From the IMG/VR virus record IMGVR_UViG_3300014656_000017, positions 46,909-110,908 of that record: DNA of 64,000 nt; one strand, given 5' to 3'. Each line of letters starts with the position of its first letter. Positions within the stretch are counted from its first letter, which is position 1. Positions 1 to 64,000 of this stretch are shown piece after piece. Below the pieces are notes generated by a model. That model was not told the origin of the DNA and ran no database searches. It worked only from the letters and a program-made list of their open reading frames with translations. The DNA comes from a virus. Made by a program: the position numbers and the translations under genes.

Positions 1-525
1 AAGAATCCCCAATTTCTCCATTTCTGTAAGAAAATAGTGGCGACCTGATGCATATTTTTGCCAAATATTATCACCCGTTCCGTGCACTAAATAATAATCT
101 TGAATAAAGTTAATAGCTATTTTGTCTGCTTTGCTGTGCATGAAATTATAACAGACTGTCAAATCTTCAAAATTCTTGCCTTGAACAACACCAATTTTCT
201 TACCAGGCAGATTACCATAGTTTTCATTCCACTTTTTATAATTTTCAATAGTTTTTTCAGCATCACCAAATACATCAGGAACTATATATTCTGTTGGTTT
301 TAATTCAAGAATTTTTAATGCAAATAAATCGGAATTAAATGCCTCACCTAATTCAAAGACACTATTATCCAAAATAACTCTACGCCCCATTTTTAATGAA
401 TCTTTAAAGAACTCTGAATATTTTGGATAGTCGTTTAGTAAATGCACCAAACAATAATCATAATCATTAAAGCTTCTAGAAATATCTAAAAGTTGTAATG
501 GAACTTCGTGGGAGATTTGTGTCAC
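1..525 (-). CDS. dpdA: TGT-fold / DpdA-like 7-deazaguanine DNA transglycosylase (partial, runs off left edge; absent from ORF track)
   Basis: Manual translation from GTG at 525 (GTGA overlap with uvsX stop), open to position 1: MTQISHEVPLQLL..DYDYCLVHLL..GRRVILDNSVFELG..EYIVPDV..KIGVVQG..KIAI. These match TGT-barrel motifs (DS/DN-x-F, PD, VQG); queCDE are in the same window. Confidence 0.7.
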   Translation of the reverse strand, partial: MTQISHEVPLQLLDISRSFNDYDYCLVHLLNDYPKYSEFFKDSLKMGRRVILDNSVFELGEAFNSDLFALKILELKPTEYIVPDVFGDAEKTIENYKKWNENYGNLPGKKIGVVQGKNFEDLTVCYNFMHSKADKIAINFIQDYYLVHGTGDNIWQKYASGRHYFLTEMEKLGIL

Positions 526-1631
526 TTTTCTTCCTTTATATTATCTACTTCTTTTTTAATTTCTTCAACAGAACTACTAAACACAAACTCTTTCTTTAAT
601 ACTTCTTCAAGTTTAGGTATAATAATATTATCCCATACATTTGCATCTTTTTCAAATGCTTTTCTATATCCTAAAGTATTACCATTACATTCATAAGTTC
701 TATCGCCTGTAATAACGCCTAGTCCATGAGCCAATTCAAACAACCCAGAGTATTTATCTACCCCTGTTTTAAAATTAAGGTAAATGTCTGTTGCTAGCAT
801 AGGTGGTAAAAATCTATTTTTAGCTGTAAGTGCATGCATTGTTATTCCGCCTACTTTCTTAGCTGCTGATAATATTTCTTCAGATTCAAATTCCTTTTCG
901 TTCTTTTCTCGTTTAAATCCTAATTGAATAATTAGTGAAGAAAGATAAATTGGCGCTTTTCCTCCAGATTGATTTTTAATTGCAGACGGATACATAGCAG
1001 CCGGATCATCATATTCATGGTTAGAAAATAGAATAGTGGTTTTAGCCTTAGCAGCTCTATAGGTTAAGGTTCTTAACATGCTTTTAATTTCTTTAGCTCT
1101 CAATCCCATATCTGCTGCTGATTTGTCTTCTTCAGCATCTTTAATTTCTTTACCACTGGCCAAATTACCCAAAGAATCTATAATAATCATAAACTTCTTT
1201 TGCAGATTCTTTTCAAGGATTTTATTAAGAACCGCTAAAATTTGATTACGGGCACTATTTACAGTATTCACCGGATAGTGCTTAATTTGATCAGGATTGG
1301 CTCCTAAAGATCGTGCTGTAGCCGCATCTAATGCTACTTCTGAATCGAATACAATACCCCATCTTGTCGGATCTTCTTTTTGAAAGTTTCCTAATATCTT
1401 AGTCATAATCAAAGTTTTACCACAACCAGAAGGTCCTGATAATCCAATAATTCTTCCTTGTTGAATTCCTTTGAAACAGGAACCTGAAACAATTGCATTC
1501 AGGGCATACGATCCTGTGTCCACCCAAGCATCTACAACAGACAATGCATTGTCTGATAAAATTGTGGCATCAGGATTCAGAGCATCCGCATCTTTAAACA
1601 CATCATCATATATATTAGTCTTTTTAGCCAT
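522..1631 (-). CDS. uvsX: RecA-like recombinase UvsX
   Basis: DTGSYALN, Walker A GPSGCGKT, FDSE, IIIDSLGNL, SGGK, KNRF. Confidence 0.93.
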   Translation of the reverse strand: MAKKTNIYDDVFKDADALNPDATILSDNALSVVDAWVDTGSYALNAIVSGSCFKGIQQGRIIGLSGPSGCGKTLIMTKILGNFQKEDPTRWGIVFDSEVALDAATARSLGANPDQIKHYPVNTVNSARNQILAVLNKILEKNLQKKFMIIIDSLGNLASGKEIKDAEEDKSAADMGLRAKEIKSMLRTLTYRAAKAKTTILFSNHEYDDPAAMYPSAIKNQSGGKAPIYLSSLIIQLGFKREKNEKEFESEEILSAAKKVGGITMHALTAKNRFLPPMLATDIYLNFKTGVDKYSGLFELAHGLGVITGDRTYECNGNTLGYRKAFEKDANVWDNIIIPKLEEVLKKEFVFSSSVEEIKKEVDNIKEEK

Positions 1632-1654
1632 AAATATACTCCTTAATATTTTAT

Positions 1655-1682
1655 ATTATAAATGAAATTTTATAAAAAGCAA
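1655..1682 (-). promoter_or_regulatory. sigma70-like promoter TTGCTT-N16-TATAAT for uvsX
   Basis: Consensus hexamers upstream of AAGGAG RBS, just after the terminator. Confidence 0.6.
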
Positions 1683-1683
1683 T

Positions 1684-1715
1684 AAAAAAGCCCTATTATT
1701 TCTAATAGGGCTTTT
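1684..1715 (-). terminator. Rho-independent terminator (possibly bidirectional)
   Basis: Perfect inverted repeat aaaagccctatta-tttc-taatagggctttt with A/T tracts on both sides, just after the stop of 1728..2129. Confidence 0.8.
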
Positions 1716-1727
1716 CTGTAGAAACTA

Positions 1728-2129
1728 TTAATCGTCAAACAACTTAATTACGTTATCTCCAGCTGGAGCTACATTTCCTGCATTTTCAGGTAATACTATT
1801 CCAGAAGGATCGAAGATGTTTGAAATTTGAGCATACAATCTAAAATCAAATCCACCAGCAAATTCAATTTGTGTAATTTGGTTTTTTTGATAATTGAAAT
1901 ATACAGGTTCTGACTTATCCCCCATAAATTCTTTAAAAAATAACGGCAGCAATCTCAAGGCCATTTGACCAGTTGCTTGTCCAGTTACTTGATTAAATTG
2001 AGGAACCACATCTACAACAACAGGGTTCTTAATAACCACAATAGTATCAGAAGACTTATCCTCTACTATTTCACCAATAATAGTACGTTGAATACTATCT
2101 AAAAACGTCACAATATTTTTATTATCCAT
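1728..2129 (-). CDS. Conserved phage protein, possible Sm-like fold
   Basis: 133 aa with AGGAG RBS; TIIGEIVE..VIKNPVV beta-rich pattern. Confidence 0.5.
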   Translation of the reverse strand: MDNKNIVTFLDSIQRTIIGEIVEDKSSDTIVVIKNPVVVDVVPQFNQVTGQATGQMALRLLPLFFKEFMGDKSEPVYFNYQKNQITQIEFAGGFDFRLYAQISNIFDPSGIVLPENAGNVAPAGDNVIKLFDD

Positions 2130-2149
2130 ATTTTCTCCTATTTGTTATT

Positions 2150-2177
2150 ATCTTATTATATTATTTACTAATGTCAA
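2150..2177 (-). promoter_or_regulatory. sigma70-like promoter TTGACA-N16-TAAGAT
   Basis: Intergenic, perfect -35. Confidence 0.5.
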
Positions 2178-2180
2178 GGG

Positions 2181-5100
2181 TCAAACTTTAAAAAATTCGA
2201 ACAAATCACACGTATATTCGTTTTTAAAATCAATCAATCTCCATCCAATACTAATAAATCTACTTTCTATTGCTCTAACTATATGCTTTTCAAACATCTT
2301 GTCATAATCAGGCTTAATAACAGATTCAAATTCTTTTGGAAATTTATCAGCGAATGCAATATTCTCAAATCCATACTTATTAGGCATTACATATATCCAT
2401 TTAATTTTATTTCCAGAGCCAATAAAATCATATACGTTTTCTAATTTTAATGCTTTAATTAAATTGTTATGATTGATAGCTCCTTTAACATGCACTGGAG
2501 TTCCTTTAGCGTGTACTAATCCATTCATTCTGTTGTTATATTTATCAAACCCATTTATATTAGATCGTGATGCAATATCTTCATATGAAAGTTTTTTAAA
2601 TTCTTCAAAAATTTGTTTATATACTTCTATTGTTTGTTCACGACTCTTAGTATAAATTATAGTTTCAACTACCTTTTTAATAAGATTTTTGCACTCTTTT
2701 GAAATAGTGCTTTTAGCTACCTCTACTCCTACATATTTAATTTTATCAGTTGGAAGCGGAGTATCACCTTTACTCTTGTCTTTAATATGCAAAATGTAAT
2801 ATTTCTTTGCTTCATAAATGCCAGCTGAACATATATATTCTCTTTTAAATACAAATTGAGGATTTAAAGAATTGATAGCATTTTTAGCCCATTCAATAAT
2901 TTGTGTATTTAATACATTATTTAATTTTTTAACAATGTTGAAACTCTGTCTGCTTACTTCTCCTGTTTCGTCTAAAAGAGGAATTTTTAATTTCTTTAGA
3001 ATAGGCTCTAAAGTTAGCACTGTGCTGTCCGTGTCATTATAAAATGTTATATTAGAATCTATACCGTATTCTGTTTTTGCAAAATTATCTAAAATATCAT
3101 TAGCTGCTTTAATTGTTGCTTGTCCTGTTAAAGTAATACTACCAGAATGATCAATATCTGCTAAGGGAGCATATCTGTTAGCAAAACATCCATACAAACT
3201 ATTTAATATAGTCTTTAAAGTGTTTTGAATAATATCTAATCTGCCTAAAGCGGCAATGTTTTCATTGTATTTATCTGAACCCTTTTTTGTGTGAGATTGA
3301 GAATGATTAATTTTGTCTATCTCTTCCACACTCTTAACTCGTTCATCATAAAGGGATTGTACGAATTCTGGAACTATACCCAGTGTCTTTTGTGTATATA
3401 ATACTTTAGCTTTAGATATAGATATTTTTTCTTTTTCTATGAAAGTTTTAAAGTTGTCTTTTGTAAGTGTGTGCATTTTTCCATTTACTAATTTTAATTC
3501 AACTTCTGTATCAGACATAGATAAAATTTTACCTATTTTTGTCTCTGGTGAAATGTTCAAAGATATAATAGTATTAGGATATAGACTATTAGCATCGAAT
3601 ACAACAATACTTTCATATAATCCGGGCGTGATATCTCTAACAAATCCGCCGGCATAGGATCCCATTTCTTCATGCTTAAAGGTAGGTATAATTTTATTAT
3701 GTTTTAATGCCTGTTGTGCAATAGCTCCTGTTACTACTGTTACTTTACCTAGAGCAGATTCTAATGCAGCTAATCCTTTATAAGATATTGTTCTCATTAA
3801 TTGAAGAAAACGAAGCTTTTGTTCTAATTTTACCAATAGCTCAACATCCCTAACATTATATTCGACAAATTTGTCCCAATTAGTATCAGCTAATTTTGTA
3901 AGACTTGTAGCACTTACATTAACTTTACCTTCGCCTAATTCTAATTCACTAATATAATCCAAACTATAAGACTCTCTATCTCCTCTTGAAAATGTTTTAT
4001 ATGCTTTCCAATAGTCAATACAGCTTATGCCGCCAATATACCACCGGCCTATTTCTTTACCAAATTGTTTTTCTACATTTTCGCGATATCTTACTTGGCC
4101 TACCGGAGACAATTTATACACCCAATCTTCACCAATAACATTTTCAATTCTATTAATTATATAGGGTATATCAAAGCGTTCGCAATTGTGGGTCTTGATA
4201 CCATTACAAATAAAATAATGTGTTTGTGTTTCTATGTCACACATTTCTACATTTTTGCCGGTTTTTTGTATATTTTTAATTTTAACCAACATTCCGTTCT
4301 CGATTTTAAACCACTTAATTTTATTAGATATTATATTTTTTTTAATGTAATATTTTATATTTTTGAGTTTATTTTTTCTGTCTTGGTGCCAAATATTTAA
4401 ATCAGATATAAATTTTTTATTTTCATTAATAAAAGGAATCCCTGTATTATGCTTTGTTACAGAGGATATAACACCATTCCATAATAATAGTTGTTGCAAA
4501 ATATTAATATTTGGAATATCATAACATTTATCATAATTACATACATTTAATTGTGTATCCGCAACATTACCATCACCGTCAATTAAACCGGAGTAAAATT
4601 CAATAAATTGATCATAAGACAACATTGAAATCATCGATATGTTTAATTGTTTTTTGTTTTCTGTATTATATATTAATGGCAATAATACTCCAAACTTGTT
4701 ATTGCAAGATACTCTTTTATAAAAATTGTTATCACTTTGTTGTAATCTTGATAAAACTTTAATATTGGAGGGGCAATTTGTATCAATATTGTTATATATG
4801 GACGAATATTTTTCTACTAAATATTGGTGTTGGCTGCTGTACTGATTGGTAAAGGTTTTAAAATCAACACATCCATCTGTAAATGTATATCCTAAGAATC
4901 TTAATATATCACTAGATATAACTTCGTCTAAATTTATGTTTATAAATTTTTGTGTTAACAATATTGTTAATACTGTTTCGTTTTTTAAATATTCTAATAT
5001 CATATCATCAGATATATATTTTTGAAGATTTTTATAATCCCATCCCTTTCTTTTCCAAAATATCTTTCCCTGCCAATATTCTGTTGGTATATTTATTGAA

Positions 5101-6125
5101 TTTTTATATTGTTTTAAATGGTCTCTAATTTGAACGGATTTAATTTTAAAATTAAATCTGGTATAATTTTTTAAGCTGGTCCAGTTATCAATAATATAGT
5201 TTCTATAATTTAATTGTTTGTTATTATTATCTCTAATAGGTATAAATACATATGAATCTTTGTTTTGTGTATTTATGTCTTTTACTTTAGTATCTGTTAG
5301 AGTGGATAATAATGTATTTGAATTTTTGTATGCATTTTTGTTTTTAGAACATATCGGAAATATGTGTTCCTTCGAACATAAAATGCTGTGTCCTAATTCT
5401 GTTGTAAGGTTGTATTCTTCTTTAATTCCTGTATCTATATAATTATTTATATTATTTTGGAATTTTTCTGATGTAAAAAGGGGTATATTTTCACATTTTT
5501 TTGATAAATTTACTATTTTATTAGTGCCCCATAAATATTGGTTTTTGGTGAGACAATACCATCCAGAAACTATATCAGGATAATCCTCTCGCCAAAATTT
5601 AACAAAAGCTCTTAACATTTCAGCTTCTGTTTGAAATTCATAATATTTGTGATCTGAAGCTAAAGATAAGTGTCGATGAGCTAGACCAAACGTATGATAT
5701 ATTTTAGATAAAGAATCGTATACCGTAATTAAGTTGATTGGATGCGCAGCCTTTTCAGGTTCAGGAAATTCAACAGAGTATGTTTCAATATCTAGAAAGA
5801 AAGTTTTAAGTGGATGTTTAGTAAATTCAGCAGAAGCATTTAATCCATTAAATTTGTCAATTAAATATTGATGTTCTGCTTTAAGATTATAAAATATTCG
5901 TTGAGTTCCGCAACTTTCAACATATCTACGCCTATCAAATTGACTCGGAAATGTTATTTTTCTTAAAGGAGTATTATAAATAGAAACAGCATCTTTTTGT
6001 GTATTGCTTTCAATATAAATATAGGGATGATAATCCTCAATTTGTTCTATTCTATTGCCGCTTTCATCCCATGTCCACAAATGCATTTTTTGTGTTTTGG
6101 GATTATAAGAAATATTTCTATACAT
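2181..6125 (-). CDS. gp43: B-family DNA polymerase (gp43-like) with intein
   Basis: ExoI DIET, ExoIII YNVRD, DANSLYP, KTILNSLYG, YNDTDS, KKYY. Start placed at ATG 6125 (AAGGAG RBS) rather than 6167. Confidence 0.95.
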   Translation of the reverse strand: MYRNISYNPKTQKMHLWTWDESGNRIEQIEDYHPYIYIESNTQKDAVSIYNTPLRKITFPSQFDRRRYVESCGTQRIFYNLKAEHQYLIDKFNGLNASAEFTKHPLKTFFLDIETYSVEFPEPEKAAHPINLITVYDSLSKIYHTFGLAHRHLSLASDHKYYEFQTEAEMLRAFVKFWREDYPDIVSGWYCLTKNQYLWGTNKIVNLSKKCENIPLFTSEKFQNNINNYIDTGIKEEYNLTTELGHSILCSKEHIFPICSKNKNAYKNSNTLLSTLTDTKVKDINTQNKDSYVFIPIRDNNNKQLNYRNYIIDNWTSLKNYTRFNFKIKSVQIRDHLKQYKNSINIPTEYWQGKIFWKRKGWDYKNLQKYISDDMILEYLKNETVLTILLTQKFININLDEVISSDILRFLGYTFTDGCVDFKTFTNQYSSQHQYLVEKYSSIYNNIDTNCPSNIKVLSRLQQSDNNFYKRVSCNNKFGVLLPLIYNTENKKQLNISMISMLSYDQFIEFYSGLIDGDGNVADTQLNVCNYDKCYDIPNINILQQLLLWNGVISSVTKHNTGIPFINENKKFISDLNIWHQDRKNKLKNIKYYIKKNIISNKIKWFKIENGMLVKIKNIQKTGKNVEMCDIETQTHYFICNGIKTHNCERFDIPYIINRIENVIGEDWVYKLSPVGQVRYRENVEKQFGKEIGRWYIGGISCIDYWKAYKTFSRGDRESYSLDYISELELGEGKVNVSATSLTKLADTNWDKFVEYNVRDVELLVKLEQKLRFLQLMRTISYKGLAALESALGKVTVVTGAIAQQALKHNKIIPTFKHEEMGSYAGGFVRDITPGLYESIVVFDANSLYPNTIISLNISPETKIGKILSMSDTEVELKLVNGKMHTLTKDNFKTFIEKEKISISKAKVLYTQKTLGIVPEFVQSLYDERVKSVEEIDKINHSQSHTKKGSDKYNENIAALGRLDIIQNTLKTILNSLYGCFANRYAPLADIDHSGSITLTGQATIKAANDILDNFAKTEYGIDSNITFYNDTDSTVLTLEPILKKLKIPLLDETGEVSRQSFNIVKKLNNVLNTQIIEWAKNAINSLNPQFVFKREYICSAGIYEAKKYYILHIKDKSKGDTPLPTDKIKYVGVEVAKSTISKECKNLIKKVVETIIYTKSREQTIEVYKQIFEEFKKLSYEDIASRSNINGFDKYNNRMNGLVHAKGTPVHVKGAINHNNLIKALKLENVYDFIGSGNKIKWIYVMPNKYGFENIAFADKFPKEFESVIKPDYDKMFEKHIVRAIESRFISIGWRLIDFKNEYTCDLFEFFKV
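4185..5555 (-). mobile_element. Intein (457 aa) with LAGLIDADG homing endonuclease, in the polymerase ExoII motif
   Basis: SGWY|CLTKNQ...KTHN|CERFDIPY; block B CSKEH; LAGLIDADG motifs FLGYTFTDG and YSGLIDGDG. Confidence 0.93.
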
Positions 6126-6144
6126 ACTAGCTCCTTTATTGACC

Positions 6145-6165
6145 GTGCGTGTTAAAGATGCGCAC
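6145..6165 (-). promoter_or_regulatory. Putative translational-operator hairpin upstream of the polymerase RBS
   Basis: GC-rich GTGCG-N11-CGCAC stem 8 nt upstream of AAGGAG. Confidence 0.35.
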
Positions 6166-6181
6166 ACCCTTATTTTAATTA

Positions 6182-6209
6182 ATTATATAAAATGCTATAT
6201 AGAAATCAA
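6182..6209 (-). promoter_or_regulatory. sigma70-like promoter TTGATT-N16-TATAAT for DNA polymerase
   Basis: Intergenic consensus hexamers. Confidence 0.6.
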
Positions 6210-6211
6210 GT

Positions 6212-7540
6212 TTATTTTTTTAATAATTGGTTTTCGAAAGGAACGGCTGCTTTTTCATCGGGATTTAATCGATATAAAGTTTTTCGATCCGGTGAGCCAA
6301 TTTTTGTAAAGTATAATTCGTTAAATTCATCCAAATGATCATCTAACCACATTGTATCAGCATAAGCTCGTGCTTGTTTAGAATAGTTCATATAAGTATC
6401 TTCATCTTTTAGAAGCAGTTTTAACTGATCAATCAAATCTGTCCCCTTATTAAATTTTAATGGGGCATCTTGATAAGTTACTAGATTTTGAAACACTCCA
6501 GGAATTCCTAAACAAGCAGACTCTAAAAACTTAATATTGCTTTTAGCTTTGTTAAATGTAATATCTTGAAGAGGAGCAAATACAGCACTCATTTTAGGCT
6601 CATAATATGCTTTCCATAAATCCATTAAAGGAAACCATTGAATAAATTCCATTTCTCCGCGATCAATAAAAGGTTTGCAAGGTAGTGGAAAGCATCCAAC
6701 AAACACCCATTTAAAATCATTTCGTGTTTTAATAATCGCATCCACGACATGATGAAAATCATCTCGCTGATTTGTTTTATTTAATACATCAATATGTGTA
6801 CCCGATCCAACATAGGCAACTCGGGGTTTCTTTTTATTGTCTTGGTAATTCTTTAAAATTCTATCTGGTTCATAATGTTTATCCATCCACATTTTAGCAG
6901 GATAATTAGGAACAACAGTAATATTTTTATTACCAGTCTTATGAGTATAGTAATCTTTCATGAACTGACAAGTTACACTAATCTCATCACTCATCTTCAT
7001 CATTTCAATACAACTGTTTAAAATTTGATCATTTTCAAATGCCACTTTACATCTATTAAAATCTGGAATATCGTCTTTGAAAATAATATCATCAATTTCA
7101 TATATAATTTTATAGTTATGATGTGATGCAATGCTTTTTAAAAATTTCACAAATTCTAATTGAACTGGAGTTGCTTGTCTCTGTAATCTAACAGCTTTTA
7201 TACCACCATAAAATCTAGGATCTAACACCATTGTAGTTAATCCGTTAATAACACATTTCTGGTTCATATTTAATAGCATTTCCGGAGCTATCATTCTCCA
7301 CCAGCCGCAGCCGGCATAATCCGCATAGTAATTAACAGCTCTGTTTAATCCTTGTCCTGGTATTTCAAGAGGAGGAGGAGTTCGAGATTGGGGTATTTGG
7401 TGAGCAATGTGAGGTACATATGCTTGCCCCACTGGTTTTCCCATAACATTCCCCATACTGTGATATTTTGTAGGTATAACTTGTTGAGCAACATAAGCTG
7501 GAGCCTGCTCCGGAACGGGATTTTTAAATTTAAGAGCCAT
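6212..7540 (-). CDS. GT-B fold glycosyltransferase (GT4-like)
   Basis: GCGWWR, YEIDD, APL..FNKAKSNIKFLE..LGIP; start probably 7540 (GGAG RBS). Confidence 0.75.
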   Translation of the reverse strand: MALKFKNPVPEQAPAYVAQQVIPTKYHSMGNVMGKPVGQAYVPHIAHQIPQSRTPPPLEIPGQGLNRAVNYYADYAGCGWWRMIAPEMLLNMNQKCVINGLTTMVLDPRFYGGIKAVRLQRQATPVQLEFVKFLKSIASHHNYKIIYEIDDIIFKDDIPDFNRCKVAFENDQILNSCIEMMKMSDEISVTCQFMKDYYTHKTGNKNITVVPNYPAKMWMDKHYEPDRILKNYQDNKKKPRVAYVGSGTHIDVLNKTNQRDDFHHVVDAIIKTRNDFKWVFVGCFPLPCKPFIDRGEMEFIQWFPLMDLWKAYYEPKMSAVFAPLQDITFNKAKSNIKFLESACLGIPGVFQNLVTYQDAPLKFNKGTDLIDQLKLLLKDEDTYMNYSKQARAYADTMWLDDHLDEFNELYFTKIGSPDRKTLYRLNPDEKAAVPFENQLLKK

Positions 7541-9329
7541 TATCGATTCTCCTGGTGTATCCATTATATTTTTCAAGATTTATAATTTCACCAGTAGCAT
7601 GTTTGACTGCTTCTCTTTTATGGCTAATAATATAAATTGCTTCATTAAAATTACTAACTCTTTCTTGTAAAATCCCCATAACACATTCAATACCTTTGTC
7701 GTCTAATGAACTATCTAATAGCTCATCATAGATCACTGTATTAATAGATACATTAGATTGGAGTCGACGAATATCAATAAAGGTAAATAACATTGCTAGA
7801 TCTATACGTTTCCTTTCTCCACCAGAAAAATTAAAATATGAACATTTTTGACCTCTTTCATTTAAAATGTTCTCTTCAAAATATTCATTAAATGTGCAAA
7901 CACAATTAGCATCTAATTTTTTGAGATAATAGTTCAATCGACCGTTCAACAATTTTAACATCTTTTTAACAATAAAACTTTTTACACCCTCTTCTGATAC
8001 TACAAATTTAGCAACATCTAAAAGGTGCAACTTTTCTTTGTACTTATTTAGTTCAATATTTAATATTTCAACCCGTGTTTGTGCTTCATTTATAAGTTCT
8101 ATATATGTATCCTGTTCACCTTGTATTGTTTTTATATCTATTTCGGTTTGAGCACTCCAAATTTCTTTTTGTTTTATTTGTGTGGTGATTGTCTCATTTT
8201 CCATTTTAATTAATTCAAATTTATGTTTTTCATCAATTAAGATATCAATAATATTATTACATTTGTTCTTCTTGGTTTCAATTTCAGTTAGGGATTTATT
8301 AATTTCTATTAATGAATTATTAATGCTGTCAATTTCATTTTGATATTGTTTGATAATTTCTGTGTCTCGAGATTTATCTTTGGTGGTAAACGGCCTATTG
8401 CATGTAATACATATTCCACCTTTTTGCTCAATTTGATTGATCTTACCACTCAATTCTTTTGTTGTTAATATGTTTTGTATTTGTTGTGTAGTGATCTTTT
8501 TTTCTGTATCCGCAATATTTTTCTTTTTAGATTCTACAGTTCTTATTTTATCATCTAAAATATTATAGGTTTTAATATCTACATCTTTTATTGCATCTTT
8601 TAATGTTTTAATAGTTGTAATATTATCATCTAACCTAATTTGAAGATTGTTCACTCTATCAATTTTATTTTGATTATGAGCAAATTGTTGTTTTTTATAT
8701 ACTTCTAGTGACTGTTTAATTTCATTAGCTTTAACATTTTCAATATCATATTGTTTTTTTGCTTCATTTAAATCTTGTCTAATAACACTAAGCATATCCG
8801 TAAATAATGTGAGCTTAAATATGCCCTCAATAAAATTTTTCTTAGCTAAACCTTTTTTAGCTAAAAAGGGTTCTGTTTGATTTAGACTCATTACAACACT
8901 TTGTTCAAACAAATCAGACCCTGCGCCCAATATCTCTTCAACTAATTCGGTTGTTTTGGCCATCGTACGAGAAATATCTACAGTATCTTTGAACAATTGT
9001 ACTCTAGAAGGATGTGTAGATCTTTGTAATACATATTCTGATTTAATCCCGTTTTCAATAACATCGAATAATAGAGATACTTCTCCACCCGATTTATTAT
9101 TCCAATTTATTAGATTTTCTTTTTTGATATCTCTAAGAGGCCTTCCAAAAAGAGAATAAAAAAACGCATCAGCTATTGCAGATTTACCTACACCATTTCT
9201 ACTATCTTCTTTGTCTTTATTGACACCCGTTATAATATTACACCCAATATTAAAATGAAGTTCTATGGGGTCTGAACCTATAGATAGAAAATTTTTAATA
9301 CTAAGTTTTTTAAAATAAATCTCTTTCAT
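7530..9329 (-). CDS. gp46: Recombination endonuclease ATPase subunit (gp46, Rad50/SbcC-like)
   Basis: KNFLSIG, NGVGKS, CITC zinc hook, FSGGE, YDELLDSSLD, ISH. Confidence 0.95.
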   Translation of the reverse strand: MKEIYFKKLSIKNFLSIGSDPIELHFNIGCNIITGVNKDKEDSRNGVGKSAIADAFFYSLFGRPLRDIKKENLINWNNKSGGEVSLLFDVIENGIKSEYVLQRSTHPSRVQLFKDTVDISRTMAKTTELVEEILGAGSDLFEQSVVMSLNQTEPFLAKKGLAKKNFIEGIFKLTLFTDMLSVIRQDLNEAKKQYDIENVKANEIKQSLEVYKKQQFAHNQNKIDRVNNLQIRLDDNITTIKTLKDAIKDVDIKTYNILDDKIRTVESKKKNIADTEKKITTQQIQNILTTKELSGKINQIEQKGGICITCNRPFTTKDKSRDTEIIKQYQNEIDSINNSLIEINKSLTEIETKKNKCNNIIDILIDEKHKFELIKMENETITTQIKQKEIWSAQTEIDIKTIQGEQDTYIELINEAQTRVEILNIELNKYKEKLHLLDVAKFVVSEEGVKSFIVKKMLKLLNGRLNYYLKKLDANCVCTFNEYFEENILNERGQKCSYFNFSGGERKRIDLAMLFTFIDIRRLQSNVSINTVIYDELLDSSLDDKGIECVMGILQERVSNFNEAIYIISHKREAVKHATGEIINLEKYNGYTRRIDNGS

Positions 9330-9538
9330 AACAAGTCTACAAATAAATCAGGGCGGGTTGTTAAAAAATTTGTTATTTCCTCTTCTGTTGCCAATCGAAC
9401 TTTAATATAATCCACCCATATATCATTTTCAACACACAGTACACCTTTATAATCATCAAATTTTAATAAATCAGAAACATAATATGTTTTATTATCAAAT
9501 TTATTGACAATAAAACTTCCTCTTTTTATGTGTTTCAT
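9326..9538 (-). CDS. Hypothetical protein
   Basis: 70-aa ORF with ATGA overlap onto gp46. Confidence 0.6.
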   Translation of the reverse strand: MKHIKRGSFIVNKFDNKTYYVSDLLKFDDYKGVLCVENDIWVDYIKVRLATEEEITNFLTTRPDLFVDLL

Positions 9539-9545
9539 TCTTCGA

Positions 9546-9704
9546 TTATTTATGTCCTAATTTAGTAGCAAGCTCAGATAGCTTTACAATTTTAGCTAAC
9601 ACATCTATTGACGTTTCTGGGCATAATACTGCATACATAGACTTTAGATAATACTGTACTGCTTCTACAATTAACTGACTATTTTCATTTTTTTCTTCTG
9701 CCAT
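9546..9704 (-). CDS. Small hypothetical protein (52 aa, not in track)
   Basis: TAAGGAG RBS; MAEEKNENSQLIVEAVQYYLKSM...LGHK*. Confidence 0.6.
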   Translation of the reverse strand: MAEEKNENSQLIVEAVQYYLKSMYAVLCPETSIDVLAKIVKLSELATKLGHK

Positions 9705-10148
9705 TTTAGTTCTCCTTAATATATTTCCACAAATTTCTAAAACGTATTCTTGTTAATAGCCAATCAAACAAATTAAGTTTTTCATCATAATATCTTAACA
9801 TATATGTATTATGTATAGTATTATGTAAAATTTGATATACTATTATAAACTTATTTGTTTTAATAAAATCTTCGACATCTGTTAGAGTTGAAAATTTTAA
9901 TGCACAGGCTTGGACCGCCTTTTTTCTAAAGTGTTTTATAACTATACCAACAGGGCATATTCCTTTAAGGAATTTCCCTTTAATCTGATTTGTTACATCA
10001 ACATTTATTGTTGACGGGTCAATATCACTAATATCTATTTCTCCTTCTTTTAAAAAGGATTTCATATCGATAGGGGCTGCTGTTAATTGAACAGTAACCA
10101 TTGTGTATTTGTTTATTTTATTTTCTTCTGCCATTTTAGTTCTCCTTA
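9691..10148. repeat. 28-bp perfect direct repeat (RBS + start) at 9691-9718 and 10121-10148
   Basis: Minus strand TAAGGAGAACTAAAATGGCAGAAGAAAA occurs twice. Confidence 0.9.
9706..10134 (-). CDS. Hypothetical protein
   Basis: 142 aa with strong RBS. Confidence 0.65.
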   Translation of the reverse strand: MAEENKINKYTMVTVQLTAAPIDMKSFLKEGEIDISDIDPSTINVDVTNQIKGKFLKGICPVGIVIKHFRKKAVQACALKFSTLTDVEDFIKTNKFIIVYQILHNTIHNTYMLRYYDEKLNLFDWLLTRIRFRNLWKYIKEN

Positions 10149-10275
10149 TATTTTAATATAGTAATCTCCAAACTTTTCATTAATATATGTTCTGTTAAAT
10201 GTAATTCCAATAGACTCTTGATCGTTTATAAACCACGTTTTGCTCCATCTATAAATCCTAGTATATTAAATTTCA

Positions 10276-10869
10276 TTAGACATATTCAAGCTCGCAATTG
10301 TTTCTAAACTCTTGAAGATTCATTGCATTTACATAACTAAACGCTGATTTTAATCCATGCTCTATCTCACGCAAGATATACTTAGCATGTCCTTTAAACG
10401 GAACCTTCAACATCTCACCCTCTACAAACTCATTCTTTAACCCTGAAGATACTTTATTTTCCATACTAGCTGAACCACCATACATCTTATAGTATCTTCT
10501 ATCTACTAAATTAGTTCCTGGTTCTGGATATACATTTCCTGGAGTTTCTGTAGTACCTGCTAGTACAGCACCTACCATAACAGCATCTGCATACTTTAAT
10601 GCTTTAGCAACATCACCAGAACTTGTAATACCTCCATCAGATATCATTTTAATGGGAAGCCCTTGTCTAACAATTTCATCATAACAAGAATGTAAGGCTC
10701 CTAATTGTGGATGGCCTACACCCGTACGTTGAGTTGTAACACAAACAGAATTATGAACAACCATTCCTTCTGCAATATATGAATGGGGGTCTCCAACCTC
10801 TAGGTCATAAACAGGCCCAGAGTATTTATATTTTTTAATATTAGTAATAGGAACAAGATTAAATTTCAT
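10276..10869 (-). CDS. Split intein C-part (40 aa) fused to C-terminal half of GMP reductase/IMPDH
   Basis: MKFNLVPI..YDLEV..HSYIAEGMVVHN|SVCVTTQRTGVG..SDGGI..DAVMVG..YGGSAS..VEG. ATG at 10869 has a GGAGG RBS and ATGA overlap with the endonuclease stop. Confidence 0.92.
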   Translation of the reverse strand: MKFNLVPITNIKKYKYSGPVYDLEVGDPHSYIAEGMVVHNSVCVTTQRTGVGHPQLGALHSCYDEIVRQGLPIKMISDGGITSSGDVAKALKYADAVMVGAVLAGTTETPGNVYPEPGTNLVDRRYYKMYGGSASMENKVSSGLKNEFVEGEMLKVPFKGHAKYILREIEHGLKSAFSYVNAMNLQEFRNNCELEYV

Positions 10870-12020
10870 TTCGCCTCCAAAAAATCTATGCATTTCTTAA
10901 TAATTATATCTTTATTTTTCTTATAGTCAAGTGAAAGAATTCTTAAACATTTAGCGCCAGGCAGCTCCTTTTTAATATTTGTCTCTCTAATTTTATCTTT
11001 TTGTACATCATGCCATTTTGGATCATCATACTCTACCCATTTGTTAAGATCTTTAATATAAAAATCTAATCTATAATACTTCCCGTTTTTCAGCTCTACT
11101 AAAAACTCATTATTTATATGATCGTTTCGTATACCATTATCATTGGTTGCAAAATATATATTTTTATATTTGTGTGATATATTTTTATAAATTTCCCAAA
11201 AAATCTCTTGTGATATATTAGACCATCCATGAGTTTTTAGTTTTTTAAGTATTTGTTTATTTTTATATCTATAATCTTTCCACCTTTTTGTTCCATTTAT
11301 TTTTCCATAAATTCTTATGAATTTTTCTAATGTTTGTGCTTTAGATTTTTTATATTGATTGTATATTTCTGTGCCTTTATGTATACCATATTTTTCAATA
11401 TATTTTTCAATAGTATGTTTATTTTTAAGACGATTTTTATATTCTTTTACTTTTATATTTGCTTCCTCTATTGATAATCCTTTCTTAATCCAATATTCCG
11501 GCAAAAAACAACTCACATATTTGTCAGGATACATTTTTTTATATATTCCGAATTTCAAGCCTGCATTTCTTGAGTTGTCACTTAAAATTTTTTGTGCTTC
11601 GTCTGATGTGTGTCCTCTTTTAATCCAGTATTCTGGACATCTACAACTTCCCGTTCGATACTTTTTCTTATTATTTGTATACCATTTGCGTATTTTTGAT
11701 CCTGCCTCCGCAAGAAACTGGCTTCTTTTATTTTCAATTTCTTCGCCTGTATACCCCTTATCAATCCAATATTCTTTACAATTCTTTAAACATTTTCGGT
11801 GAATGCAATAATTGCAGTATTTTTTATATCCCAACACTCCATTAATATATTCTGTTGATTTATTACATACCTTACACACACCTTCGTTGGCTTTTTTAAA
11901 ATGTGTATCGTAATAGTCCTTAATCTGTTTTTTGTTGAATTTGTGTTTATTAGATAAATGCTTACTGAAATTATACAAATTGCTGCTTTGTTTTTGACAT
12001 AAAATACATATAGGTTGCAT
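10866..12020 (-). mobile_element. Free-standing Vsr-like/PD-(D/E)XK homing endonuclease between the split-intein halves
   Basis: C2H2 and CxxC motifs, three EYWIxKG repeats, C-terminal RLDFY..VEYDDPKWHD; ATAAATA late motif at 12041-12047. Confidence 0.8.
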
Positions 12021-12048
12021 ACTTATCCGCCTTCTATATATATTTATG

Positions 12049-12939
12049 CTAATTTGCTAATTTTTCTTGAGATTCTATCAAAAAATAATCAGTTGTTAAT
12101 TGATCTGCAGGAACCCATTTGGCAAAAAGATGGATATTATCATCTGTAATTTTATTAACATCATTTTTATGAACAACATATATTTTATGATCATTAGTGC
12201 ACTTTAATGAATTGTTAATTTCAACCACTTCTTTACTATTATCAAATTTAAATGTTGTTGTAACTTCTTCGTATTTACCTGTATGAGTTAATACTATTTC
12301 ACCTGGTTTAATGTCCTGTATTTTTCTTTGTCCTGTAGATGTTGTAATTTTTGTATCAGGTAAAAAACACCCACCCGCTATGCCAACTTTTGCTACATCA
12401 GCACCCCATTCATTTAAATCATAAACAGCTTCCGGTGTACAAACATTACCTGCAATTAAGCATATTTTAGACCTCTCTGATCGAGACCATTTAAACAATT
12501 CGCTTGTAATCCATAGTAACATTTTTTTTGTATGTTCATGATGACCATGAGCTACATCAATACAAAAGATTCGAGCACCAGCGCAATATAATTCTGCAAA
12601 CCTTTCTTTATCTTCTGCTTGTACACCAAGAGAAACACCAATGAGAGGTATATTATAATCATTATCAGGGGTTGTTACCCATCTATAATCATCTCTTGCT
12701 TGTTGTATAGTATCAAATCTGTGTAAAATACCTAACCCACCAGCGTCCCACATTGTAGTTGCCATTTTAGGACCTGTAATATTTTTCATATTAGCAGAAA
12801 TTACAGGAAGTTTTAAAATTACATTATTATGGATCTTGCTGGAAATGTCTACATCATTGCGACTAGCAATAGTGCTATAAACTGGTTTAATAACTACATC
12901 ACTAAAATGCTCTGAGTATTTATTGTTGTTCATATCCAC
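12049..12939 (-). CDS. N-terminal half of GMP reductase/IMPDH fused to split intein N-part (106 aa, 12049..12369)
   Basis: PVISANM, GLGILHRF, IDVAHGH, IAGNV, KVGIAGG|CFLPDT..KCTNDH. Confidence 0.92.
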   Translation of the reverse strand: MDMNNNKYSEHFSDVVIKPVYSTIASRNDVDISSKIHNNVILKLPVISANMKNITGPKMATTMWDAGGLGILHRFDTIQQARDDYRWVTTPDNDYNIPLIGVSLGVQAEDKERFAELYCAGARIFCIDVAHGHHEHTKKMLLWITSELFKWSRSERSKICLIAGNVCTPEAVYDLNEWGADVAKVGIAGGCFLPDTKITTSTGQRKIQDIKPGEIVLTHTGKYEEVTTTFKFDNSKEVVEINNSLKCTNDHKIYVVHKNDVNKITDDNIHLFAKWVPADQLTTDYFLIESQEKLAN

Positions 12940-13144
12940 ATTTCCTTTGAATACATTTATGATACCAAAATTTGGGGAACTTCCACCTGTATTTTCTAGT
13001 CATATGGCTTTCACACTTTGGACAAAAACCAACTATGCAATCCAACGGGCTGTCAAAAAGTACGCGGTTAAGTGGTGGTTTCGGAGGCGCCGGCGGGTTT
13101 ATGTGTTTTTCTGATCCATTTTTATTACATAGTATTATATTCAT
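12920..13144 (-). CDS. Small zinc-ribbon protein
   Basis: CPKC...CIQRKC; lies downstream of promoter 13152-13179. Confidence 0.55.
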   Translation of the reverse strand: MNIILCNKNGSEKHINPPAPPKPPLNRVLFDSPLDCIVGFCPKCESHMTRKYRWKFPKFWYHKCIQRKCGYEQQ

Positions 13145-13151
13145 AAGACAA

Positions 13152-13179
13152 ATTATATAATGAATTTTAAAAAAAGCAA
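13152..13179 (-). promoter_or_regulatory. sigma70-like promoter TTGCTT-N16-TATAAT
   Basis: Consensus hexamers. Confidence 0.6.
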
Positions 13180-13335
13180 GTTACTTTAAGGTCATTTTTA
13201 TAGTAATTGATTCTTTGAAAATTGTCGATTCATAATTGGAGATTTGGCAAGATTCAAAATTGTAGTCTTTCGATTCGTAGCTGAAACTTTATTCAATATA
13301 GTTAACCAAAGAAATATAATACTCACAATCTTCCT

Positions 13336-15252
13336 TTATTTAACAGGGCATACACCACTAGCACATTCGATTCCTTCAATATCCTCACCTGAAGATTTTA
13401 TAATATGAATAGGCTGGAGTTTAGAGGTAAGCTCGGTATATTCTTCTTTAGTAATTTCTTGTAAAACAGGTTGCGCAAATCCATGATCACTATGAAGCAA
13501 AAAACTAACTGATTTAATACTATTATCGTAATTATGTTTTAGCCATTCTTTTATTCCTGTTAGCTCTTCTTTTTTATAATACACAGTTACGCTAATAGAA
13601 TTATCTGACCAAATAGTTTGAAGATTTTTAACCATCTCAAGCTGTTGAATAGCAGACATATCTTTTGCTAAAATGGTTTGTTCAGAAGACTCACAAGGAA
13701 AAGAAACTACACAAGTATTATGATCATATGAACCATCAAAATTTAAAACGAATTCAATAGGATATCCTAAACTACGACAATATGCAACTAATGGATCAGT
13801 AGCACCAATTCTCACTCTACGAATATAGTGTTGACTATAAGCAGGATGAATCCCAGGAGTGGAACCACTTAATAATGAAAGAGTTCCGCTTGGCTTACAT
13901 GTAGAAAGCTTAATACTTTCATTCCATCCTCTTTCTTTACTCCATTGTTTATCAAATTTTCTAAGCTCTTTATAACATTCATCCAACCATTCTAATTTAT
14001 CTATTGATTGACATATACCGGTCACTCCCAATCCTAATCTCATATTCTTATGTACTACTTTAGTTGTTTCCTCATGAATAAAGTTCATTGAAGCAACAGC
14101 TTTCTGTGTTTTATATAAAAGTTTAGCACAGGTAATAAGTTCTTCTTTTGAGGTAATATTGTTCAAATATAATTCCGCAAGATTACAACATTCTTTATCT
14201 GATAGAAAAATTTCAACGCACGGATTTGCGCCATCAACAGGATCTTTACATGGTTCACCTAAACGACCCATTTTTTGTGCTAATGGCAGATTAATAAAAC
14301 CATAAGGCTCACCCTGTCCATTATACCCATCCCATACATCTCTCATAATGTGTGAATATTCATCTGCATAGATGGTATTATTAGACATAGCTCGCCAATT
14401 TGGAATATTGCCTAAATCCCATCGTTTAGCTCTAAGGAATAGATAATCATCTGGATCGCCAAGAGCAACCTCAGCACTTCTCCTCACATTGCCCGATACC
14501 ACAAGCATTCCAATGATATTACAAATGTCTAAAACATCTATAGAACGTAACTTCTTTCCTTCTCTGCTTCTAAGAACATTTACAATTTTATCCATATTTT
14601 CAACAAGCAATTTCGGTCCACTTGCTTGACCACCAAAACTTCTAATATCTTCACCTTGACCTCTAACTAAGATAGTAGAATACGTAAATGATTTTCCTTT
14701 AATAAAATATGCTTTTAAAATTTGTCTAAGCAATAAAATAAAACCTTCGCGGGAATCGGGTACAATAAAATTAGCATCTTTAGTTAATTCGTGTTTAATA
14801 AAAACATCTCTTTTAACTCTTGGCAATTCGTGAATATCTTCTGATTTTACAGAAAATCCAACACCGCCACCTAACATTAAATTCTCAAAAAGAAAACAGA
14901 AATCATCAATATTACGAATAGAAGTAAACCAGCAATTTAATAAACTGTTACCGCCAAACTTACGAACTACATTTGTACCTAACTGCCACAACATCCGCCC
15001 GGCATAATTACACTTTAAATTGAACATTAAATCATAAAGTTGTTCTGCTTCTTCTTTAGTGTAACCCGCTCCTATTTCTTGAGCGCCTTCAATACTCCGC
15101 GCAATAGTTTCCCACCATTCTTCTGAAGTATCATCTTCTTTTTTACGCGCATAGGTTCTTTTGAAAACAATATACCCTAATCCGTTAAACCCCCAATTGG
15201 GTTGTTTGTTTTTATATTTGCTGAGAAAGTCTGGTGAAAAAGATTTAAACAT
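13336..15252 (-). CDS. nrdJ: Class II (adenosylcobalamin) ribonucleotide reductase
   Basis: RTYAR, LLNC, GGGVG, NVRRSAE, NPCVEI, CNLAE, KPSGT, C-terminal CASGVCP; start probably 15252. Confidence 0.92.
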   Translation of the reverse strand: MFKSFSPDFLSKYKNKQPNWGFNGLGYIVFKRTYARKKEDDTSEEWWETIARSIEGAQEIGAGYTKEEAEQLYDLMFNLKCNYAGRMLWQLGTNVVRKFGGNSLLNCWFTSIRNIDDFCFLFENLMLGGGVGFSVKSEDIHELPRVKRDVFIKHELTKDANFIVPDSREGFILLLRQILKAYFIKGKSFTYSTILVRGQGEDIRSFGGQASGPKLLVENMDKIVNVLRSREGKKLRSIDVLDICNIIGMLVVSGNVRRSAEVALGDPDDYLFLRAKRWDLGNIPNWRAMSNNTIYADEYSHIMRDVWDGYNGQGEPYGFINLPLAQKMGRLGEPCKDPVDGANPCVEIFLSDKECCNLAELYLNNITSKEELITCAKLLYKTQKAVASMNFIHEETTKVVHKNMRLGLGVTGICQSIDKLEWLDECYKELRKFDKQWSKERGWNESIKLSTCKPSGTLSLLSGSTPGIHPAYSQHYIRRVRIGATDPLVAYCRSLGYPIEFVLNFDGSYDHNTCVVSFPCESSEQTILAKDMSAIQQLEMVKNLQTIWSDNSISVTVYYKKEELTGIKEWLKHNYDNSIKSVSFLLHSDHGFAQPVLQEITKEEYTELTSKLQPIHIIKSSGEDIEGIECASGVCPVK

Positions 15253-16225
15253 TATTTTTAACTTGCTCCTCAATCCATTTATATGTTGGTTCAATGCCTC
15301 TTACTAGTGGCCATTGTGATTTCCATCCTGTTGAATATATTTTGTTGTTACTAAAATTGCGAGATTGTACACCTACTGGACCATCTATATGATTAATGAT
15401 TATATCTTTATTTGCAATTTTTGCAATAGTGTATGCTAGTTCATCTACAGAAACATATTCAGGATTGCCTATGTTAGTAGGACCTTTTAAATCAGAATGC
15501 ATTAATCTGTAAATACCTTCAACCATATCTTCTACGTAAGTATATGATCTTACGGCAGTTCCATCACCCCAAACATCTATAGTTCCTTTATTACCTTTTA
15601 TTTCCGCAATTTTTCGACATAGTGCAGCTGGAGCCTTTTCTCTTCCACCTTTCCATGTTCCATACGGCCCATAACAATTTTGAAAACGTGCAATACGTAC
15701 AGAAATATTATATTTTCTTCCGTATGCTTCTACAACACGTTCTGAATATAATTTCTCGAAACCGTACTCATTATGAGGCATTGCTGGATAGGCTTGTACT
15801 TCATTCATTTCAGGTTCTCCTATTTTCATGTCACGGTATACACAAACAGAAGAAGAATAAAAATACCTTCCAGGTACTCCAGGTACTCCATAGTTTGCTG
15901 TACAAGCAGCATGTATCATATTAACATTAATAAGAACATTGTTTCGCATGATATCTGTTTCTGCGCTGTGAATGAATCCCATTCCGCCCATGTCAGCTGC
16001 TAAAGAATATATTTCATCATAAGGTTTCCAAAAAGGATTTAACATAGCCAAATCACAATTTTGTGGAATTCTTAAATCTAATAGTTTAAATTCGTCACAA
16101 GAAAGAGATCGATATTCTGGATTCTTAATATCTACACCTCGAACCCAATATCCTTGTTTTTTAAGATACTCTACCAAATGCCCGGCAATGAAACCGCCGG
16201 CGCCAGTTACTAGTGCTGTTTTCAT
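15245..16225 (-). CDS. GDP-mannose 3,5-epimerase-like SDR
   Basis: GAGGFIA, AADMGGMGFI, SSVCVY, YGFEK, GGREKAPAALCRK. Confidence 0.85.
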   Translation of the reverse strand: MKTALVTGAGGFIAGHLVEYLKKQGYWVRGVDIKNPEYRSLSCDEFKLLDLRIPQNCDLAMLNPFWKPYDEIYSLAADMGGMGFIHSAETDIMRNNVLINVNMIHAACTANYGVPGVPGRYFYSSSVCVYRDMKIGEPEMNEVQAYPAMPHNEYGFEKLYSERVVEAYGRKYNISVRIARFQNCYGPYGTWKGGREKAPAALCRKIAEIKGNKGTIDVWGDGTAVRSYTYVEDMVEGIYRLMHSDLKGPTNIGNPEYVSVDELAYTIAKIANKDIIINHIDGPVGVQSRNFSNNKIYSTGWKSQWPLVRGIEPTYKWIEEQVKNNV

Positions 16226-16233
16226 AGACTCCT

Positions 16234-17064
16234 TTACATATAATTACTAAGTTTAATATAATCTAAATATTCTTCAAGGAATATCTCTTTAATTTGTTTA
16301 TCTTCTATTTGCAAATCGTGAGGCTCTGTAAAAAACAATCCACTATCCTTTAATTCATCATACCAATAGTACATGTCAGACAACATTTGTTGAACAGGAA
16401 TAGTTCCTAATCTAATTGCTTCAAAAAAACGCAAACATATAAATTTACCTACACCCAATGGACATAATGCATATTTATATTCACTGAGTGTTTGTAAATA
16501 TTGCTGGTACGTTAATTTTCTATCTGTACTGATTATTTCTAATGGAATTTTACCATTAAGCTTTCTTAGCATATCTGCACGTTTACTATACTCGTTTTGG
16601 TTAAATCTCCCTAAAAATAATACAACATCTTTCTTAGGTTTCTTTTCAACATTAAACACCATACTCTTCGATAGGTAAAATTTATTAAGAATTGTTTTAT
16701 TCAATAAATTAGCATCGTCAATGTCTGCAACAAATTGCGTTACATTTTTAAATGAATTTACAGCATTTTGATTATCAATATTCCACGGAAATGGAGAATT
16801 GTAAATTTTATCAAAGTTAAAAATGATAACTTTGACATTTTGTTCATTTACACTATTAATAAATTGTTTTGTACTCCACACGTCTCTGTTTGGATGAAAA
16901 TGTTCATCTACAATATATAAATGCGAAATACCTTCTATATCATTTATTGTGTTAATATCTTTAAAGGCCTCATTTGGAAAAAAGTTTTTTAATGCCATTC
17001 TATAATTTTGAAACATACTATGGCCTACTAATTCTAAACTGTCGTGACATAATAGTCCTATCAT
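16234..17064 (-). CDS. Glycosyltransferase (exostosin GT47/CgeB-like C-terminus)
   Basis: YKYALCPLG..RFFEAIRLGTIPV. Confidence 0.6.
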   Translation of the reverse strand: MIGLLCHDSLELVGHSMFQNYRMALKNFFPNEAFKDINTINDIEGISHLYIVDEHFHPNRDVWSTKQFINSVNEQNVKVIIFNFDKIYNSPFPWNIDNQNAVNSFKNVTQFVADIDDANLLNKTILNKFYLSKSMVFNVEKKPKKDVVLFLGRFNQNEYSKRADMLRKLNGKIPLEIISTDRKLTYQQYLQTLSEYKYALCPLGVGKFICLRFFEAIRLGTIPVQQMLSDMYYWYDELKDSGLFFTEPHDLQIEDKQIKEIFLEEYLDYIKLSNYM

Positions 17065-17636
17065 GTTATTTCCTTCTGAGGATCTAAAAATATAACGCCT
17101 TGTTTAGACCCTTCTGCTTTATTATTATACCTGTAAATTACATTATTTCCATATATATTTTTAAAGTATTTTTCGTAGTTTTTAAATGTGTATGAAATAT
17201 TATCATGAGTGTCATATCCATATTCAGGATGGTATGGATTATGAAAGTCGTGTATAACTAAATATGGCTTAATTGATAATTTGGCCATAAACTCTAGTTC
17301 TCTTTGTAGTATCATTCCTCCACCCCAATGTGCATCTAAAAAGGCAAGGATTTTTTTATTTTTTAATCCATCTAAATTGTTTTCAAGCACTGTAGGGCTA
17401 TCTCCCAAAAAAATATCAAAATATTCACATTTTTTCACTGCATTAGTTGTAATGGTTAAAAATTCTTCGTTTTTTTCAATTGCCATTACAGGAATTTTAA
17501 ATTTAACCAAAAACTGGGTTGTATTTCCTAGATGCGTACCTGTTTCGATAATTAGATTTGGTTTAAATGTTGATACTATCTTAATAAATGCTTTTTGCAA
17601 ATATGTATCCCCTTCAAATGCAATTTTATCTATCAT
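17061..17636 (-). CDS. Class I SAM-dependent methyltransferase
   Basis: IIETGTHLG, GDS, FLDAH, VIHD. Confidence 0.7.
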   Translation of the reverse strand: MIDKIAFEGDTYLQKAFIKIVSTFKPNLIIETGTHLGNTTQFLVKFKIPVMAIEKNEEFLTITTNAVKKCEYFDIFLGDSPTVLENNLDGLKNKKILAFLDAHWGGGMILQRELEFMAKLSIKPYLVIHDFHNPYHPEYGYDTHDNISYTFKNYEKYFKNIYGNNVIYRYNNKAEGSKQGVIFLDPQKEIT

Positions 17637-18514
17637 ACTATTTCCTGTTGTATTAAATTTTTCCAATATTCTAAATCCAATTTTTCATAATTATATACTT
17701 TTTCCGTAATTTTTCTATAGGCACTTTTTAAAAATTCTTGATTTAACATTTTCCACGCACCTTCTTGTCGGGGTATTTTTAACATAGGCAGATCATTAAA
17801 CCCTTCATTATGAACACAGTCTACAACAATAGGTATAGAATTTAAATACAAACTTTCCCACATTCTGTGACTATCTGTTCCTCCGCCCATAGGACAGATA
17901 TTAAAAACTGATTTTGAAATATCTCTCCAATAATCTTCTTGTGATCTGCCTCTAATCATTGGTATAAACTGAGTATCTTTAGCAACATGCATTCTATTAC
18001 AATGTGAAGTGTTTATGTCAAAATTTTTATACACTAAAAATTCTTTTTTGTTATTCTCTCTTCTTATTTTATCAAACAGATTTAAATTTCCATGAGGCCA
18101 TTGTGAATTAGCTACTCCAATTGGAATGGGTATTAATTTATCATGTCTGTATTCAACGTTTTGTGCAAACCATTTTTTAATTTTAGGATCATCTAAATAC
18201 TGTTTATATTTTTCAGAAATCCATGCATCTGAATTGTGTGTAACTAGTATAAAGTTATTTTTTAATAATGGATAAATTTTATTAAAGAAAAAGTCTAATA
18301 TGTGTGTATATACAAATATTGATTTAGCTTTTTGTAACTCAAATGGAATATCAGTAGTATTAGATTCAAAAAAATGATAATTTGTTTTTGTATTTTTAAG
18401 TTGATTTCTTAAAAGAGCTGAATCCCCATTGTCTTTGGCATTTAGAATAACAGTAAAATCTGTTAATTCTTGTATTTTTTCACCTGTTATATAATTTATT
18501 TGTAAACTGTCCAT
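17633..18514 (-). CDS. Exostosin-like glycosyltransferase (GT47-like)
   Basis: THNSD, WFAQN, PIPIG, FNICPMGGGTDSHRMWESLYLNSIPIV. Confidence 0.75.
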   Translation of the reverse strand: MDSLQINYITGEKIQELTDFTVILNAKDNGDSALLRNQLKNTKTNYHFFESNTTDIPFELQKAKSIFVYTHILDFFFNKIYPLLKNNFILVTHNSDAWISEKYKQYLDDPKIKKWFAQNVEYRHDKLIPIPIGVANSQWPHGNLNLFDKIRRENNKKEFLVYKNFDINTSHCNRMHVAKDTQFIPMIRGRSQEDYWRDISKSVFNICPMGGGTDSHRMWESLYLNSIPIVVDCVHNEGFNDLPMLKIPRQEGAWKMLNQEFLKSAYRKITEKVYNYEKLDLEYWKNLIQQEIV

Positions 18515-19815
18515 AAGTCTCTTTCAGATAATGCTTTTTTTGTTATTTTAAAAATATATTTATATAATTTAAACGGAAGTGGTATTCTAATAAGCACAGG
18601 CGTAATAGGCCTAAAAATTTTTGGATAAGCTGTTATTAACGGCCACAGTTTATGTAATCTTTCTATTAAAATTTTTTTCTTAAGGTTTAAGGTAGACACT
18701 CCAAAAAATCCATCATCAACACTATCATCATCTGGAATGAATCCATCTTTTTTAGCCTTTAAATAAATTTGAGATCCTTTATAACATTGAAGTAAAGCAC
18801 TCCATGAAGATGTAGGTTTACATTTAATATTAAAATCTAACGTTTCAAAGGCATCTGATAAAGAATTCTCAATAGGTAAACCAATAATATTTTGTAATCT
18901 AGTGCGTATATTGTAATTATTACATATTTGAATTGCTTGTTTAACTTGTTCTTTGTTTCCGACTCTGTTTAAAATTGTTTTTCTATTCTCATCATTAGCA
19001 GATTCTAATGCCAAACTTATTATTGCACAACCAGCACTAGATAAAATTTTTGCTGCTTCATCTGTTATATCATTTGGATGAGCATTACATATAAAAGGCA
19101 AGTTAATTTTTTTCTTGTATAATATTGCAAATTCTTTTAGCCATTCAATTGGCTTTATAAAACCATCATCCATTATATGAATCATTTTTAGAGGTTGCCA
19201 CTTTTCTTTAAGTTCTAATGCTTCATTTATAACATCTTCAACATTTCTAATTCTTATAATATTTTTACATTGACCTTTATGTAATTTGTTCCACCTATTA
19301 TTAAAACAATACGAACAATTAAATTTACACCCTCGCCTTGTTATCATATTTTTAATTGGATTGTTTTTTATATCTGGATATGAATATATCAATTTTCTAT
19401 CTGGAAAAGGAATTTTATTTATATCTATAAGTATAAGATCTTTATATTTTTGGCCGTTTATAAAATCTAAAATTGAATTCTCTCCTTCACCTCTAATATA
19501 ATTTTTTCCTTGAAAAATGTCAGGATCAAAGGTTGCAGCAGGACCACCATAAAGTGTTATATAGTTTAAATTGGGCAACTTGTTTTTAATTGTTGCATCC
19601 AGATCAAAATAATATTTTTCCGATCCAGAATATACAGAATAACATATATAATCTGGATTGATTTGTTGTACATAATAAAAAAAGCTATCGTTGTTGTATA
19701 TATCCCGGCGCAACAAATATGTCAAATTTCCGGCGCTTTTCAATGAAGACAACAAATACATAATACCCAAATGTTCCATTTTCATTTCTTTTACAATGAA
19801 TAATATTTTTTTCAT
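18496..19815 (-). CDS. Cobalamin-dependent radical SAM enzyme (class B methyltransferase-like)
   Basis: HLGIMYL..GGPAAT..GEGE B12-binding domain; RGCKFNCSYC; ALES; IIGLP. Confidence 0.88.
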   Translation of the reverse strand: MKKILFIVKEMKMEHLGIMYLLSSLKSAGNLTYLLRRDIYNNDSFFYYVQQINPDYICYSVYSGSEKYYFDLDATIKNKLPNLNYITLYGGPAATFDPDIFQGKNYIRGEGENSILDFINGQKYKDLILIDINKIPFPDRKLIYSYPDIKNNPIKNMITRRGCKFNCSYCFNNRWNKLHKGQCKNIIRIRNVEDVINEALELKEKWQPLKMIHIMDDGFIKPIEWLKEFAILYKKKINLPFICNAHPNDITDEAAKILSSAGCAIISLALESANDENRKTILNRVGNKEQVKQAIQICNNYNIRTRLQNIIGLPIENSLSDAFETLDFNIKCKPTSSWSALLQCYKGSQIYLKAKKDGFIPDDDSVDDGFFGVSTLNLKKKILIERLHKLWPLITAYPKIFRPITPVLIRIPLPFKLYKYIFKITKKALSERDLWTVYK

Positions 19816-20610
19816 TTAATCATCCACATTTGGTAATATACGATATGTGTCTAGTGTAATATGTGTTGTATTTTTGAAATGAGTAAATGAATAATTAGTA
19901 GGAGGTATAAATCTTTCTGTGGCAAACATAAACAGATTTGTATTATTTTTATATATATTTTTAACTGTGCTTGCCAAACAAGATTGACCTGAAGTCACAG
20001 ATATATAATTTTTACAAGAAAACATAACATCACAATAATGTTCTAAACTGTTCACATGATAGTCATTGTTAATATCTTTTATAAAGGGCAATTTAGGTGC
20101 TACAGTATATTTACCATTATGTGTAATATTAACAGGATGATCTAATTTATATTTTTCTATGAGTTTATATACACATTTATTAAGATTGTCAATATTACGT
20201 GGAATATCACAATTATAAAATTGTGTATAAAATGAATATGTGCAAAAATCAAAAACACTTGTATTTTCAAGTTCTTTAATAAACTTTGGTTTATAATATA
20301 TTTTACCATAATGAAATTTAGGCTCTAGTTTATAGGCGACTTGAATTTCTAAAAAATTATTCCAATTTCTGTTATGCTGATTTAAATGTTTAATTGGTGT
20401 ATCCATCCACCACATATCTGTACTGTCTTTTTTGCCTAACAAGTATGGGTTTTTGCCCCATATGAAATCGTATATTTCTTGATTGCGGCACGCATTTTGA
20501 TTACTCAAATAGCATTTAATTCCTAAATTATGACACATTTCTGGTATAGGAGAATGAGTTAAATTGTCTCCCAACCCTCCCCACGGCTGATATATTATTA
20601 TTTCATCCAT
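19816..20610 (-). CDS. Putative glycosyltransferase-like protein
   Basis: N-terminal WGGLGDNL and C-terminal SVTSGQSCLA, resembling GT9/GT11-type loops. Confidence 0.45.
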   Translation of the reverse strand: MDEIIIYQPWGGLGDNLTHSPIPEMCHNLGIKCYLSNQNACRNQEIYDFIWGKNPYLLGKKDSTDMWWMDTPIKHLNQHNRNWNNFLEIQVAYKLEPKFHYGKIYYKPKFIKELENTSVFDFCTYSFYTQFYNCDIPRNIDNLNKCVYKLIEKYKLDHPVNITHNGKYTVAPKLPFIKDINNDYHVNSLEHYCDVMFSCKNYISVTSGQSCLASTVKNIYKNNTNLFMFATERFIPPTNYSFTHFKNTTHITLDTYRILPNVDD

Positions 20611-20623
20611 TATATTTTATCCA

Positions 20624-22174
20624 TTACCACGTTAACAAAACATTATTAGAACACGTTTGAGGTGTTTCTTTTATGATATTATTTTTTATTCCTTTTTCTG
20701 ATAAAAATACTGACAATTCATTAGCCGTGTATCCTCTTAAATTATTGTGTATAATATAACCATGTTTTGATTTTGATAAAACATTATCAATATAAAAATC
20801 TTGAACCTCTTTAGTACATTCTGAAATGGCATAGTTACTAATAACCAAATCATATGTATTATTAAATACACAATTATTGTTTGTCCCAATTATATAATTG
20901 GTTTGATCTGCTAAATTTAATGTATCCAAATACTTTTTAATCAAATTTATTACTTCTTCTAAATCAACAAAGGTATATAATTTAGGTTTGAACAATTGTC
21001 TTAAAACCGTATATTGACCTCCATAACCAGCACCAATCTCTATAATATTTAAATCATTTAAATCGTGTAGATCTTTTAAATCTTTAAGCACCTTTATGTA
21101 TCGTAAAGTAGTTGGTGAAAAGGTTCCAAAATTGTATTTATATTTTGTAGGATTGCCTATTATATCGTTTTTGCTAAATTTGTTTAAATTATCACTGATA
21201 TCTTTGTCATATTTAAAAGCTTCATAATATGCTAAGCCTTCTTCATATGATACATGTTCTAATATTTCTTTATATTGTGGCATATTTTTAAAGTTATTAA
21301 AATAAGTATTATTCTCACCGGCTTTTGCACATATTTGTTTATATGTTATAATATCTGATACTGAAGTTTTTTTTGTATAAAATTCTTGTAATTTTTTGTT
21401 GTGAATATGTAGATTAAAAATGTTATATTCTTTATTGTTCATTATTAAAATGGGCCGATTGTTTTTAAATTCAACTGATATTTTGTTTTCAATTAATTTT
21501 GATCCCACATATTTATCCGTTTCAGGTTTAGCACCACCAAGAAATTGTCCGTAAGAAGAGGGGTCAAAACAATAATTAAAGTTGTTGAAATTGTTATCTG
21601 AAGGCAATATTGGTAATATATCAATATATTTTTTGTGTTGATTGATGTAATTTAGTAATCGCATTTCATGTGGCATTCCGCCTACTTGTTTTTCAAGACT
21701 GTTTTCTCCTTGTATTATTAAATTAAGTAGTTGATTGTTAACCTCATATAAACTTTTATCGCTTTTAATGTAACTAAAACCAAACGAATAATTTAACGGA
21801 TCTGCACATGACATCAAAAAATCATGTTTTATTAATTCATTTTCTATTTTATTTATATTATCATATATTAATACATCATTATCAATATGAATAATATTTT
21901 TTATATTGTATTGTTTTAAAAAAGCTTCAATATAAAAAATTCTTAACATAGCATTTCTAAATAACTCTCCCATAGGATCGTGTAAATAATAATTACCAAT
22001 ATCTGGAACTGTTAATGTAGTAAGAGGTATATGTATAATTTGTTCATGGTGTTCAATATTAAAATTTGTTATAATATAAATTTTACTGCACGGATTTGTA
22101 TAGAGTATTTGTTTTATACAATACTGTATATGTTTAGGCCATTTAGATCCCTTATGGAATAATACAAAGTTCAT
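20624..22174 (-). CDS. Fusion: GT-like domain + putative sugar O-methyltransferase
   Basis: HIDNDV, FDPSSYGQ, NLHIHNK; then TLRY, EIGAGYGG, FVDL, ISNYAISE. Confidence 0.7.
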   Translation of the reverse strand: MNFVLFHKGSKWPKHIQYCIKQILYTNPCSKIYIITNFNIEHHEQIIHIPLTTLTVPDIGNYYLHDPMGELFRNAMLRIFYIEAFLKQYNIKNIIHIDNDVLIYDNINKIENELIKHDFLMSCADPLNYSFGFSYIKSDKSLYEVNNQLLNLIIQGENSLEKQVGGMPHEMRLLNYINQHKKYIDILPILPSDNNFNNFNYCFDPSSYGQFLGGAKPETDKYVGSKLIENKISVEFKNNRPILIMNNKEYNIFNLHIHNKKLQEFYTKKTSVSDIITYKQICAKAGENNTYFNNFKNMPQYKEILEHVSYEEGLAYYEAFKYDKDISDNLNKFSKNDIIGNPTKYKYNFGTFSPTTLRYIKVLKDLKDLHDLNDLNIIEIGAGYGGQYTVLRQLFKPKLYTFVDLEEVINLIKKYLDTLNLADQTNYIIGTNNNCVFNNTYDLVISNYAISECTKEVQDFYIDNVLSKSKHGYIIHNNLRGYTANELSVFLSEKGIKNNIIKETPQTCSNNVLLTW

Positions 22175-22947
22175 ATTTTTATAAAATTTTTATTAGGAAT
22201 AAACAAATCTATATCATCTTTTTCAGGTGGTTCCTTCCACATGCTCTTACTTACTACAGGATAAAATATTTTCTCTTGATTTCCTAAAAATGCCGGCCAC
22301 CATGAAAAGGTAGAATGTGAAATTAACAAATGTTTAGATTTTAGCATATATGCATAGTCTAACATTTCTGCTTCTGTATTAGCCACATCAAACTTATTAA
22401 CTCTTTGTGTGCTTAATACTTTAATACCTTCACTCATTAATTCTTGAATATATTTTGTTGTACAATCATCAGTTACAATTGACACTTTTGTATACCCTAA
22501 TGTTTTAATTGCATTTTTATAGAAATCATGGGATATAGTTATCCCAATGTCTACATAATCGGTCTCTCTTAAATGTATAACCAATTCATCTTCGTCTGGC
22601 TCGGCCATGCCCTCTTTTTCCCACCAAAAAAATTCACTTAAAAAATCTTTATAATCTATATAGTATTCTGCTTTTTGAAGAAAAGAATTAACTACTACAT
22701 CTCTCTCTGTGGTTAATAAATCGTTCATATCAACCCAATGATTGCCATATTTTCTGGTCGTAATGGGATTAGCTATAAAGCCTATTTGTGATGGAAGACC
22801 AACGTCTTGCGATGTTTTGGGAAAGTTTGGAAGAGGCGCACAGAAACATTCACATCCTCTTTTTTGAGCTAGTATTCTACTAAAGGCATACACAAACATT
22901 CTATTGCCCATTCTGCCCCAAGGATCATATTGTCCAATAACTTTAAT
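22171..22947 (-). CDS. GT11 alpha-1,2-fucosyltransferase-like protein
   Basis: GRMGNRMF, HLRETDY, STFSWW. The frame is open upstream to an ATT at 22947 with a GGAGGA RBS (track start is 22911). Confidence 0.8.
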   Translation of the reverse strand: MKVIGQYDPWGRMGNRMFVYAFSRILAQKRGCECFCAPLPNFPKTSQDVGLPSQIGFIANPITTRKYGNHWVDMNDLLTTERDVVVNSFLQKAEYYIDYKDFLSEFFWWEKEGMAEPDEDELVIHLRETDYVDIGITISHDFYKNAIKTLGYTKVSIVTDDCTTKYIQELMSEGIKVLSTQRVNKFDVANTEAEMLDYAYMLKSKHLLISHSTFSWWPAFLGNQEKIFYPVVSKSMWKEPPEKDDIDLFIPNKNFIKI

Positions 22948-23764
22948 AGTAGCATCCTCCCTCTACATTTTCAGGTTTTTCAGGAATTTCATCTTTTGAG
23001 GGTCTTGTCCAAAAATCATTATAAAGAGTTTTAAATTGTTCTATATCATCCCATCTTCGCCCTCTTATACCAAATAGGATTTGTGTAGGACCGCCCATGT
23101 GAATTCCTATCTTGCCCATTTTCTTTGCATGTGCAGTTAATAAAATAGATGCCCCACCAGTTCCTATAATAGCTACATCATAATCAATTTTATTCATTTC
23201 ATTTTCAGCCCATTGTGCTGCTTCTAAAGTAGAATTAAATGGTGTTGAGGGATTGATAACTTTTGAATGAGGATATTTAATTGTTTTAAGTTCGAAATCT
23301 GGCAATATACCATTTGGCCATATTTTATCTTTTATCTTGTATTGCTTTTCTATAGAATTAGCGAAGGGACTTATAACTAGAACTTTTTTATCTTTTAATG
23401 AATGAGACCATGGTGGAGTTCTAAGATATGGTTCAATGTCTTGTAATTGTATAATATGAGATTTTATTTGTTGTATTATAGATTGCTCAAAGCCTGGTAA
23501 TATTTTATTCCACAATGGGATAGCATCTAGTGTATATAATGCCTTTAAATATTCTGCTCCAAATTTATTATATTCTTCTTCACTAAAAGGATATATACCT
23601 GCAATATTAGTGCCTTCAAATTCTAAATCTGAAAATATTTTAAAATTCTTTTTATAATATGAAAACAATAGTTTCAATTCGACAACACCAATTTTGCCTA
23701 CAGCACACTTTTCGCCTGTTTTTAAATAATGACTGATAAAATTGTTGCCATCTACGAAATTCAT
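22943..23764 (-). CDS. Hypothetical sugar-modification protein (possible GT-D fold)
   Basis: WSHSLKDKKVLVISPF, DVAIIGTG, GIHMGG..QILFGI. Confidence 0.55.
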   Translation of the reverse strand: MNFVDGNNFISHYLKTGEKCAVGKIGVVELKLLFSYYKKNFKIFSDLEFEGTNIAGIYPFSEEEYNKFGAEYLKALYTLDAIPLWNKILPGFEQSIIQQIKSHIIQLQDIEPYLRTPPWSHSLKDKKVLVISPFANSIEKQYKIKDKIWPNGILPDFELKTIKYPHSKVINPSTPFNSTLEAAQWAENEMNKIDYDVAIIGTGGASILLTAHAKKMGKIGIHMGGPTQILFGIRGRRWDDIEQFKTLYNDFWTRPSKDEIPEKPENVEGGCYY

Positions 23765-25176
23765 ATTTTATGTATCCAAGTATCCGTATTACCCCAATGT
23801 GTATTAGTTCCTAATAGTTTGCTTATATGTTGAGGAAAACTTGTTTCATTTTGCAACAATTTCCACCTGTCATAAATGCCTTCATGCCCACCATACCACA
23901 TATTTTTAAATTTAACATCTTTTTCAAAATAAACTGCATAATGATTAAATCTAACCGGAATGAGAATTCCTAATCCATTGCCGTTAACCAAACATGGAGG
24001 CTCATGTGACTTAAACATATCTTTCTTCCAATGCCATAATCTTCTATATGGAAGTGCTTTGCCTTCACCCCATTGCCCTCTTGCAAACAAATTAGGGCCG
24101 ACAAAATAATTACATAAAAATGCTCCTGTTTTGGCTTTATTTTGTGTTAAAATTTCTTCTGCTTTCTTAATATTTTCAATTGTCCATTGTTCATCAACGT
24201 CTATTTCCCATACAAAAGCTTCATCTGCAAGTTTATTAATTTCTTCTGCAGCTTTATTAACTTGCTGATCTTTTCCTTCCCACATTTTATCGGCTAATAC
24301 TAATATCAAATTATCATTCTTAGAAGATAGTTCAATTAGATATTCTCTAGTACCATCTACTGAAGCACCATTATTTTGATATTCATTGGACATATTATTA
24401 CACCAACTGGTGCTGCCTTGATTCTTTGATGCTCCTTCTATTACTACCCAATAATCAAAATTTTTAAGAATATATTCTGCATAATCGTTATGTTTTAAAT
24501 GATGTACTCCATTTAAAACGATTGTAAATGCGATTCTTTTCAATTTCTTTTCCTTTATATATAATGCATCTCCCCAAGTAGTCATTCCATTCTCCGTATC
24601 CCATTCAATTTCTTTTCTTACAAATCCAAATTTGGCTAAAAATTCATCTAAGTCTTGAATTAGTGCACAATCTTTATACACTTCTTCTCTGTTAACTTCG
24701 GTGAATATATAGTCAATGTTTTTTAAAGTAGTAGTGGCCCCTTTTAAAATTTCGAGTTCGAATCCTTGTGCATCCATTACTAAACAGTTGTATGATTCAT
24801 CTAAATCATATCCATCTATTTCTTTAACACTAACTTTAGTTTTTTTAGGAAAACTAATGTGTGGATATTGTTGTAGATGTACTTTAGGCTCAAGTAAAGA
24901 ATTTGATGCTCCGTTATTGTCTGTTTCCGTATACATAATACCAATATAAGAACGTGCTCCTAATGCTGCATTAATACATTTTATTTTAGGAAAGGGCTTA
25001 GCCGCTTCTTCCATCTTTTTAAAATTATTTTTGTCTGGCTCGAACAATATAGCATTTTTAAGTGTTGGAATAGAATTATATAGTGGAGCTTCTTGACCCA
25101 CATGACCACCAGCATGGATAACTCCAGTTATGTGCATGTTATATTTTGAATATAAATATGGAAAGCTTAATTTCAT
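23761..25176 (-). CDS. Fusion: FkbM-family methyltransferase + GT-A glycosyltransferase
   Basis: IHAGGHVG, FEP, MDAQGFE, WGDALY; then SVDGT, IDVDE. Confidence 0.8.
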   Translation of the reverse strand: MKLSFPYLYSKYNMHITGVIHAGGHVGQEAPLYNSIPTLKNAILFEPDKNNFKKMEEAAKPFPKIKCINAALGARSYIGIMYTETDNNGASNSLLEPKVHLQQYPHISFPKKTKVSVKEIDGYDLDESYNCLVMDAQGFELEILKGATTTLKNIDYIFTEVNREEVYKDCALIQDLDEFLAKFGFVRKEIEWDTENGMTTWGDALYIKEKKLKRIAFTIVLNGVHHLKHNDYAEYILKNFDYWVVIEGASKNQGSTSWCNNMSNEYQNNGASVDGTREYLIELSSKNDNLILVLADKMWEGKDQQVNKAAEEINKLADEAFVWEIDVDEQWTIENIKKAEEILTQNKAKTGAFLCNYFVGPNLFARGQWGEGKALPYRRLWHWKKDMFKSHEPPCLVNGNGLGILIPVRFNHYAVYFEKDVKFKNMWYGGHEGIYDRWKLLQNETSFPQHISKLLGTNTHWGNTDTWIHKI

Positions 25177-25796
25177 TGAGCAAACCTATTAACTATGTTT
25201 TCATCAAATTTAATCATTTCTTTTAGTCCAGGACCGCCATGTGGATAAGTTGGTATATATTTATATCTCTTAACACAGGAAGGCCAATTGATATTTTTTC
25301 TTGACCCTCTTAATAACTTAGATGTTTCAACACTTCGATCATTATCTTCAATGATGAAAGTGCACGGCAATCTTAAATTTTGTACATATCTAACGGCTTC
25401 GTAAAAATGACCACCGTCTTCACCACCGTCTCCAATAAAACACCATACTTTGTTTTTTGATCCTTTCAATTTAAGAGCTAATGCCACTCCAGCAGCAATA
25501 CCAGCAGTTCCGGCTAATACAGACGAAGTTAGAAAGTTTAACTTCTTATCAAACACAAACATGCTATCTCCATTTCGTATTTTTTGTTCTAATACTTTTG
25601 GATCTCCGCCTTTTAGCAAATAATGATAATGGGATCGATGAGTTGAAAAAACATAATCATCTGGTTTTATATCTTTAAATATGTGCAACAACTGATCTTC
25701 ATTTCCACCTGAAAAGTGTACCAAAAAAGGCAATTTGCCCTCTTTAAATACTTCCTTCATTTTGGTTTCAAAGTCTATTAATTCTTTTTTAGTCAT
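25173..25796 (-). CDS. ThDP-dependent E1 alpha/transketolase-like N-terminal subunit
   Basis: HFSGGNE, STHRSH, GDG...IEDN ThDP motif. Confidence 0.85.
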   Translation of the reverse strand: MTKKELIDFETKMKEVFKEGKLPFLVHFSGGNEDQLLHIFKDIKPDDYVFSTHRSHYHYLLKGGDPKVLEQKIRNGDSMFVFDKKLNFLTSSVLAGTAGIAAGVALALKLKGSKNKVWCFIGDGGEDGGHFYEAVRYVQNLRLPCTFIIEDNDRSVETSKLLRGSRKNINWPSCVKRYKYIPTYPHGGPGLKEMIKFDENIVNRFAQ

Positions 25797-26860
25797 TAGA
25801 CAAAGTTATCCCCATAAGCATTTAATAATTCGTGAATAAATATATTCTTATTATCATTCGCACAAAAACATTTGCAACATATTTGTGGGTTAAATTTATC
25901 AAAATGTTTTTTAGTTTCTTCACTAAACCATAATTGTTTAAATGATTGGTTTTTAATGGATCCTATTATTCCATCCGTAGAATATGCTTTGTTATGACAA
26001 TTATACACAAAACTATCAGCGCCTATTACAGGAATGGTTTGCATAATATAACATCTATTATAGGGTCGTTTAAAACTTTCTGGCTCAATTTTGTATCCAT
26101 CATATATTTTAAATTCACTGTTTTCATAAAACTTTTTTGTACACTCTAGTATATATGAAACTTCTTTAGTAATATTACGATGATATTCAACATAATTATC
26201 TACTTGAACTGGAAAATATCTTATATTATTAATACCTATTTCTTTTAACAATTTTGTCATTTCATGTATATTGTCTACATTTTCTTTGGTTATAATATAA
26301 TTAACAGATAATTCACATACATCATTTTTGATTTTATTAAACTCTATAATGTTAGATATTATTTGATCAAACATTTTTTCATTTCCGCCGCGTGATTTGA
26401 CAAAAGATTCTGCGTCGTAATAATCCATAGAAATTCTAATCCATTTAGCTTTAGATAAAACCTCCGCGCGCTTTCCATTCAATAATTGGGCATTTGTTAA
26501 TAGAGATAAATCTAGTCCATTGTCCAAAGTTCTTTGCATGGCTTCTGCTATATTAGGATGCATTAACGGTTCTCCACCGCCAGAATATGTTACACATTTT
26601 GTTCCCATATCTTTTAAATCATCTAGTACTTCAAACAGTTTATCTTTGGGCAACATATCAGATTCATTCATTGTTTCATGCATATGAACATTTTTAGCTC
26701 TATAAATACAAAATGAACAACTATGGCAACATTTATTAATAGGCTTTATTCGTACGTAGATAGGAGGTGTTATTCGTCCATCTTTAAAGGAATTAAGCTT
26801 TTCAGGAAACCATACTATTTTTTTGTTACTATATTTATTTGTTGTTTTTACCATACTCAA
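25796..26860 (-). CDS. Radical SAM/SPASM protein
   Basis: CCHSCSFC, SGGGEP, C-terminal Cys cluster. Confidence 0.85.
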   Translation of the reverse strand: MSMVKTTNKYSNKKIVWFPEKLNSFKDGRITPPIYVRIKPINKCCHSCSFCIYRAKNVHMHETMNESDMLPKDKLFEVLDDLKDMGTKCVTYSGGGEPLMHPNIAEAMQRTLDNGLDLSLLTNAQLLNGKRAEVLSKAKWIRISMDYYDAESFVKSRGGNEKMFDQIISNIIEFNKIKNDVCELSVNYIITKENVDNIHEMTKLLKEIGINNIRYFPVQVDNYVEYHRNITKEVSYILECTKKFYENSEFKIYDGYKIEPESFKRPYNRCYIMQTIPVIGADSFVYNCHNKAYSTDGIIGSIKNQSFKQLWFSEETKKHFDKFNPQICCKCFCANDNKNIFIHELLNAYGDNFV

Positions 26861-26866
26861 TTCCTA

Positions 26867-27919
26867 TTAAATAAATTCATCATTATTTTCGGGGTGTTTA
26901 AGTCTGTCTAAATATCTATTAATTACGTCTAATCGACAGCAATAATTTTTGCACGTTTTAAATTTCAATTTATTAATTTGTGCAATTATATCTTTTCTTT
27001 TCTGACTTGTCCAAATTTCTTTAAACGTATTGTTATACAGATTACCATAAACATATTTTGAATTATAAAAAATAGAACAAGGTATAATATCTCCTTTAGC
27101 ATCTATAATAACATAAAAATCAAAACCATGACATCCTGTATAATTTTTTTCTTGTGTAAGTCTTTCTGCACTTTTAACTCTAACCACTACAGTAAATTTA
27201 TCATCTTCCAATTTTTCCAAATTTTCTTTTAATGTTTGGTGTGCAAATTTATATATTCCAGTAGAGTATGAACTCTTTGGATGGTTATGCGCTGGTTTTA
27301 ATTGAAAATTATCAACACCAGCATTTTTACACCACAAGGCTAGCATTTCAGCTTCATTAATATTTTCATTCATTAAAATTAACTGTACGCCAATATCAAC
27401 CTTAAAATTGTTGGCCTTTTTAATTTCAACACAGTCTTTTATATTTTGTAATATAATATCGTAATTTTTTGGTGATATACCATGAATGAGTGCATGGGTT
27501 TCTGCCGTACCCGCATCTATACTAAATCGTAACCAAGAAAGATCTCCTAATATTTCTGTTGCCATTTTTTTATTAAAAAGAGATCCGTTTGTGGATATAG
27601 CTTGTCCCATTCCTAATTGTTTTCCATACTTTATAAATTCAACTAGATTCTTATGTAAGGTGGGTTCTCCTTCACCAGCATAGTAAACTGATTTAACTCC
27701 CATTTCAGCCATTTCTTTTAATGTATTCATAAATACATCTTTATCTATTTCATTCTTTCCATGTGTAGACCAATCTAAAATGCAAAACTTACATTTATGA
27801 TTGCATTTATTTGTTATGCCCACTTCTGCATGAAAGGGTACATATTCACCGTTCATCCACTTTATTAAACATTGAGGATGATACATCAGTTTATGTGAAT
27901 CACTATCTTTAACACTCAT
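26867..27919 (-). CDS. Radical SAM/SPASM protein (paralog of previous gene)
   Basis: CNHKCKFC, AGEGEP, STNG, C..IIPC..YGNL..C..CCR. Confidence 0.85.
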   Translation of the reverse strand: MSVKDSDSHKLMYHPQCLIKWMNGEYVPFHAEVGITNKCNHKCKFCILDWSTHGKNEIDKDVFMNTLKEMAEMGVKSVYYAGEGEPTLHKNLVEFIKYGKQLGMGQAISTNGSLFNKKMATEILGDLSWLRFSIDAGTAETHALIHGISPKNYDIILQNIKDCVEIKKANNFKVDIGVQLILMNENINEAEMLALWCKNAGVDNFQLKPAHNHPKSSYSTGIYKFAHQTLKENLEKLEDDKFTVVVRVKSAERLTQEKNYTGCHGFDFYVIIDAKGDIIPCSIFYNSKYVYGNLYNNTFKEIWTSQKRKDIIAQINKLKFKTCKNYCCRLDVINRYLDRLKHPENNDEFI

Positions 27920-28871
27920 TATTTTTCTCCTTGTTTATCCAGTATTTAACAAGATCTTTTAATGTATTTTTTAAACTATATTTTGGTTTCCAATTTAAAA
28001 ACCTCTTAACTTTTACACTATTTGGATGTACTGTCAACGTATCTATAGGTCTATAAAGTTTTTCATCTATTGTTAATTCAACATCTTTTAATTTGAATTC
28101 ATTTAACATAATCTTTATATAATGTTCTATATCATATGTTTTTGTTGCGCTTATGTTAAACACTTCTCCATTGTTTATTGCTCCGTTTAAATGATTTGTC
28201 ATTAGTTGATAATACACATCTACCATATCTCGTACATCTAAAACTGCTCGACTGGCTTTTATATTACCTACACGAATAATCTTATCTTGTTTGTTTAATA
28301 TAATTTTAGCTATTTGTCTTGCATCAGAAGATATAGAAAATGTTGAAGGTCTGCCTGGACCTGTATGTGAAAATGGTCTAACAATAAAATTTTTCAATTT
28401 GGCGTTTTGTGATCTTTCTAAAATATACATATCAGCAGCAGCTTTAGATACCCCATAAGGATTGTTAGGTTGTAATGGACAATTTTCCTTTATTTGTTCT
28501 TTCACATTTCCATACACATCGCCCGTAGAACACTGCATTATAATGCTTTGCGGGGCATTAGATAAAATGGATTCGCATAGATTTATAGTGCCTATAGTAT
28601 TAGTGTTAAATGTAAGTAGAGGATCTTGAAATGCTAGTGGTATATGTGTTTGCGCTGCCAAATGAAAAATTCCGTCAAATGTGTTATTAGTTAAAATATT
28701 AACTATTTGTTGTTTATATGTTAAGTCACACCGGTGATAATTAATACCTGTAATAGGCTGAAATCCTTCAGTTTTATATGTACCATGAACTATATGATTT
28801 TCAGCTAACAACTTTTGAGCTAAATGTTGTCCTGCAAAACCAGATACTCCTGTTATTAGAAATTTTAGCAT
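27909..28871 (-). CDS. GDP-mannose 4,6-dehydratase / Rmd-like SDR
   Basis: GVSGFAG, HLAAQT, YGVSK, RPFSHTGP, GN, DVRD, RPID. Confidence 0.8.
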   Translation of the reverse strand: MLKFLITGVSGFAGQHLAQKLLAENHIVHGTYKTEGFQPITGINYHRCDLTYKQQIVNILTNNTFDGIFHLAAQTHIPLAFQDPLLTFNTNTIGTINLCESILSNAPQSIIMQCSTGDVYGNVKEQIKENCPLQPNNPYGVSKAAADMYILERSQNAKLKNFIVRPFSHTGPGRPSTFSISSDARQIAKIILNKQDKIIRVGNIKASRAVLDVRDMVDVYYQLMTNHLNGAINNGEVFNISATKTYDIEHYIKIMLNEFKLKDVELTIDEKLYRPIDTLTVHPNSVKVKRFLNWKPKYSLKNTLKDLVKYWINKEKNNEC

Positions 28872-29386
28872 TGTTCAGTATATAAATCCTTATCTTCCAC
28901 AATTAAACAACTTTCATCAGCATTATATATGGTTATAATATCATCTGCTCTCAAAGGCAGTTCAATAACTGGCATATCACACATCTCTCTAAACGCTTTA
29001 GAAAAATTTTGTGTATGAGTGGCTCCAGTAAATAGTGGGTTTGCTTTATTTCCTACTACAGTTCTTATGATAACACGCGGATCAAATTCTCCGTGTGACA
29101 TTTGTTTAATTTTATCTAAATGGTTTACAATAGCATCGGCGGCATGGATAACAAAATCAAATCTTTCAATATATACAACAGGTTTAAATCCTTCTAAGCT
29201 TAATCCAATAGCCATAGAAACAATAAGATTTTCTGCTACAGGTGTTTCTATTAATTGATTATCTGGAATATTCACAAGAGTTCCATTGGCTTTAGATCCA
29301 TACTTCACATTATATCCAATAAACAATGTTTTTGGATCTTCAGCTAATATTTCCATTGAAGTTCTGATAGCGTCTTTATAGGTCAT
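28865..29386 (-). CDS. ThDP-dependent E1 beta/transketolase pyrimidine-binding subunit (no C-terminal domain)
   Basis: MTYKDAI, ETPVAEN, AIGLSL.GFKPV, IVNH, GATHTQ. Confidence 0.82.
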   Translation of the reverse strand: MTYKDAIRTSMEILAEDPKTLFIGYNVKYGSKANGTLVNIPDNQLIETPVAENLIVSMAIGLSLEGFKPVVYIERFDFVIHAADAIVNHLDKIKQMSHGEFDPRVIIRTVVGNKANPLFTGATHTQNFSKAFREMCDMPVIELPLRADDIITIYNADESCLIVEDKDLYTEQC

Positions 29387-30074
29387 ATATAGTCCATTTA
29401 TTTTTAAGAGTTGGTTTTTCATCGGGTGGATATCGGCGCGCATATCTGTGACTGTACAATTTATCTGTAATGTTTAAAGTGTCCGCAAGAAACAAAAAAC
29501 TGCTTTCTACTACATGAATTTCTTTCGCGTGTTCAATAATGTAACAGTAGTCGAATATATTATTTGTGTAATTTTCTTTAGCGTAAATGGTTGGAACATT
29601 TTGTGGTACAAGTTTTCTATTAATTATAAATTTACCTTTATAGTTATTTCCATTATCTTCGTGAAAAAATATATATTCTCCTTCTTTTACATTGAATCTT
29701 TTAAAAAAAGATTTTTCTCTTTCCATGTCTCTGTCAAGATAAAAATCGGTCCATCTTTTTTCAAAATCGATATTATATTGCTTGTAGAAAGCTTGATCAA
29801 AGTTTATGTTATTGTCTCTAAACTCATACCCTATTTTTAACAATTTTTGTGGATTATTTAGTTTAATCCATTCTTCAGCTTGTGGTTCTTTTTGGACCAT
29901 TAAATACTTAATATTTTTTAAATCCCTATACATCCACATTACAGAGGGAGCTTTAGATTGTTTAATAAACAAATTAATTTGATCATAATCTTTAATAAGA
30001 TTTCTTATTAATCCGTTGCACACTATATTATCCCCAAGGTGGAGATGTGGATAAATGTATACATTGTTATACAT
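29376..30074 (-). CDS. Putative glycosyltransferase-like protein
   Basis: HLHLGDNIVCNGLIR..AKEIHVVESSF; paralog of 30856..31545. Confidence 0.5.
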   Translation of the reverse strand: MYNNVYIYPHLHLGDNIVCNGLIRNLIKDYDQINLFIKQSKAPSVMWMYRDLKNIKYLMVQKEPQAEEWIKLNNPQKLLKIGYEFRDNNINFDQAFYKQYNIDFEKRWTDFYLDRDMEREKSFFKRFNVKEGEYIFFHEDNGNNYKGKFIINRKLVPQNVPTIYAKENYTNNIFDYCYIIEHAKEIHVVESSFLFLADTLNITDKLYSHRYARRYPPDEKPTLKNKWTIYDL

Positions 30075-30855
30075 TATAATTTCCCCCATGCCTATAAGGA
30101 AGATCGGTGAACATATGAATCTTTTCTGGTGGGACTAATAAATTAACGCCAAAATATTTAATAGGAGCATCACCCCATCGCTTAATAAAAATGTTTCCTG
30201 TTTTATCAATATAGTTGAAATAGTCCATATAGTTTTTTATAAACCACTGCACATTTGTAAGATCAAAATGTGTATGAAAAGTACCATTATATTTCAATTC
30301 ACCTATTTTAGGATTGTTTGGTTGATATTTTTTAACGGTTTCATATAATCCTTCTATTACATAATCATCATCTATTCCCTCTCCAACAGAAGCGTACAGA
30401 TAATCTTTTTCTTGCATTACAGCAAACGGATCATATTTCATTTTATCATAAAAATATGAATCAGAATCTATTCTAAGCAAATATTGAGCCGCTTTTATTA
30501 TAGGCAGTTCAAAAATTTTACCAGAATACAGTCTACACATATGCCTATAACCCATACTAAAAAATGCAGTCTTATCCCAATGTCCTTTAAATTTAATTGG
30601 TATTTGATCAATAATATCTTTAGAATAATCGAGATCAAATTGTATTTCTTGGAAAATAAATTTAATGTTTGGAAACATTTGTTGTAGCCTTTTAATATTG
30701 TTTGCGGGGCCTCCCTCGTGTAAAATTATTACAGGATAGTCCCACGTGCTTAAAAAATTATTGTATAACAATTTAAGACTTGACACAATCCTATATGCAT
30801 GAAGAGGGTGATGATAGTATAAATAACAGATTGCGGCATTAGGTATAATTTTCAT
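30067..30855 (-). CDS. GT15 (Kre2/Mnt1-like) mannosyltransferase
   Basis: YPVIILHE, GYRHMCR, LRIDSD, RWGDAPI, YRH. Confidence 0.8.
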   Translation of the reverse strand: MKIIPNAAICYLYYHHPLHAYRIVSSLKLLYNNFLSTWDYPVIILHEGGPANNIKRLQQMFPNIKFIFQEIQFDLDYSKDIIDQIPIKFKGHWDKTAFFSMGYRHMCRLYSGKIFELPIIKAAQYLLRIDSDSYFYDKMKYDPFAVMQEKDYLYASVGEGIDDDYVIEGLYETVKKYQPNNPKIGELKYNGTFHTHFDLTNVQWFIKNYMDYFNYIDKTGNIFIKRWGDAPIKYFGVNLLVPPEKIHMFTDLPYRHGGNYNV

Positions 30856-31545
30856 TTAATTATATATTATCCAATTTCTTTTAAGTGTAGGTTGAGCAAA
30901 AGGTTCAATATTTCTACTGTATTTATGAAGATATAATTTATTCCCAATGTCTAAAGAATCAATTAAAGGAGAGAAGCTACTAGGTATTACATGAATTTCT
31001 TTTGCTCTTTCAATGATCGTTAAATAATCAAATATATTTGGGGTTAATCCTTTTTCTGAAAAAACTATTTTTGGAATTGATATTAACTTTTTGTCTACAA
31101 TCATATTTCTGGCTACATCCTCGTGTACAAAGGCATATTCAGAATCGTCCAAGTTATATTTAATCTTTATTTTTTTATAAAATTGTTCTTCGCTAGGCAA
31201 ATCTCTTATAACCTTAAACCCCTCCCACCGTTTACTAAAATCTACTCCCATCTTATAATAAAAACTAAAATCATAAACTCTACTAGATCTATCAAAGGTT
31301 TGCATGCCTATCATGATATGAGGCAATTTTTTTTGATGAACGGTTAACATCATATTATATTCATTAAGAGTAGATATGCACTCTAAATTTTTAATGTCTC
31401 TATACATAAAAATGACAGAATCAATATGAGTGTGCATTACAAACAAGTAACATTTGTCAAATTTCGTACAGATAGCTCGAATGAGAGCATTGCACACTAT
31501 AAAATCTCCTAATCCTTGGCTTTGACATATATAAATTTCTGGCAT
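30856..31545 (-). CDS. Putative glycosyltransferase-like protein
   Basis: QGLGDFIVCNALIR..AKEIHVIPSSF. Confidence 0.5.
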   Translation of the reverse strand: MPEIYICQSQGLGDFIVCNALIRAICTKFDKCYLFVMHTHIDSVIFMYRDIKNLECISTLNEYNMMLTVHQKKLPHIMIGMQTFDRSSRVYDFSFYYKMGVDFSKRWEGFKVIRDLPSEEQFYKKIKIKYNLDDSEYAFVHEDVARNMIVDKKLISIPKIVFSEKGLTPNIFDYLTIIERAKEIHVIPSSFSPLIDSLDIGNKLYLHKYSRNIEPFAQPTLKRNWIIYN

Positions 31546-31581
31546 ATTACATGATTCTTTTTCTTTTACTTTCAATCATAA

Positions 31582-32337
31582 TCAACTTCTAAATTTATTA
31601 CTTACAACCGACCAGTCCGGGACTTGTTTAATATATGCAGCTAACTTTAAAACATCCTTATCTCTTTCAGGGCCAAGGTCTTCCCACAATTTATCACTAA
31701 TTCTTTCTCTATTATCGCCTATCATTCTTTGCGCGGTTTTGTCTGGCGCAGTCTTTTTAATAGTCCAGTGATTGTGTTCTATTAATATATGTGGAATATA
31801 TGTAATTCTTTTAAAAGCACTAAAAGTTTCCCACATCCAGCTATCAGAATAGTTTATTGGAAATTCGGGGCGGCACAAATATCCTAAAATCTCGTAATAT
31901 TTTTTATGGATAAAAGCATTTACACACAGGCGCGGGCCATGATACCCATCATTACAATGTACCATTTTAATTTGGTCTGGAGGACAATTTTTATCTGTAA
32001 ATTCATTTAATATTTCTGAATCCCATGCAGGCGTTCTAAAAACCATATCGTCACCAATATATCCAAAGATATCGTGATCGACCTGTGCTACAGCTGCCAG
32101 TTGATTCCATATTCTATTAATTCCAATAAACTTGCCTTCATTATGTATTGGAACTATATGAACAAAAGGTATAGCACTAGATATTTTTTTGACTATATCC
32201 TTTGTTGGATCATCGTCATCTATTCCAAAATATAAACTCACATTATTAATATCACTGACAGTAGTGATGATAGAACTTATCAAAGTAAGTTTTAAGTTGA
32301 GTCTTTCTCGACTGGGAACTAGCAATGCAATTTTCAT
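31582..32337 (-). CDS. GT2-like glycosyltransferase
   Basis: LLVPSRER, IDDDD, IGDD, YSD. Confidence 0.7.
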   Translation of the reverse strand: MKIALLVPSRERLNLKLTLISSIITTVSDINNVSLYFGIDDDDPTKDIVKKISSAIPFVHIVPIHNEGKFIGINRIWNQLAAVAQVDHDIFGYIGDDMVFRTPAWDSEILNEFTDKNCPPDQIKMVHCNDGYHGPRLCVNAFIHKKYYEILGYLCRPEFPINYSDSWMWETFSAFKRITYIPHILIEHNHWTIKKTAPDKTAQRMIGDNRERISDKLWEDLGPERDKDVLKLAAYIKQVPDWSVVSNKFRS

Positions 32338-33143
32338 AATATCTTTTTAGCATACTTCTTTTGTATATCTTCACAAATAGCTAATACCTTTTCAGGTGGT
32401 GTATCTGGAGTTTTAGTAGGAATGAATCCGTGCTTCTGAGCATACCATTGAGCTCCTTTTTGCATGCCCTCTGTCCATTCAGAGGTTTTTCGAATTACTG
32501 AATTGACTTCACTGCTTGCTAATTCATTAATATATTCATCACTATTAGCCAAATCAGCAAACCACCAAAATGGAGGATGTAATCCAGCTTTAATAATTCT
32601 ATATGTATGATCTACATGCTCCCAAGCATTTTGAAATCTTTCATCCATATATCCAATAGATTTAATAACACCTCTCAAATAATAACTAAAAGATCCTACA
32701 GAATTTGGATTTAATCCAATCTCAATTCCATTCTCATAATCAACTATTTGTCTAGGATTCTTAACGCCATATTGTCCTGGTTTAAAGTTAGCAGGCCCGT
32801 GGTATGCAAAATTAAGGTGCCATATTCCAGAAGCCTCTGCTGCTTTGATATATGCATTAAAAACATCTGGATTTTTAATTAACATATCATCTTCTATTAA
32901 AAACAAATGCTGACATCCATCTTGAATCAAATATCTCAGTGCTTCGTTTTTAGAAATGCCTACACATTTATTAGAACTGTGTTGAATAACTTCTTTTACA
33001 TTGCGTGTATAAACATCACTATCGTATGGCTTTCCATCATTGACTACTATTAATGTTTCTACACCAGGTATAGAAGCAAGACACTGTTTAAAGAAGTCTA
33101 CTCTGTTACACGTTAGTATTGCTGCGCCAATTTTATTATTCAT
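32334..33143 (-). CDS. GT2 glycosyltransferase
   Basis: TCNR, VNDG, KN, IEDD, GYMDE, EHVD. Confidence 0.8.
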   Translation of the reverse strand: MNNKIGAAILTCNRVDFFKQCLASIPGVETLIVVNDGKPYDSDVYTRNVKEVIQHSSNKCVGISKNEALRYLIQDGCQHLFLIEDDMLIKNPDVFNAYIKAAEASGIWHLNFAYHGPANFKPGQYGVKNPRQIVDYENGIEIGLNPNSVGSFSYYLRGVIKSIGYMDERFQNAWEHVDHTYRIIKAGLHPPFWWFADLANSDEYINELASSEVNSVIRKTSEWTEGMQKGAQWYAQKHGFIPTKTPDTPPEKVLAICEDIQKKYAKKIL

Positions 33144-33399
33144 TCTTTTTCTTCTTTGGTTTTTTAACAGTTTTCTTTTTTACTGCTTTCTTTTTTACTG
33201 CTTTATCTTTTGGATCTTTATCATCCTTGTGCTTTTCAATGTCTCTATCAGGTTTGCCCTTTTCTTTGACAGTTACCTTTCCAAGTACGATACCTTCTTT
33301 TTTCATACTTTTCTTAAATTTTCCTGTATCAAAGTCAATAGCACCAATAATAGCATTCATTATGTTCTTATATTCGCCTTCTGGTTTTAGTTTAGCCAT
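33136..33399 (-). CDS. Small lysine-rich protein
   Basis: KAVKKKAVKKKTVKKPKKKK tail; overlaps both neighbours. Confidence 0.6.
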   Translation of the reverse strand: MAKLKPEGEYKNIMNAIIGAIDFDTGKFKKSMKKEGIVLGKVTVKEKGKPDRDIEKHKDDKDPKDKAVKKKAVKKKTVKKPKKKKNE

Positions 33400-34450
33400 T
33401 TTTTGTCTCCACTTTTTTATACACTTCTTGAAGATAGTTTGTTAGCTCTTCTTTCTTATCGAAGTTTTCTAAATTCTTAATAAACTCTTCAATATCACCC
33501 TGAATATTTATACCTGAAAATACAAAATCAATCTCATCTATGACTTCAATATTTCCTATTGTACTATATTCTACTTTTAATTCCAATGGTTTAAGTAACG
33601 AGAACTTGTTAATCAGTGATTCTATCATTTGCGGATTTGCTTTTGCATCTACAATAAAAGATACAATATTGTCAGCAAATTCCTTTTTAATAGTACTTGT
33701 CAATTTTCCTACTGCTATTAGTTCTGATAGTCTTACCTTTCTATGTCGTGGTGATTGTAGATTGGGTATGAAATTTGCATTTTTAGTTGGTATATCTAAA
33801 AGATAAATACCTTTTGGTGAATTAGCCTCTCCCCAGTTTTGTTCATACGGAGAACCTAAATATACAATAGTTCCATTAGAATATTTTCGAGCTTCAGTTA
33901 AATGAAAATGTCCTGTAATAATTAAATCTGCTTTTGTTAATAAATCATTAGAATTAATGCCGTATTCACAAATTCTTCTAGAATTCATTTTAAATGTCTT
34001 AATATCAAAATGTCCAAAAATAATATCACTATTAGGAATTTCATCTAACGGCGTATTCCATGGAACAAAGGTTAACATTTTTTCATGAGATGTAATAGTG
34101 GTCAATTTATCAATAACTGTTATATTTTCCCACTGATCTAATAAATCTAAAGAATGTACATCTGACCTTTTATTATAATAACAGTCATGATTTCCTACAA
34201 GCACAATAATATTAAAGCAATCTAATATTTCGAAAAATTTAGATAATTGTTGTAAAGTGGTCACAGGCACTTCATTTCGATCATCTAAAATATCTCCTGC
34301 AATTATAATATCTTTGATATTGTTAGATAATAATGTTTCCTTTAGCCAGTGTGCAAAATTTAATATTATTTTATGCCATTGAGTAGAGGAGCCATGTAAC
34401 CCTACATGCAAATCTGATATTAGTGCAACTTGTTCTTTAATTAGCTTCAT
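33392..34450 (-). CDS. gp47: Recombination endonuclease subunit (gp47, Mre11/SbcD-like)
   Basis: SDLH, GD, GNHD, GHFH, YLGSP. Confidence 0.93.
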   Translation of the reverse strand: MKLIKEQVALISDLHVGLHGSSTQWHKIILNFAHWLKETLLSNNIKDIIIAGDILDDRNEVPVTTLQQLSKFFEILDCFNIIVLVGNHDCYYNKRSDVHSLDLLDQWENITVIDKLTTITSHEKMLTFVPWNTPLDEIPNSDIIFGHFDIKTFKMNSRRICEYGINSNDLLTKADLIITGHFHLTEARKYSNGTIVYLGSPYEQNWGEANSPKGIYLLDIPTKNANFIPNLQSPRHRKVRLSELIAVGKLTSTIKKEFADNIVSFIVDAKANPQMIESLINKFSLLKPLELKVEYSTIGNIEVIDEIDFVFSGINIQGDIEEFIKNLENFDKKEELTNYLQEVYKKVETKNG

Positions 34451-35231
34451 TTATAAGTCCTCTATCATCTCCATAATCATTATCATATGAATCATGATAC
34501 GTTCTGTGTTGTGCGGGCAATTCTCCGGAGCCGACCATATTATCAAAGGTTTCTGCTTGTAGTTCATCTAATGCTTTTCTTGCCCGTTTTTCTTTTTTGA
34601 TTCTATTGCAAAATGCATGAAAGGCTATTTTTGTAAAATATGAAAAAGGATTTCCTTTCTTCGGTTTAAATTTTTTGGTGGTTAATGCTTCTAACATTTT
34701 TATTAGAGCATCGCCTGACATTTCTTCTCTATAAGAATAATTTACGAAATTAGGGGCATAAGCTAATCTGTTTGCAATTTGTTGAATAGAATTAGCCAAT
34801 TCATCTGTCATATTATTATCTTTATAGTATTGAACAATTTGGTTTTTTAATACTTCAGGATCTATATAATTATTAGATACTTTTGTGATAATATTTTTAA
34901 TAACAAGCACAGGCATTACATATGTATGATTTGCAGAATATGCTGTTGCTCCTATTCCTAGTGTTGTTTTGCCTACTTGCTTTGGTCTAAATGTATGAGC
35001 TACTTCAATTTTATCAATATCTTGTTTTCTATTAGTGATAATGGTTATTTTAGTATTGTCCCCAAAATCCCAGGCCATTTTTTTAACAGGGACTGTTAAA
35101 GGCAAATGAATCAATCTAAAAAATACAGGACACGGAATAATAATTTCTTGAACACATTCTGACCATTCAAAATCTTCTGGACCCTTTCCTTGTATTTTAA
35201 TTTCATGTTTCGCACACTGTTTTTGTTTCAT
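34437..35231 (-). CDS. gp55: Late transcription sigma factor gp55 with N-terminal PKD-like domain
   Basis: NYID..IANRL..PNFVNYSYREEM.GDA..NPFSYFTKIAFHAF.NRIKKEK; N-terminus has WDFGD...HTF...G. Confidence 0.88.
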   Translation of the reverse strand: MKQKQCAKHEIKIQGKGPEDFEWSECVQEIIIPCPVFFRLIHLPLTVPVKKMAWDFGDNTKITIITNRKQDIDKIEVAHTFRPKQVGKTTLGIGATAYSANHTYVMPVLVIKNIITKVSNNYIDPEVLKNQIVQYYKDNNMTDELANSIQQIANRLAYAPNFVNYSYREEMSGDALIKMLEALTTKKFKPKKGNPFSYFTKIAFHAFCNRIKKEKRARKALDELQAETFDNMVGSGELPAQHRTYHDSYDNDYGDDRGLINEAN

Positions 35232-36711
35232 ATTTTATTTTCTCATTATCATAATGTCTAACTCGAACTTCTAAGTGCTTCCGCCCATAGTATAGTTCGT
35301 CTGCTATATCAAATATAACCAATAGATTTTTCTTAGGATGTAATCTTAACCCTCTTCCAATACTTTGCAACAATGTAATTTTAGCCTTACCACTTTGTGC
35401 AAAAAGCAAATAGTGAATATTCTTAACACTAATACCTGTAGAAAATATTTTAGTCATAGCAATACATACTATATTGTTCTTTGCTTCCATTAATTTTTTA
35501 ACAGATTCACGATCATTCATTTCTACAGAACCTCTAATAAAGTACACTTCTTTATTAGGAATATTGGTTTGTAGTGTTTTTTCTAGAAGTTCACCATGAT
35601 CTAATTTGTCTACCATAATTAAAATATTATTGTCTACCTTTTGAGCAAGTCGGGATATAATTTTATTTCTATATTCACTATTATAAATAAACGCGCACTC
35701 TTGTAAATATCCTTTAGTTGGATCATCAGCATCTCGTTTTATGTGAGGTGGATGTTTATATTTAATATTAATCACTTGTGCAAATACAGGAGAAATAGCT
35801 CCACTCTTCTGCAACTCCGCTGAATTCACATCTAAAATTATAGGCCCAATTTTACCTATAATATTCCATGTATCAATTAAGCTTTCTGGTAGAGTTCCTG
35901 TTAGTCCAAATTTATGTGGAGTTTTAAAAATATCTACTGTCTCATTTATCAAATTAGCCTTTTTTAAGGTGTGTACTTCGTCTATGATAACTAAATCCAC
36001 ATCTGATAATTCTGTTAAATATTCATCTCTCTGTTGTTTCCATTCACTGTCTTTTTTACGTTTTGATTTTACTATTTTGCCATCTTTTCTACAGTATTGA
36101 TTAATACGAGCTTGTACAATTGGATAAGTGGCTAAAATGATAGGAGCTTTTTTAAATTCGTGATCGCCACTCCACTGACTTATGTTTTCTTTAGGTATAC
36201 CATATTCTATTAAATCATTATATGTTTGTTCAATTAAATTGGGAGGTAATAGGACGAATGTGGTAGTAGGCTTAATAGCGCTAATAAGACCTGCCATTAA
36301 AAGAGTTTTTCCTCCAGCTGTGCCTATTACAAAAATACCTTTACCATATTTCAATCCCTCTAATATACCCTGTTCTTGAAAATCGCGGTAGGGAAGATTT
36401 AAAACAGGCACATCAACAGGTTCTGGTGTATATCCTGTTTCAATTTTATCTTTTAAAAGTGGAGTTGTAATTACATCATAGTCGATATCGCAATTGATTA
36501 AATAGTCATGTATATCGTAATAAAGTCCTATATTGAATCTTCCTGTATCTGTGATAGCAAATAATCTCTTTGGAATATGCGATCCTTGAAATTTAGACAG
36601 TTTAGCTAGAGGGTTAGGTACAGAAAAATAGTGTCTGATATTATTTAAAAAATCAGATGTTATTATTCCCTTACTATATCTAGTATCCCAGTCTAATATT
36701 ACTTTAGGCAT
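35203..36711 (-). CDS. uvsW: SF2 helicase UvsW
   Basis: TAGGKT, IIDEVH, GLTGT, STGIS, QSIGRGLR. Confidence 0.92.
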   Translation of the reverse strand: MPKVILDWDTRYSKGIITSDFLNNIRHYFSVPNPLAKLSKFQGSHIPKRLFAITDTGRFNIGLYYDIHDYLINCDIDYDVITTPLLKDKIETGYTPEPVDVPVLNLPYRDFQEQGILEGLKYGKGIFVIGTAGGKTLLMAGLISAIKPTTTFVLLPPNLIEQTYNDLIEYGIPKENISQWSGDHEFKKAPIILATYPIVQARINQYCRKDGKIVKSKRKKDSEWKQQRDEYLTELSDVDLVIIDEVHTLKKANLINETVDIFKTPHKFGLTGTLPESLIDTWNIIGKIGPIILDVNSAELQKSGAISPVFAQVINIKYKHPPHIKRDADDPTKGYLQECAFIYNSEYRNKIISRLAQKVDNNILIMVDKLDHGELLEKTLQTNIPNKEVYFIRGSVEMNDRESVKKLMEAKNNIVCIAMTKIFSTGISVKNIHYLLFAQSGKAKITLLQSIGRGLRLHPKKNLLVIFDIADELYYGRKHLEVRVRHYDNEKIKYETKTVCET

Positions 36712-37112
36712 TAACTAAGCTCTGCTCTTTTTATCTCTATTATATTCTTTATATCAAATGTAGACGACTTTAATATTTGTTCAGCTTTTTCTAAATATTC
36801 AATTAATATATCACAATCTGTTATTTTAGAATCGATTTTTTGCACAACCTCGTGTTGCTCTGCATGAAGCATTAAACTTCGATCAGAAAGAGTAACAATT
36901 TGTTTATCTTTGTTTTTAGTGATTAAATTAATAATAGCTTCTTTCCTTAACTCTTTTAGTTTGTTTCTTTCAATTTTTTGTTCAATTAATCTAGACACCC
37001 ATTTGTGTTTGATAGCGGGTAGCTTCATTTGTGTGTCTTTTAAGTTAATATCATCCAATTGCAGATCTTCTTTAAGTTCTGCGTTATACTTCTCAAATAG
37101 ATTTTTATCCAT
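36711..37112 (-). CDS. uvsY: Recombination mediator UvsY
   Basis: DLQLD..L..P..KHKW..YLE..FDIKNII; adjacent to uvsW. Confidence 0.8.
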   Translation of the reverse strand: MDKNLFEKYNAELKEDLQLDDINLKDTQMKLPAIKHKWVSRLIEQKIERNKLKELRKEAIINLITKNKDKQIVTLSDRSLMLHAEQHEVVQKIDSKITDCDILIEYLEKAEQILKSSTFDIKNIIEIKRAELS

Positions 37113-37133
37113 AGTAGATTCCTATATGTAATA

Positions 37134-37161
37134 AGTATAAGTAATTATTGAGGAAAGGCAA
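37134..37161 (-). promoter_or_regulatory. sigma70-like promoter TTGCCT-N16-TATACT for the uvsY arm (overlaps divergent ATAAGTA late motifs)
   Basis: Divergent intergenic region. Confidence 0.6.
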
Positions 37162-37169
37162 CTAAAATT

Positions 37170-37835
37170 ATGAAAAAAGTAAATGAAACAACAACAGCCG
37201 GTGTATTTGGACCATCACAAAATCATGCAGAGACACCAGGATTTAGTGGCGACTTTTATGCTCCCGGAGATGCTCGTAATTTGTGGGGTGCTGAAAATCT
37301 AAAAGGTAAAAAGAAAAAGAAAAGAAGTAAAAAAATTCCCCTGTATAGAAGGACATTTAATGAACTAATCAATTCTTCAACAGAGTCTAAAAAATCACCT
37401 TTAATGGAATGCGCCGTTAAATCTGAGCAAAAAGAATATTGCAATATTCTAAAATCAATACTGGAAAAATCAAATGTTAGATATATAATAGATGATGATG
37501 GAGTGGTGTTATTTTGGGAAAGTGATATTGGTGTTAAAAAAGTAATTGATAAATTACAAACTATTATAACAGAAGAACCTTTCGAGGATGAAAAAATTGC
37601 AGTGATAATCGGAGAGGCAAATGAAATTACATTAAAATCTCCTAAAAAGGATTATAATGAATATGATCAAAAGGAATTTGAAATGGGTATAGAAGTTGAA
37701 AAAGAACATACCAATGATATTGAGATAGCTAAAAACATCACAGCAAACCATTTAGATGAATTTCCTACTTATTATACAGCCTTGAAACAAATGGAGGATA
37801 AATTAAAACAACATGAGCAACGCAAACAAAAATAA
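37170..37835 (+). CDS. Hypothetical protein with C-terminal DUF5661-like motif
   Basis: MGIEVEKEHT..IA..HL.E.P.YY..L..ME. Confidence 0.6.
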   Translation: MKKVNETTTAGVFGPSQNHAETPGFSGDFYAPGDARNLWGAENLKGKKKKKRSKKIPLYRRTFNELINSSTESKKSPLMECAVKSEQKEYCNILKSILEKSNVRYIIDDDGVVLFWESDIGVKKVIDKLQTIITEEPFEDEKIAVIIGEANEITLKSPKKDYNEYDQKEFEMGIEVEKEHTNDIEIAKNITANHLDEFPTYYTALKQMEDKLKQHEQRKQK

Positions 37836-38361
37836 AGGTAAAGGTTGGGAAAGAGAATTAGCTAAGCACTTGTCTAAAGTGACTGGTAAGTCCTTTACTC
37901 GTGTCCCAAACAGTGGAGCTTTTGTTGGTGGTAAAAATTTCTTCCGAACTGAAACACTCTCTAAGGAACAAATAGGCATGTTTGAAGGTGATTTAATTAC
38001 ACCAAAAGAATGGGATCATGTTAGATTTGAATGCAAGTTTTATAAGAAGATGGCTTGGGCTAAATTGTTTGCACCAGAAGGCGAAAGCCAAATGAATAAG
38101 TGGATTGAACAAGTCTCACAAGGAACCCGGCCTTATTGGTTCCTTTGCTTTAAGATTAATAACATTGGAAGATTTGTTCTATTTTTAGATAATGTAAAAT
38201 ACATTTACCAAAATTCTCTTTATTATTTTATTCCACCAAAAACTGATAATATATCAACTACACATTATCCACCTTGTAAAATAGTATCAATGGATACCTT
38301 CTTTGAACTAAATAAAGATATAATAGAGGGATTAAAAAATGACACAGATAATCGGAACTAA
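37813..38361 (+). CDS. Holliday junction resolvase-like PD-(D/E)XK nuclease
   Basis: KGKGWERE, RVPNSGA, GDL, ECK. Confidence 0.78.
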   Translation: MSNANKNKGKGWERELAKHLSKVTGKSFTRVPNSGAFVGGKNFFRTETLSKEQIGMFEGDLITPKEWDHVRFECKFYKKMAWAKLFAPEGESQMNKWIEQVSQGTRPYWFLCFKINNIGRFVLFLDNVKYIYQNSLYYFIPPKTDNISTTHYPPCKIVSMDTFFELNKDIIEGLKNDTDNRN

Positions 38362-38998
38362 CAGAGATAGTAAATGTATGTATTGTGATGCGAAATCTTA
38401 TGGCAACGGATGTCCATATTCCCCACATAAACGACACGTTCATGGAGATGATCCAAAAAGATGTATTTATTGTGGATCTGCCTCTTTTGGTATTGGATGC
38501 CCATATAATCCATTTGGAAGAGTTCATATTCATGGTGTAGAATATAATCAAATGATGAAAGAATCTGCTTACAATAGCTATACTGTTGGAATATTCTTAC
38601 ACAGATTGATTCAACCAATAAAAGAAATGGAAGCATATAAAATTGGTTTGATAGACGATGAAGGTAAAAAATTAAGAGAAAGTGTAAATGCAGAAGACAG
38701 TATTGCATTAACACCACTTGATTCACTTATATTGAAAGTAAGAAGATTAATAGGTGAAGATAAATTGGAGCTATTAAATGCTAATGTTTTATTTGATCTT
38801 GTTAATAAAGAACCGTCAACACAAAAATTTGATACCAAGTTATATGAAAATGAAGTAAAACTAAAACAAAGAATAAACACTCTTGTGCAAGATTATAAAA
38901 ATATTATTGCAGATGGAATAAATAGTGGATTATCCTCAAGTACAATAGAAAATATAGTAATTGAAGGATTTCTTAATGACACAACAAAAACTGAATGA
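38339..38998 (+). CDS. Hypothetical protein with two Cys/His repeats
   Basis: CxYC..GCPY.P..HxHG twice; AYKIGLIDDEGK. Confidence 0.6.
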   Translation: MTQIIGTNRDSKCMYCDAKSYGNGCPYSPHKRHVHGDDPKRCIYCGSASFGIGCPYNPFGRVHIHGVEYNQMMKESAYNSYTVGIFLHRLIQPIKEMEAYKIGLIDDEGKKLRESVNAEDSIALTPLDSLILKVRRLIGEDKLELLNANVLFDLVNKEPSTQKFDTKLYENEVKLKQRINTLVQDYKNIIADGINSGLSSSTIENIVIEGFLNDTTKTE

Positions 38999-39548
38999 TA
39001 TTATAGAGACACCAGAATTTAAAATAGTTCTTTTTGATCAAATACTCGAAAAGTCTCAAAATGATTTAGTCAAAGAAATTAGTCTCTCAATTCATCAAAA
39101 TATTATATTATATATACAAAGTTTAGACCAAGATATAAAACGACTACTTCTTCACTTCATAACTATCAATATTTTCAACAAGATACAAGAATTAAATGGA
39201 TCAGACAAGATATTGTTTGTACAACCAACCTTCAAAGATCACATAATGAAAGAGTTTGTTGAAGCTCGAAAGACCACTAAAGTATATAATTTTGTTTTCA
39301 ATACTCTTTTATTGTTAAGCAAAAGGGTTCCTTTTCCAATGTATGTTTCAAGAAACGTTATAGATTTGAACAATATGTCAGCAGGTGAAACTAAAGAATT
39401 GATTCATAAACTCCAAGGCAAAATTAACAAGTTTAAAAATTCTAATATGTCCAGTAAACTTCTTAAAAAATTTACACAAAAGAAAGGATTAATATATCTA
39501 GAAAAGGAATATTTACAATCTAAAGAGTTTAAAAAGCTTTTTTATTAA
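38961..39548 (+). CDS. Hypothetical protein
   Basis: 195-aa ORF in operon. Confidence 0.6.
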   Translation: MKDFLMTQQKLNDIIETPEFKIVLFDQILEKSQNDLVKEISLSIHQNIILYIQSLDQDIKRLLLHFITINIFNKIQELNGSDKILFVQPTFKDHIMKEFVEARKTTKVYNFVFNTLLLLSKRVPFPMYVSRNVIDLNNMSAGETKELIHKLQGKINKFKNSNMSSKLLKKFTQKKGLIYLEKEYLQSKEFKKLFY

Positions 39549-39552
39549 TGAT

Positions 39553-39569
39553 TTTCATAAATATTTAAA
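39553..39569 (+). promoter_or_regulatory. T4-type late promoter motif (TTTCATAAATATTTAAA)
   Basis: Identical 17-mer at 45480-45496; resembles T4 TATAAATA. Confidence 0.65.
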
Positions 39570-39580
39570 GGAGAAATACT

Positions 39581-39928
39581 ATGAGTAAATTTGATGATGT
39601 TATTAAGAATAAGTTAGAACAGTTAGATGAGATTGCACCAGTCCAGTCTCAAGGCATCCCGCAGCAAGCTCCGCAACAAGCAGGAGCAGCTCCACAGCAA
39701 CCTGTAGATATAGCGGCTATGATTAAAAAGCCCACGTTTGCACAAAACTTAAATGGGTTTTTAGATAGTTTAAAGCAGACAGATGCTCAGGCCTATGAAC
39801 AAGTTATACAAGCTCTAAATGCGGACCAACAGGCGCAACAGCAAGTACAACCACAACAGGGCCAAACACAACAGACATCACCTCAACAGGGCTCTTCGGG
39901 TATGGACAGTCAGCAATTTACTACATAA
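39581..39928 (+). CDS. Gln-rich late protein, putative internal head protein
   Basis: Late motif + AAGGAG; leader MSKFDDVIKNKLEQLDE. Confidence 0.6.
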   Translation: MSKFDDVIKNKLEQLDEIAPVQSQGIPQQAPQQAGAAPQQPVDIAAMIKKPTFAQNLNGFLDSLKQTDAQAYEQVIQALNADQQAQQQVQPQQGQTQQTSPQQGSSGMDSQQFTT

Positions 39929-39946
39929 GCTAGATGGGAGTTATAT

Positions 39947-40495
39947 ATGAACACATTATTTGGATCAAAGCTAAGTGAGGCATATAAAATATTATTAGAA
40001 CAAGATATGCCATCGTCACCCGGACCAACAGCACCTCCGATGGGTCCAGATACTGGTGCAGGTCCAATAGATGTGGCACCCGGTGATACTCCTAGTGCAC
40101 TTCCTGGTCAAGATGGCGCACCACCTAGTGCAGGAGATATGGAAGATGATGTTAAACGAGACACAGATGCTGTTGCCTATACTGAAAATATGTTAGCTAC
40201 ATTGGTTGATCCTGAAAAAGGTATTACTCCTGAAATGTTTGCTCAGTATTTAAATACGTTTGATATAGCATCAACAAAAGTTAAAGACAAAGAAGGCTTT
40301 GCTAAGTTTTATAGTAACTTCTATAATAAGCTTAGAAATGTAGTAGAAACAAAAGAAGAAATGAAAAGACTGTTTGCAACTTTCTTAGGATCTGCTAAGA
40401 ATGTATTAACCCACCAAGAACAAACACCAGACAATGCAGGTGGTGGCATTGGAAAAGATAGTCATCAAGGACCTACGGGGCCTGGCGTTAGATAA
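39947..40495 (+). CDS. Pro/Gly-rich hypothetical protein, putative internal head protein
   Basis: Leader ..SEAYKILLEQ. Confidence 0.55.
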   Translation: MNTLFGSKLSEAYKILLEQDMPSSPGPTAPPMGPDTGAGPIDVAPGDTPSALPGQDGAPPSAGDMEDDVKRDTDAVAYTENMLATLVDPEKGITPEMFAQYLNTFDIASTKVKDKEGFAKFYSNFYNKLRNVVETKEEMKRLFATFLGSAKNVLTHQEQTPDNAGGGIGKDSHQGPTGPGVR

Positions 40496-41685
40496 TGCAA
40501 CTATCTGAAACATATAAACTCGTAAGAGAAGGCAAAGACTTTCCAAAAGAAGAGGAAGTTCAAGAAGAGCCTTTTAAGACATTACGAGATGTGTATGAAG
40601 ATGTTAACATTATAGCCCGCGGAGATATTGGAGATGAGAAATTTGATTTCTCTGGAGTAACTAATAATAAAAGATATGTTCAATATATTCAACGATTAGT
40701 GGCACCTGAATTAGATAAAATAACTACTATATTGCGAGCTGAAAGAGGATGGGGTGTTATTGGAGATAATAATATTGATTCTTTTATATTGTTATACTTA
40801 CTTCCTGTGTTTAATAATAATGCAGGCAATATATTAAATGTATTAAACCAATCAACAAACGTAGATTTTCCAATAAACGACTTATTAAAAAACACTAACA
40901 CTCCCTTGACAGAAATATTTAAACCTCCACAAGATATCAATTTTCACGATTTAATTCAGCTTGAAATGCCAAATGTACATGTAAAACAAAAATTTAATAC
41001 AGGTGGATTTGAAGTTATGTTCACTTTACTAACAAACGCTCAAAAAAGTCACAGTGAAGGAGATATTACTTTTGGTTCTTCTAAAATGGAAATAAAGGGA
41101 TTTTTATCCAGAAGCAGAGCTTCTGGTGCTCGAATTATTATAAACGATTTAAATTATATTTTAAATAAGAAAAAAATAATGCTTAAAGCATTATTTAATG
41201 TATTTAAAAACAGTGGTATAAATTATATGTTTATTGGTATTAAAGATTCTGTAGATGAATATGTTACGTTAAATATTGAAGAGCTATCAGGCAAAGAAGA
41301 AAGAAATATTTTGATAGAACTTAAAAACAAAAATGTAATGTTTTTTAAAAATCCAAAAGAGACATACATTAGAGTTACATTAACTGCACCAGGTTTACAA
41401 TCAAATAAAAATGCTGTATATAATGAATATGCAAATCTTGTTAAAACATGTGAAAAAGGTATACAAACTATTATTAATAATCAGCATGTATTGGACACAA
41501 CCCTTATAGGCCAATTATCAAAACTTAAAAATATAATTAAAAATTCCAACAATACAAGTAAGGACATAGACATAATTCAGTTACAAATAAATAATATTAT
41601 TAGAGATCATCCGAGAAAGGGAAACGAACTTAGGTGGATAAAAGATATACCAGATAAATTGAAATTATATAATCTACAACAATGA
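40495..41685 (+). CDS. Hypothetical protein with possible PD-(D/E)XK nuclease motif
   Basis: GGFE..GDITFGSSKMEIKG. Confidence 0.45.
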   Translation: MQLSETYKLVREGKDFPKEEEVQEEPFKTLRDVYEDVNIIARGDIGDEKFDFSGVTNNKRYVQYIQRLVAPELDKITTILRAERGWGVIGDNNIDSFILLYLLPVFNNNAGNILNVLNQSTNVDFPINDLLKNTNTPLTEIFKPPQDINFHDLIQLEMPNVHVKQKFNTGGFEVMFTLLTNAQKSHSEGDITFGSSKMEIKGFLSRSRASGARIIINDLNYILNKKKIMLKALFNVFKNSGINYMFIGIKDSVDEYVTLNIEELSGKEERNILIELKNKNVMFFKNPKETYIRVTLTAPGLQSNKNAVYNEYANLVKTCEKGIQTIINNQHVLDTTLIGQLSKLKNIIKNSNNTSKDIDIIQLQINNIIRDHPRKGNELRWIKDIPDKLKLYNLQQ

Positions 41686-42971
41686 AAAACTTTGACATAC
41701 TAATTAATCAGTTTCATGAAGGGATTAAACCACATTCCCCAACACCTTTAATGCCTATTGAAGGCAAAACACTTATATTTTTTGATACAGAGACTACAGG
41801 ATTAAATCCATTTACCAGTCAGATTACTGAAATAGCAGCTATGGCAGTAGAAGGAAGTACAAATACAACATTAGACATTTTTCATAGAAAGATAATGTTA
41901 CTACAAGAATTGAAGGCTAAATTGTCTAATGATACTGTATATGAAAACTATTATGAATTGAATAGTAAATTTAAAAATATAGAGCGCAATTTAGATTTTT
42001 TAAAAAAAGAAATTGCGGAAGCTAAATATAACAAAATGATTGTTTCGGGTATAGTTATGAGTCTCCAAAATACTCCAGCCATGCAAGGGCTGGATATTAT
42101 AAAAAGTATAGCCAAGTTTGTATTAATCGGAGAATTTAATCCTCTTCGAATTGAGTTTAGAGGCTTGCGTCAAAAGAGAAAATATTTAAAAATTAACAGA
42201 GGCGCCAAAGATTTGTTTTTGAATATGGTTTATCGTAATTGGCTTGTACCTACAACACCCCCTTTGCCTGAAATAGAAAATAAACCAAAAAGTGGTAAGT
42301 TGAGTTTAAGGGATGTATTAGATAAAACTCAGTATTCAAAAGAAGATGCAGATATTGAAGAAGTACAAGCTATTAATGAATTTAGAGAATTTGTACAAAA
42401 ACAAAAGAATCCAATATTAATAGCTCACAATGCATCTTTTGATATGAAGATGGTTAACACGAGAGCAAAAAATTATAATGTGCCACAAATAAATGCTCCT
42501 GTATATGACACTATTGCCTTTGCTCGTATTTTCTATATTCCTTTATTACAACATTTGGAAAATGGTGGCGATGCTAATGCTAAAACTATTTTAGATGGAT
42601 TAACACAAAAAATTACTAAGAAAGGAAAAAGATATAATATTAGTGCTGTTCTATCTAAGATGGCAGCAGCTAACAATATCGAAATTAATCCAGAAGATCT
42701 ACAAAGAGAATATTCACAATTAGTGTCTCGATATAATTTTGATATAGATCAAACATATCATACAGCCATATATGATGTGTTTATTTTAGCAAAAGTGTTT
42801 GCGGTAGTAAACGATTATGTAGATAAAAATCTTACACCAGAAGTTCAATCTTCTCCTTCTTTTATGTCTATATCAGACCCTGCATATAAAAGACATTTGA
42901 GAATGGTCAATCCAGCGCAACATAAAAAGCCTAAGCCTAAAAAGAAAGTCGAAGTTCCAATAATTCCATAA
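41682..42971 (+). CDS. DEDDh 3'-5' exonuclease (DnaQ-like) with large insertion
   Basis: FFDTETTG, IAHNASFD, DT, HTAIYD. Confidence 0.85.
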   Translation: MKNFDILINQFHEGIKPHSPTPLMPIEGKTLIFFDTETTGLNPFTSQITEIAAMAVEGSTNTTLDIFHRKIMLLQELKAKLSNDTVYENYYELNSKFKNIERNLDFLKKEIAEAKYNKMIVSGIVMSLQNTPAMQGLDIIKSIAKFVLIGEFNPLRIEFRGLRQKRKYLKINRGAKDLFLNMVYRNWLVPTTPPLPEIENKPKSGKLSLRDVLDKTQYSKEDADIEEVQAINEFREFVQKQKNPILIAHNASFDMKMVNTRAKNYNVPQINAPVYDTIAFARIFYIPLLQHLENGGDANAKTILDGLTQKITKKGKRYNISAVLSKMAAANNIEINPEDLQREYSQLVSRYNFDIDQTYHTAIYDVFILAKVFAVVNDYVDKNLTPEVQSSPSFMSISDPAYKRHLRMVNPAQHKKPKPKKKVEVPIIP

Positions 42972-42977
42972 TTCTTC

Positions 42978-43005
42978 TTGACTTCTTCTTGAAATATATT
43001 ATTAT
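42978..43005 (+). promoter_or_regulatory. sigma70-like promoter TTGACT-N16-TATTAT for queD
   Basis: Intergenic, upstream of AAGGAG. Confidence 0.6.
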
Positions 43006-43022
43006 ATACAAAAAGGAGAAAT

Positions 43023-43592
43023 ATGCCGCAGGACAAATGGGTTATAGGAAAACAGTTTGATTTTTGTTACTCACACAGAGTTTGGTCACAAAAGCTTAAT
43101 GAAAAATTTAGTTTAGACTCTGGGTGTGCTTGTAGACATTTACATGGACACCAAGGAACTATTATTGTAAAGTTGTCTTCTATTGGATTAAAAGACGGAA
43201 TGGTTACAGATTTTAAACACCTCAATTTCTTTAAAAAGTTTGTAGATGATGTCTTAGATCATAAGTTTATTTTAGATATAGAAGATCCTTTGTTTCATAC
43301 TTTAGTACCAGAATATAAAGGACAGGATATTCCAATTAAATGGAATGAAGGAAATTGGACAGGTGTATATGGAATTGTTGATCCTAACTTCTTTAAATTC
43401 ATCACAGAACCACATATGATTGAATTGTATGAAAGTTTTGTATTTGTAAGATTTGTGCCTACTTCTGAAAACTTGTGCAGGTGGTTCTATGATCTTTTAG
43501 AAGATAAGATAGAAGAATTAGATGCATATATTGAATCAGTTCAATTTTTTGAAACCCCAAAATCACAATGTACGTTTAGTAAGGATATATAA
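43023..43592 (+). CDS. queD: 6-carboxy-5,6,7,8-tetrahydropterin synthase
   Basis: F..SHR, CRHLHGH, GMVTDF, LDH, PTSEN, ETP. Confidence 0.9.
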   Translation: MPQDKWVIGKQFDFCYSHRVWSQKLNEKFSLDSGCACRHLHGHQGTIIVKLSSIGLKDGMVTDFKHLNFFKKFVDDVLDHKFILDIEDPLFHTLVPEYKGQDIPIKWNEGNWTGVYGIVDPNFFKFITEPHMIELYESFVFVRFVPTSENLCRWFYDLLEDKIEELDAYIESVQFFETPKSQCTFSKDI

Positions 43593-43805
43593 ATGAAAAA
43601 GATAGCACTAGAAGATATTGCGACTGTATTTGTCACTGATTTTGTAAAGATGTTTAAGGAATATTTACAAGGCAGCACTAGTTGGCCGAATAGGGCATGG
43701 GCTAGAAACATTCCTTTTCTTAAAATGAACTATGTTCGAAGACGCGAGCTGATTGACAAATTGCTAAGTAGCCCTAATTACTTTGGAGATAAAAAATGGT
43801 TTTAG
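43593..43805 (+). CDS. Hypothetical protein
   Basis: 70-aa ORF between queD and queE. Confidence 0.5.
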   Translation: MKKIALEDIATVFVTDFVKMFKEYLQGSTSWPNRAWARNIPFLKMNYVRRRELIDKLLSSPNYFGDKKWF

Positions 43806-44539
43806 GAGAAGCACCATTCTATACGATTCAAGGGGAAGGCATGTCTGTGGGTGTTCCTTCTGTGTTTATTAGATTCGCAGGATGCAATTTGCATTGTGGA
43901 TTAAATGGATTATTAGAAGCTGGAGAGGCTTCTTGGAAATGTGATTCTGCTGCCCAATGGAAAAATGGAGTGGAATATACAAATGAACAGCTTGAACAAA
44001 AAATTATAGAATTTGGATGTTTAAAGCAAGTATTAGAAGGGTATGTACATTTAGTATGGACAGGAGGAGAACCTGCTCTACCTCGCGCTTCTAAAGAGAT
44101 TGTATCTTTTGTAAAGTATATGGAAAACAAATATCCTGATAGTTTTATTTTTAATGAAATTGAAACTAATGGAACTGTTAAATTTTCTAAAGAACTAAAC
44201 GAAGTTATAAATCAAATCAATTGTTCGCCCAAATTAGCTAATTCAGGCATGTCTGAAAGTATGAGAATAGTTCCGGCGGCTCTTAATAATATTAAATTGC
44301 ATACTAATCATTGGTGGAAGTTTGTAGTATCTTCTGAAACAGATATTAAAGAAATTGAAAAAAGTTTTATCATTCCGTATAAGCTAAATTTCAATAGAAT
44401 AATTTTAATGCCTGCTGCTTCCAATAGAGTTGAATTACAAGATGTTAGTTTAAATATGGTTGAATGGTGTAAGAAATATGGTTATAGAATGTGCTCACGA
44501 TTACAGGTGATTTTATGGGATAAATTGACTGGAGTATAA
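43796..44539 (+). CDS. queE: 7-carboxy-7-deazaguanine synthase (radical SAM)
   Basis: FYTIQGEG, FIRFAGCNLHC..WKCD, TGGEP, IETNGT, SPK, RLQ. Confidence 0.9.
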   Translation: MVLGEAPFYTIQGEGMSVGVPSVFIRFAGCNLHCGLNGLLEAGEASWKCDSAAQWKNGVEYTNEQLEQKIIEFGCLKQVLEGYVHLVWTGGEPALPRASKEIVSFVKYMENKYPDSFIFNEIETNGTVKFSKELNEVINQINCSPKLANSGMSESMRIVPAALNNIKLHTNHWWKFVVSSETDIKEIEKSFIIPYKLNFNRIILMPAASNRVELQDVSLNMVEWCKKYGYRMCSRLQVILWDKLTGV

Positions 44540-44662
44540 TATGAAGTGGATATGGTTAAAAATTACTTTAATCAGAGAATGGATTATTAAATATTTGTGC
44601 AAGAATGCAGAATTTAAAGAAACGGAGAAACATTAACCATCCCAATAAACGATTTTTCTCAA

Positions 44663-44690
44663 TTGACATTTAAAGAAGTTGAGATATTAT
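44663..44690 (+). promoter_or_regulatory. sigma70-like promoter TTGACA-N16-TATTAT
   Basis: Perfect -35 upstream of the kinase gene. Confidence 0.5.
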
Positions 44691-44763
44691 ATAATAATAA
44701 AGATATCGTGTGGTTAGACAGATATCTTGAAAAATATTTAAACTTATATGGAGGTAAACTATT

Positions 44764-45453
44764 ATGTTGATTAGTGTTTCAGGATGCCAAAATATTGGCA
44801 AAACCACATTTTGTAAAGACTTTATTAAACAGTGGCCTATGTACACCACTCCCACTGAAAGATATACAAACTTGGTTAAAGAAGGTAAAGTTAAGTTAAA
44901 CAAAGAAGGTTCTGAAGAAAGTCAACTAGCTGTGTTAAATCACTTGTGCGATCAAGTCATCAATCAGCCTAAAGATGTTAATGTTATTTTAGATCGTGGC
45001 GTTTTGGATAATCTAATATACACTTTGCATTTAAATCATAATAAGAAGGTGAGCGATAAGTTTGTTCAGAAGACTATTGATATTGTTAAGAATACTTTGA
45101 TTTTTTATGATTTAATATTTTTCTTGCCTATTACTAAATACTCACCTGTAAATATAGAAGAAGCACCAAATCGAAATATTGATCCTGTTTATAGAGATGA
45201 AGTTGATGTTTTGTTTAAGGCCCTAATGAATCGGTATGTTAAACATGATATAGTCTATTTTCCTTTTGATCATGAGAAAGGATGCCCAGGAATAGTAGAA
45301 ATTTTTGGGAATAGAGAACAACGAATTCAAGTAGCAAAAATGTATATAGATACAGATGGTCAACTCTATGATGCTTCTAAATCTTTGATTACTTCTGAGG
45401 ATGAAGACCCAGAAACACAAAAAATAGCAGAACAGCTAAAATTAATTAGATAA
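44764..45453 (+). CDS. P-loop nucleotide kinase (dNMP kinase/AAA_28-like)
   Basis: SGCQNIGKTT, LDRGVLD. Confidence 0.72.
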   Translation: MLISVSGCQNIGKTTFCKDFIKQWPMYTTPTERYTNLVKEGKVKLNKEGSEESQLAVLNHLCDQVINQPKDVNVILDRGVLDNLIYTLHLNHNKKVSDKFVQKTIDIVKNTLIFYDLIFFLPITKYSPVNIEEAPNRNIDPVYRDEVDVLFKALMNRYVKHDIVYFPFDHEKGCPGIVEIFGNREQRIQVAKMYIDTDGQLYDASKSLITSEDEDPETQKIAEQLKLIR

Positions 45454-45479
45454 TTGTATAATACAATTTTTCTGTCAAA

Positions 45480-45496
45480 TTTCATAAATATTTAAA
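45480..45496 (+). promoter_or_regulatory. T4-type late promoter motif
   Basis: TTTCATAAATATTTAAA. Confidence 0.65.
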
Positions 45497-45518
45497 AGAA
45501 TAATTAGGAGATCTATCT

Positions 45519-46829
45519 ATGCAATTTGATAAACTATGCAGTATTATTGTTAATGAGGGCAGGTTGTCCAAGTCGGATAAGTTCGCAAAATTAGTGATTG
45601 GTAACACCGAACCTACATTTTCACAAAATGATATTTTAATAAATCCACAAGATCCAACCAGCGGAACTGTGTTTGATAAGATTCAGCAACAGACCAATAT
45701 TCAAGGTTGGGAAGGCAAGGGCGACAATTCATTAAGGCGCCAATTACGCAGATTAAATTGGGTTGCATATAAACTTATTAAAAAATTCAAGAATCGCACA
45801 GAAGGTGCTATTAATATTGATGCACTGAATACTGCTATTAAAAACACATTAGAAGAGTATCAAATTAAAGTATTAGGCAAAAGACCTGAACAGATTCATC
45901 AGACCTATACAACCCGTGAAGCCCGTGTAATTGGCAATTTATTATTGCCTCCAACAGGACACACACCTAATGCTAAAAGTGTATTTATAGTTCCTGGTAT
46001 GGATCCACATGCTACTGTGGCAGATGCTAATAGGCCTGTCATTGCTAAAGTTAGAAATCGTTTGACAGGTAAAATAGATGTTAAGCCACCTGTAACAGCA
46101 CAAGAATTAGTAGCCCGTTTTCAAACCATGGCCGACTTTGCTGAGGAAATTTTGGATACAGATCTAACTCAAATCATTAAAGATATTGTAAGCGGTCAAG
46201 ATTATGTCCCAGAAGATGAACCTGAATTTGAAGAAGGTCCTGATTCCTTTGAAGGCGAAGGAGAGGGCGAAGAGGTTATGCCTAGTGAAACACCTGTGGA
46301 AGAAGAACCTGTAGGCGAAGCAGTGGAAGGGGAAGATCCTTCAATTGTCCCTGAGGAGCCTATCGAGGCACCTGCTGAAGTGCCTATCAATCGGGGCCCA
46401 ACAGGAGTTACACTAAGAGATATTATAAATCATCCAAGAATTAAAGGATTGTTTAATCCTAAGGCAGTTAAATTGGCGGTTAAAGGTTTAGTAAATGCTG
46501 GTGAATTAGATGAAGATCTATATGGCAATTTGGTTATTGGTAAAATAGAATCTTTTGGATCTAAAGTCAGAGGGGATGTTGGATCTGCTATTGAACCAGA
46601 TGCTGAAGAATTAGATTTAGCGGCAAGCAAATTTGGCGATGAAGAAGCTGCTGCTATAGCTCCTACCGTTCCTGAAGATGAAGAAAACATTGAAGGTGAT
46701 CTACCAGATGTTCCATCTACAGACTATCCATTGCCTGAAGATGAACCTGATACAGAAGAAGAGGAAGAACCTGAGGAAGAGCCAGAGTCAGAGCCTGAAG
46801 AAGAGGAAGAGAAAGATTGGTGGAAGTAA
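45519..46829 (+). CDS. Late protein with very acidic C-terminal half
   Basis: Leader MQFDKLCSIIVNE; E/D/P-rich tail ending KDWWK. Confidence 0.65.
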   Translation: MQFDKLCSIIVNEGRLSKSDKFAKLVIGNTEPTFSQNDILINPQDPTSGTVFDKIQQQTNIQGWEGKGDNSLRRQLRRLNWVAYKLIKKFKNRTEGAINIDALNTAIKNTLEEYQIKVLGKRPEQIHQTYTTREARVIGNLLLPPTGHTPNAKSVFIVPGMDPHATVADANRPVIAKVRNRLTGKIDVKPPVTAQELVARFQTMADFAEEILDTDLTQIIKDIVSGQDYVPEDEPEFEEGPDSFEGEGEGEEVMPSETPVEEEPVGEAVEGEDPSIVPEEPIEAPAEVPINRGPTGVTLRDIINHPRIKGLFNPKAVKLAVKGLVNAGELDEDLYGNLVIGKIESFGSKVRGDVGSAIEPDAEELDLAASKFGDEEAAAIAPTVPEDEENIEGDLPDVPSTDYPLPEDEPDTEEEEEPEEEPESEPEEEEEKDWWK

Positions 46830-46830
46830 T

Positions 46831-47898
46831 ATGGGCACATTTGAAAAAGAATCAAAACAAATACTAAATGAGTCTGGTTGGACAGATTCTATTAAAATTG
46901 CCGTACAACAATTAGGTAAAAATTTCCCACGAGTGGCTCAATCTTTTAAAGCATTTGATGTAAATGCAATGAAAAAATATGGGATAGATAAACAATATTA
47001 TCCACAAGTGCGTAAAGGATCTGGAATGGTTAACAAATCTGTTACAGAAGCACTGCGCGATTTTCAAGTAGCAATTAAAAAAGTAAAGTACACTAATATT
47101 TTTGATATGACTCCTGGTCAAATGCCACTAAAACCTGAAAAACCTGAAGACCTAGATACTACAGGCACATATTCTATTGCGAACCGTGCCCCAACTTATA
47201 CATCAAGACTGATAGGTGCCTCTCCCCCAGGACATCCTGATGTAACAACAAAAGCGTGGACTTACACCTCAAATACTAACATCCCCCCACATAACGAGTC
47301 TGTGTCAAACAACTTTAATGACGAATATTATATATTGTTAAATGCTACTTCTAAACCATTAATAAACGTGACACAACAAAGTAGAGTAAAACAAGAAAAA
47401 GAACAAGCTGAAAAAATATGGATTCAAATTGAAGAATTGGGTATTAAAGTTATAGCTCCACATGATGAAAGTTTTAATATCACTGGTGATTTTGAAGAAA
47501 TTAAAGTAACGCACCCAAACATATTAAACAATGTTATAGAAGGTGGAATTACCCAAGCCTTTAGAAATAAAGGAGGCGTATCTACAATAGACATTTTGAA
47601 TAAACGTATTGAAGGACAATGGAGTACATACTCCAAAGCCAGTGATAAGAACAGGTCACAAAAACCTGATGTTGCGTTTAAAGGGTCCAAGTTTTCCGAA
47701 AATGATGCGGGACTTTTTCATAATACAGTAATGGTGCCGTATTTTATAGATACAAACATATTAGTTTATATGAAACCTGTTGATTTTAGTGTTGTATCTG
47801 CTGGCGGATGGGCAGCTAAAGGATTAGGATGGTTGGGAGCCGGAGCAATTAATGCTGTAAATCAAATGGCATCAAAAACACCAACGGTGAAATTATAA
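46831..47898 (+). CDS. Hypothetical late protein
   Basis: Start at ATG 46831 just after the upstream stop; leader MGTFEKESKQILNE. Confidence 0.6.
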   Translation: MGTFEKESKQILNESGWTDSIKIAVQQLGKNFPRVAQSFKAFDVNAMKKYGIDKQYYPQVRKGSGMVNKSVTEALRDFQVAIKKVKYTNIFDMTPGQMPLKPEKPEDLDTTGTYSIANRAPTYTSRLIGASPPGHPDVTTKAWTYTSNTNIPPHNESVSNNFNDEYYILLNATSKPLINVTQQSRVKQEKEQAEKIWIQIEELGIKVIAPHDESFNITGDFEEIKVTHPNILNNVIEGGITQAFRNKGGVSTIDILNKRIEGQWSTYSKASDKNRSQKPDVAFKGSKFSENDAGLFHNTVMVPYFIDTNILVYMKPVDFSVVSAGGWAAKGLGWLGAGAINAVNQMASKTPTVKL

Positions 47899-47899
47899 T

Positions 47900-48277
47900 A
47901 TGAAAAAATTTAAAAAACTATATGAATCATTAAACACTATTAAGAAAGTAGTTATTATGCGATACCCAAAGCAAATAGCACTTAGTGAAGATTTTAAGAA
48001 AGCACTTGCATCTGAGATAGCGCGTTTTAATACTTTGCAAGAATCTAAACAGCCTATTATCAATGTTGCTGAAAAATTCCTAAAGGCACTTCGATTTCAT
48101 GTATTAGAGTTAATGGAAAAGAAAATTAAAGGAGACAAAAAAAGCTTGTCTCAAAGAGATTTTTTAAATAGTGTTCGAAAACCTGGCATTCCTGCAGAAA
48201 AAATTATAGAACCCAAGAAAGGCAAAGCTTATGACCGTCGGAAAGAAAAGAGAGAGTGGAAGAAGGAGATTGAGTAA
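47900..48277 (+). CDS. Hypothetical basic protein
   Basis: Leader MKKFKKLYE; C-terminal KKGKAYDRRKEK. Confidence 0.6.
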   Translation: MKKFKKLYESLNTIKKVVIMRYPKQIALSEDFKKALASEIARFNTLQESKQPIINVAEKFLKALRFHVLELMEKKIKGDKKSLSQRDFLNSVRKPGIPAEKIIEPKKGKAYDRRKEKREWKKEIE

Positions 48278-48684
48278 TGAATAAAAGATCTGAAAACTGT
48301 ATAATGTATGAAACATATATGTGTAGTACATTATTAGAATCATTAGAAGATGGGGTTATAAAAGACTTGGGACCTACTGCTAATCAAGCTATAGATAAAG
48401 ATGCAGAACAGGGTAATATGATGGATGCTTTTAGAACAATGGATGGAATATTAGAAGGTGTACCTGTTGCAAAACTAAACTCAAAGCGCTTACATGTATT
48501 TAAAGAGAATGGATTGATAGATTTTGATGAAACAGGAGATGTGTATTTTACTCAACAAGGTATTAATTGGTTATCTCTTCTCTTTCCTGAAATTTATAAA
48601 ATGTATGTTCATAAAAACCCTAGGTTGCAGAAATTTAAACAACTAAAAGCGACTGGTGAGGCTTGAAAAGGAGATTGAGTAATG
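48263..48684. repeat. 17-bp direct repeat AAGGAGATTGAGTAATG at 48263-48279 and 48668-48684
   Basis: Exact repeat of RBS/stop/start flanking 48277..48666. Confidence 0.85.
48277..48666 (+). CDS. Hypothetical protein
   Basis: 129 aa with RBS. Confidence 0.6.
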   Translation: MNKRSENCIMYETYMCSTLLESLEDGVIKDLGPTANQAIDKDAEQGNMMDAFRTMDGILEGVPVAKLNSKRLHVFKENGLIDFDETGDVYFTQQGINWLSLLFPEIYKMYVHKNPRLQKFKQLKATGEA

Positions 48685-48933
48685 GATAATTTTAATGTAT
48701 TAGTTGAAGAAATACAAAGTAACGCTCAGAAAAGTTTAACACCTGAACAAATGAAAGTATGGATAGATAAGGCCACCCCCTATGAAATAATGGAAAAATG
48801 GAGATTTGAACCTGCCGGATCTCCATGGTGTACTGGTGAAGTTGGGGAGTATCTTGGCAAGAAATGGATTGAGATGCGAAAAAATATTACCCCTGCTGAA
48901 TATGTTCAAATGAGTAAAGCTTTAACTCGGTAA
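48682..48933 (+). CDS. Hypothetical protein
   Basis: 83 aa; WRFEPAGSPW. Confidence 0.6.
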   Translation: MDNFNVLVEEIQSNAQKSLTPEQMKVWIDKATPYEIMEKWRFEPAGSPWCTGEVGEYLGKKWIEMRKNITPAEYVQMSKALTR

Positions 48934-49005
48934 AGTTTTTAATTTTAATAGCGCTTCCATTCCAGTAAACGAGTTTTTAATAAAGAAGTTCGGTGATATC
49001 TTATT
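48922..49005 (-). pseudogene. Stranded second copy of the primase 3' end
   Basis: Translates NKISPNFFIKNSFTGMEALLKLKTLPS*, versus primase end NKISPQFLIKNSFNGLNASIKLKTL*. Confidence 0.88.
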
Positions 49006-50710
49006 TATTATTTATCATCAGCTCAAATACCATGCTTCCACAATCCCATATTCTGTCATATCCGTTGTTTTGCATATTTTGCCATTCAGATAAACTAGGA
49101 TCAAAAGTTTCTAATTTTTTAGATAAAATGTTTTTTCTAAAATTGTATCTGTGAAGTCTGAAAGGCATCCCGTGTCGCCAGTACCAATAATTGGGCGGGC
49201 TTATATGTTTTAAATCAAATCCCAGTTTGTAGTATAAATTTCCTTGAGACCATCTTAAATCTGCATAGCTTAATATTTTAGTAGGTTTATAGTTTTTAAT
49301 AAAATGCATTAATATTTTGCCAGCAATACCAACAATATTAAAATTTGAAATTGTACAAAATCTTATTAATTCGTATTGATCTATTTTTGCTGAAAGGCCC
49401 ATAGAAGATCGCAACTGGCCAAATGTCATAACAGCTATTAACTTGTTTTTATAAAAAGCACCCAATTTTATAGAAGATTTATCTTTTCCTTGAATATGAT
49501 ATTTATTTAAGAATTTATTTTTGAGTAAATTATCTATGTTTGTGATAATGCACTTTCTTGCATAAATATTTCTTTTTACGCCCCCAAGAATATGACGAAT
49601 TCGAGCTTTAACTATTTGTTGTTTATTCAACCACTCATCTTCAAATATTTGTATGAGATTTATGTTATTGCTTTGTGCAGCATGTAATTTATTAATATGA
49701 TATTGTCTTTCTTTTCCTCCGGATATTTCCGTATGCCAATACAGACCATGATATTCAAAACCTATTTTTTTAGAAGGAATGTACACATCTATTTCTTGTC
49801 CCTTCAAAGGTTTTCTGAGATTCATTGAGGCGGGCACTTTAAGAATATTGTTGATGTAGTTATAAATATTTGTTTGCTGGGTGGATTTTGGAGAAGGAAA
49901 ACAACTGGGGCATCGCGGGCGAAATCCATCTGTCATAAAAAATGTAAAAACATGTAAACATTTATTGCATTTCCAGCTATAAAAATTATGACATCCTTTA
50001 TATTGATTTATTGAAAACATAGGAACCGTAAAAGGATCTTGGCATAGCTTGTTATACATCTTCTCTTTGCGCATTTGTTGGATATGAGGAGCTTGCCCTA
50101 TATTTTCAACCCCATATTTATTAAAACAAGTTTTTTTGCTTTTTTCTTTAAACTCTTTTAATTGTATAGGCCACTCAACACCATATTTGTTAAGATTTGT
50201 ATTTTTACATATATCTTTAAATTCGGTTCGCTGGTTTGGATGTGAGCCGTACCTCGCTAGACAAGTTTCTTTTATTTTTTGTTTTATGTCACTGTTTTGT
50301 ATAGGAAATTCGGTACCAAATTTTTTTAAGCTTGCAATTTTCTTTTTTTCTTTAACAAACCCTATTTGGCTTATATTTGTTACACCATACCTGTTTGATA
50401 TAGTTTTTTGTATTCTTGCATACCTGTTTGAATCAGAAAGAGCACAAATAGATGAGCAATATTTAGCGTATCCTCTCCCGAAATGTATAAATTTTGTGAA
50501 AGAACCGCACACAGAACATACTGGAAGAAGTGTAATATTATTGATAATACAATAAATTCTTTCAGAAAATTTTGATGATTTGATAAACTTTGTATGATCA
50601 ATAATATCTTTATAAAGAGCTTGATGCTTACTTCTAAGAGTATTAGTAATGTGCTTTAAGTCTACAGTTTTTAATATTTCTTGTAATTGTATTTTAATAT
50701 CTTTTTGCAT
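49001..50710 (-). mobile_element. Hef-like free-standing homing endonuclease
   Basis: KYGV-type repeats, CxxC motifs, EIDVYIP..GFEYHGLYWH, IFEDEW, C-terminal SYADLRWSQGNLY..LGF..DCG; start probably 50710. Confidence 0.8.
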
Positions 50711-50747
50711 AATACCTCTATAATTAATTATCAAACGAACATTAAAT

Positions 50748-51758
50748 CTATAGAGTCTTCAACTTTATACTTGCATTTAATCCATTAAAAGAATTCTTAA
50801 TTAAAAACTGAGGAGATATCTTGTTTAGTTTGTATTTTACACAAATCTCGTTTAAATCTTTTTCTTTAAACTTGTTTGGCCATATAACGATAGTTTCACC
50901 TTGTTCTATTAAATCTTGATATTTCTTTTTAACATCTTCATTATCTAGTTGATTATCTAAAACCCATATCTTCTTATGCAATGGATATTTAGTTAATTGT
51001 TTCTTTTGTAGTTCTGTTAAAACTAATCCACATATTGCAACTCCATTCTTCACGAACATACTATCTATTGGTCCTTCAAATATAAGGATATGAGGAAACT
51101 CTGAATCTATTTTGTCTATTCCAAACACAGATTTGTCTGCATCTACTTTAGACAAATATTTTCCAAACTCTTCATCCTTCTCAAATAGTGCTCGTGTTTG
51201 ATAGAATATAATCTTTCCATTTTCATCAAAGAATGGAATACATAATCTGTTCTTGTGGATCTTATCATTTAAACTAATATAAAAGGTTTTACATCTATTA
51301 ATAGCCACATTCAGCCTCCGCTGTTTAATATAACTTAGAACCGCTTTAACTGCGCGGTCATCGCGATAGAAATGTGTTTGCGTATCATCTAGCAGGTTAA
51401 TAGAATCATTTGGCAATGAAGAGGTATGTTTTAAGAATTTGACTTCTTTCTTTCGGTCTTCATATTGACGTAAAACATCGTCTACATCAGATTCATATTC
51501 ACTAGCTTCTTTAGTTACAGTATAATAAGAATCTCCTGTGACTTCCATGATCCATTTGAGAGGACTCCAGCTCCTCTGTTCGTTTTGACAGAAAAACTGG
51601 TTCTTGTTGATTATAAAGTAACCTCTCTTGCGGTTTTTAGACTTTCCTTCGCCACAAATAGGACAAGAAAAATTATAAACCTTTTGAGTTTTTTTGTAAA
51701 TTGGTTTACGAGTGTATTTATAGATCGTATCTATAATATAAGGTAAAGGAAGATTCAT
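50748..51758 (-). CDS. gp61: DNA primase (gp61-like)
   Basis: CPICGE zinc finger, IPFF, YQTR, FEGPIDSMF, VLDN, KDLN. Confidence 0.92.
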   Translation of the reverse strand: MNLPLPYIIDTIYKYTRKPIYKKTQKVYNFSCPICGEGKSKNRKRGYFIINKNQFFCQNEQRSWSPLKWIMEVTGDSYYTVTKEASEYESDVDDVLRQYEDRKKEVKFLKHTSSLPNDSINLLDDTQTHFYRDDRAVKAVLSYIKQRRLNVAINRCKTFYISLNDKIHKNRLCIPFFDENGKIIFYQTRALFEKDEEFGKYLSKVDADKSVFGIDKIDSEFPHILIFEGPIDSMFVKNGVAICGLVLTELQKKQLTKYPLHKKIWVLDNQLDNEDVKKKYQDLIEQGETIVIWPNKFKEKDLNEICVKYKLNKISPQFLIKNSFNGLNASIKLKTL

Positions 51759-51766
51759 TTACTTAT

Positions 51767-51794
51767 ATATTATATGAAACTAAAAGAGAGGCAA
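51767..51794 (-). promoter_or_regulatory. sigma70-like promoter TTGCCT-N16-TAATAT for primase
   Basis: Intergenic. Confidence 0.45.
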
Positions 51795-51795
51795 G

Positions 51796-52146
51796 TTATC
51801 TTACAGGCTGTGCATGAATAAATTTTTGTTTTAACCAGGATAACGCTTTTTGATCACCGTTAGCTGCTAAAGACAAATACCACATCATATTCTTATCGGT
51901 TTTATATTTACCTACTAGCTCTGCAAGACCGGGTTCCCCCATTTGTGTTAATTTTGCAGAGATATCTTCAATACTAAGTTGAGGTCCTTGATAGGTTGTT
52001 TCTCTTCCATATTTAACATTTTGTTTATAGGGGTTATCACTTTTACTTTGACCAGCATAGGTATTTTGATTTCCTGTTGAATTAATTGGAACTGCCCAAA
52101 TTTCCTCTAAATATTTCTCAAATATCAAACTATTTTCTTTTTTCAT
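51796..52146 (-). CDS. Hypothetical protein, putative internal head protein
   Basis: Leader MKKENSLIFEKYLEE. Confidence 0.55.
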   Translation of the reverse strand: MKKENSLIFEKYLEEIWAVPINSTGNQNTYAGQSKSDNPYKQNVKYGRETTYQGPQLSIEDISAKLTQMGEPGLAELVGKYKTDKNMMWYLSLAANGDQKALSWLKQKFIHAQPVR

Positions 52147-52191
52147 ATTTACTTTTTATCTCCATTCTATTACTGTTTCTACACAATCATT

Positions 52192-52653
52192 TTATGCTCC
52201 CAATGAATTTATCTTTTCTTTACGTTCCTTGCTAGCATCGCTAATAGCTAGTTTAACGGTTTCTCCTAAATCTTCTACTTGTGATTTGAAAGAAGCTAAG
52301 TCGCTCTTTAAACCGGGAACGGCCTTGAGAATAGAAGAAAACTGATCACTTCCAGGTGCAGCAGCTAGCTTTTCAGAAGTAGCAAATTTAATCATTTCTG
52401 TTAGCTGTTCAATAGCAGTTTGAATACCATCCTTCCACATATTAATCTTCTGTGAATATTTTTCAATTTCTTGCTTGTCCAACCCCTGTGTATCAAATTG
52501 CTGAGATAGTGCAGGATTATCAACAATCTTTGGGTTCTGATTAGCCCAAGTATCTTGATCAGAAGGCTCAGTAGCTGCTTGCTGTGGTACTTGACCAGCT
52601 GACATTGGTTCTTCTCTAAGTATTACTTTCTTGAAAACATCTTGATATTTCAT
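52192..52653 (-). CDS. Hypothetical late protein, putative internal head protein
   Basis: ATAAATA at 52694-52700 (minus strand); leader MKYQDVFKKVILRE. Confidence 0.6.
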   Translation of the reverse strand: MKYQDVFKKVILREEPMSAGQVPQQAATEPSDQDTWANQNPKIVDNPALSQQFDTQGLDKQEIEKYSQKINMWKDGIQTAIEQLTEMIKFATSEKLAAAPGSDQFSSILKAVPGLKSDLASFKSQVEDLGETVKLAISDASKERKEKINSLGA

Positions 52654-52699
52654 AGTTCTCCTCTATTATATGTATAGTGTTATATCTTTTAAATATTTA

Positions 52700-52727
52700 T
52701 TGATTTTCGCTAAAAATATATTATAAT
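52700..52727 (+). promoter_or_regulatory. sigma70-like promoter TTGATT-N16-TATAAT for the queC operon
   Basis: Divergent intergenic region. Confidence 0.6.
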
Positions 52728-52843
52728 TTGTAGAATGAAAAGACTTGTAATGTTTTTAGATGTAATTAGGTGGAAAATAGTTTGGAGAATTCATGGTATT
52801 TGTTATACCAAACACGATATTCAGTGCAAGAAAAAGGAGCTCT

Positions 52844-53602
52844 ATGGATAAAAAAGTATGTGTACTTCATTCAGGTGGACAGGATAGTCTAGCATGTATG
52901 TTAGAAGCTATTGAGAAATATGGCGCAGAAAATATTATTAGTCTAGGAATCAAATATGGTCAAAAACATTTTGAACAGGAAAATGCTGCGGCCTGGAGAT
53001 TTTGTAATAGTTATGATCCGCCAATTTCAAGATTTATTATTTCAGTATTTGTGTTAGATTATAAAGACAGTTCGCTTACAAATGCAAATGTTGATATTCC
53101 TACAGAAATGGCTGATCAAAGAAAAACTGTTGTACCTTTTAGAAATACGCTATTTTTGATTTATGCAGCTGCCTTCGCACAAGAACATGATTGTGATAGA
53201 ATTATATTAGGCCCTTGTAAAGAAGATTTTGAAAATTATAGAGACTGCCGCCCTGATTATTTTGAAATTATGCAAATGGTCATCCAGGCAGGATTAACTA
53301 AGCCAACTAAAGGAAGCGAACAAATCAAGGATGATTTCGTTGTTGAGGTTAATCCATTTGGCGCACATCAGTTTGTACCTGAAGAAAAATTAGATATTGT
53401 AATTGAAACGCCATTAATTAACGAAACAAAAGAAGAAACCTTAAAGAGAATTCTTTTAAAGCACCCTGTTAGTATTTATAAATACACCTATACTTGTTAT
53501 AAAGGTGGATTAAAATCTTGCGGCAAATGTCCTGCATGCCAAGAAAGATTAGCAGCATTTAAAGATTGTGGTGTGGAGGATCCAATAGAATATGAAAAAT
53601 AA
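52844..53602 (+). CDS. queC: 7-cyano-7-deazaguanine synthase
   Basis: SGGQDS, YGQKH, VPFRN, YRDCRP, TYTCY, CGKCPAC.ER; start 52844 with AAGGAG. Confidence 0.93.
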   Translation: MDKKVCVLHSGGQDSLACMLEAIEKYGAENIISLGIKYGQKHFEQENAAAWRFCNSYDPPISRFIISVFVLDYKDSSLTNANVDIPTEMADQRKTVVPFRNTLFLIYAAAFAQEHDCDRIILGPCKEDFENYRDCRPDYFEIMQMVIQAGLTKPTKGSEQIKDDFVVEVNPFGAHQFVPEEKLDIVIETPLINETKEETLKRILLKHPVSIYKYTYTCYKGGLKSCGKCPACQERLAAFKDCGVEDPIEYEK

Positions 53603-53780
53603 TATTGCGACAGTAACAGATGAAGGCAGGGAAACTAAAAGTGGTACATTATTTCATGCTTATAAACTTTCATTAGATGTCTTAGCTATTCAAGAATTGA
53701 TTGCTGACGGAAAGGCTAATAAAGTTCTTACAAACATAAAACATGCGATTGATTATTTTTTTGAAAGAAAGTTTCAATGA
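53592..53780 (+). CDS. Hypothetical protein
   Basis: Overlaps queC stop. Confidence 0.5.
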   Translation: MKNNIATVTDEGRETKSGTLFHAYKLSLDVLAIQELIADGKANKVLTNIKHAIDYFFERKFQ

Positions 53781-53819
53781 TTTTTTGGTGAAATACGTGA
53801 AGGATGGTCTGATAAACAC

Positions 53820-54062
53820 ATGAATCAAACTGATGATAATTTAGAGTTGTATAAAAAACATATACATGGATATTTGTTATTGAACTGGAAAACTGGACAA
53901 ATTGTTGCCAAAAAAAGAAAGCCTAAAAATATAAAAGGTTTTGAAATACCTATAGAAATTGATTTAACAATTACACCACCAAAAGATCAGAATTATAAAG
54001 TAAGTGGTCATATACCTTTAACGGTGGCAAAATTGGGTGAAATTTTTGTGGAGTGTTTATAA
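53820..54062 (+). CDS. Hypothetical protein
   Basis: 80-aa ORF. Confidence 0.5.
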   Translation: MNQTDDNLELYKKHIHGYLLLNWKTGQIVAKKRKPKNIKGFEIPIEIDLTITPPKDQNYKVSGHIPLTVAKLGEIFVECL

Positions 54063-54178
54063 TGGAGTCTAGTAAAAATGAAAGATAGACTAATTTATTT
54101 CATTGAAATTGAAAAGACTTTTGATAAAATAATAATGTTATTAGATGAATATGTAAATCAATTAGAAAGGAAAATAAA

Positions 54179-54376
54179 GTGAATGTATATACATGCACGT
54201 CGTTTGATGGACTTTGGCCAGTAGGAACAGCTGCTGTGATTGTTGCTGAAAGTAAACGAGCAGCTAAGATGTTATTAGAAAAAGAATTAAAAAGAATAAA
54301 ACTTGATCAAAAAATTGATATTAATACAATTAATGAAATTGACTTAACTGAAGCAAAGGCTATAATCATTAAATGA
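54179..54376 (+). CDS. Hypothetical protein
   Basis: GTG start with AAAGGA RBS; WPVGTAAVIVAES. Confidence 0.55.
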   Translation: MNVYTCTSFDGLWPVGTAAVIVAESKRAAKMLLEKELKRIKLDQKIDINTINEIDLTEAKAIIIK

Positions 54377-54388
54377 TGGAGATTATTA

Positions 54389-54991
54389 ATGATACTAAAC
54401 AGAGAACAAATTAAAAACATTTTTGGTGTAGACTATTATGATGGGTCTCAAATACATTCAAGATTTGCATATAAGTGTTTTAGAGATCAAGTACAACCCG
54501 TAGGTAATATTATGGCATTTGTGTCTCCAACGGAAGTAACGACTAATCTAATTGATCTTGAAGATGCTATTACTAAAGACTATATATTTTCAGAGAAGAT
54601 GATTAATTTCTGTTATGAGATTCCTAATATTGATTTATGGGGTGGAATAGCTTTTCAAAGATTATATAATTCGTATATAGGAGATATTCTTTCAAATACT
54701 ATTCAGGCTCCTGTGGAAGTTGACGGTGATGACATTTTTGTTAAAAAAGAATTTACTCAAGGCGGAGTAGTACAACTTAGAGGCAAAGCGAGTGTGAGTA
54801 TTGTACACAAAATACAAGATGCAGTAGTTGGACATACAGGAATCAATATTATAGCTGGAAAGAAAGCACCCGCTTTTGCCTATTCAACTAATATGACAGA
54901 TGAGCAATCTGACAAGTTTATGAAGGATTGTATGTTAGTATTTTATCAGACATCTAAAGATATTTTCATTGCGAGTACAAAGGTAATATGA
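54389..54991 (+). CDS. DUF366-like protein (biotin/lipoate ligase-like fold)
   Basis: YDGSQI..FAY, LIDLED, FQRL, GDDIF, KASVSI, HTGINI. Confidence 0.7.
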   Translation: MILNREQIKNIFGVDYYDGSQIHSRFAYKCFRDQVQPVGNIMAFVSPTEVTTNLIDLEDAITKDYIFSEKMINFCYEIPNIDLWGGIAFQRLYNSYIGDILSNTIQAPVEVDGDDIFVKKEFTQGGVVQLRGKASVSIVHKIQDAVVGHTGINIIAGKKAPAFAYSTNMTDEQSDKFMKDCMLVFYQTSKDIFIASTKVI

Positions 54992-55027
54992 AATTGTGGT
55001 TACAGTTCAGTCAACTAAAGGAATACA

Positions 55028-55222
55028 ATGAAAACAGATTATCCAATTGATACTGAAATATTATATAAACCTTGGCGAGCTGCATACTTTATAATTGAGC
55101 ATGGGTATATTAAAGAGTATTCACCCACTAAGACATATGTAAGAATTGCGTCTCACATTAATATTACAGGTGATTGGTATTTGTCAGAAAATATAAATGT
55201 ATTAGAAAAACTATCAAAATAA
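55028..55222 (+). CDS. Hypothetical protein
   Basis: 64 aa with AAGG RBS. Confidence 0.5.
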   Translation: MKTDYPIDTEILYKPWRAAYFIIEHGYIKEYSPTKTYVRIASHINITGDWYLSENINVLEKLSK

Positions 55223-55223
55223 A

Positions 55224-55646
55224 ATGCAACTCTTTGATCAATTGTTCGATATTCTTAATCGCAAAAATTCTGATTTCTGTAAAGGATCAGAAGATGATGA
55301 ATTTCAATCAGGGTATATGCTCCAACGATGGCTTTCAATGTATTCAGAAACTTTAGCAAGATTAATAAATAATTCTACAAATATACTATGGTCAACAATA
55401 AACACCAAGCAGGATTGGCATCAAATATTAGCAGTATTAATTCCACAACTTCCTCGGAAGAAAATACAGTATCTTAAAAAGAATGCAGAAAAACGAAAAA
55501 CAATTAAATCTGATAAATGTGTTTTAGAAGTTCTTGCTAATAATATAGAATTATCTGAAAAAGAAATTAAAGAGTATATTGATAGTAGTGATTTAACTAC
55601 TAAGAAGTTAAAGAAAATGTTAGGAATAGAAAATGAGCAAAGTTGA
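55224..55646 (+). CDS. gp62: Clamp loader small subunit (gp62-like)
   Basis: YMLQRWLSM..N..IP..RKKIQYLKK..ELSEKEIKEY. Confidence 0.6.
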   Translation: MQLFDQLFDILNRKNSDFCKGSEDDEFQSGYMLQRWLSMYSETLARLINNSTNILWSTINTKQDWHQILAVLIPQLPRKKIQYLKKNAEKRKTIKSDKCVLEVLANNIELSEKEIKEYIDSSDLTTKKLKKMLGIENEQS

Positions 55647-55842
55647 TTGGGCGTCAGTGATTGATGAAAAACCAAAGTTTCATAAAAAGTTTAATAAAGA
55701 AGTTTATTGTAAGAAAAATAAGATAAGTGGCAATAAGTACGGCCCACACATATATATTAATGGATACTGTAAGAATTGTAGTAAAATAGATCCACAAAAG
55801 AAAAAGAAAATAGGAGTGATAGAAGATGCCAACTGTGCTTAA
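55633..55842 (+). CDS. Small Cys/His protein
   Basis: CKKN..HIY..CKNC. Confidence 0.5.
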   Translation: MSKVDWASVIDEKPKFHKKFNKEVYCKKNKISGNKYGPHIYINGYCKNCSKIDPQKKKKIGVIEDANCA

Positions 55843-56185
55843 TTTAGATGATTGTAAAAATATGTCGTTACCAAGTGAATATGATATCACAGGGGTCTTG
55901 GGTGATGTGATTATGGGTGAGCAAGTGGATGTAGATGATTCAGGACAGGCCTATGTAGAAAGAGATGGTATTCTGGTCGATACCAATATTCAAAAGAATG
56001 TTTGGAGGGTGGCTCGAGCTATAATGGTAGGCCCAGATGTTAAATTAATCAAAGCTGGAGACCATTTTATTTATCCTAATGATAAAGGTATTACTGCTGT
56101 TAAATTTAGTGCTAGAATTAAACGCCCTGTAATATTTCTTAATGAGGCACGAATATTTTGTCGTTGTGAACCTAAGAAAACCTAA
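55826..56185 (+). CDS. GroES-like co-chaperonin
   Basis: LGDVIM..GILV..AIMVGPDVK.IKAGD..FLNE.RIF. Confidence 0.7.
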   Translation: MPTVLNLDDCKNMSLPSEYDITGVLGDVIMGEQVDVDDSGQAYVERDGILVDTNIQKNVWRVARAIMVGPDVKLIKAGDHFIYPNDKGITAVKFSARIKRPVIFLNEARIFCRCEPKKT

Positions 56186-56201
56186 GTATCTTTAGATACT
56201 T

Positions 56202-56585
56202 ATGAGAGTTACACAAGGCACTTTATTAGGACTATTGCAAGAAAATATAGTAGAGCTGAGGTTCAAACGCCGACGCCCTAAGAATGCTTGGCCTCCTTAT
56301 CGCCGAATGCTAGCTACTAATAACGTTAAAATATTAAATAGTGCTCCAGGTCAACTTGCATTACACTTTAAACCACCAACACGTCCACCGCCATATCCAT
56401 GGCTTAAAATGAATTTAGTATGTACATGGAGTTTGTTTATGCAAGATTGGCGGATGGTTTCTTGTAATGATGCAGAGGTCATTACTGTTATTCCATGTAA
56501 GCCAGAAGAACGGTTTTGGAATTATTTCAACATTTATTTACAAGGGATGGGCCCACAAGAGAAAATACAATTTATGCAGACTTAG
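56202..56585 (+). CDS. WYL_2/DUF2693-like SH3-fold protein
   Basis: L.ENIVELRFKR..RRMLAT..W.L...WRM. Confidence 0.55.
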   Translation: MRVTQGTLLGLLQENIVELRFKRRRPKNAWPPYRRMLATNNVKILNSAPGQLALHFKPPTRPPPYPWLKMNLVCTWSLFMQDWRMVSCNDAEVITVIPCKPEERFWNYFNIYLQGMGPQEKIQFMQT

Positions 56586-56619
56586 TTGATTGTTATAGAT
56601 GTTGGATAAGTATGTTTAA

Positions 56620-56991
56620 ATGTCTATTGTAATATCAAACACGGAATTAGAAGAAAGTTTAAAACCTTTGTTACAATGTAATATAAAATTAATGTTGGGA
56701 AACAAAGTATGGCGCACTGGAAAACTGGTTTTATTTAATCAACGCACATTTAATATTGAGTTTAATATATTAAACAAAAAAGATAAAATAGAACGGTTTG
56801 AGATACCTATTCCTTTTGAAGTATATATTAAATATCCAAATATTGTATTATTTGATTACAGTTTGAAAAAAATGGGAATTGATGAAGATGTGGTGGGTAA
56901 GATAATGAAGGAAATGAAATTTGATAAAAAAAGCAAATTTTACAATACTGTATTGAAAATAGAAAATGAAAATATCATCCAACAAATTTAA
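56620..56991 (+). CDS. Hypothetical protein
   Basis: 123-aa ORF. Confidence 0.6.
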   Translation: MSIVISNTELEESLKPLLQCNIKLMLGNKVWRTGKLVLFNQRTFNIEFNILNKKDKIERFEIPIPFEVYIKYPNIVLFDYSLKKMGIDEDVVGKIMKEMKFDKKSKFYNTVLKIENENIIQQI

Positions 56992-57334
56992 TAATCTAGC
57001 TAATGCTCTTAAAACCGATGAATCAGTTCAATATGCATTAAATGAGGCGGGTAGAAAGGCCTTGAAAGAGTATTATGAACTGATTAAAAGTTTAGGGGAT
57101 TCTATTTATCCACTAGTGAAAAAATATTTAGTTGATCCTGATACGTTTTCAAAGATTTTAGCCGTCCAGGTTATTTCTATTATCAGTTCTAGAGAATTAG
57201 GTACAGAAGAATTTAAATTGATGACACGCTTGGATGCTTTGACAAATGGTGGTAAAACTAATATAGACACTTCTCGCCTGCCTGTAAGCCTTGATGATAA
57301 TCTAATGAAATACCTTGAAAAAAATAATATATAA
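56966..57334 (+). CDS. Hypothetical protein
   Basis: 122-aa ORF. Confidence 0.55.
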   Translation: MKISSNKFNNLANALKTDESVQYALNEAGRKALKEYYELIKSLGDSIYPLVKKYLVDPDTFSKILAVQVISIISSRELGTEEFKLMTRLDALTNGGKTNIDTSRLPVSLDDNLMKYLEKNNI

Positions 57335-57342
57335 TATATTAT
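57315..57342 (+). promoter_or_regulatory. sigma70-like promoter TTGAAA-N16-TATTAT
   Basis: Upstream of GAGGT RBS of 57360. Confidence 0.4.
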
Positions 57343-57359
57343 TATGAAAAGAGGTATTT

Positions 57360-57620
57360 ATGATTGAAAAATTAATTGTCTTATCTTTAGTCAGTGGTGA
57401 AGTATACGAAATTGAAGCGGATGAGATTAAAACCTTAGAATTGTATCATGCTATTTTAAAAGAATATCCTAAATCTAATTGTTCACAGTGTCATGGTAGA
57501 GGAATAATTGGTTTAAATGTTGCCAATAACTTTTATGAACCGTGCATGAAATGTTTACGAAAATGTTTGGATACAGAAAGGACTAATGAAATCGCTAAAC
57601 ATAAAAAGTCATTTTCCTGA
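57360..57620 (+). CDS. Small protein with CxxCxGxG zinc motif
   Basis: CSQCHGRG..CMKC. Confidence 0.6.
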   Translation: MIEKLIVLSLVSGEVYEIEADEIKTLELYHAILKEYPKSNCSQCHGRGIIGLNVANNFYEPCMKCLRKCLDTERTNEIAKHKKSFS

Positions 57621-59232
57621 GAATTATACACCACGAATACCTCAAGAATCTATTGTAAGCCAAGTAGCCGATGCTCTACAATCTGATACTAAATTTATAA
57701 TAATTCAAGCTCCGACAGGCAGTGGAAAGTCTCATATTGCAGCCACTATTGCTAATGCAGCATCTCTGCCTCCTCAACGATTTTGTGATTTGGTGAACAC
57801 ACATGAAATTTATAAGAAAGATTATGTATCAGACACTTATATATATGAAAAAGAAGTTCTGAAGATGCCTCCTTTTGGATGTGTTGCATTAACTGTTACA
57901 AAAGCTTTACAAGATCAATATACTGAAATATTTGATAATTGCACAGCACTGAAAGGAAAACAGAATTATGTTTGTGAAGTAGATGGAGATTTTGATTGTG
58001 ATTTAGCTCCGTGTTTATTGTCTTCAAATTTATTAAATGATTGTTGGAATACTAAAAAATGTCATTTTCATAATGCTCGAGATGCTGCTTTACAGTCTAA
58101 ATTTGGAGCTTTAAATTATAGTGTATTTTTGAATATGCCCGATTTTCTTAAAAGAAAACAAATAATTGTATGTGATGAAGCCTCTGAATTAGAAGATGAA
58201 TTGGTTAAACATTATTCCTGTGAAGTTAATTATAAGACGATAAATGTAGACGAAATGGGAATATCTAAATTGACTACTACAGATCCATTTATTGCTCATA
58301 GATGGTTGTCTGATCTATTGGTAAAAGTAAAACTTAAAGTGGATGCGTATGTAGCTATATTAAAAACATCTAAAAAGGCAAGTAAACGAAAATTATTAGG
58401 AGATGTTACTCGCGCCAGGATTTATAAAAATTTATATGACAAAATTAGATTGATATTATGTAATTGGTCAACAGCAGAGTTTATTATTACAATTGATGGG
58501 ACATCTACTAAATTTGTTCCGTTGTATGTAGATACACTAGCACAAAATTTTTATAAACATAATGATCATATTATTTTAATGTCTGGAACAATTATTAATC
58601 ATAAACTATTTGCAGAAACATTGGGTATTAAAGACTATAAATACATTGAAGTAGATTCTGAATTCGCTGCAGATAAATCACCAATTTATAGTATGTCTAA
58701 AGTTAAATTGACATATAAAAATGTAGATGTAGAAATGCCAAAATTGATGCATACAGTTAAAGAGTTATGCGATCATTATAAGGATCAAAAGGGAATTATT
58801 CACACTCATACAAACAAGATTACAAAAATTGTTCAAGCAAAATTTGGAAAAGATAAACGCTTTATTTTTAGAGAACCTGGTGTTACAAATGAAGTTGTGT
58901 TGCGAGAACACTTCTTAAGAGATGATGCCTCTATTATAGTTTCGCCTAGTTTGGGGTTTGGCACAGATTTATGTGACGAATTTGGAAGGTTCTCGATTGT
59001 TCTAAAAACACCTTATTTACCATTAGGAGATGAAAGAATTAAAAAATTAGCTAAAAAGAATCAAGGGTGGTATGAAATGAAAGCTATGATCAATTTGGTT
59101 CAAATGTGTGGAAGAACAACACGAAGTAAAGATGATTTTTCAGATACGTATATTTTAGATGGAACAGCGGTACAATTGATTAAAAAGAATGTAAAACATT
59201 TACCTATATGGTTTAGAAATCGTCTTGCGTGA
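57586..59232 (+). CDS. DinG/Rad3-like SF2 helicase
   Basis: APTGSGKS, LQDQY, KGKQNY.C Fe-S Cys, CDEA, MSGT, QMCGRTTR. Confidence 0.85.
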   Translation: MKSLNIKSHFPENYTPRIPQESIVSQVADALQSDTKFIIIQAPTGSGKSHIAATIANAASLPPQRFCDLVNTHEIYKKDYVSDTYIYEKEVLKMPPFGCVALTVTKALQDQYTEIFDNCTALKGKQNYVCEVDGDFDCDLAPCLLSSNLLNDCWNTKKCHFHNARDAALQSKFGALNYSVFLNMPDFLKRKQIIVCDEASELEDELVKHYSCEVNYKTINVDEMGISKLTTTDPFIAHRWLSDLLVKVKLKVDAYVAILKTSKKASKRKLLGDVTRARIYKNLYDKIRLILCNWSTAEFIITIDGTSTKFVPLYVDTLAQNFYKHNDHIILMSGTIINHKLFAETLGIKDYKYIEVDSEFAADKSPIYSMSKVKLTYKNVDVEMPKLMHTVKELCDHYKDQKGIIHTHTNKITKIVQAKFGKDKRFIFREPGVTNEVVLREHFLRDDASIIVSPSLGFGTDLCDEFGRFSIVLKTPYLPLGDERIKKLAKKNQGWYEMKAMINLVQMCGRTTRSKDDFSDTYILDGTAVQLIKKNVKHLPIWFRNRLA

Positions 59233-59253
59233 TTATTAAAATAAAGGAGAAAA

Positions 59254-60066
59254 ATGAAAAAGAGGGTATTGATTGGTATATGCTTATTAGTAGCACAATG
59301 TGTATTAGGTTCTGATAGATTATTAGAAATACTAATTCCTACTGGGTATGTCAATGATTATGCTGCAATTTTTACTGCAGATCAAGAAGCATTGTTAGAA
59401 TCTAAACTAATAGAGTTTGAAGCAAAAAACTCTACAGAGATTTCAGTAGTAACAATAAAGTCTTTAGAGGGTGGAGAAATAAATGATTTTGCAACCAGAT
59501 TGTTTGAAAAGTGGGGTATTGGAAAGAAAGACAAAGATAATGGAGTATTGTTTCTTATTGCTATTGAAGATCGGGATGTTCGAATTGAAGTAGGATACGG
59601 ACTTGAATCACAATTAAATGATTCTAAAGTAGGAAGAATATTAGATACCAGTGTAATACCACATTTCAAAACGGGTAATTATGCCCAAGGAATGATTGAT
59701 GGAACCGATGCAATTATTAGAAATATTTTAGTTCCAGTAACACAGCCAGTTAAAAACACAAGTAATGATTTGTTTTTTATTGTGATTTTTATAGGTATAG
59801 TAGTGTTTATGGTTATCATTGTAGTAGCTTCTAGTAATTTGAAAAGAGCAAGTAAAAATGTTCCACCAAAAATAACAGAGAGATATATTCCTCCATCGTA
59901 TTATATACCTTCTCCGCCATCGCAATCCTCCAGCACACCACGTAGAACAAGTAGTTCATCAAGTTCGTATAAGCCTAGTAGGCCATATAAAGCTCCGAGT
60001 TTTAGTGGTTTTAAAGGATTTGGTGGTGGAATGTCTGGTGGCGGTGGCGCATCTCGAAAGTGGTAA
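59254..60066 (+). CDS. TPM-domain membrane protein (YgcG-like)
   Basis: Signal peptide, VNDYA, WGIG..DNGVL, IEVGYGLE, TM helix, GFGGG.SGGGGASR.W. Confidence 0.88.
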   Translation: MKKRVLIGICLLVAQCVLGSDRLLEILIPTGYVNDYAAIFTADQEALLESKLIEFEAKNSTEISVVTIKSLEGGEINDFATRLFEKWGIGKKDKDNGVLFLIAIEDRDVRIEVGYGLESQLNDSKVGRILDTSVIPHFKTGNYAQGMIDGTDAIIRNILVPVTQPVKNTSNDLFFIVIFIGIVVFMVIIVVASSNLKRASKNVPPKITERYIPPSYYIPSPPSQSSSTPRRTSSSSSSYKPSRPYKAPSFSGFKGFGGGMSGGGGASRKW

Positions 60067-60362
60067 ATATGTACGCTTTTTGTAAAACTAAATCCTTTAT
60101 GGATCACGGCGGATGGGTTGTTTTGAGTCAGTGTGAGTCGCTAAAAGAAACATGGAACGAATTAGGATGTTATTCAGAGGCATCCGGGGTTTTACATAGT
60201 TATTTAGGATTAATTAATTTACCAATATCAAACGTTTTATATAATTACTCAAATACAGATTGTCCAATAATAGAAGTAATCCTTACGTCTATATATTACG
60301 ACATTAAATTATATAATAATATGGAAGAATTAGCAGAAGACAATTTTGTGGATTTACTCTAA
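60060..60362 (+). CDS. Hypothetical protein
   Basis: 100-aa ORF. Confidence 0.45.
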   Translation: MVNMYAFCKTKSFMDHGGWVVLSQCESLKETWNELGCYSEASGVLHSYLGLINLPISNVLYNYSNTDCPIIEVILTSIYYDIKLYNNMEELAEDNFVDLL

Positions 60363-60959
60363 GATCACAATATCGTAATGATAAAACTCTCCGTTATCAT
60401 CCACGCCTGACATTGATATCCAAGTTTCTGCAGGACTATTTGAGTACACTATTTGAACATAAGATAATGTTTCCAAATAGTTTAGTCTAGTGGTTGTAAA
60501 TGTATTAGCACGAGGAATCCATTTAAAGAAACATCTTGAATATAAACCTGGATGTGGATCACTGTCTTTAGAGTAATAATGATTACTAGCTAACCAGAAA
60601 TGTCCAAATTCATGTTTTATTACGAAACCTTTAACATCGCCACCCGTTTGTGGATTACATCCTATTTTAATATATGTTCCCCGTTGCCATCCTCCAACAT
60701 ACATACCCAAATTAGGTTCAAACCAACACCAATATCCGCTAGTTGCGAGTTTGTCACAGGTCATTACTTTTTTAACAGTACAACTCCACCTTTCTTCTAA
60801 TTTAGTGCCTTTACTTACAATACAGGCCCGTGCACTATTCAATTCTCCGTAACACATATCTTTTATATCATTGGGAAAGTTATATTTGATTTTATCACAA
60901 TTTCCAAATAATAATGCAAGACTGAAACAAAACAGACTATTTATGTGTTTAAAGTTCAT
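60354..60959 (-). CDS. Putative exported zincin-like metalloprotein
   Basis: Signal-like N-terminus ..LLFGNC; HEFGH motif. Confidence 0.5.
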   Translation of the reverse strand: MNFKHINSLFCFSLALLFGNCDKIKYNFPNDIKDMCYGELNSARACIVSKGTKLEERWSCTVKKVMTCDKLATSGYWCWFEPNLGMYVGGWQRGTYIKIGCNPQTGGDVKGFVIKHEFGHFWLASNHYYSKDSDPHPGLYSRCFFKWIPRANTFTTTRLNYLETLSYVQIVYSNSPAETWISMSGVDDNGEFYHYDIVILE

Positions 60960-60978
60960 TTACTTTCTTCCCTTATTA

Positions 60979-60985
60979 ATAAATA
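60979..60985 (+). promoter_or_regulatory. Late promoter motif ATAAATA
   Basis: Just upstream of the gp15-like gene. Confidence 0.55.
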
Positions 60986-60997
60986 CTTATAGAACTT

Positions 60998-62200
60998 ATG
61001 AGAAACTATACGTATCATTTTGAGATTAAGACCATTTTGCTTCAATTTGCTAATGCTCTTAATGACATAATCATTAAAAGATATAATACAGACAAGGAAG
61101 CAGAAGATCAAATTCATGTTAATTTTATGCGGGCTCCTAAATCTAGAACTTTATGGGAATTAACAAACAAGAATCAACATTTTAAGCTTCCTATAATTAG
61201 CATATGGCCTTCTAATATTCGCCGTAATCCAGCCCGTGTTTTTGAAAAATTAGATGGGGCTAATTATCCTGAAACCTTTTCAAGAACCACATCCGCCTGG
61301 TGGTATTTAAAGCAACCAGTACCAGTAGATTTTACTGTTAATGTAGCCATTGTTGCTCGCTTTCAAGAAGACATAGATCAAATATTAACGAATTTTATTC
61401 CATATACAAACGATTATTTTGTTGTAAGTTGGAAATGGCCTGACACACTTCCATTTACTTTAGAGATTCGAAGTCATTGTATTTGGGATGGTAGTGTAAA
61501 TTTAGAATATCCTTTAGACATTCAAAATACTGCACCTTATAGAGTTATTGCCAATACTACATTTACTGTAGAGTCTTGGTTGTTTAAGAACAGTCCAAAT
61601 CCTTGGGGACCCATTTATAAGATTGATACATCCTTTACGGCTGTAAGTGATATTGAAAAATTTGAAATTATGAGGGACTGGGAAGAAACATACAATACAG
61701 ATTATTATACAGATTACACAGTTATTTCAGCTCGACCACAATTTACAGTAGTTCGTCCGTTTGCTGTGTATACAGGAGCCCCTAGAAGTTTTAATGTAAC
61801 TGGAAAAATGTTAGATTACACAGATAGATTGTTTATTAGTGGATCTAATCAGAGTATGTTTCTTTCATCCGATAATTTAGGATTAAGTGGAGGATACAAT
61901 TATTTTGATTTGTTTAGTAGCGTATCTAGTATGTCAGCTGCATATCCTGGATTTAGCGCTGTTGAATTAGAACAAAATTGTTGGAATATAGAAGATCAAT
62001 ATAAGATTACATTTTCATTAACCCCTACAGCAGAGGGATGGTTTGATATTGTAGCACTTAACAATGCAGGGTATGGCATCATGTCAGTAGATTGTGTAAG
62101 ACCAACAACTAATCCATATCCATCAGCCATGCCAGAATATGATACGTATGTTGAGTACCAGCATGATTGTATTTCAGGTATTGAAGTGCGTGAACTTTAA
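60998..62200 (+). CDS. gp15: Tail terminator / sheath stabiliser (gp15-like) with C-terminal extension
   Basis: QF..LNDI.IKR, APK, LP.IS, QPVPVDF..QEDIDQIL..FIPY; next to portal. Confidence 0.7.
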   Translation: MRNYTYHFEIKTILLQFANALNDIIIKRYNTDKEAEDQIHVNFMRAPKSRTLWELTNKNQHFKLPIISIWPSNIRRNPARVFEKLDGANYPETFSRTTSAWWYLKQPVPVDFTVNVAIVARFQEDIDQILTNFIPYTNDYFVVSWKWPDTLPFTLEIRSHCIWDGSVNLEYPLDIQNTAPYRVIANTTFTVESWLFKNSPNPWGPIYKIDTSFTAVSDIEKFEIMRDWEETYNTDYYTDYTVISARPQFTVVRPFAVYTGAPRSFNVTGKMLDYTDRLFISGSNQSMFLSSDNLGLSGGYNYFDLFSSVSSMSAAYPGFSAVELEQNCWNIEDQYKITFSLTPTAEGWFDIVALNNAGYGIMSVDCVRPTTNPYPSAMPEYDTYVEYQHDCISGIEVREL

Positions 62201-62235
62201 ATAAAAAATAATAAGTAATATAAAGGTAAAATACT

Positions 62236-64000
62236 ATGGTAGATAATGCAATGGGTGGAATGAGTAGGGCAGGCACTAGTTCTGCTGGTCAAAGTTTTAT
62301 TAGCACATTAGTTGCCAGAATGCCATATTCCTATCGCATTCTTCAAAATGCTATTGAAGCTAATCCAAAGTATGAAATATTTAATGATTTAGTAACGCGC
62401 AAAGATCAACGCATTCGGGCGCAATCTATTATTCAACATCAAGATGCCTTTGGTGGGCAATTGATGATTGATAAACGATATCATCAATTTATATATGCTG
62501 ATGTAGATACAGATAAAGTTCGCAGAATACAAGACTATCGTAAGATGGCTGCATATGCAGAATTAGCAGATTGTATAGATGAAATTGCAGATGAAACTAT
62601 AGTAAGAGATGAACAAGGAGATATTGCTAAATTATTTATTAGAGGAGATTATAGCAATATAGTTATAGATCAATTACAAAAAGAATGGAACAAATTTGCC
62701 CAAGTATTCGATTTAGATAACAGAGGGTGGGAAATAGTTAGACAATTCATGGTAGAAGGTGAATTGTTTTTTGAAAATGTTATTTCTGAAAACCGTCCCG
62801 ATTACGGAGTTATTGGTGTAGTGGGTATTCCTACAGAACTTATTAATCCAATTTACGACAATGTGCAAAATCAACTTATACAGGGGTTCTTACTAAGAAA
62901 GCCTATTATTAGTCCTAAGCACACATTCACGACACAATCACATGAAGAATTAATTACATTAGATAAAAATCAAGTTACATATATACATTCCGGATTATGG
63001 AATGAAGATCGAACAATAAGATTGCCGTATATTGAAAACGCACGTAAAGCATATAAACAATTATCGCTTATCGAAGACAGTATTATCATTTACCGCTTAG
63101 TAAGGGCCCCTGAAAGATTAGTATTTAAAATTGATGTAGGCAATATGCCAGTACCAAAAGCTGAAGAATATGTCAAAAAATTAATGCAGCAATTTTGGTC
63201 TAAAAAGAATTTTGATGGTTCTCAAGGTCGAGTAAACAATGTATATGATCCTCAAAGCATGTTAGATGCGTATTTCTTTACAAAGAGAGGACAATCTTCT
63301 GGAACAGAATTGAATCAATTGCCTGGCGGGGCAAACTTGGGCGAATTAGCAGATTTATTATACTTTCAAAAGAAGTTATATAAGAGTTTAAAAGTTCCAA
63401 CAACACGATTAGATCCTGCAGATCCTTTTAAAGATGGTTCAGAAATCACACGTGAAGAATTAAGATTCATGAGATTTATTATTCGCATTCAACAACAAAT
63501 AGCTCAAGGTATAAAGAATTCATTTATCACCCATTTAAAATTAAGAGAGAAGAAAATAGATGATGAAGATTCAGATAGTTTATGGACCCGCCTAAAATTG
63601 AGAGAACATAATATCAGAATAGAATTTAATACGCCTACTAGTTTTGGTATTATGCGTGAACAACAAATATTCAATATAAAGAAAGACAATTATGCAGGAA
63701 TAACACAAGGTGAATTAATTGCTCCTAGTTTTGCTCAGAAATATTACTTAGGATTGACAAATGAACAAATGGCTGAGAATAGAGAATGGTTGCGTAAAGA
63801 TGCAGCATTGTCATGGGAACAGCAACAGATTATAGCTAGTGGACCAGATTTTAGAAAGCAATTACAAGCTGAAAACGAAATAGCTCAAGCAACAGGTGGG
63901 ATGTCTACTGGAGGCGGAGGAATGCCAGGAGGTTCGTCGGAATTACCTATGGGAGAAGAAATACCTCCTGCGTTCGGTCCAGGACCACAAATGGGAGCAA
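62236..64000 (+). CDS. gp20: Portal protein gp20 (partial, runs off right edge; absent from ORF track)
   Basis: Manual translation: YRKMA..IDEIADE, EDSIIIYRLVRAPERLVFKIDVGNMP..KAEEY, LPGGANLGE..YFQKKLYKSLKVP.TRL, EITREELRF; ATAAGTA at 62211-62217. Confidence 0.93.
   Translation, partial: MVDNAMGGMSRAGTSSAGQSFISTLVARMPYSYRILQNAIEANPKYEIFNDLVTRKDQRIRAQSIIQHQDAFGGQLMIDKRYHQFIYADVDTDKVRRIQDYRKMAAYAELADCIDEIADETIVRDEQGDIAKLFIRGDYSNIVIDQLQKEWNKFAQVFDLDNRGWEIVRQFMVEGELFFENVISENRPDYGVIGVVGIPTELINPIYDNVQNQLIQGFLLRKPIISPKHTFTTQSHEELITLDKNQVTYIHSGLWNEDRTIRLPYIENARKAYKQLSLIEDSIIIYRLVRAPERLVFKIDVGNMPVPKAEEYVKKLMQQFWSKKNFDGSQGRVNNVYDPQSMLDAYFFTKRGQSSGTELNQLPGGANLGELADLLYFQKKLYKSLKVPTTRLDPADPFKDGSEITREELRFMRFIIRIQQQIAQGIKNSFITHLKLREKKIDDEDSDSLWTRLKLREHNIRIEFNTPTSFGIMREQQIFNIKKDNYAGITQGELIAPSFAQKYYLGLTNEQMAENREWLRKDAALSWEQQQIIASGPDFRKQLQAENEIAQATGGMSTGGGGMPGGSSELPMGEEIPPAFGPGPQMGA

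Follow-up and report, generated by a model that had tools for sequence, protein, structure and literature searches.

A minimal E1-type ThDP enzyme and its radical SAM partner in a phage glycan island most likely build an unusual carbon-branched or chain-extended sugar

Sugar branching by ThDP enzymes has been described for only a few pathways, those of certain antibiotics and O-antigens. The alphaKADH2 enzymes of actinomycete antibiotic clusters (AviB1/AviB2, Pau11/Pau12, the aldgamycin enzyme and KbDH-alpha/beta) are E1-type pairs that attach two-carbon branches to keto sugars, and a ketoreduction step often comes next (PMC12247030; PMC4753412). In the route proposed for miharamycin biosynthesis, an oxidoreductase acts first and a split transketolase second (PMC12247030). 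The ThDP carboligases YerE and ErwE, with YerF as the reductase, serve the acyl branching of CDP-4-keto-deoxyhexoses to yersiniose and erwiniose, and are encoded in LPS O-antigen clusters. Finally, the radical SAM enzyme BtrN and the NAD+-dependent enzyme NeoE catalyze the same alcohol oxidation (PMC13707489).

Here, we analyzed a gene block in a 64,000-nt stretch of DNA (the window) from a T4-like phage, taken from IMG/VR record IMGVR_UViG_3300014656_000017 (110.9 kb, 49% complete). The block lies within an 18-kb phage glycan island and, as originally predicted, comprises five ORFs on the minus strand (25173-29386), transcribed in the order beta, SDR, rSAM-A, rSAM-B and alpha. With the glycosyltransferase genes upstream, the features are as follows.

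30856..31575, minus strand: X2, compact GT-B, putatively GT9-like glycosyltransferase with a TTG start, a paralogue of X1 (39% identical)
30067..30855, minus strand: GT15-family, alpha-mannosyltransferase-like glycosyltransferase between X1 and X2 (Glyco_transf_15, 1e-30)
29376..30089, minus strand: X1, compact, putatively GT9-like glycosyltransferase directly upstream of beta (11 nt overlap)
28865..29386, minus strand: beta, Pyr-domain subunit of a minimal E1-type ThDP enzyme (173 aa)
27909..28871, minus strand: extended SDR, Rmd / GDP-heptose-dehydratase-like (module 2)
26867..27919, minus strand: rSAM-A, radical SAM protein with one Twitch/partial-SPASM auxiliary cluster (module 2)
25796..26860, minus strand: rSAM-B, radical SAM protein with one auxiliary cluster, conserved partner of the ThDP pair
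25173..25796, minus strand: alpha, PP-domain (ThDP diphosphate-binding) subunit of the minimal E1-type enzyme (207 aa)

Adjacent genes in the block overlap by 1-11 nt or are separated by a gap of 6 nt, and no terminator-like site was seen on the minus strand inside the five-gene block. The beta ORF is open as far as 29443; the start giving 173 aa is supported by the beta homologues, which measure 172-178 aa. The database gene call for rSAM-B uses an ATG two codons in (352 aa).

The best PDB matches of the alpha/beta pair are E1 alpha and beta chains. Alpha matches E1_dh (4.5e-16), DXP_synthase_N (4.8e-9) and the PDH E1-alpha model TIGR03182 (2.3e-23), and its alignment to PDB E1-alpha (3e-9) covers residues ~68-208 of 368 only; beta matches Transket_pyr (1.5e-6) and PDH E1-beta NF006667 (1.4e-17) and aligns with phrog_34187 (positions 234-405). 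Invariant motifs include GDG...N (G122/D123...N152) and STHRxHYH in alpha, and ETPxAEN, which contains the cofactor-activating Glu, in beta, along with His89 and His124. The NCBIfam scores of both chains are far under the equivalog cut-offs, and transketolase models reach 18-27 bits against cut-offs of 488-575. In 2-oxoacid dehydrogenase complexes, E1 partners with an E2 core bearing lipoyl groups and with E3, and the C-terminal domain of beta docks E2, while transketolases combine PP, Pyr and C-terminal domains in ~660 aa or are split into an N/C pair of ~270 + 310 aa. With 207 + 173 aa, the present pair is much shorter than a full-length E1 (alpha ~320-370 aa; beta ~325 aa with C-terminal domain), and neither a Transketolase_C domain nor a 2-oxoacid_dh (E2) match was found anywhere in the 110.9-kb record, which is 49% complete. 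The original prediction of an E1-type pair devoid of E2/E3, with a beta subunit without C-domain, is thus borne out in this record, and the assignment of alpha/beta as an E1-type ThDP enzyme with intact cofactor motifs and no E2/E3 partner (referred to as mini-E1) is supported at the sequence level.

Like the alphaKADH2 enzymes, mini-E1 has separate PP alpha and Pyr beta chains of E1 ancestry, but it is about half their size, the C-terminal region of alpha and the whole C-terminal domain of beta being missing. Since large parts of the characterized E1/alphaKADH2 enzymes are absent, catalytic equivalence is assumed. Automatic database names (PDH/acetoin E1 alpha or 'transketolase central region' protein) would fit an ordinary PDH/acetoin dehydrogenase E1 or a transketolase serving as an auxiliary metabolic gene, or, as a variant, a phosphonate pathway decarboxylase. 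This explanation is barely credible given the half-length subunits, the lack of E2, Transketolase_C domain and PEP mutase in the 49%-complete record (PEP mutase also missing from a complete 34.8-kb phage carrying the genes), and the constant location of the genes among glycosyltransferase and sugar-nucleotide genes.

Alpha homologues (~200-220 aa) form at least 1371 sequence clusters, and alpha and beta are often fused into one chain of ~400 aa. An alpha relative is encoded in 138 IMG/VR stretches, and the ThDP gene is also present in cultured cyanophages, which does not agree with the earlier view that such a route is not known from phages. Family names of the module members stem from automatic annotation only. 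Literature searches found no biochemical study of the cassette.

Comparison of gene neighborhoods revealed that the block is not the single five-gene sub-module initially proposed, but two nested, independently conserved modules. Module 1 consists of a GT9-like transferase, beta, rSAM-B and alpha, the conserved unit extending to the transferase gene just outside the limits first drawn; module 2, the SDR and rSAM-A, is nested in it. In the window, X1 together with X2 takes the transferase position. Module 1 is present in 61 of the 80 viral contigs sampled via alpha, arranged as beta-rSAM-B-alpha (58) or alpha-Y-beta-rSAM-B (3), Y being a further GT9-like candidate. Beyond phages, it ranges over Proteobacteria, Patescibacteria and DPANN archaea, alpha and/or beta lying <9 kb from rSAM-B in 13 of 23 cellular loci, with no close alpha/beta in the other 10. 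In the complete phage mentioned above (34,843 bp, terminal repeats), module 1 directly follows the portal and coat genes, and GT2, Y, beta, rSAM-B and alpha are the only recognizable sugar genes. As for module 2, the SDR gene adjoins rSAM-A in viral loci L114-L119, L121 and L122. The island genes of the window recur in L114 and L115, where module 1 is absent, and no thiamine enzyme was found in the sister phage islands with module 2. The neighborhood search suggested with the original prediction also recovered four or five of the block's genes together in Nanoarchaeota (L024, L019 and L021), so that the prediction escapes the refutation set for it, a lack of co-occurrence elsewhere.

Both radical SAM proteins carry the CX3CX2C motif. 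rSAM-A matches Radical_SAM (5.4e-17) and SPASM (1.6e-9), contains the motif as CNHKCKFC and has invariant C-terminal cysteines C263/C281/C323/C328; its orthologues (42-69%) occur in DPANN archaea and viral contigs. rSAM-B matches Radical_SAM (4.3e-17) and SPASM (3.1e-5), with invariant C44/C48/C51 and C270/C288/C329/C333, and its homologues form 345 clusters at ~50% identity. With only ~4 conserved C-terminal cysteines each, both proteins are expected to hold one auxiliary cluster and to be Twitch-like (cf. BtrN) rather than full SPASM proteins, a small correction to the original prediction. The nearest solved relatives of rSAM-B are MoaA, BlsE, viperin, DesII and BtrN, which act on nucleotides or nucleoside sugars. 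rSAM-B resembles BtrN in combining CX3CX2C with one four-cysteine auxiliary cluster, but the similarity is marginal (3.8e-6, partial), MoaA and BlsE being closest, and its substrate, unlike the aminocyclitol used by BtrN, is presumably a nucleotide sugar.

The SDR (GDP_Man_Dehyd, 1.3e-58) has as best solved relatives Rmd 6x3b (1.5e-40), GDP-heptose 4,6-dehydratase 7us5 (1.6e-39) and a second Rmd, 2pk3 (2.6e-36). Its motifs are STGDVYG and YxxxK, in which Asp replaces Glu as in P. aeruginosa Rmd; the corresponding motifs are STSELYG in GMD, SSSEVYG in DmhA and SSEEYG in 2pk3. The SDR shares SxGDVYG with its best match, Rmd 6x3b, but the dehydratase 7us5 scores nearly equal to 6x3b. The GMD part of the original GMD/Rmd label is not supported, as the S-x-E of 4,6-dehydratases is absent and the TIGR01472 score reaches 117.5 bits where 415 is the cut-off. 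The SDR is probably a GDP-keto-sugar reductase, and since it appears closer to Rmd-type ketoreductases than to GMD, the start from GDP-mannose is unproven. The glycan island, the relatives in nucleotide-sugar clusters and the alphaKADH2 precedent do favor the branched-sugar route as such.

In 18 viral contigs and in cyanophages P-TIM68 and S-SM2, a Zn alcohol dehydrogenase (Zn-ADH) takes the place of rSAM-B. Across all loci, rSAM-B is the partner in 87, Zn-ADH in 19, and both are never found together. The partner label clusters on the alpha tree (7 changes compared to 22.6 with shuffled labels), with one recent swap (L095 versus L003). By analogy, this exchange appears to mirror the BtrN/NeoE pair, a radical SAM enzyme and a Zn/NAD dehydrogenase serving the same step of a pathway in separate lineages. 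From the mutually exclusive replacement we infer that rSAM-B may act as an alcohol-to-carbonyl dehydrogenase; the radical SAM proteins could equally be dehydratases, epimerases or C-C-forming enzymes.

The partner swap is also compatible with a role of rSAM-B/Zn-ADH after the ThDP step, on the acyl side chain, with the keto acceptor provided by another enzyme or the host. Such an order, in which a reductase follows branching, is found in the YerE-then-YerF and Pau11/12-then-Pau7 schemes, and the Methylococcaceae MAG locus L009 itself encodes a 4,6-dehydratase that could make the keto sugar. We consider it unlikely, as a radical SAM enzyme would be an odd stand-in for a simple ketoreductase, the known radical SAM/NAD+ equivalence concerns an oxidation, and the complete 34.8-kb phage encodes no other enzyme making a keto acceptor.

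Gene arrangement raises two further models. rSAM-B is flanked by beta and alpha, start and stop codons overlap, and one natural beta-rSAM-B fusion protein (P0245) was found. Mini-E1 might accordingly not act on sugars at all, its oxidative decarboxylation of pyruvate yielding low-potential electrons that activate the neighboring radical SAM cluster. This is highly improbable: 19 loci pair the ThDP enzyme with Zn-ADH and no radical SAM nearby, no Fe-S motif was found in alpha or beta, and rSAM-A is present in sister islands that lack a ThDP enzyme altogether. The sandwich and the fusion also suggest a single rSAM-B/mini-E1 complex, in which 5'-deoxyadenosyl would generate a radical on a sugar carbon that couples directly to the ThDP-bound acyl intermediate (enamine or radical). 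Although highly improbable, this model, if true, would mean that an unactivated C-H of a sugar is acylated by a radical route, a type of enzymatic C-C bond formation not described before.

Glycosyltransferases X1, X2 and Y are shorter (216-256 aa) than normal GT9 enzymes (~320-350 aa), and none has a Pfam match, to Glyco_transf_9 or otherwise. The X family fold was modeled on X1, covering X2 as its paralogue. Foldseek searches with the AlphaFold model of X1 (pLDDT 83.6) returned GT9 3tov (2.3e-6), TibC and WaaF as best matches (probability 1.0), and Y matched WaaC (3.3e-7), with TM values of 0.63-0.65 for X and Y. By fold similarity alone, X1, X2 and Y are thus assigned as GT9-like GT-B transferases. 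In L003/L103, L004 and L093, beta is preceded by an X1 orthologue, and X1 is a candidate for the dedicated transferase of the module 1 product. GT9 proper (PF01075) is found only in L019, adjoining rSAM-B.

Sugar and nucleotide differ between contexts (CDP-glucose, ADP-heptose, GDP-type SDR). In L009, RfbF/RfbG lie beside the cassette, and the CDP-glucose 4,6-dehydratase would supply a 4-keto acceptor. In S-SM2, genes for HldE kinase, HldE adenylyltransferase and HldD (ADP-heptose) flank the fused ThDP form, and in a 735-kb phage two sugar C-methyltransferases are encoded near alpha/beta relatives. The phage record, 49% complete, yielded no gene for sugar activation. Some of this context would fit an aldehyde at the chain end (C6 in hexoses, C7 in heptoses) extended by mini-E1 in a DXS/transketolase-like manner to an octose or nonose: the dedicated transferases resemble a family taking heptose donors, ADP-heptose genes surround the S-SM2 form, the window's SDR resembles GDP-heptose 4,6-dehydratase, alpha also matches DXP synthase, Zn-ADHs typically use primary alcohols, and the radical SAM enzyme anSME makes an aldehyde (PMC2996862). 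This possibility is nevertheless doubtful, because the E1-type sugar enzymes documented so far all place the branch at a ring ketone, the L009 cassette is coupled to a source of 4-keto acceptor, and ThDP chain extension of a nucleotide sugar was not found in the literature searched.

With moderate confidence, we favor a model in which the oxidoreductase of module 1 makes a sugar carbonyl, mini-E1 adds a C2 acyl group and the GT9-like enzyme transfers the product, module 2 being a separate tailoring pair. The genes present, their motifs and conservation, the exchange of partners, the GT9-like folds and the sugar-nucleotide neighbors are observed, whereas all chemical steps, the substrate and the step order are inferred. 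rSAM-B (Twitch-type) would put a carbonyl on a host-supplied nucleotide-activated sugar, which the context suggests may be of heptose or 6-deoxyhexose type. Mini-E1 would decarboxylate a 2-oxo acid, probably pyruvate, and add the ThDP-bound acyl anion to the carbonyl; the sugar would thereby gain an acyl branch or, where the carbonyl is an aldehyde at the chain end, a longer chain. The GT9-like enzyme would then move the product onto the glycan built by the island's other transferases. Module 2, in which the SDR would reduce a keto group and rSAM-A perform a second radical step, is here inside module 1 and probably acts on the same sugar.

The model has in common with the alphaKADH2 systems a C2 unit that is expected to come from pyruvate and pass to a keto sugar, frequently with a later ketoreduction, in sugar-tailoring clusters without E2/E3 (PMC12247030; PMC4753412). 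Unlike those enzymes, mini-E1 occurs in surface-glycan loci of phages, Proteobacteria, Patescibacteria and DPANN archaea and is obligatorily paired with a radical SAM protein or Zn-ADH, plus a GT9-like transferase. The sequence of events resembles the miharamycin/amipurimycin proposal, in which an oxidoreductase would make the keto function to which a split ThDP enzyme would add C2; the latter pathway, from Streptomyces, involves a transketolase-family enzyme and a conventional oxidoreductase, whereas here the ThDP enzyme is E1-type and its usual partner a radical SAM protein. RfbF and RfbG of L009 recall the YerE/ErwE pathways, but these operate without radical SAM enzymes, and YerE is a single-chain member of the (ALS-like) decarboxylase superfamily, in contrast to the E1-like enzyme described here.

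Taken together, the most likely product of the cassette is an unusual sugar, carbon-branched or extended in its chain, destined for a glycan that the phage makes, and mini-E1 would represent a much larger, unstudied branch of ThDP-dependent sugar-branching chemistry. Simple experimental entry points are the five-gene set of the complete 34.8-kb phage and the oxygen-tolerant Zn-ADH version in cultured S-SM2 and P-TIM68, and the compact carboligase may serve biocatalysis of tertiary alcohols. Novel branched or higher-carbon sugars are predicted on phage particles or infected-cell surfaces, where they would be relevant to the masking of receptors, to superinfection exclusion and to recognition by immune systems.

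All five open reading frames of the original prediction were found at their predicted positions in an ORF check of the window, on the minus strand. They encode the two subunits of a mini-E1 ThDP enzyme (alpha, the 207-aa PP-domain subunit, and beta, the 173-aa Pyr-domain subunit), two radical SAM enzymes (rSAM-A and rSAM-B) and an Rmd/GMD-like SDR:

28865-29386, minus strand: beta, Pyr domain (PDH E1-beta, 1.4e-17)
27909-28871, minus strand: extended SDR close to GDP-sugar enzymes
26867-27919, minus strand: rSAM-A, CX3CX2C motif plus about four conserved C-terminal cysteines
25796-26860, minus strand: rSAM-B, CX3CX2C motif plus about four conserved C-terminal cysteines
25173-25796, minus strand: alpha, E1-type PP domain (E1_dh, 4.5e-16)

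The beta reading frame is open up to 29443, and the start yielding 173 aa was adopted because homologues measure 172-178 aa. Adjacent genes of the block overlap by 1-11 nt or are separated by 6-nt gaps, and no minus-strand terminator-like site was detected inside it by a promoter/terminator scan, which was itself uninformative, its counts being those obtained in shuffled sequence. Alpha carries a GDG...N motif and an invariant STHRxHYH, and the glutamate motif ETPxAEN is invariant in beta. When compared to solved E1 structures, alpha covers only residues ~68-208 of ~368 and beta only the N-terminal half. As predicted for an E1 pair without E2, neither an E2 core nor a Transketolase_C domain was found anywhere in the viral record (110.9 kb, 49% complete), and an ordinary PDH or transketolase, the reading which the original prediction had set against itself, was rejected on architecture and context. 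Having only about four conserved C-terminal cysteines each, the two radical SAM enzymes would each hold a single auxiliary cluster, in the manner of BtrN and other Twitch enzymes. The SDR finds its best solved relatives exclusively among enzymes of GDP-sugars (Rmd 6x3b, 1.5e-40; GDP-heptose 4,6-dehydratase 7us5, 1.6e-39; Rmd 2pk3), and its active-site stretch, STGDVYG as compared to SSGDVYG in P. aeruginosa Rmd and S-S/T-S-E in the dehydratases, slightly favours a ketoreductase over a dehydratase.

Part of this block is widely distributed. Homologues of alpha (~200-220 aa) form at least 1371 clusters, in all of which the names are automatic, and those of rSAM-B form 345 clusters at ~50% identity. 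In an IMG/VR scan with an alpha alignment, 138 stretches encoded a relative of alpha, and 80 loci were retained for context analysis, in which some neighbour-gene labels rest on BLAST only. rSAM-B is present in 61 of these 80 viral loci, in the order beta, rSAM-B, alpha (n=58) or alpha, Y, beta, rSAM-B (n=3), where Y, like X below, denotes a small GT9-like protein. The majority of the loci belong to one lineage of ~33-kb phages. The complete phage G006 (34,843 bp, direct terminal repeats, 52% G+C) has no recognisable sugar genes other than GT2, Y, beta, rSAM-B and alpha, which lie directly downstream of the portal and P22-like coat genes, and a 735-kb uncultured phage shows the order X, beta, rSAM-B orthologue (54%), alpha, flanked by two sugar C-methyltransferases. 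Alpha (positions 9-194) and beta (234-405) both match PHROG 34187, one profile of 405 positions, indicating that fused forms exist in phages.

Among cells (one genome per species), rSAM-B was found in 23 loci from DPANN archaea, Patescibacteria, Methylococcaceae, Magnetospirillaceae and others, and 13 of these encode a close alpha and/or beta within 9 kb, two of them on short contigs with beta only. In bacteria, the genes run alpha, Y, beta, rSAM-B. In a Magnetospirillaceae MAG (L010, 14998-18267, plus strand), a full-length E1-like alpha/beta pair (312 + 374 aa), which may be a classical alphaKADH2-type brancher, lies ~5 kb past the end of rSAM-B and adjoins an SDR with 31% identity to that of the window.

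The position directly upstream of beta is always occupied by X or Y, both of which are small and lack a Pfam match. The window holds two paralogous X copies:

29376-30089, window: X1, X copy
30856-31575, window: X2, paralogue of X1

Y belongs to the same family as a bacterial 256-aa protein (hhalign probability 100%). A single sequence family for X and Y was rejected, as hhalign gave only 0.9% (X vs Y) and 4.6% (X vs Z) and only an N-terminal H..LGD motif is common to them; the similarity is at fold level only, both being modelled by AlphaFold as compact GT-B folds (pLDDT 83.6 and 89.6). The best solved matches of these models are the GT9 heptosyltransferases WaaC, WaaF, TibC and 3tov (Foldseek probability 1.0, E 2e-6 to 3e-7), and in the Nanoarchaeota locus L019 the gene directly adjoining rSAM-B is a Glyco_transf_9 member by sequence. 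These folds, together with the L019 gene, suggest that a dedicated transferase belongs to the unit, just outside the originally predicted boundaries, and on these models the conserved core is a four-part cassette of putative GT9-like transferase, beta, rSAM-B and alpha (module 1).

The SDR and rSAM-A form a second module. A viral scan with an rSAM-A alignment revealed the two genes side by side in eight loci (L114-L119, L121 and L122; 43-47% identity for the SDR, 43-69% for rSAM-A). L114 and L115 have in common with the window the island genes o251, FkbM fusion, GT-D-like, GT11, o516 and o264 (o269 in L115 only), after which come SDR, rSAM-A and GT47 and, in L115, o201 and a second GT47; L114 additionally encodes a B12-binding radical SAM. 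X, beta, rSAM-B and alpha are absent from both. In L117, the pair is surrounded by a PfkB kinase, a cupin, a 4,6-dehydratase-like SDR, a DegT aminotransferase, a formyltransferase and glycosyltransferases. The occurrence of the pair in loci lacking module 1 indicates that module 2 does not depend on a ThDP enzyme. In the window, module 2 now lies between beta and rSAM-B of module 1. This accounts for the apparent bracketing of three genes by alpha and beta: the arrangement beta, rSAM-B, alpha is the older one, into which SDR and rSAM-A were inserted. As a single co-inherited unit the proposed five-gene set is not supported; all five functions do co-occur in the Nanoarchaeota locus L024, in a different order (fused alpha-beta, rSAM-B, rSAM-A and SDR side by side), and four of the five in L019 and L021, but the exact order was found in 0 of ~130 loci. 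L019, from a Nanoarchaeota MAG, also encodes a second mini split ThDP enzyme, of transketolase type (3884-5145, minus strand; Transketolase_N, 257 aa, and Transket_pyr, 163 aa), directly upstream of rSAM-A, alpha and beta, which would place two different C2-adding enzymes in one operon.

The source phage is a T4-like myophage of ~30% G+C, and the window constitutes the last 64 kb of its 110.9-kb record, whose completeness was judged 49%. Window genes include UvsX, a family-B DNA polymerase with an intein, gp46/Rad50, class II RNR, a gp47/Mre11-type phosphoesterase, UvsW and UvsY; among GenBank phages, UvsW is closest to cyanomyoviruses, at only ~28% identity. The polymerase ORF (2181-6167, minus strand, 1328 aa) has an Intein_splicing match over residues 233-661. 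An IMPDH/GMP-reductase gene (10276-12939, minus strand) is divided into two ORFs, the upstream half having a Hint domain at its end and the downstream half an intein C-terminal splicing motif at its start, with a 384-aa ORF without Pfam match in between, an arrangement which looks like a split intein. The block itself lies within a glycan island of ~18 kb:

15245-33143, minus strand: glycan island with GT11, GT15, GT47/RXYLT1-like, GT-D-like, FkbM methyltransferase fusions, SDRs and radical SAMs

Its glycosyltransferase families are mostly eukaryote-associated (GT15, GT11, GT47/exostosin, RXYLT1-like), and sister islands occur in the viral contigs L114 and L115. The island also encodes a B12-binding radical SAM (class B, HpnJ/PhpK-like; 18496-19815, minus strand), making sugar C-methylation possible; such enzymes are also frequent beside the cassette in DPANN loci.

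The oxidoreductase partner of the ThDP enzyme is exchangeable. A Zn-dependent medium-chain alcohol dehydrogenase (Zn-ADH) adjoins the ThDP enzyme in 18 viral loci as well as in two cultured cyanophages, P-TIM68 and S-SM2; the ThDP enzyme is there mostly one fused chain of 390-403 aa, and rSAM-B is absent. Overall, rSAM-B occurs in 87 loci and Zn-ADH in 19, with no locus containing both. The partner label is strongly clustered on a maximum-likelihood alpha tree (7 changes vs a shuffled mean of 22.6), where fifteen Zn-ADH-partnered forms group with weak branch support (81/95) and one recent swap is visible between the sisters L095 (X, Zn-ADH, beta, alpha) and L003 (X, beta, rSAM-B, alpha). rSAM-A-like enzymes adjoin more distant alpha/beta pairs. 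In the 194-kb viral contig L093, two different mini alpha/beta pairs (7451-8606 and 11253-12392, plus strand) lie ~3 kb apart, one of them with X and Zn-ADH upstream. The exchange follows the same pattern as BtrN/NeoE, where one and the same alcohol oxidation is catalysed by a radical SAM enzyme in one lineage and by an NAD+-dependent dehydrogenase in another (PMC13707489; PMC2996862). The Zn-ADH loci also speak against a role of the mini-E1 as electron donor for the radical SAM enzyme, which we therefore disfavour.

In the metagenomic protein P0245 (931 aa), a full beta is joined in frame to rSAM-B, so that physical cooperation of the two is likely. Inteins interrupt rSAM-B in L086 (5145-7268), P0244 and P0245, and the only site mapped, that of P0245, coincides with or adjoins the CX3CX2C cluster loop. 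The rSAM-A homologue of L122 (5777-7921) probably carries one as well, since its 714-aa ORF matches in two pieces. Repeated intein invasion of these enzymes suggests highly conserved, important sites.

Several neighbours point to nucleotide-activated sugars. The nearest relatives of rSAM-B in profile searches are MoaA, BlsE, viperin-like enzymes, DesII and BtrN, most of which have nucleotide or nucleoside-sugar substrates, and its ESM Atlas structural neighbours include rSAM-cytidylyltransferase fusions, a lead only. A Methylococcaceae MAG carries, after rSAM-B, genuine genes for a glucose-1-phosphate cytidylyltransferase (1tzf, 5.9e-123) and a CDP-glucose 4,6-dehydratase (1rkx, 4e-105), and the fused enzyme of S-SM2 neighbours an HldE-type heptose kinase (1e-31), a heptose-1-phosphate adenylyltransferase (1.6e-33) and an HldD-type epimerase (4.4e-61). 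The window's record (110.9 kb, 49% complete) lacks any gene of the SIS, NTP_transferase or cytidylyltransferase families, and the phage presumably starts from a nucleotide sugar supplied by the host. A phosphonate pathway, combining a ThDP decarboxylase, a nucleotidyltransferase and a B12-binding radical SAM as in fosfomycin, was rejected: PEP mutase is absent from the record and from the complete 34.8-kb phage, and in two MAGs its matches lie on contigs other than that of the cassette.

We propose a sugar-branching scheme, whose chemical steps we infer throughout and which we judge about equally likely to be right or wrong. rSAM-B, or Zn-ADH in other lineages, would oxidise a hydroxyl of the nucleotide-activated sugar to a carbonyl, to which an alpha2beta2-type mini-E1 would add the acyl anion arising from pyruvate decarboxylation. 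In the window, the Rmd-like SDR would then reduce a keto group, of the ring or of the new side chain, rSAM-A would carry out a second radical step, and X1/X2 would transfer the product. The documented C2-branching alphaKADH2 enzymes follow the same logic (PMC12247030; PMC4753412; PMC9306805), as does the proposal for miharamycin of an oxidoreductase followed by a split transketolase (PMC12247030). Two rivals retain the enzymes and alter the chemistry: the oxidoreductase may act after ligation, or the mini-E1 may extend the chain at a terminal aldehyde to yield an octose or nonose, a reading to which the links with heptose and GT9 lend weight.

No account of a ThDP/radical-SAM sugar cassette turned up in the literature searched. 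We place the proposed reaction of the cassette within ThDP-dependent sugar C-C bond formation, an already known chemistry; new here are the distribution of the cassette across phages, one complete minimal phage included, the mutual exclusion of rSAM-B and Zn-ADH as partners, the GT9-like transferases, the beta-rSAM-B fusion and the resolution of the locus into two modules.
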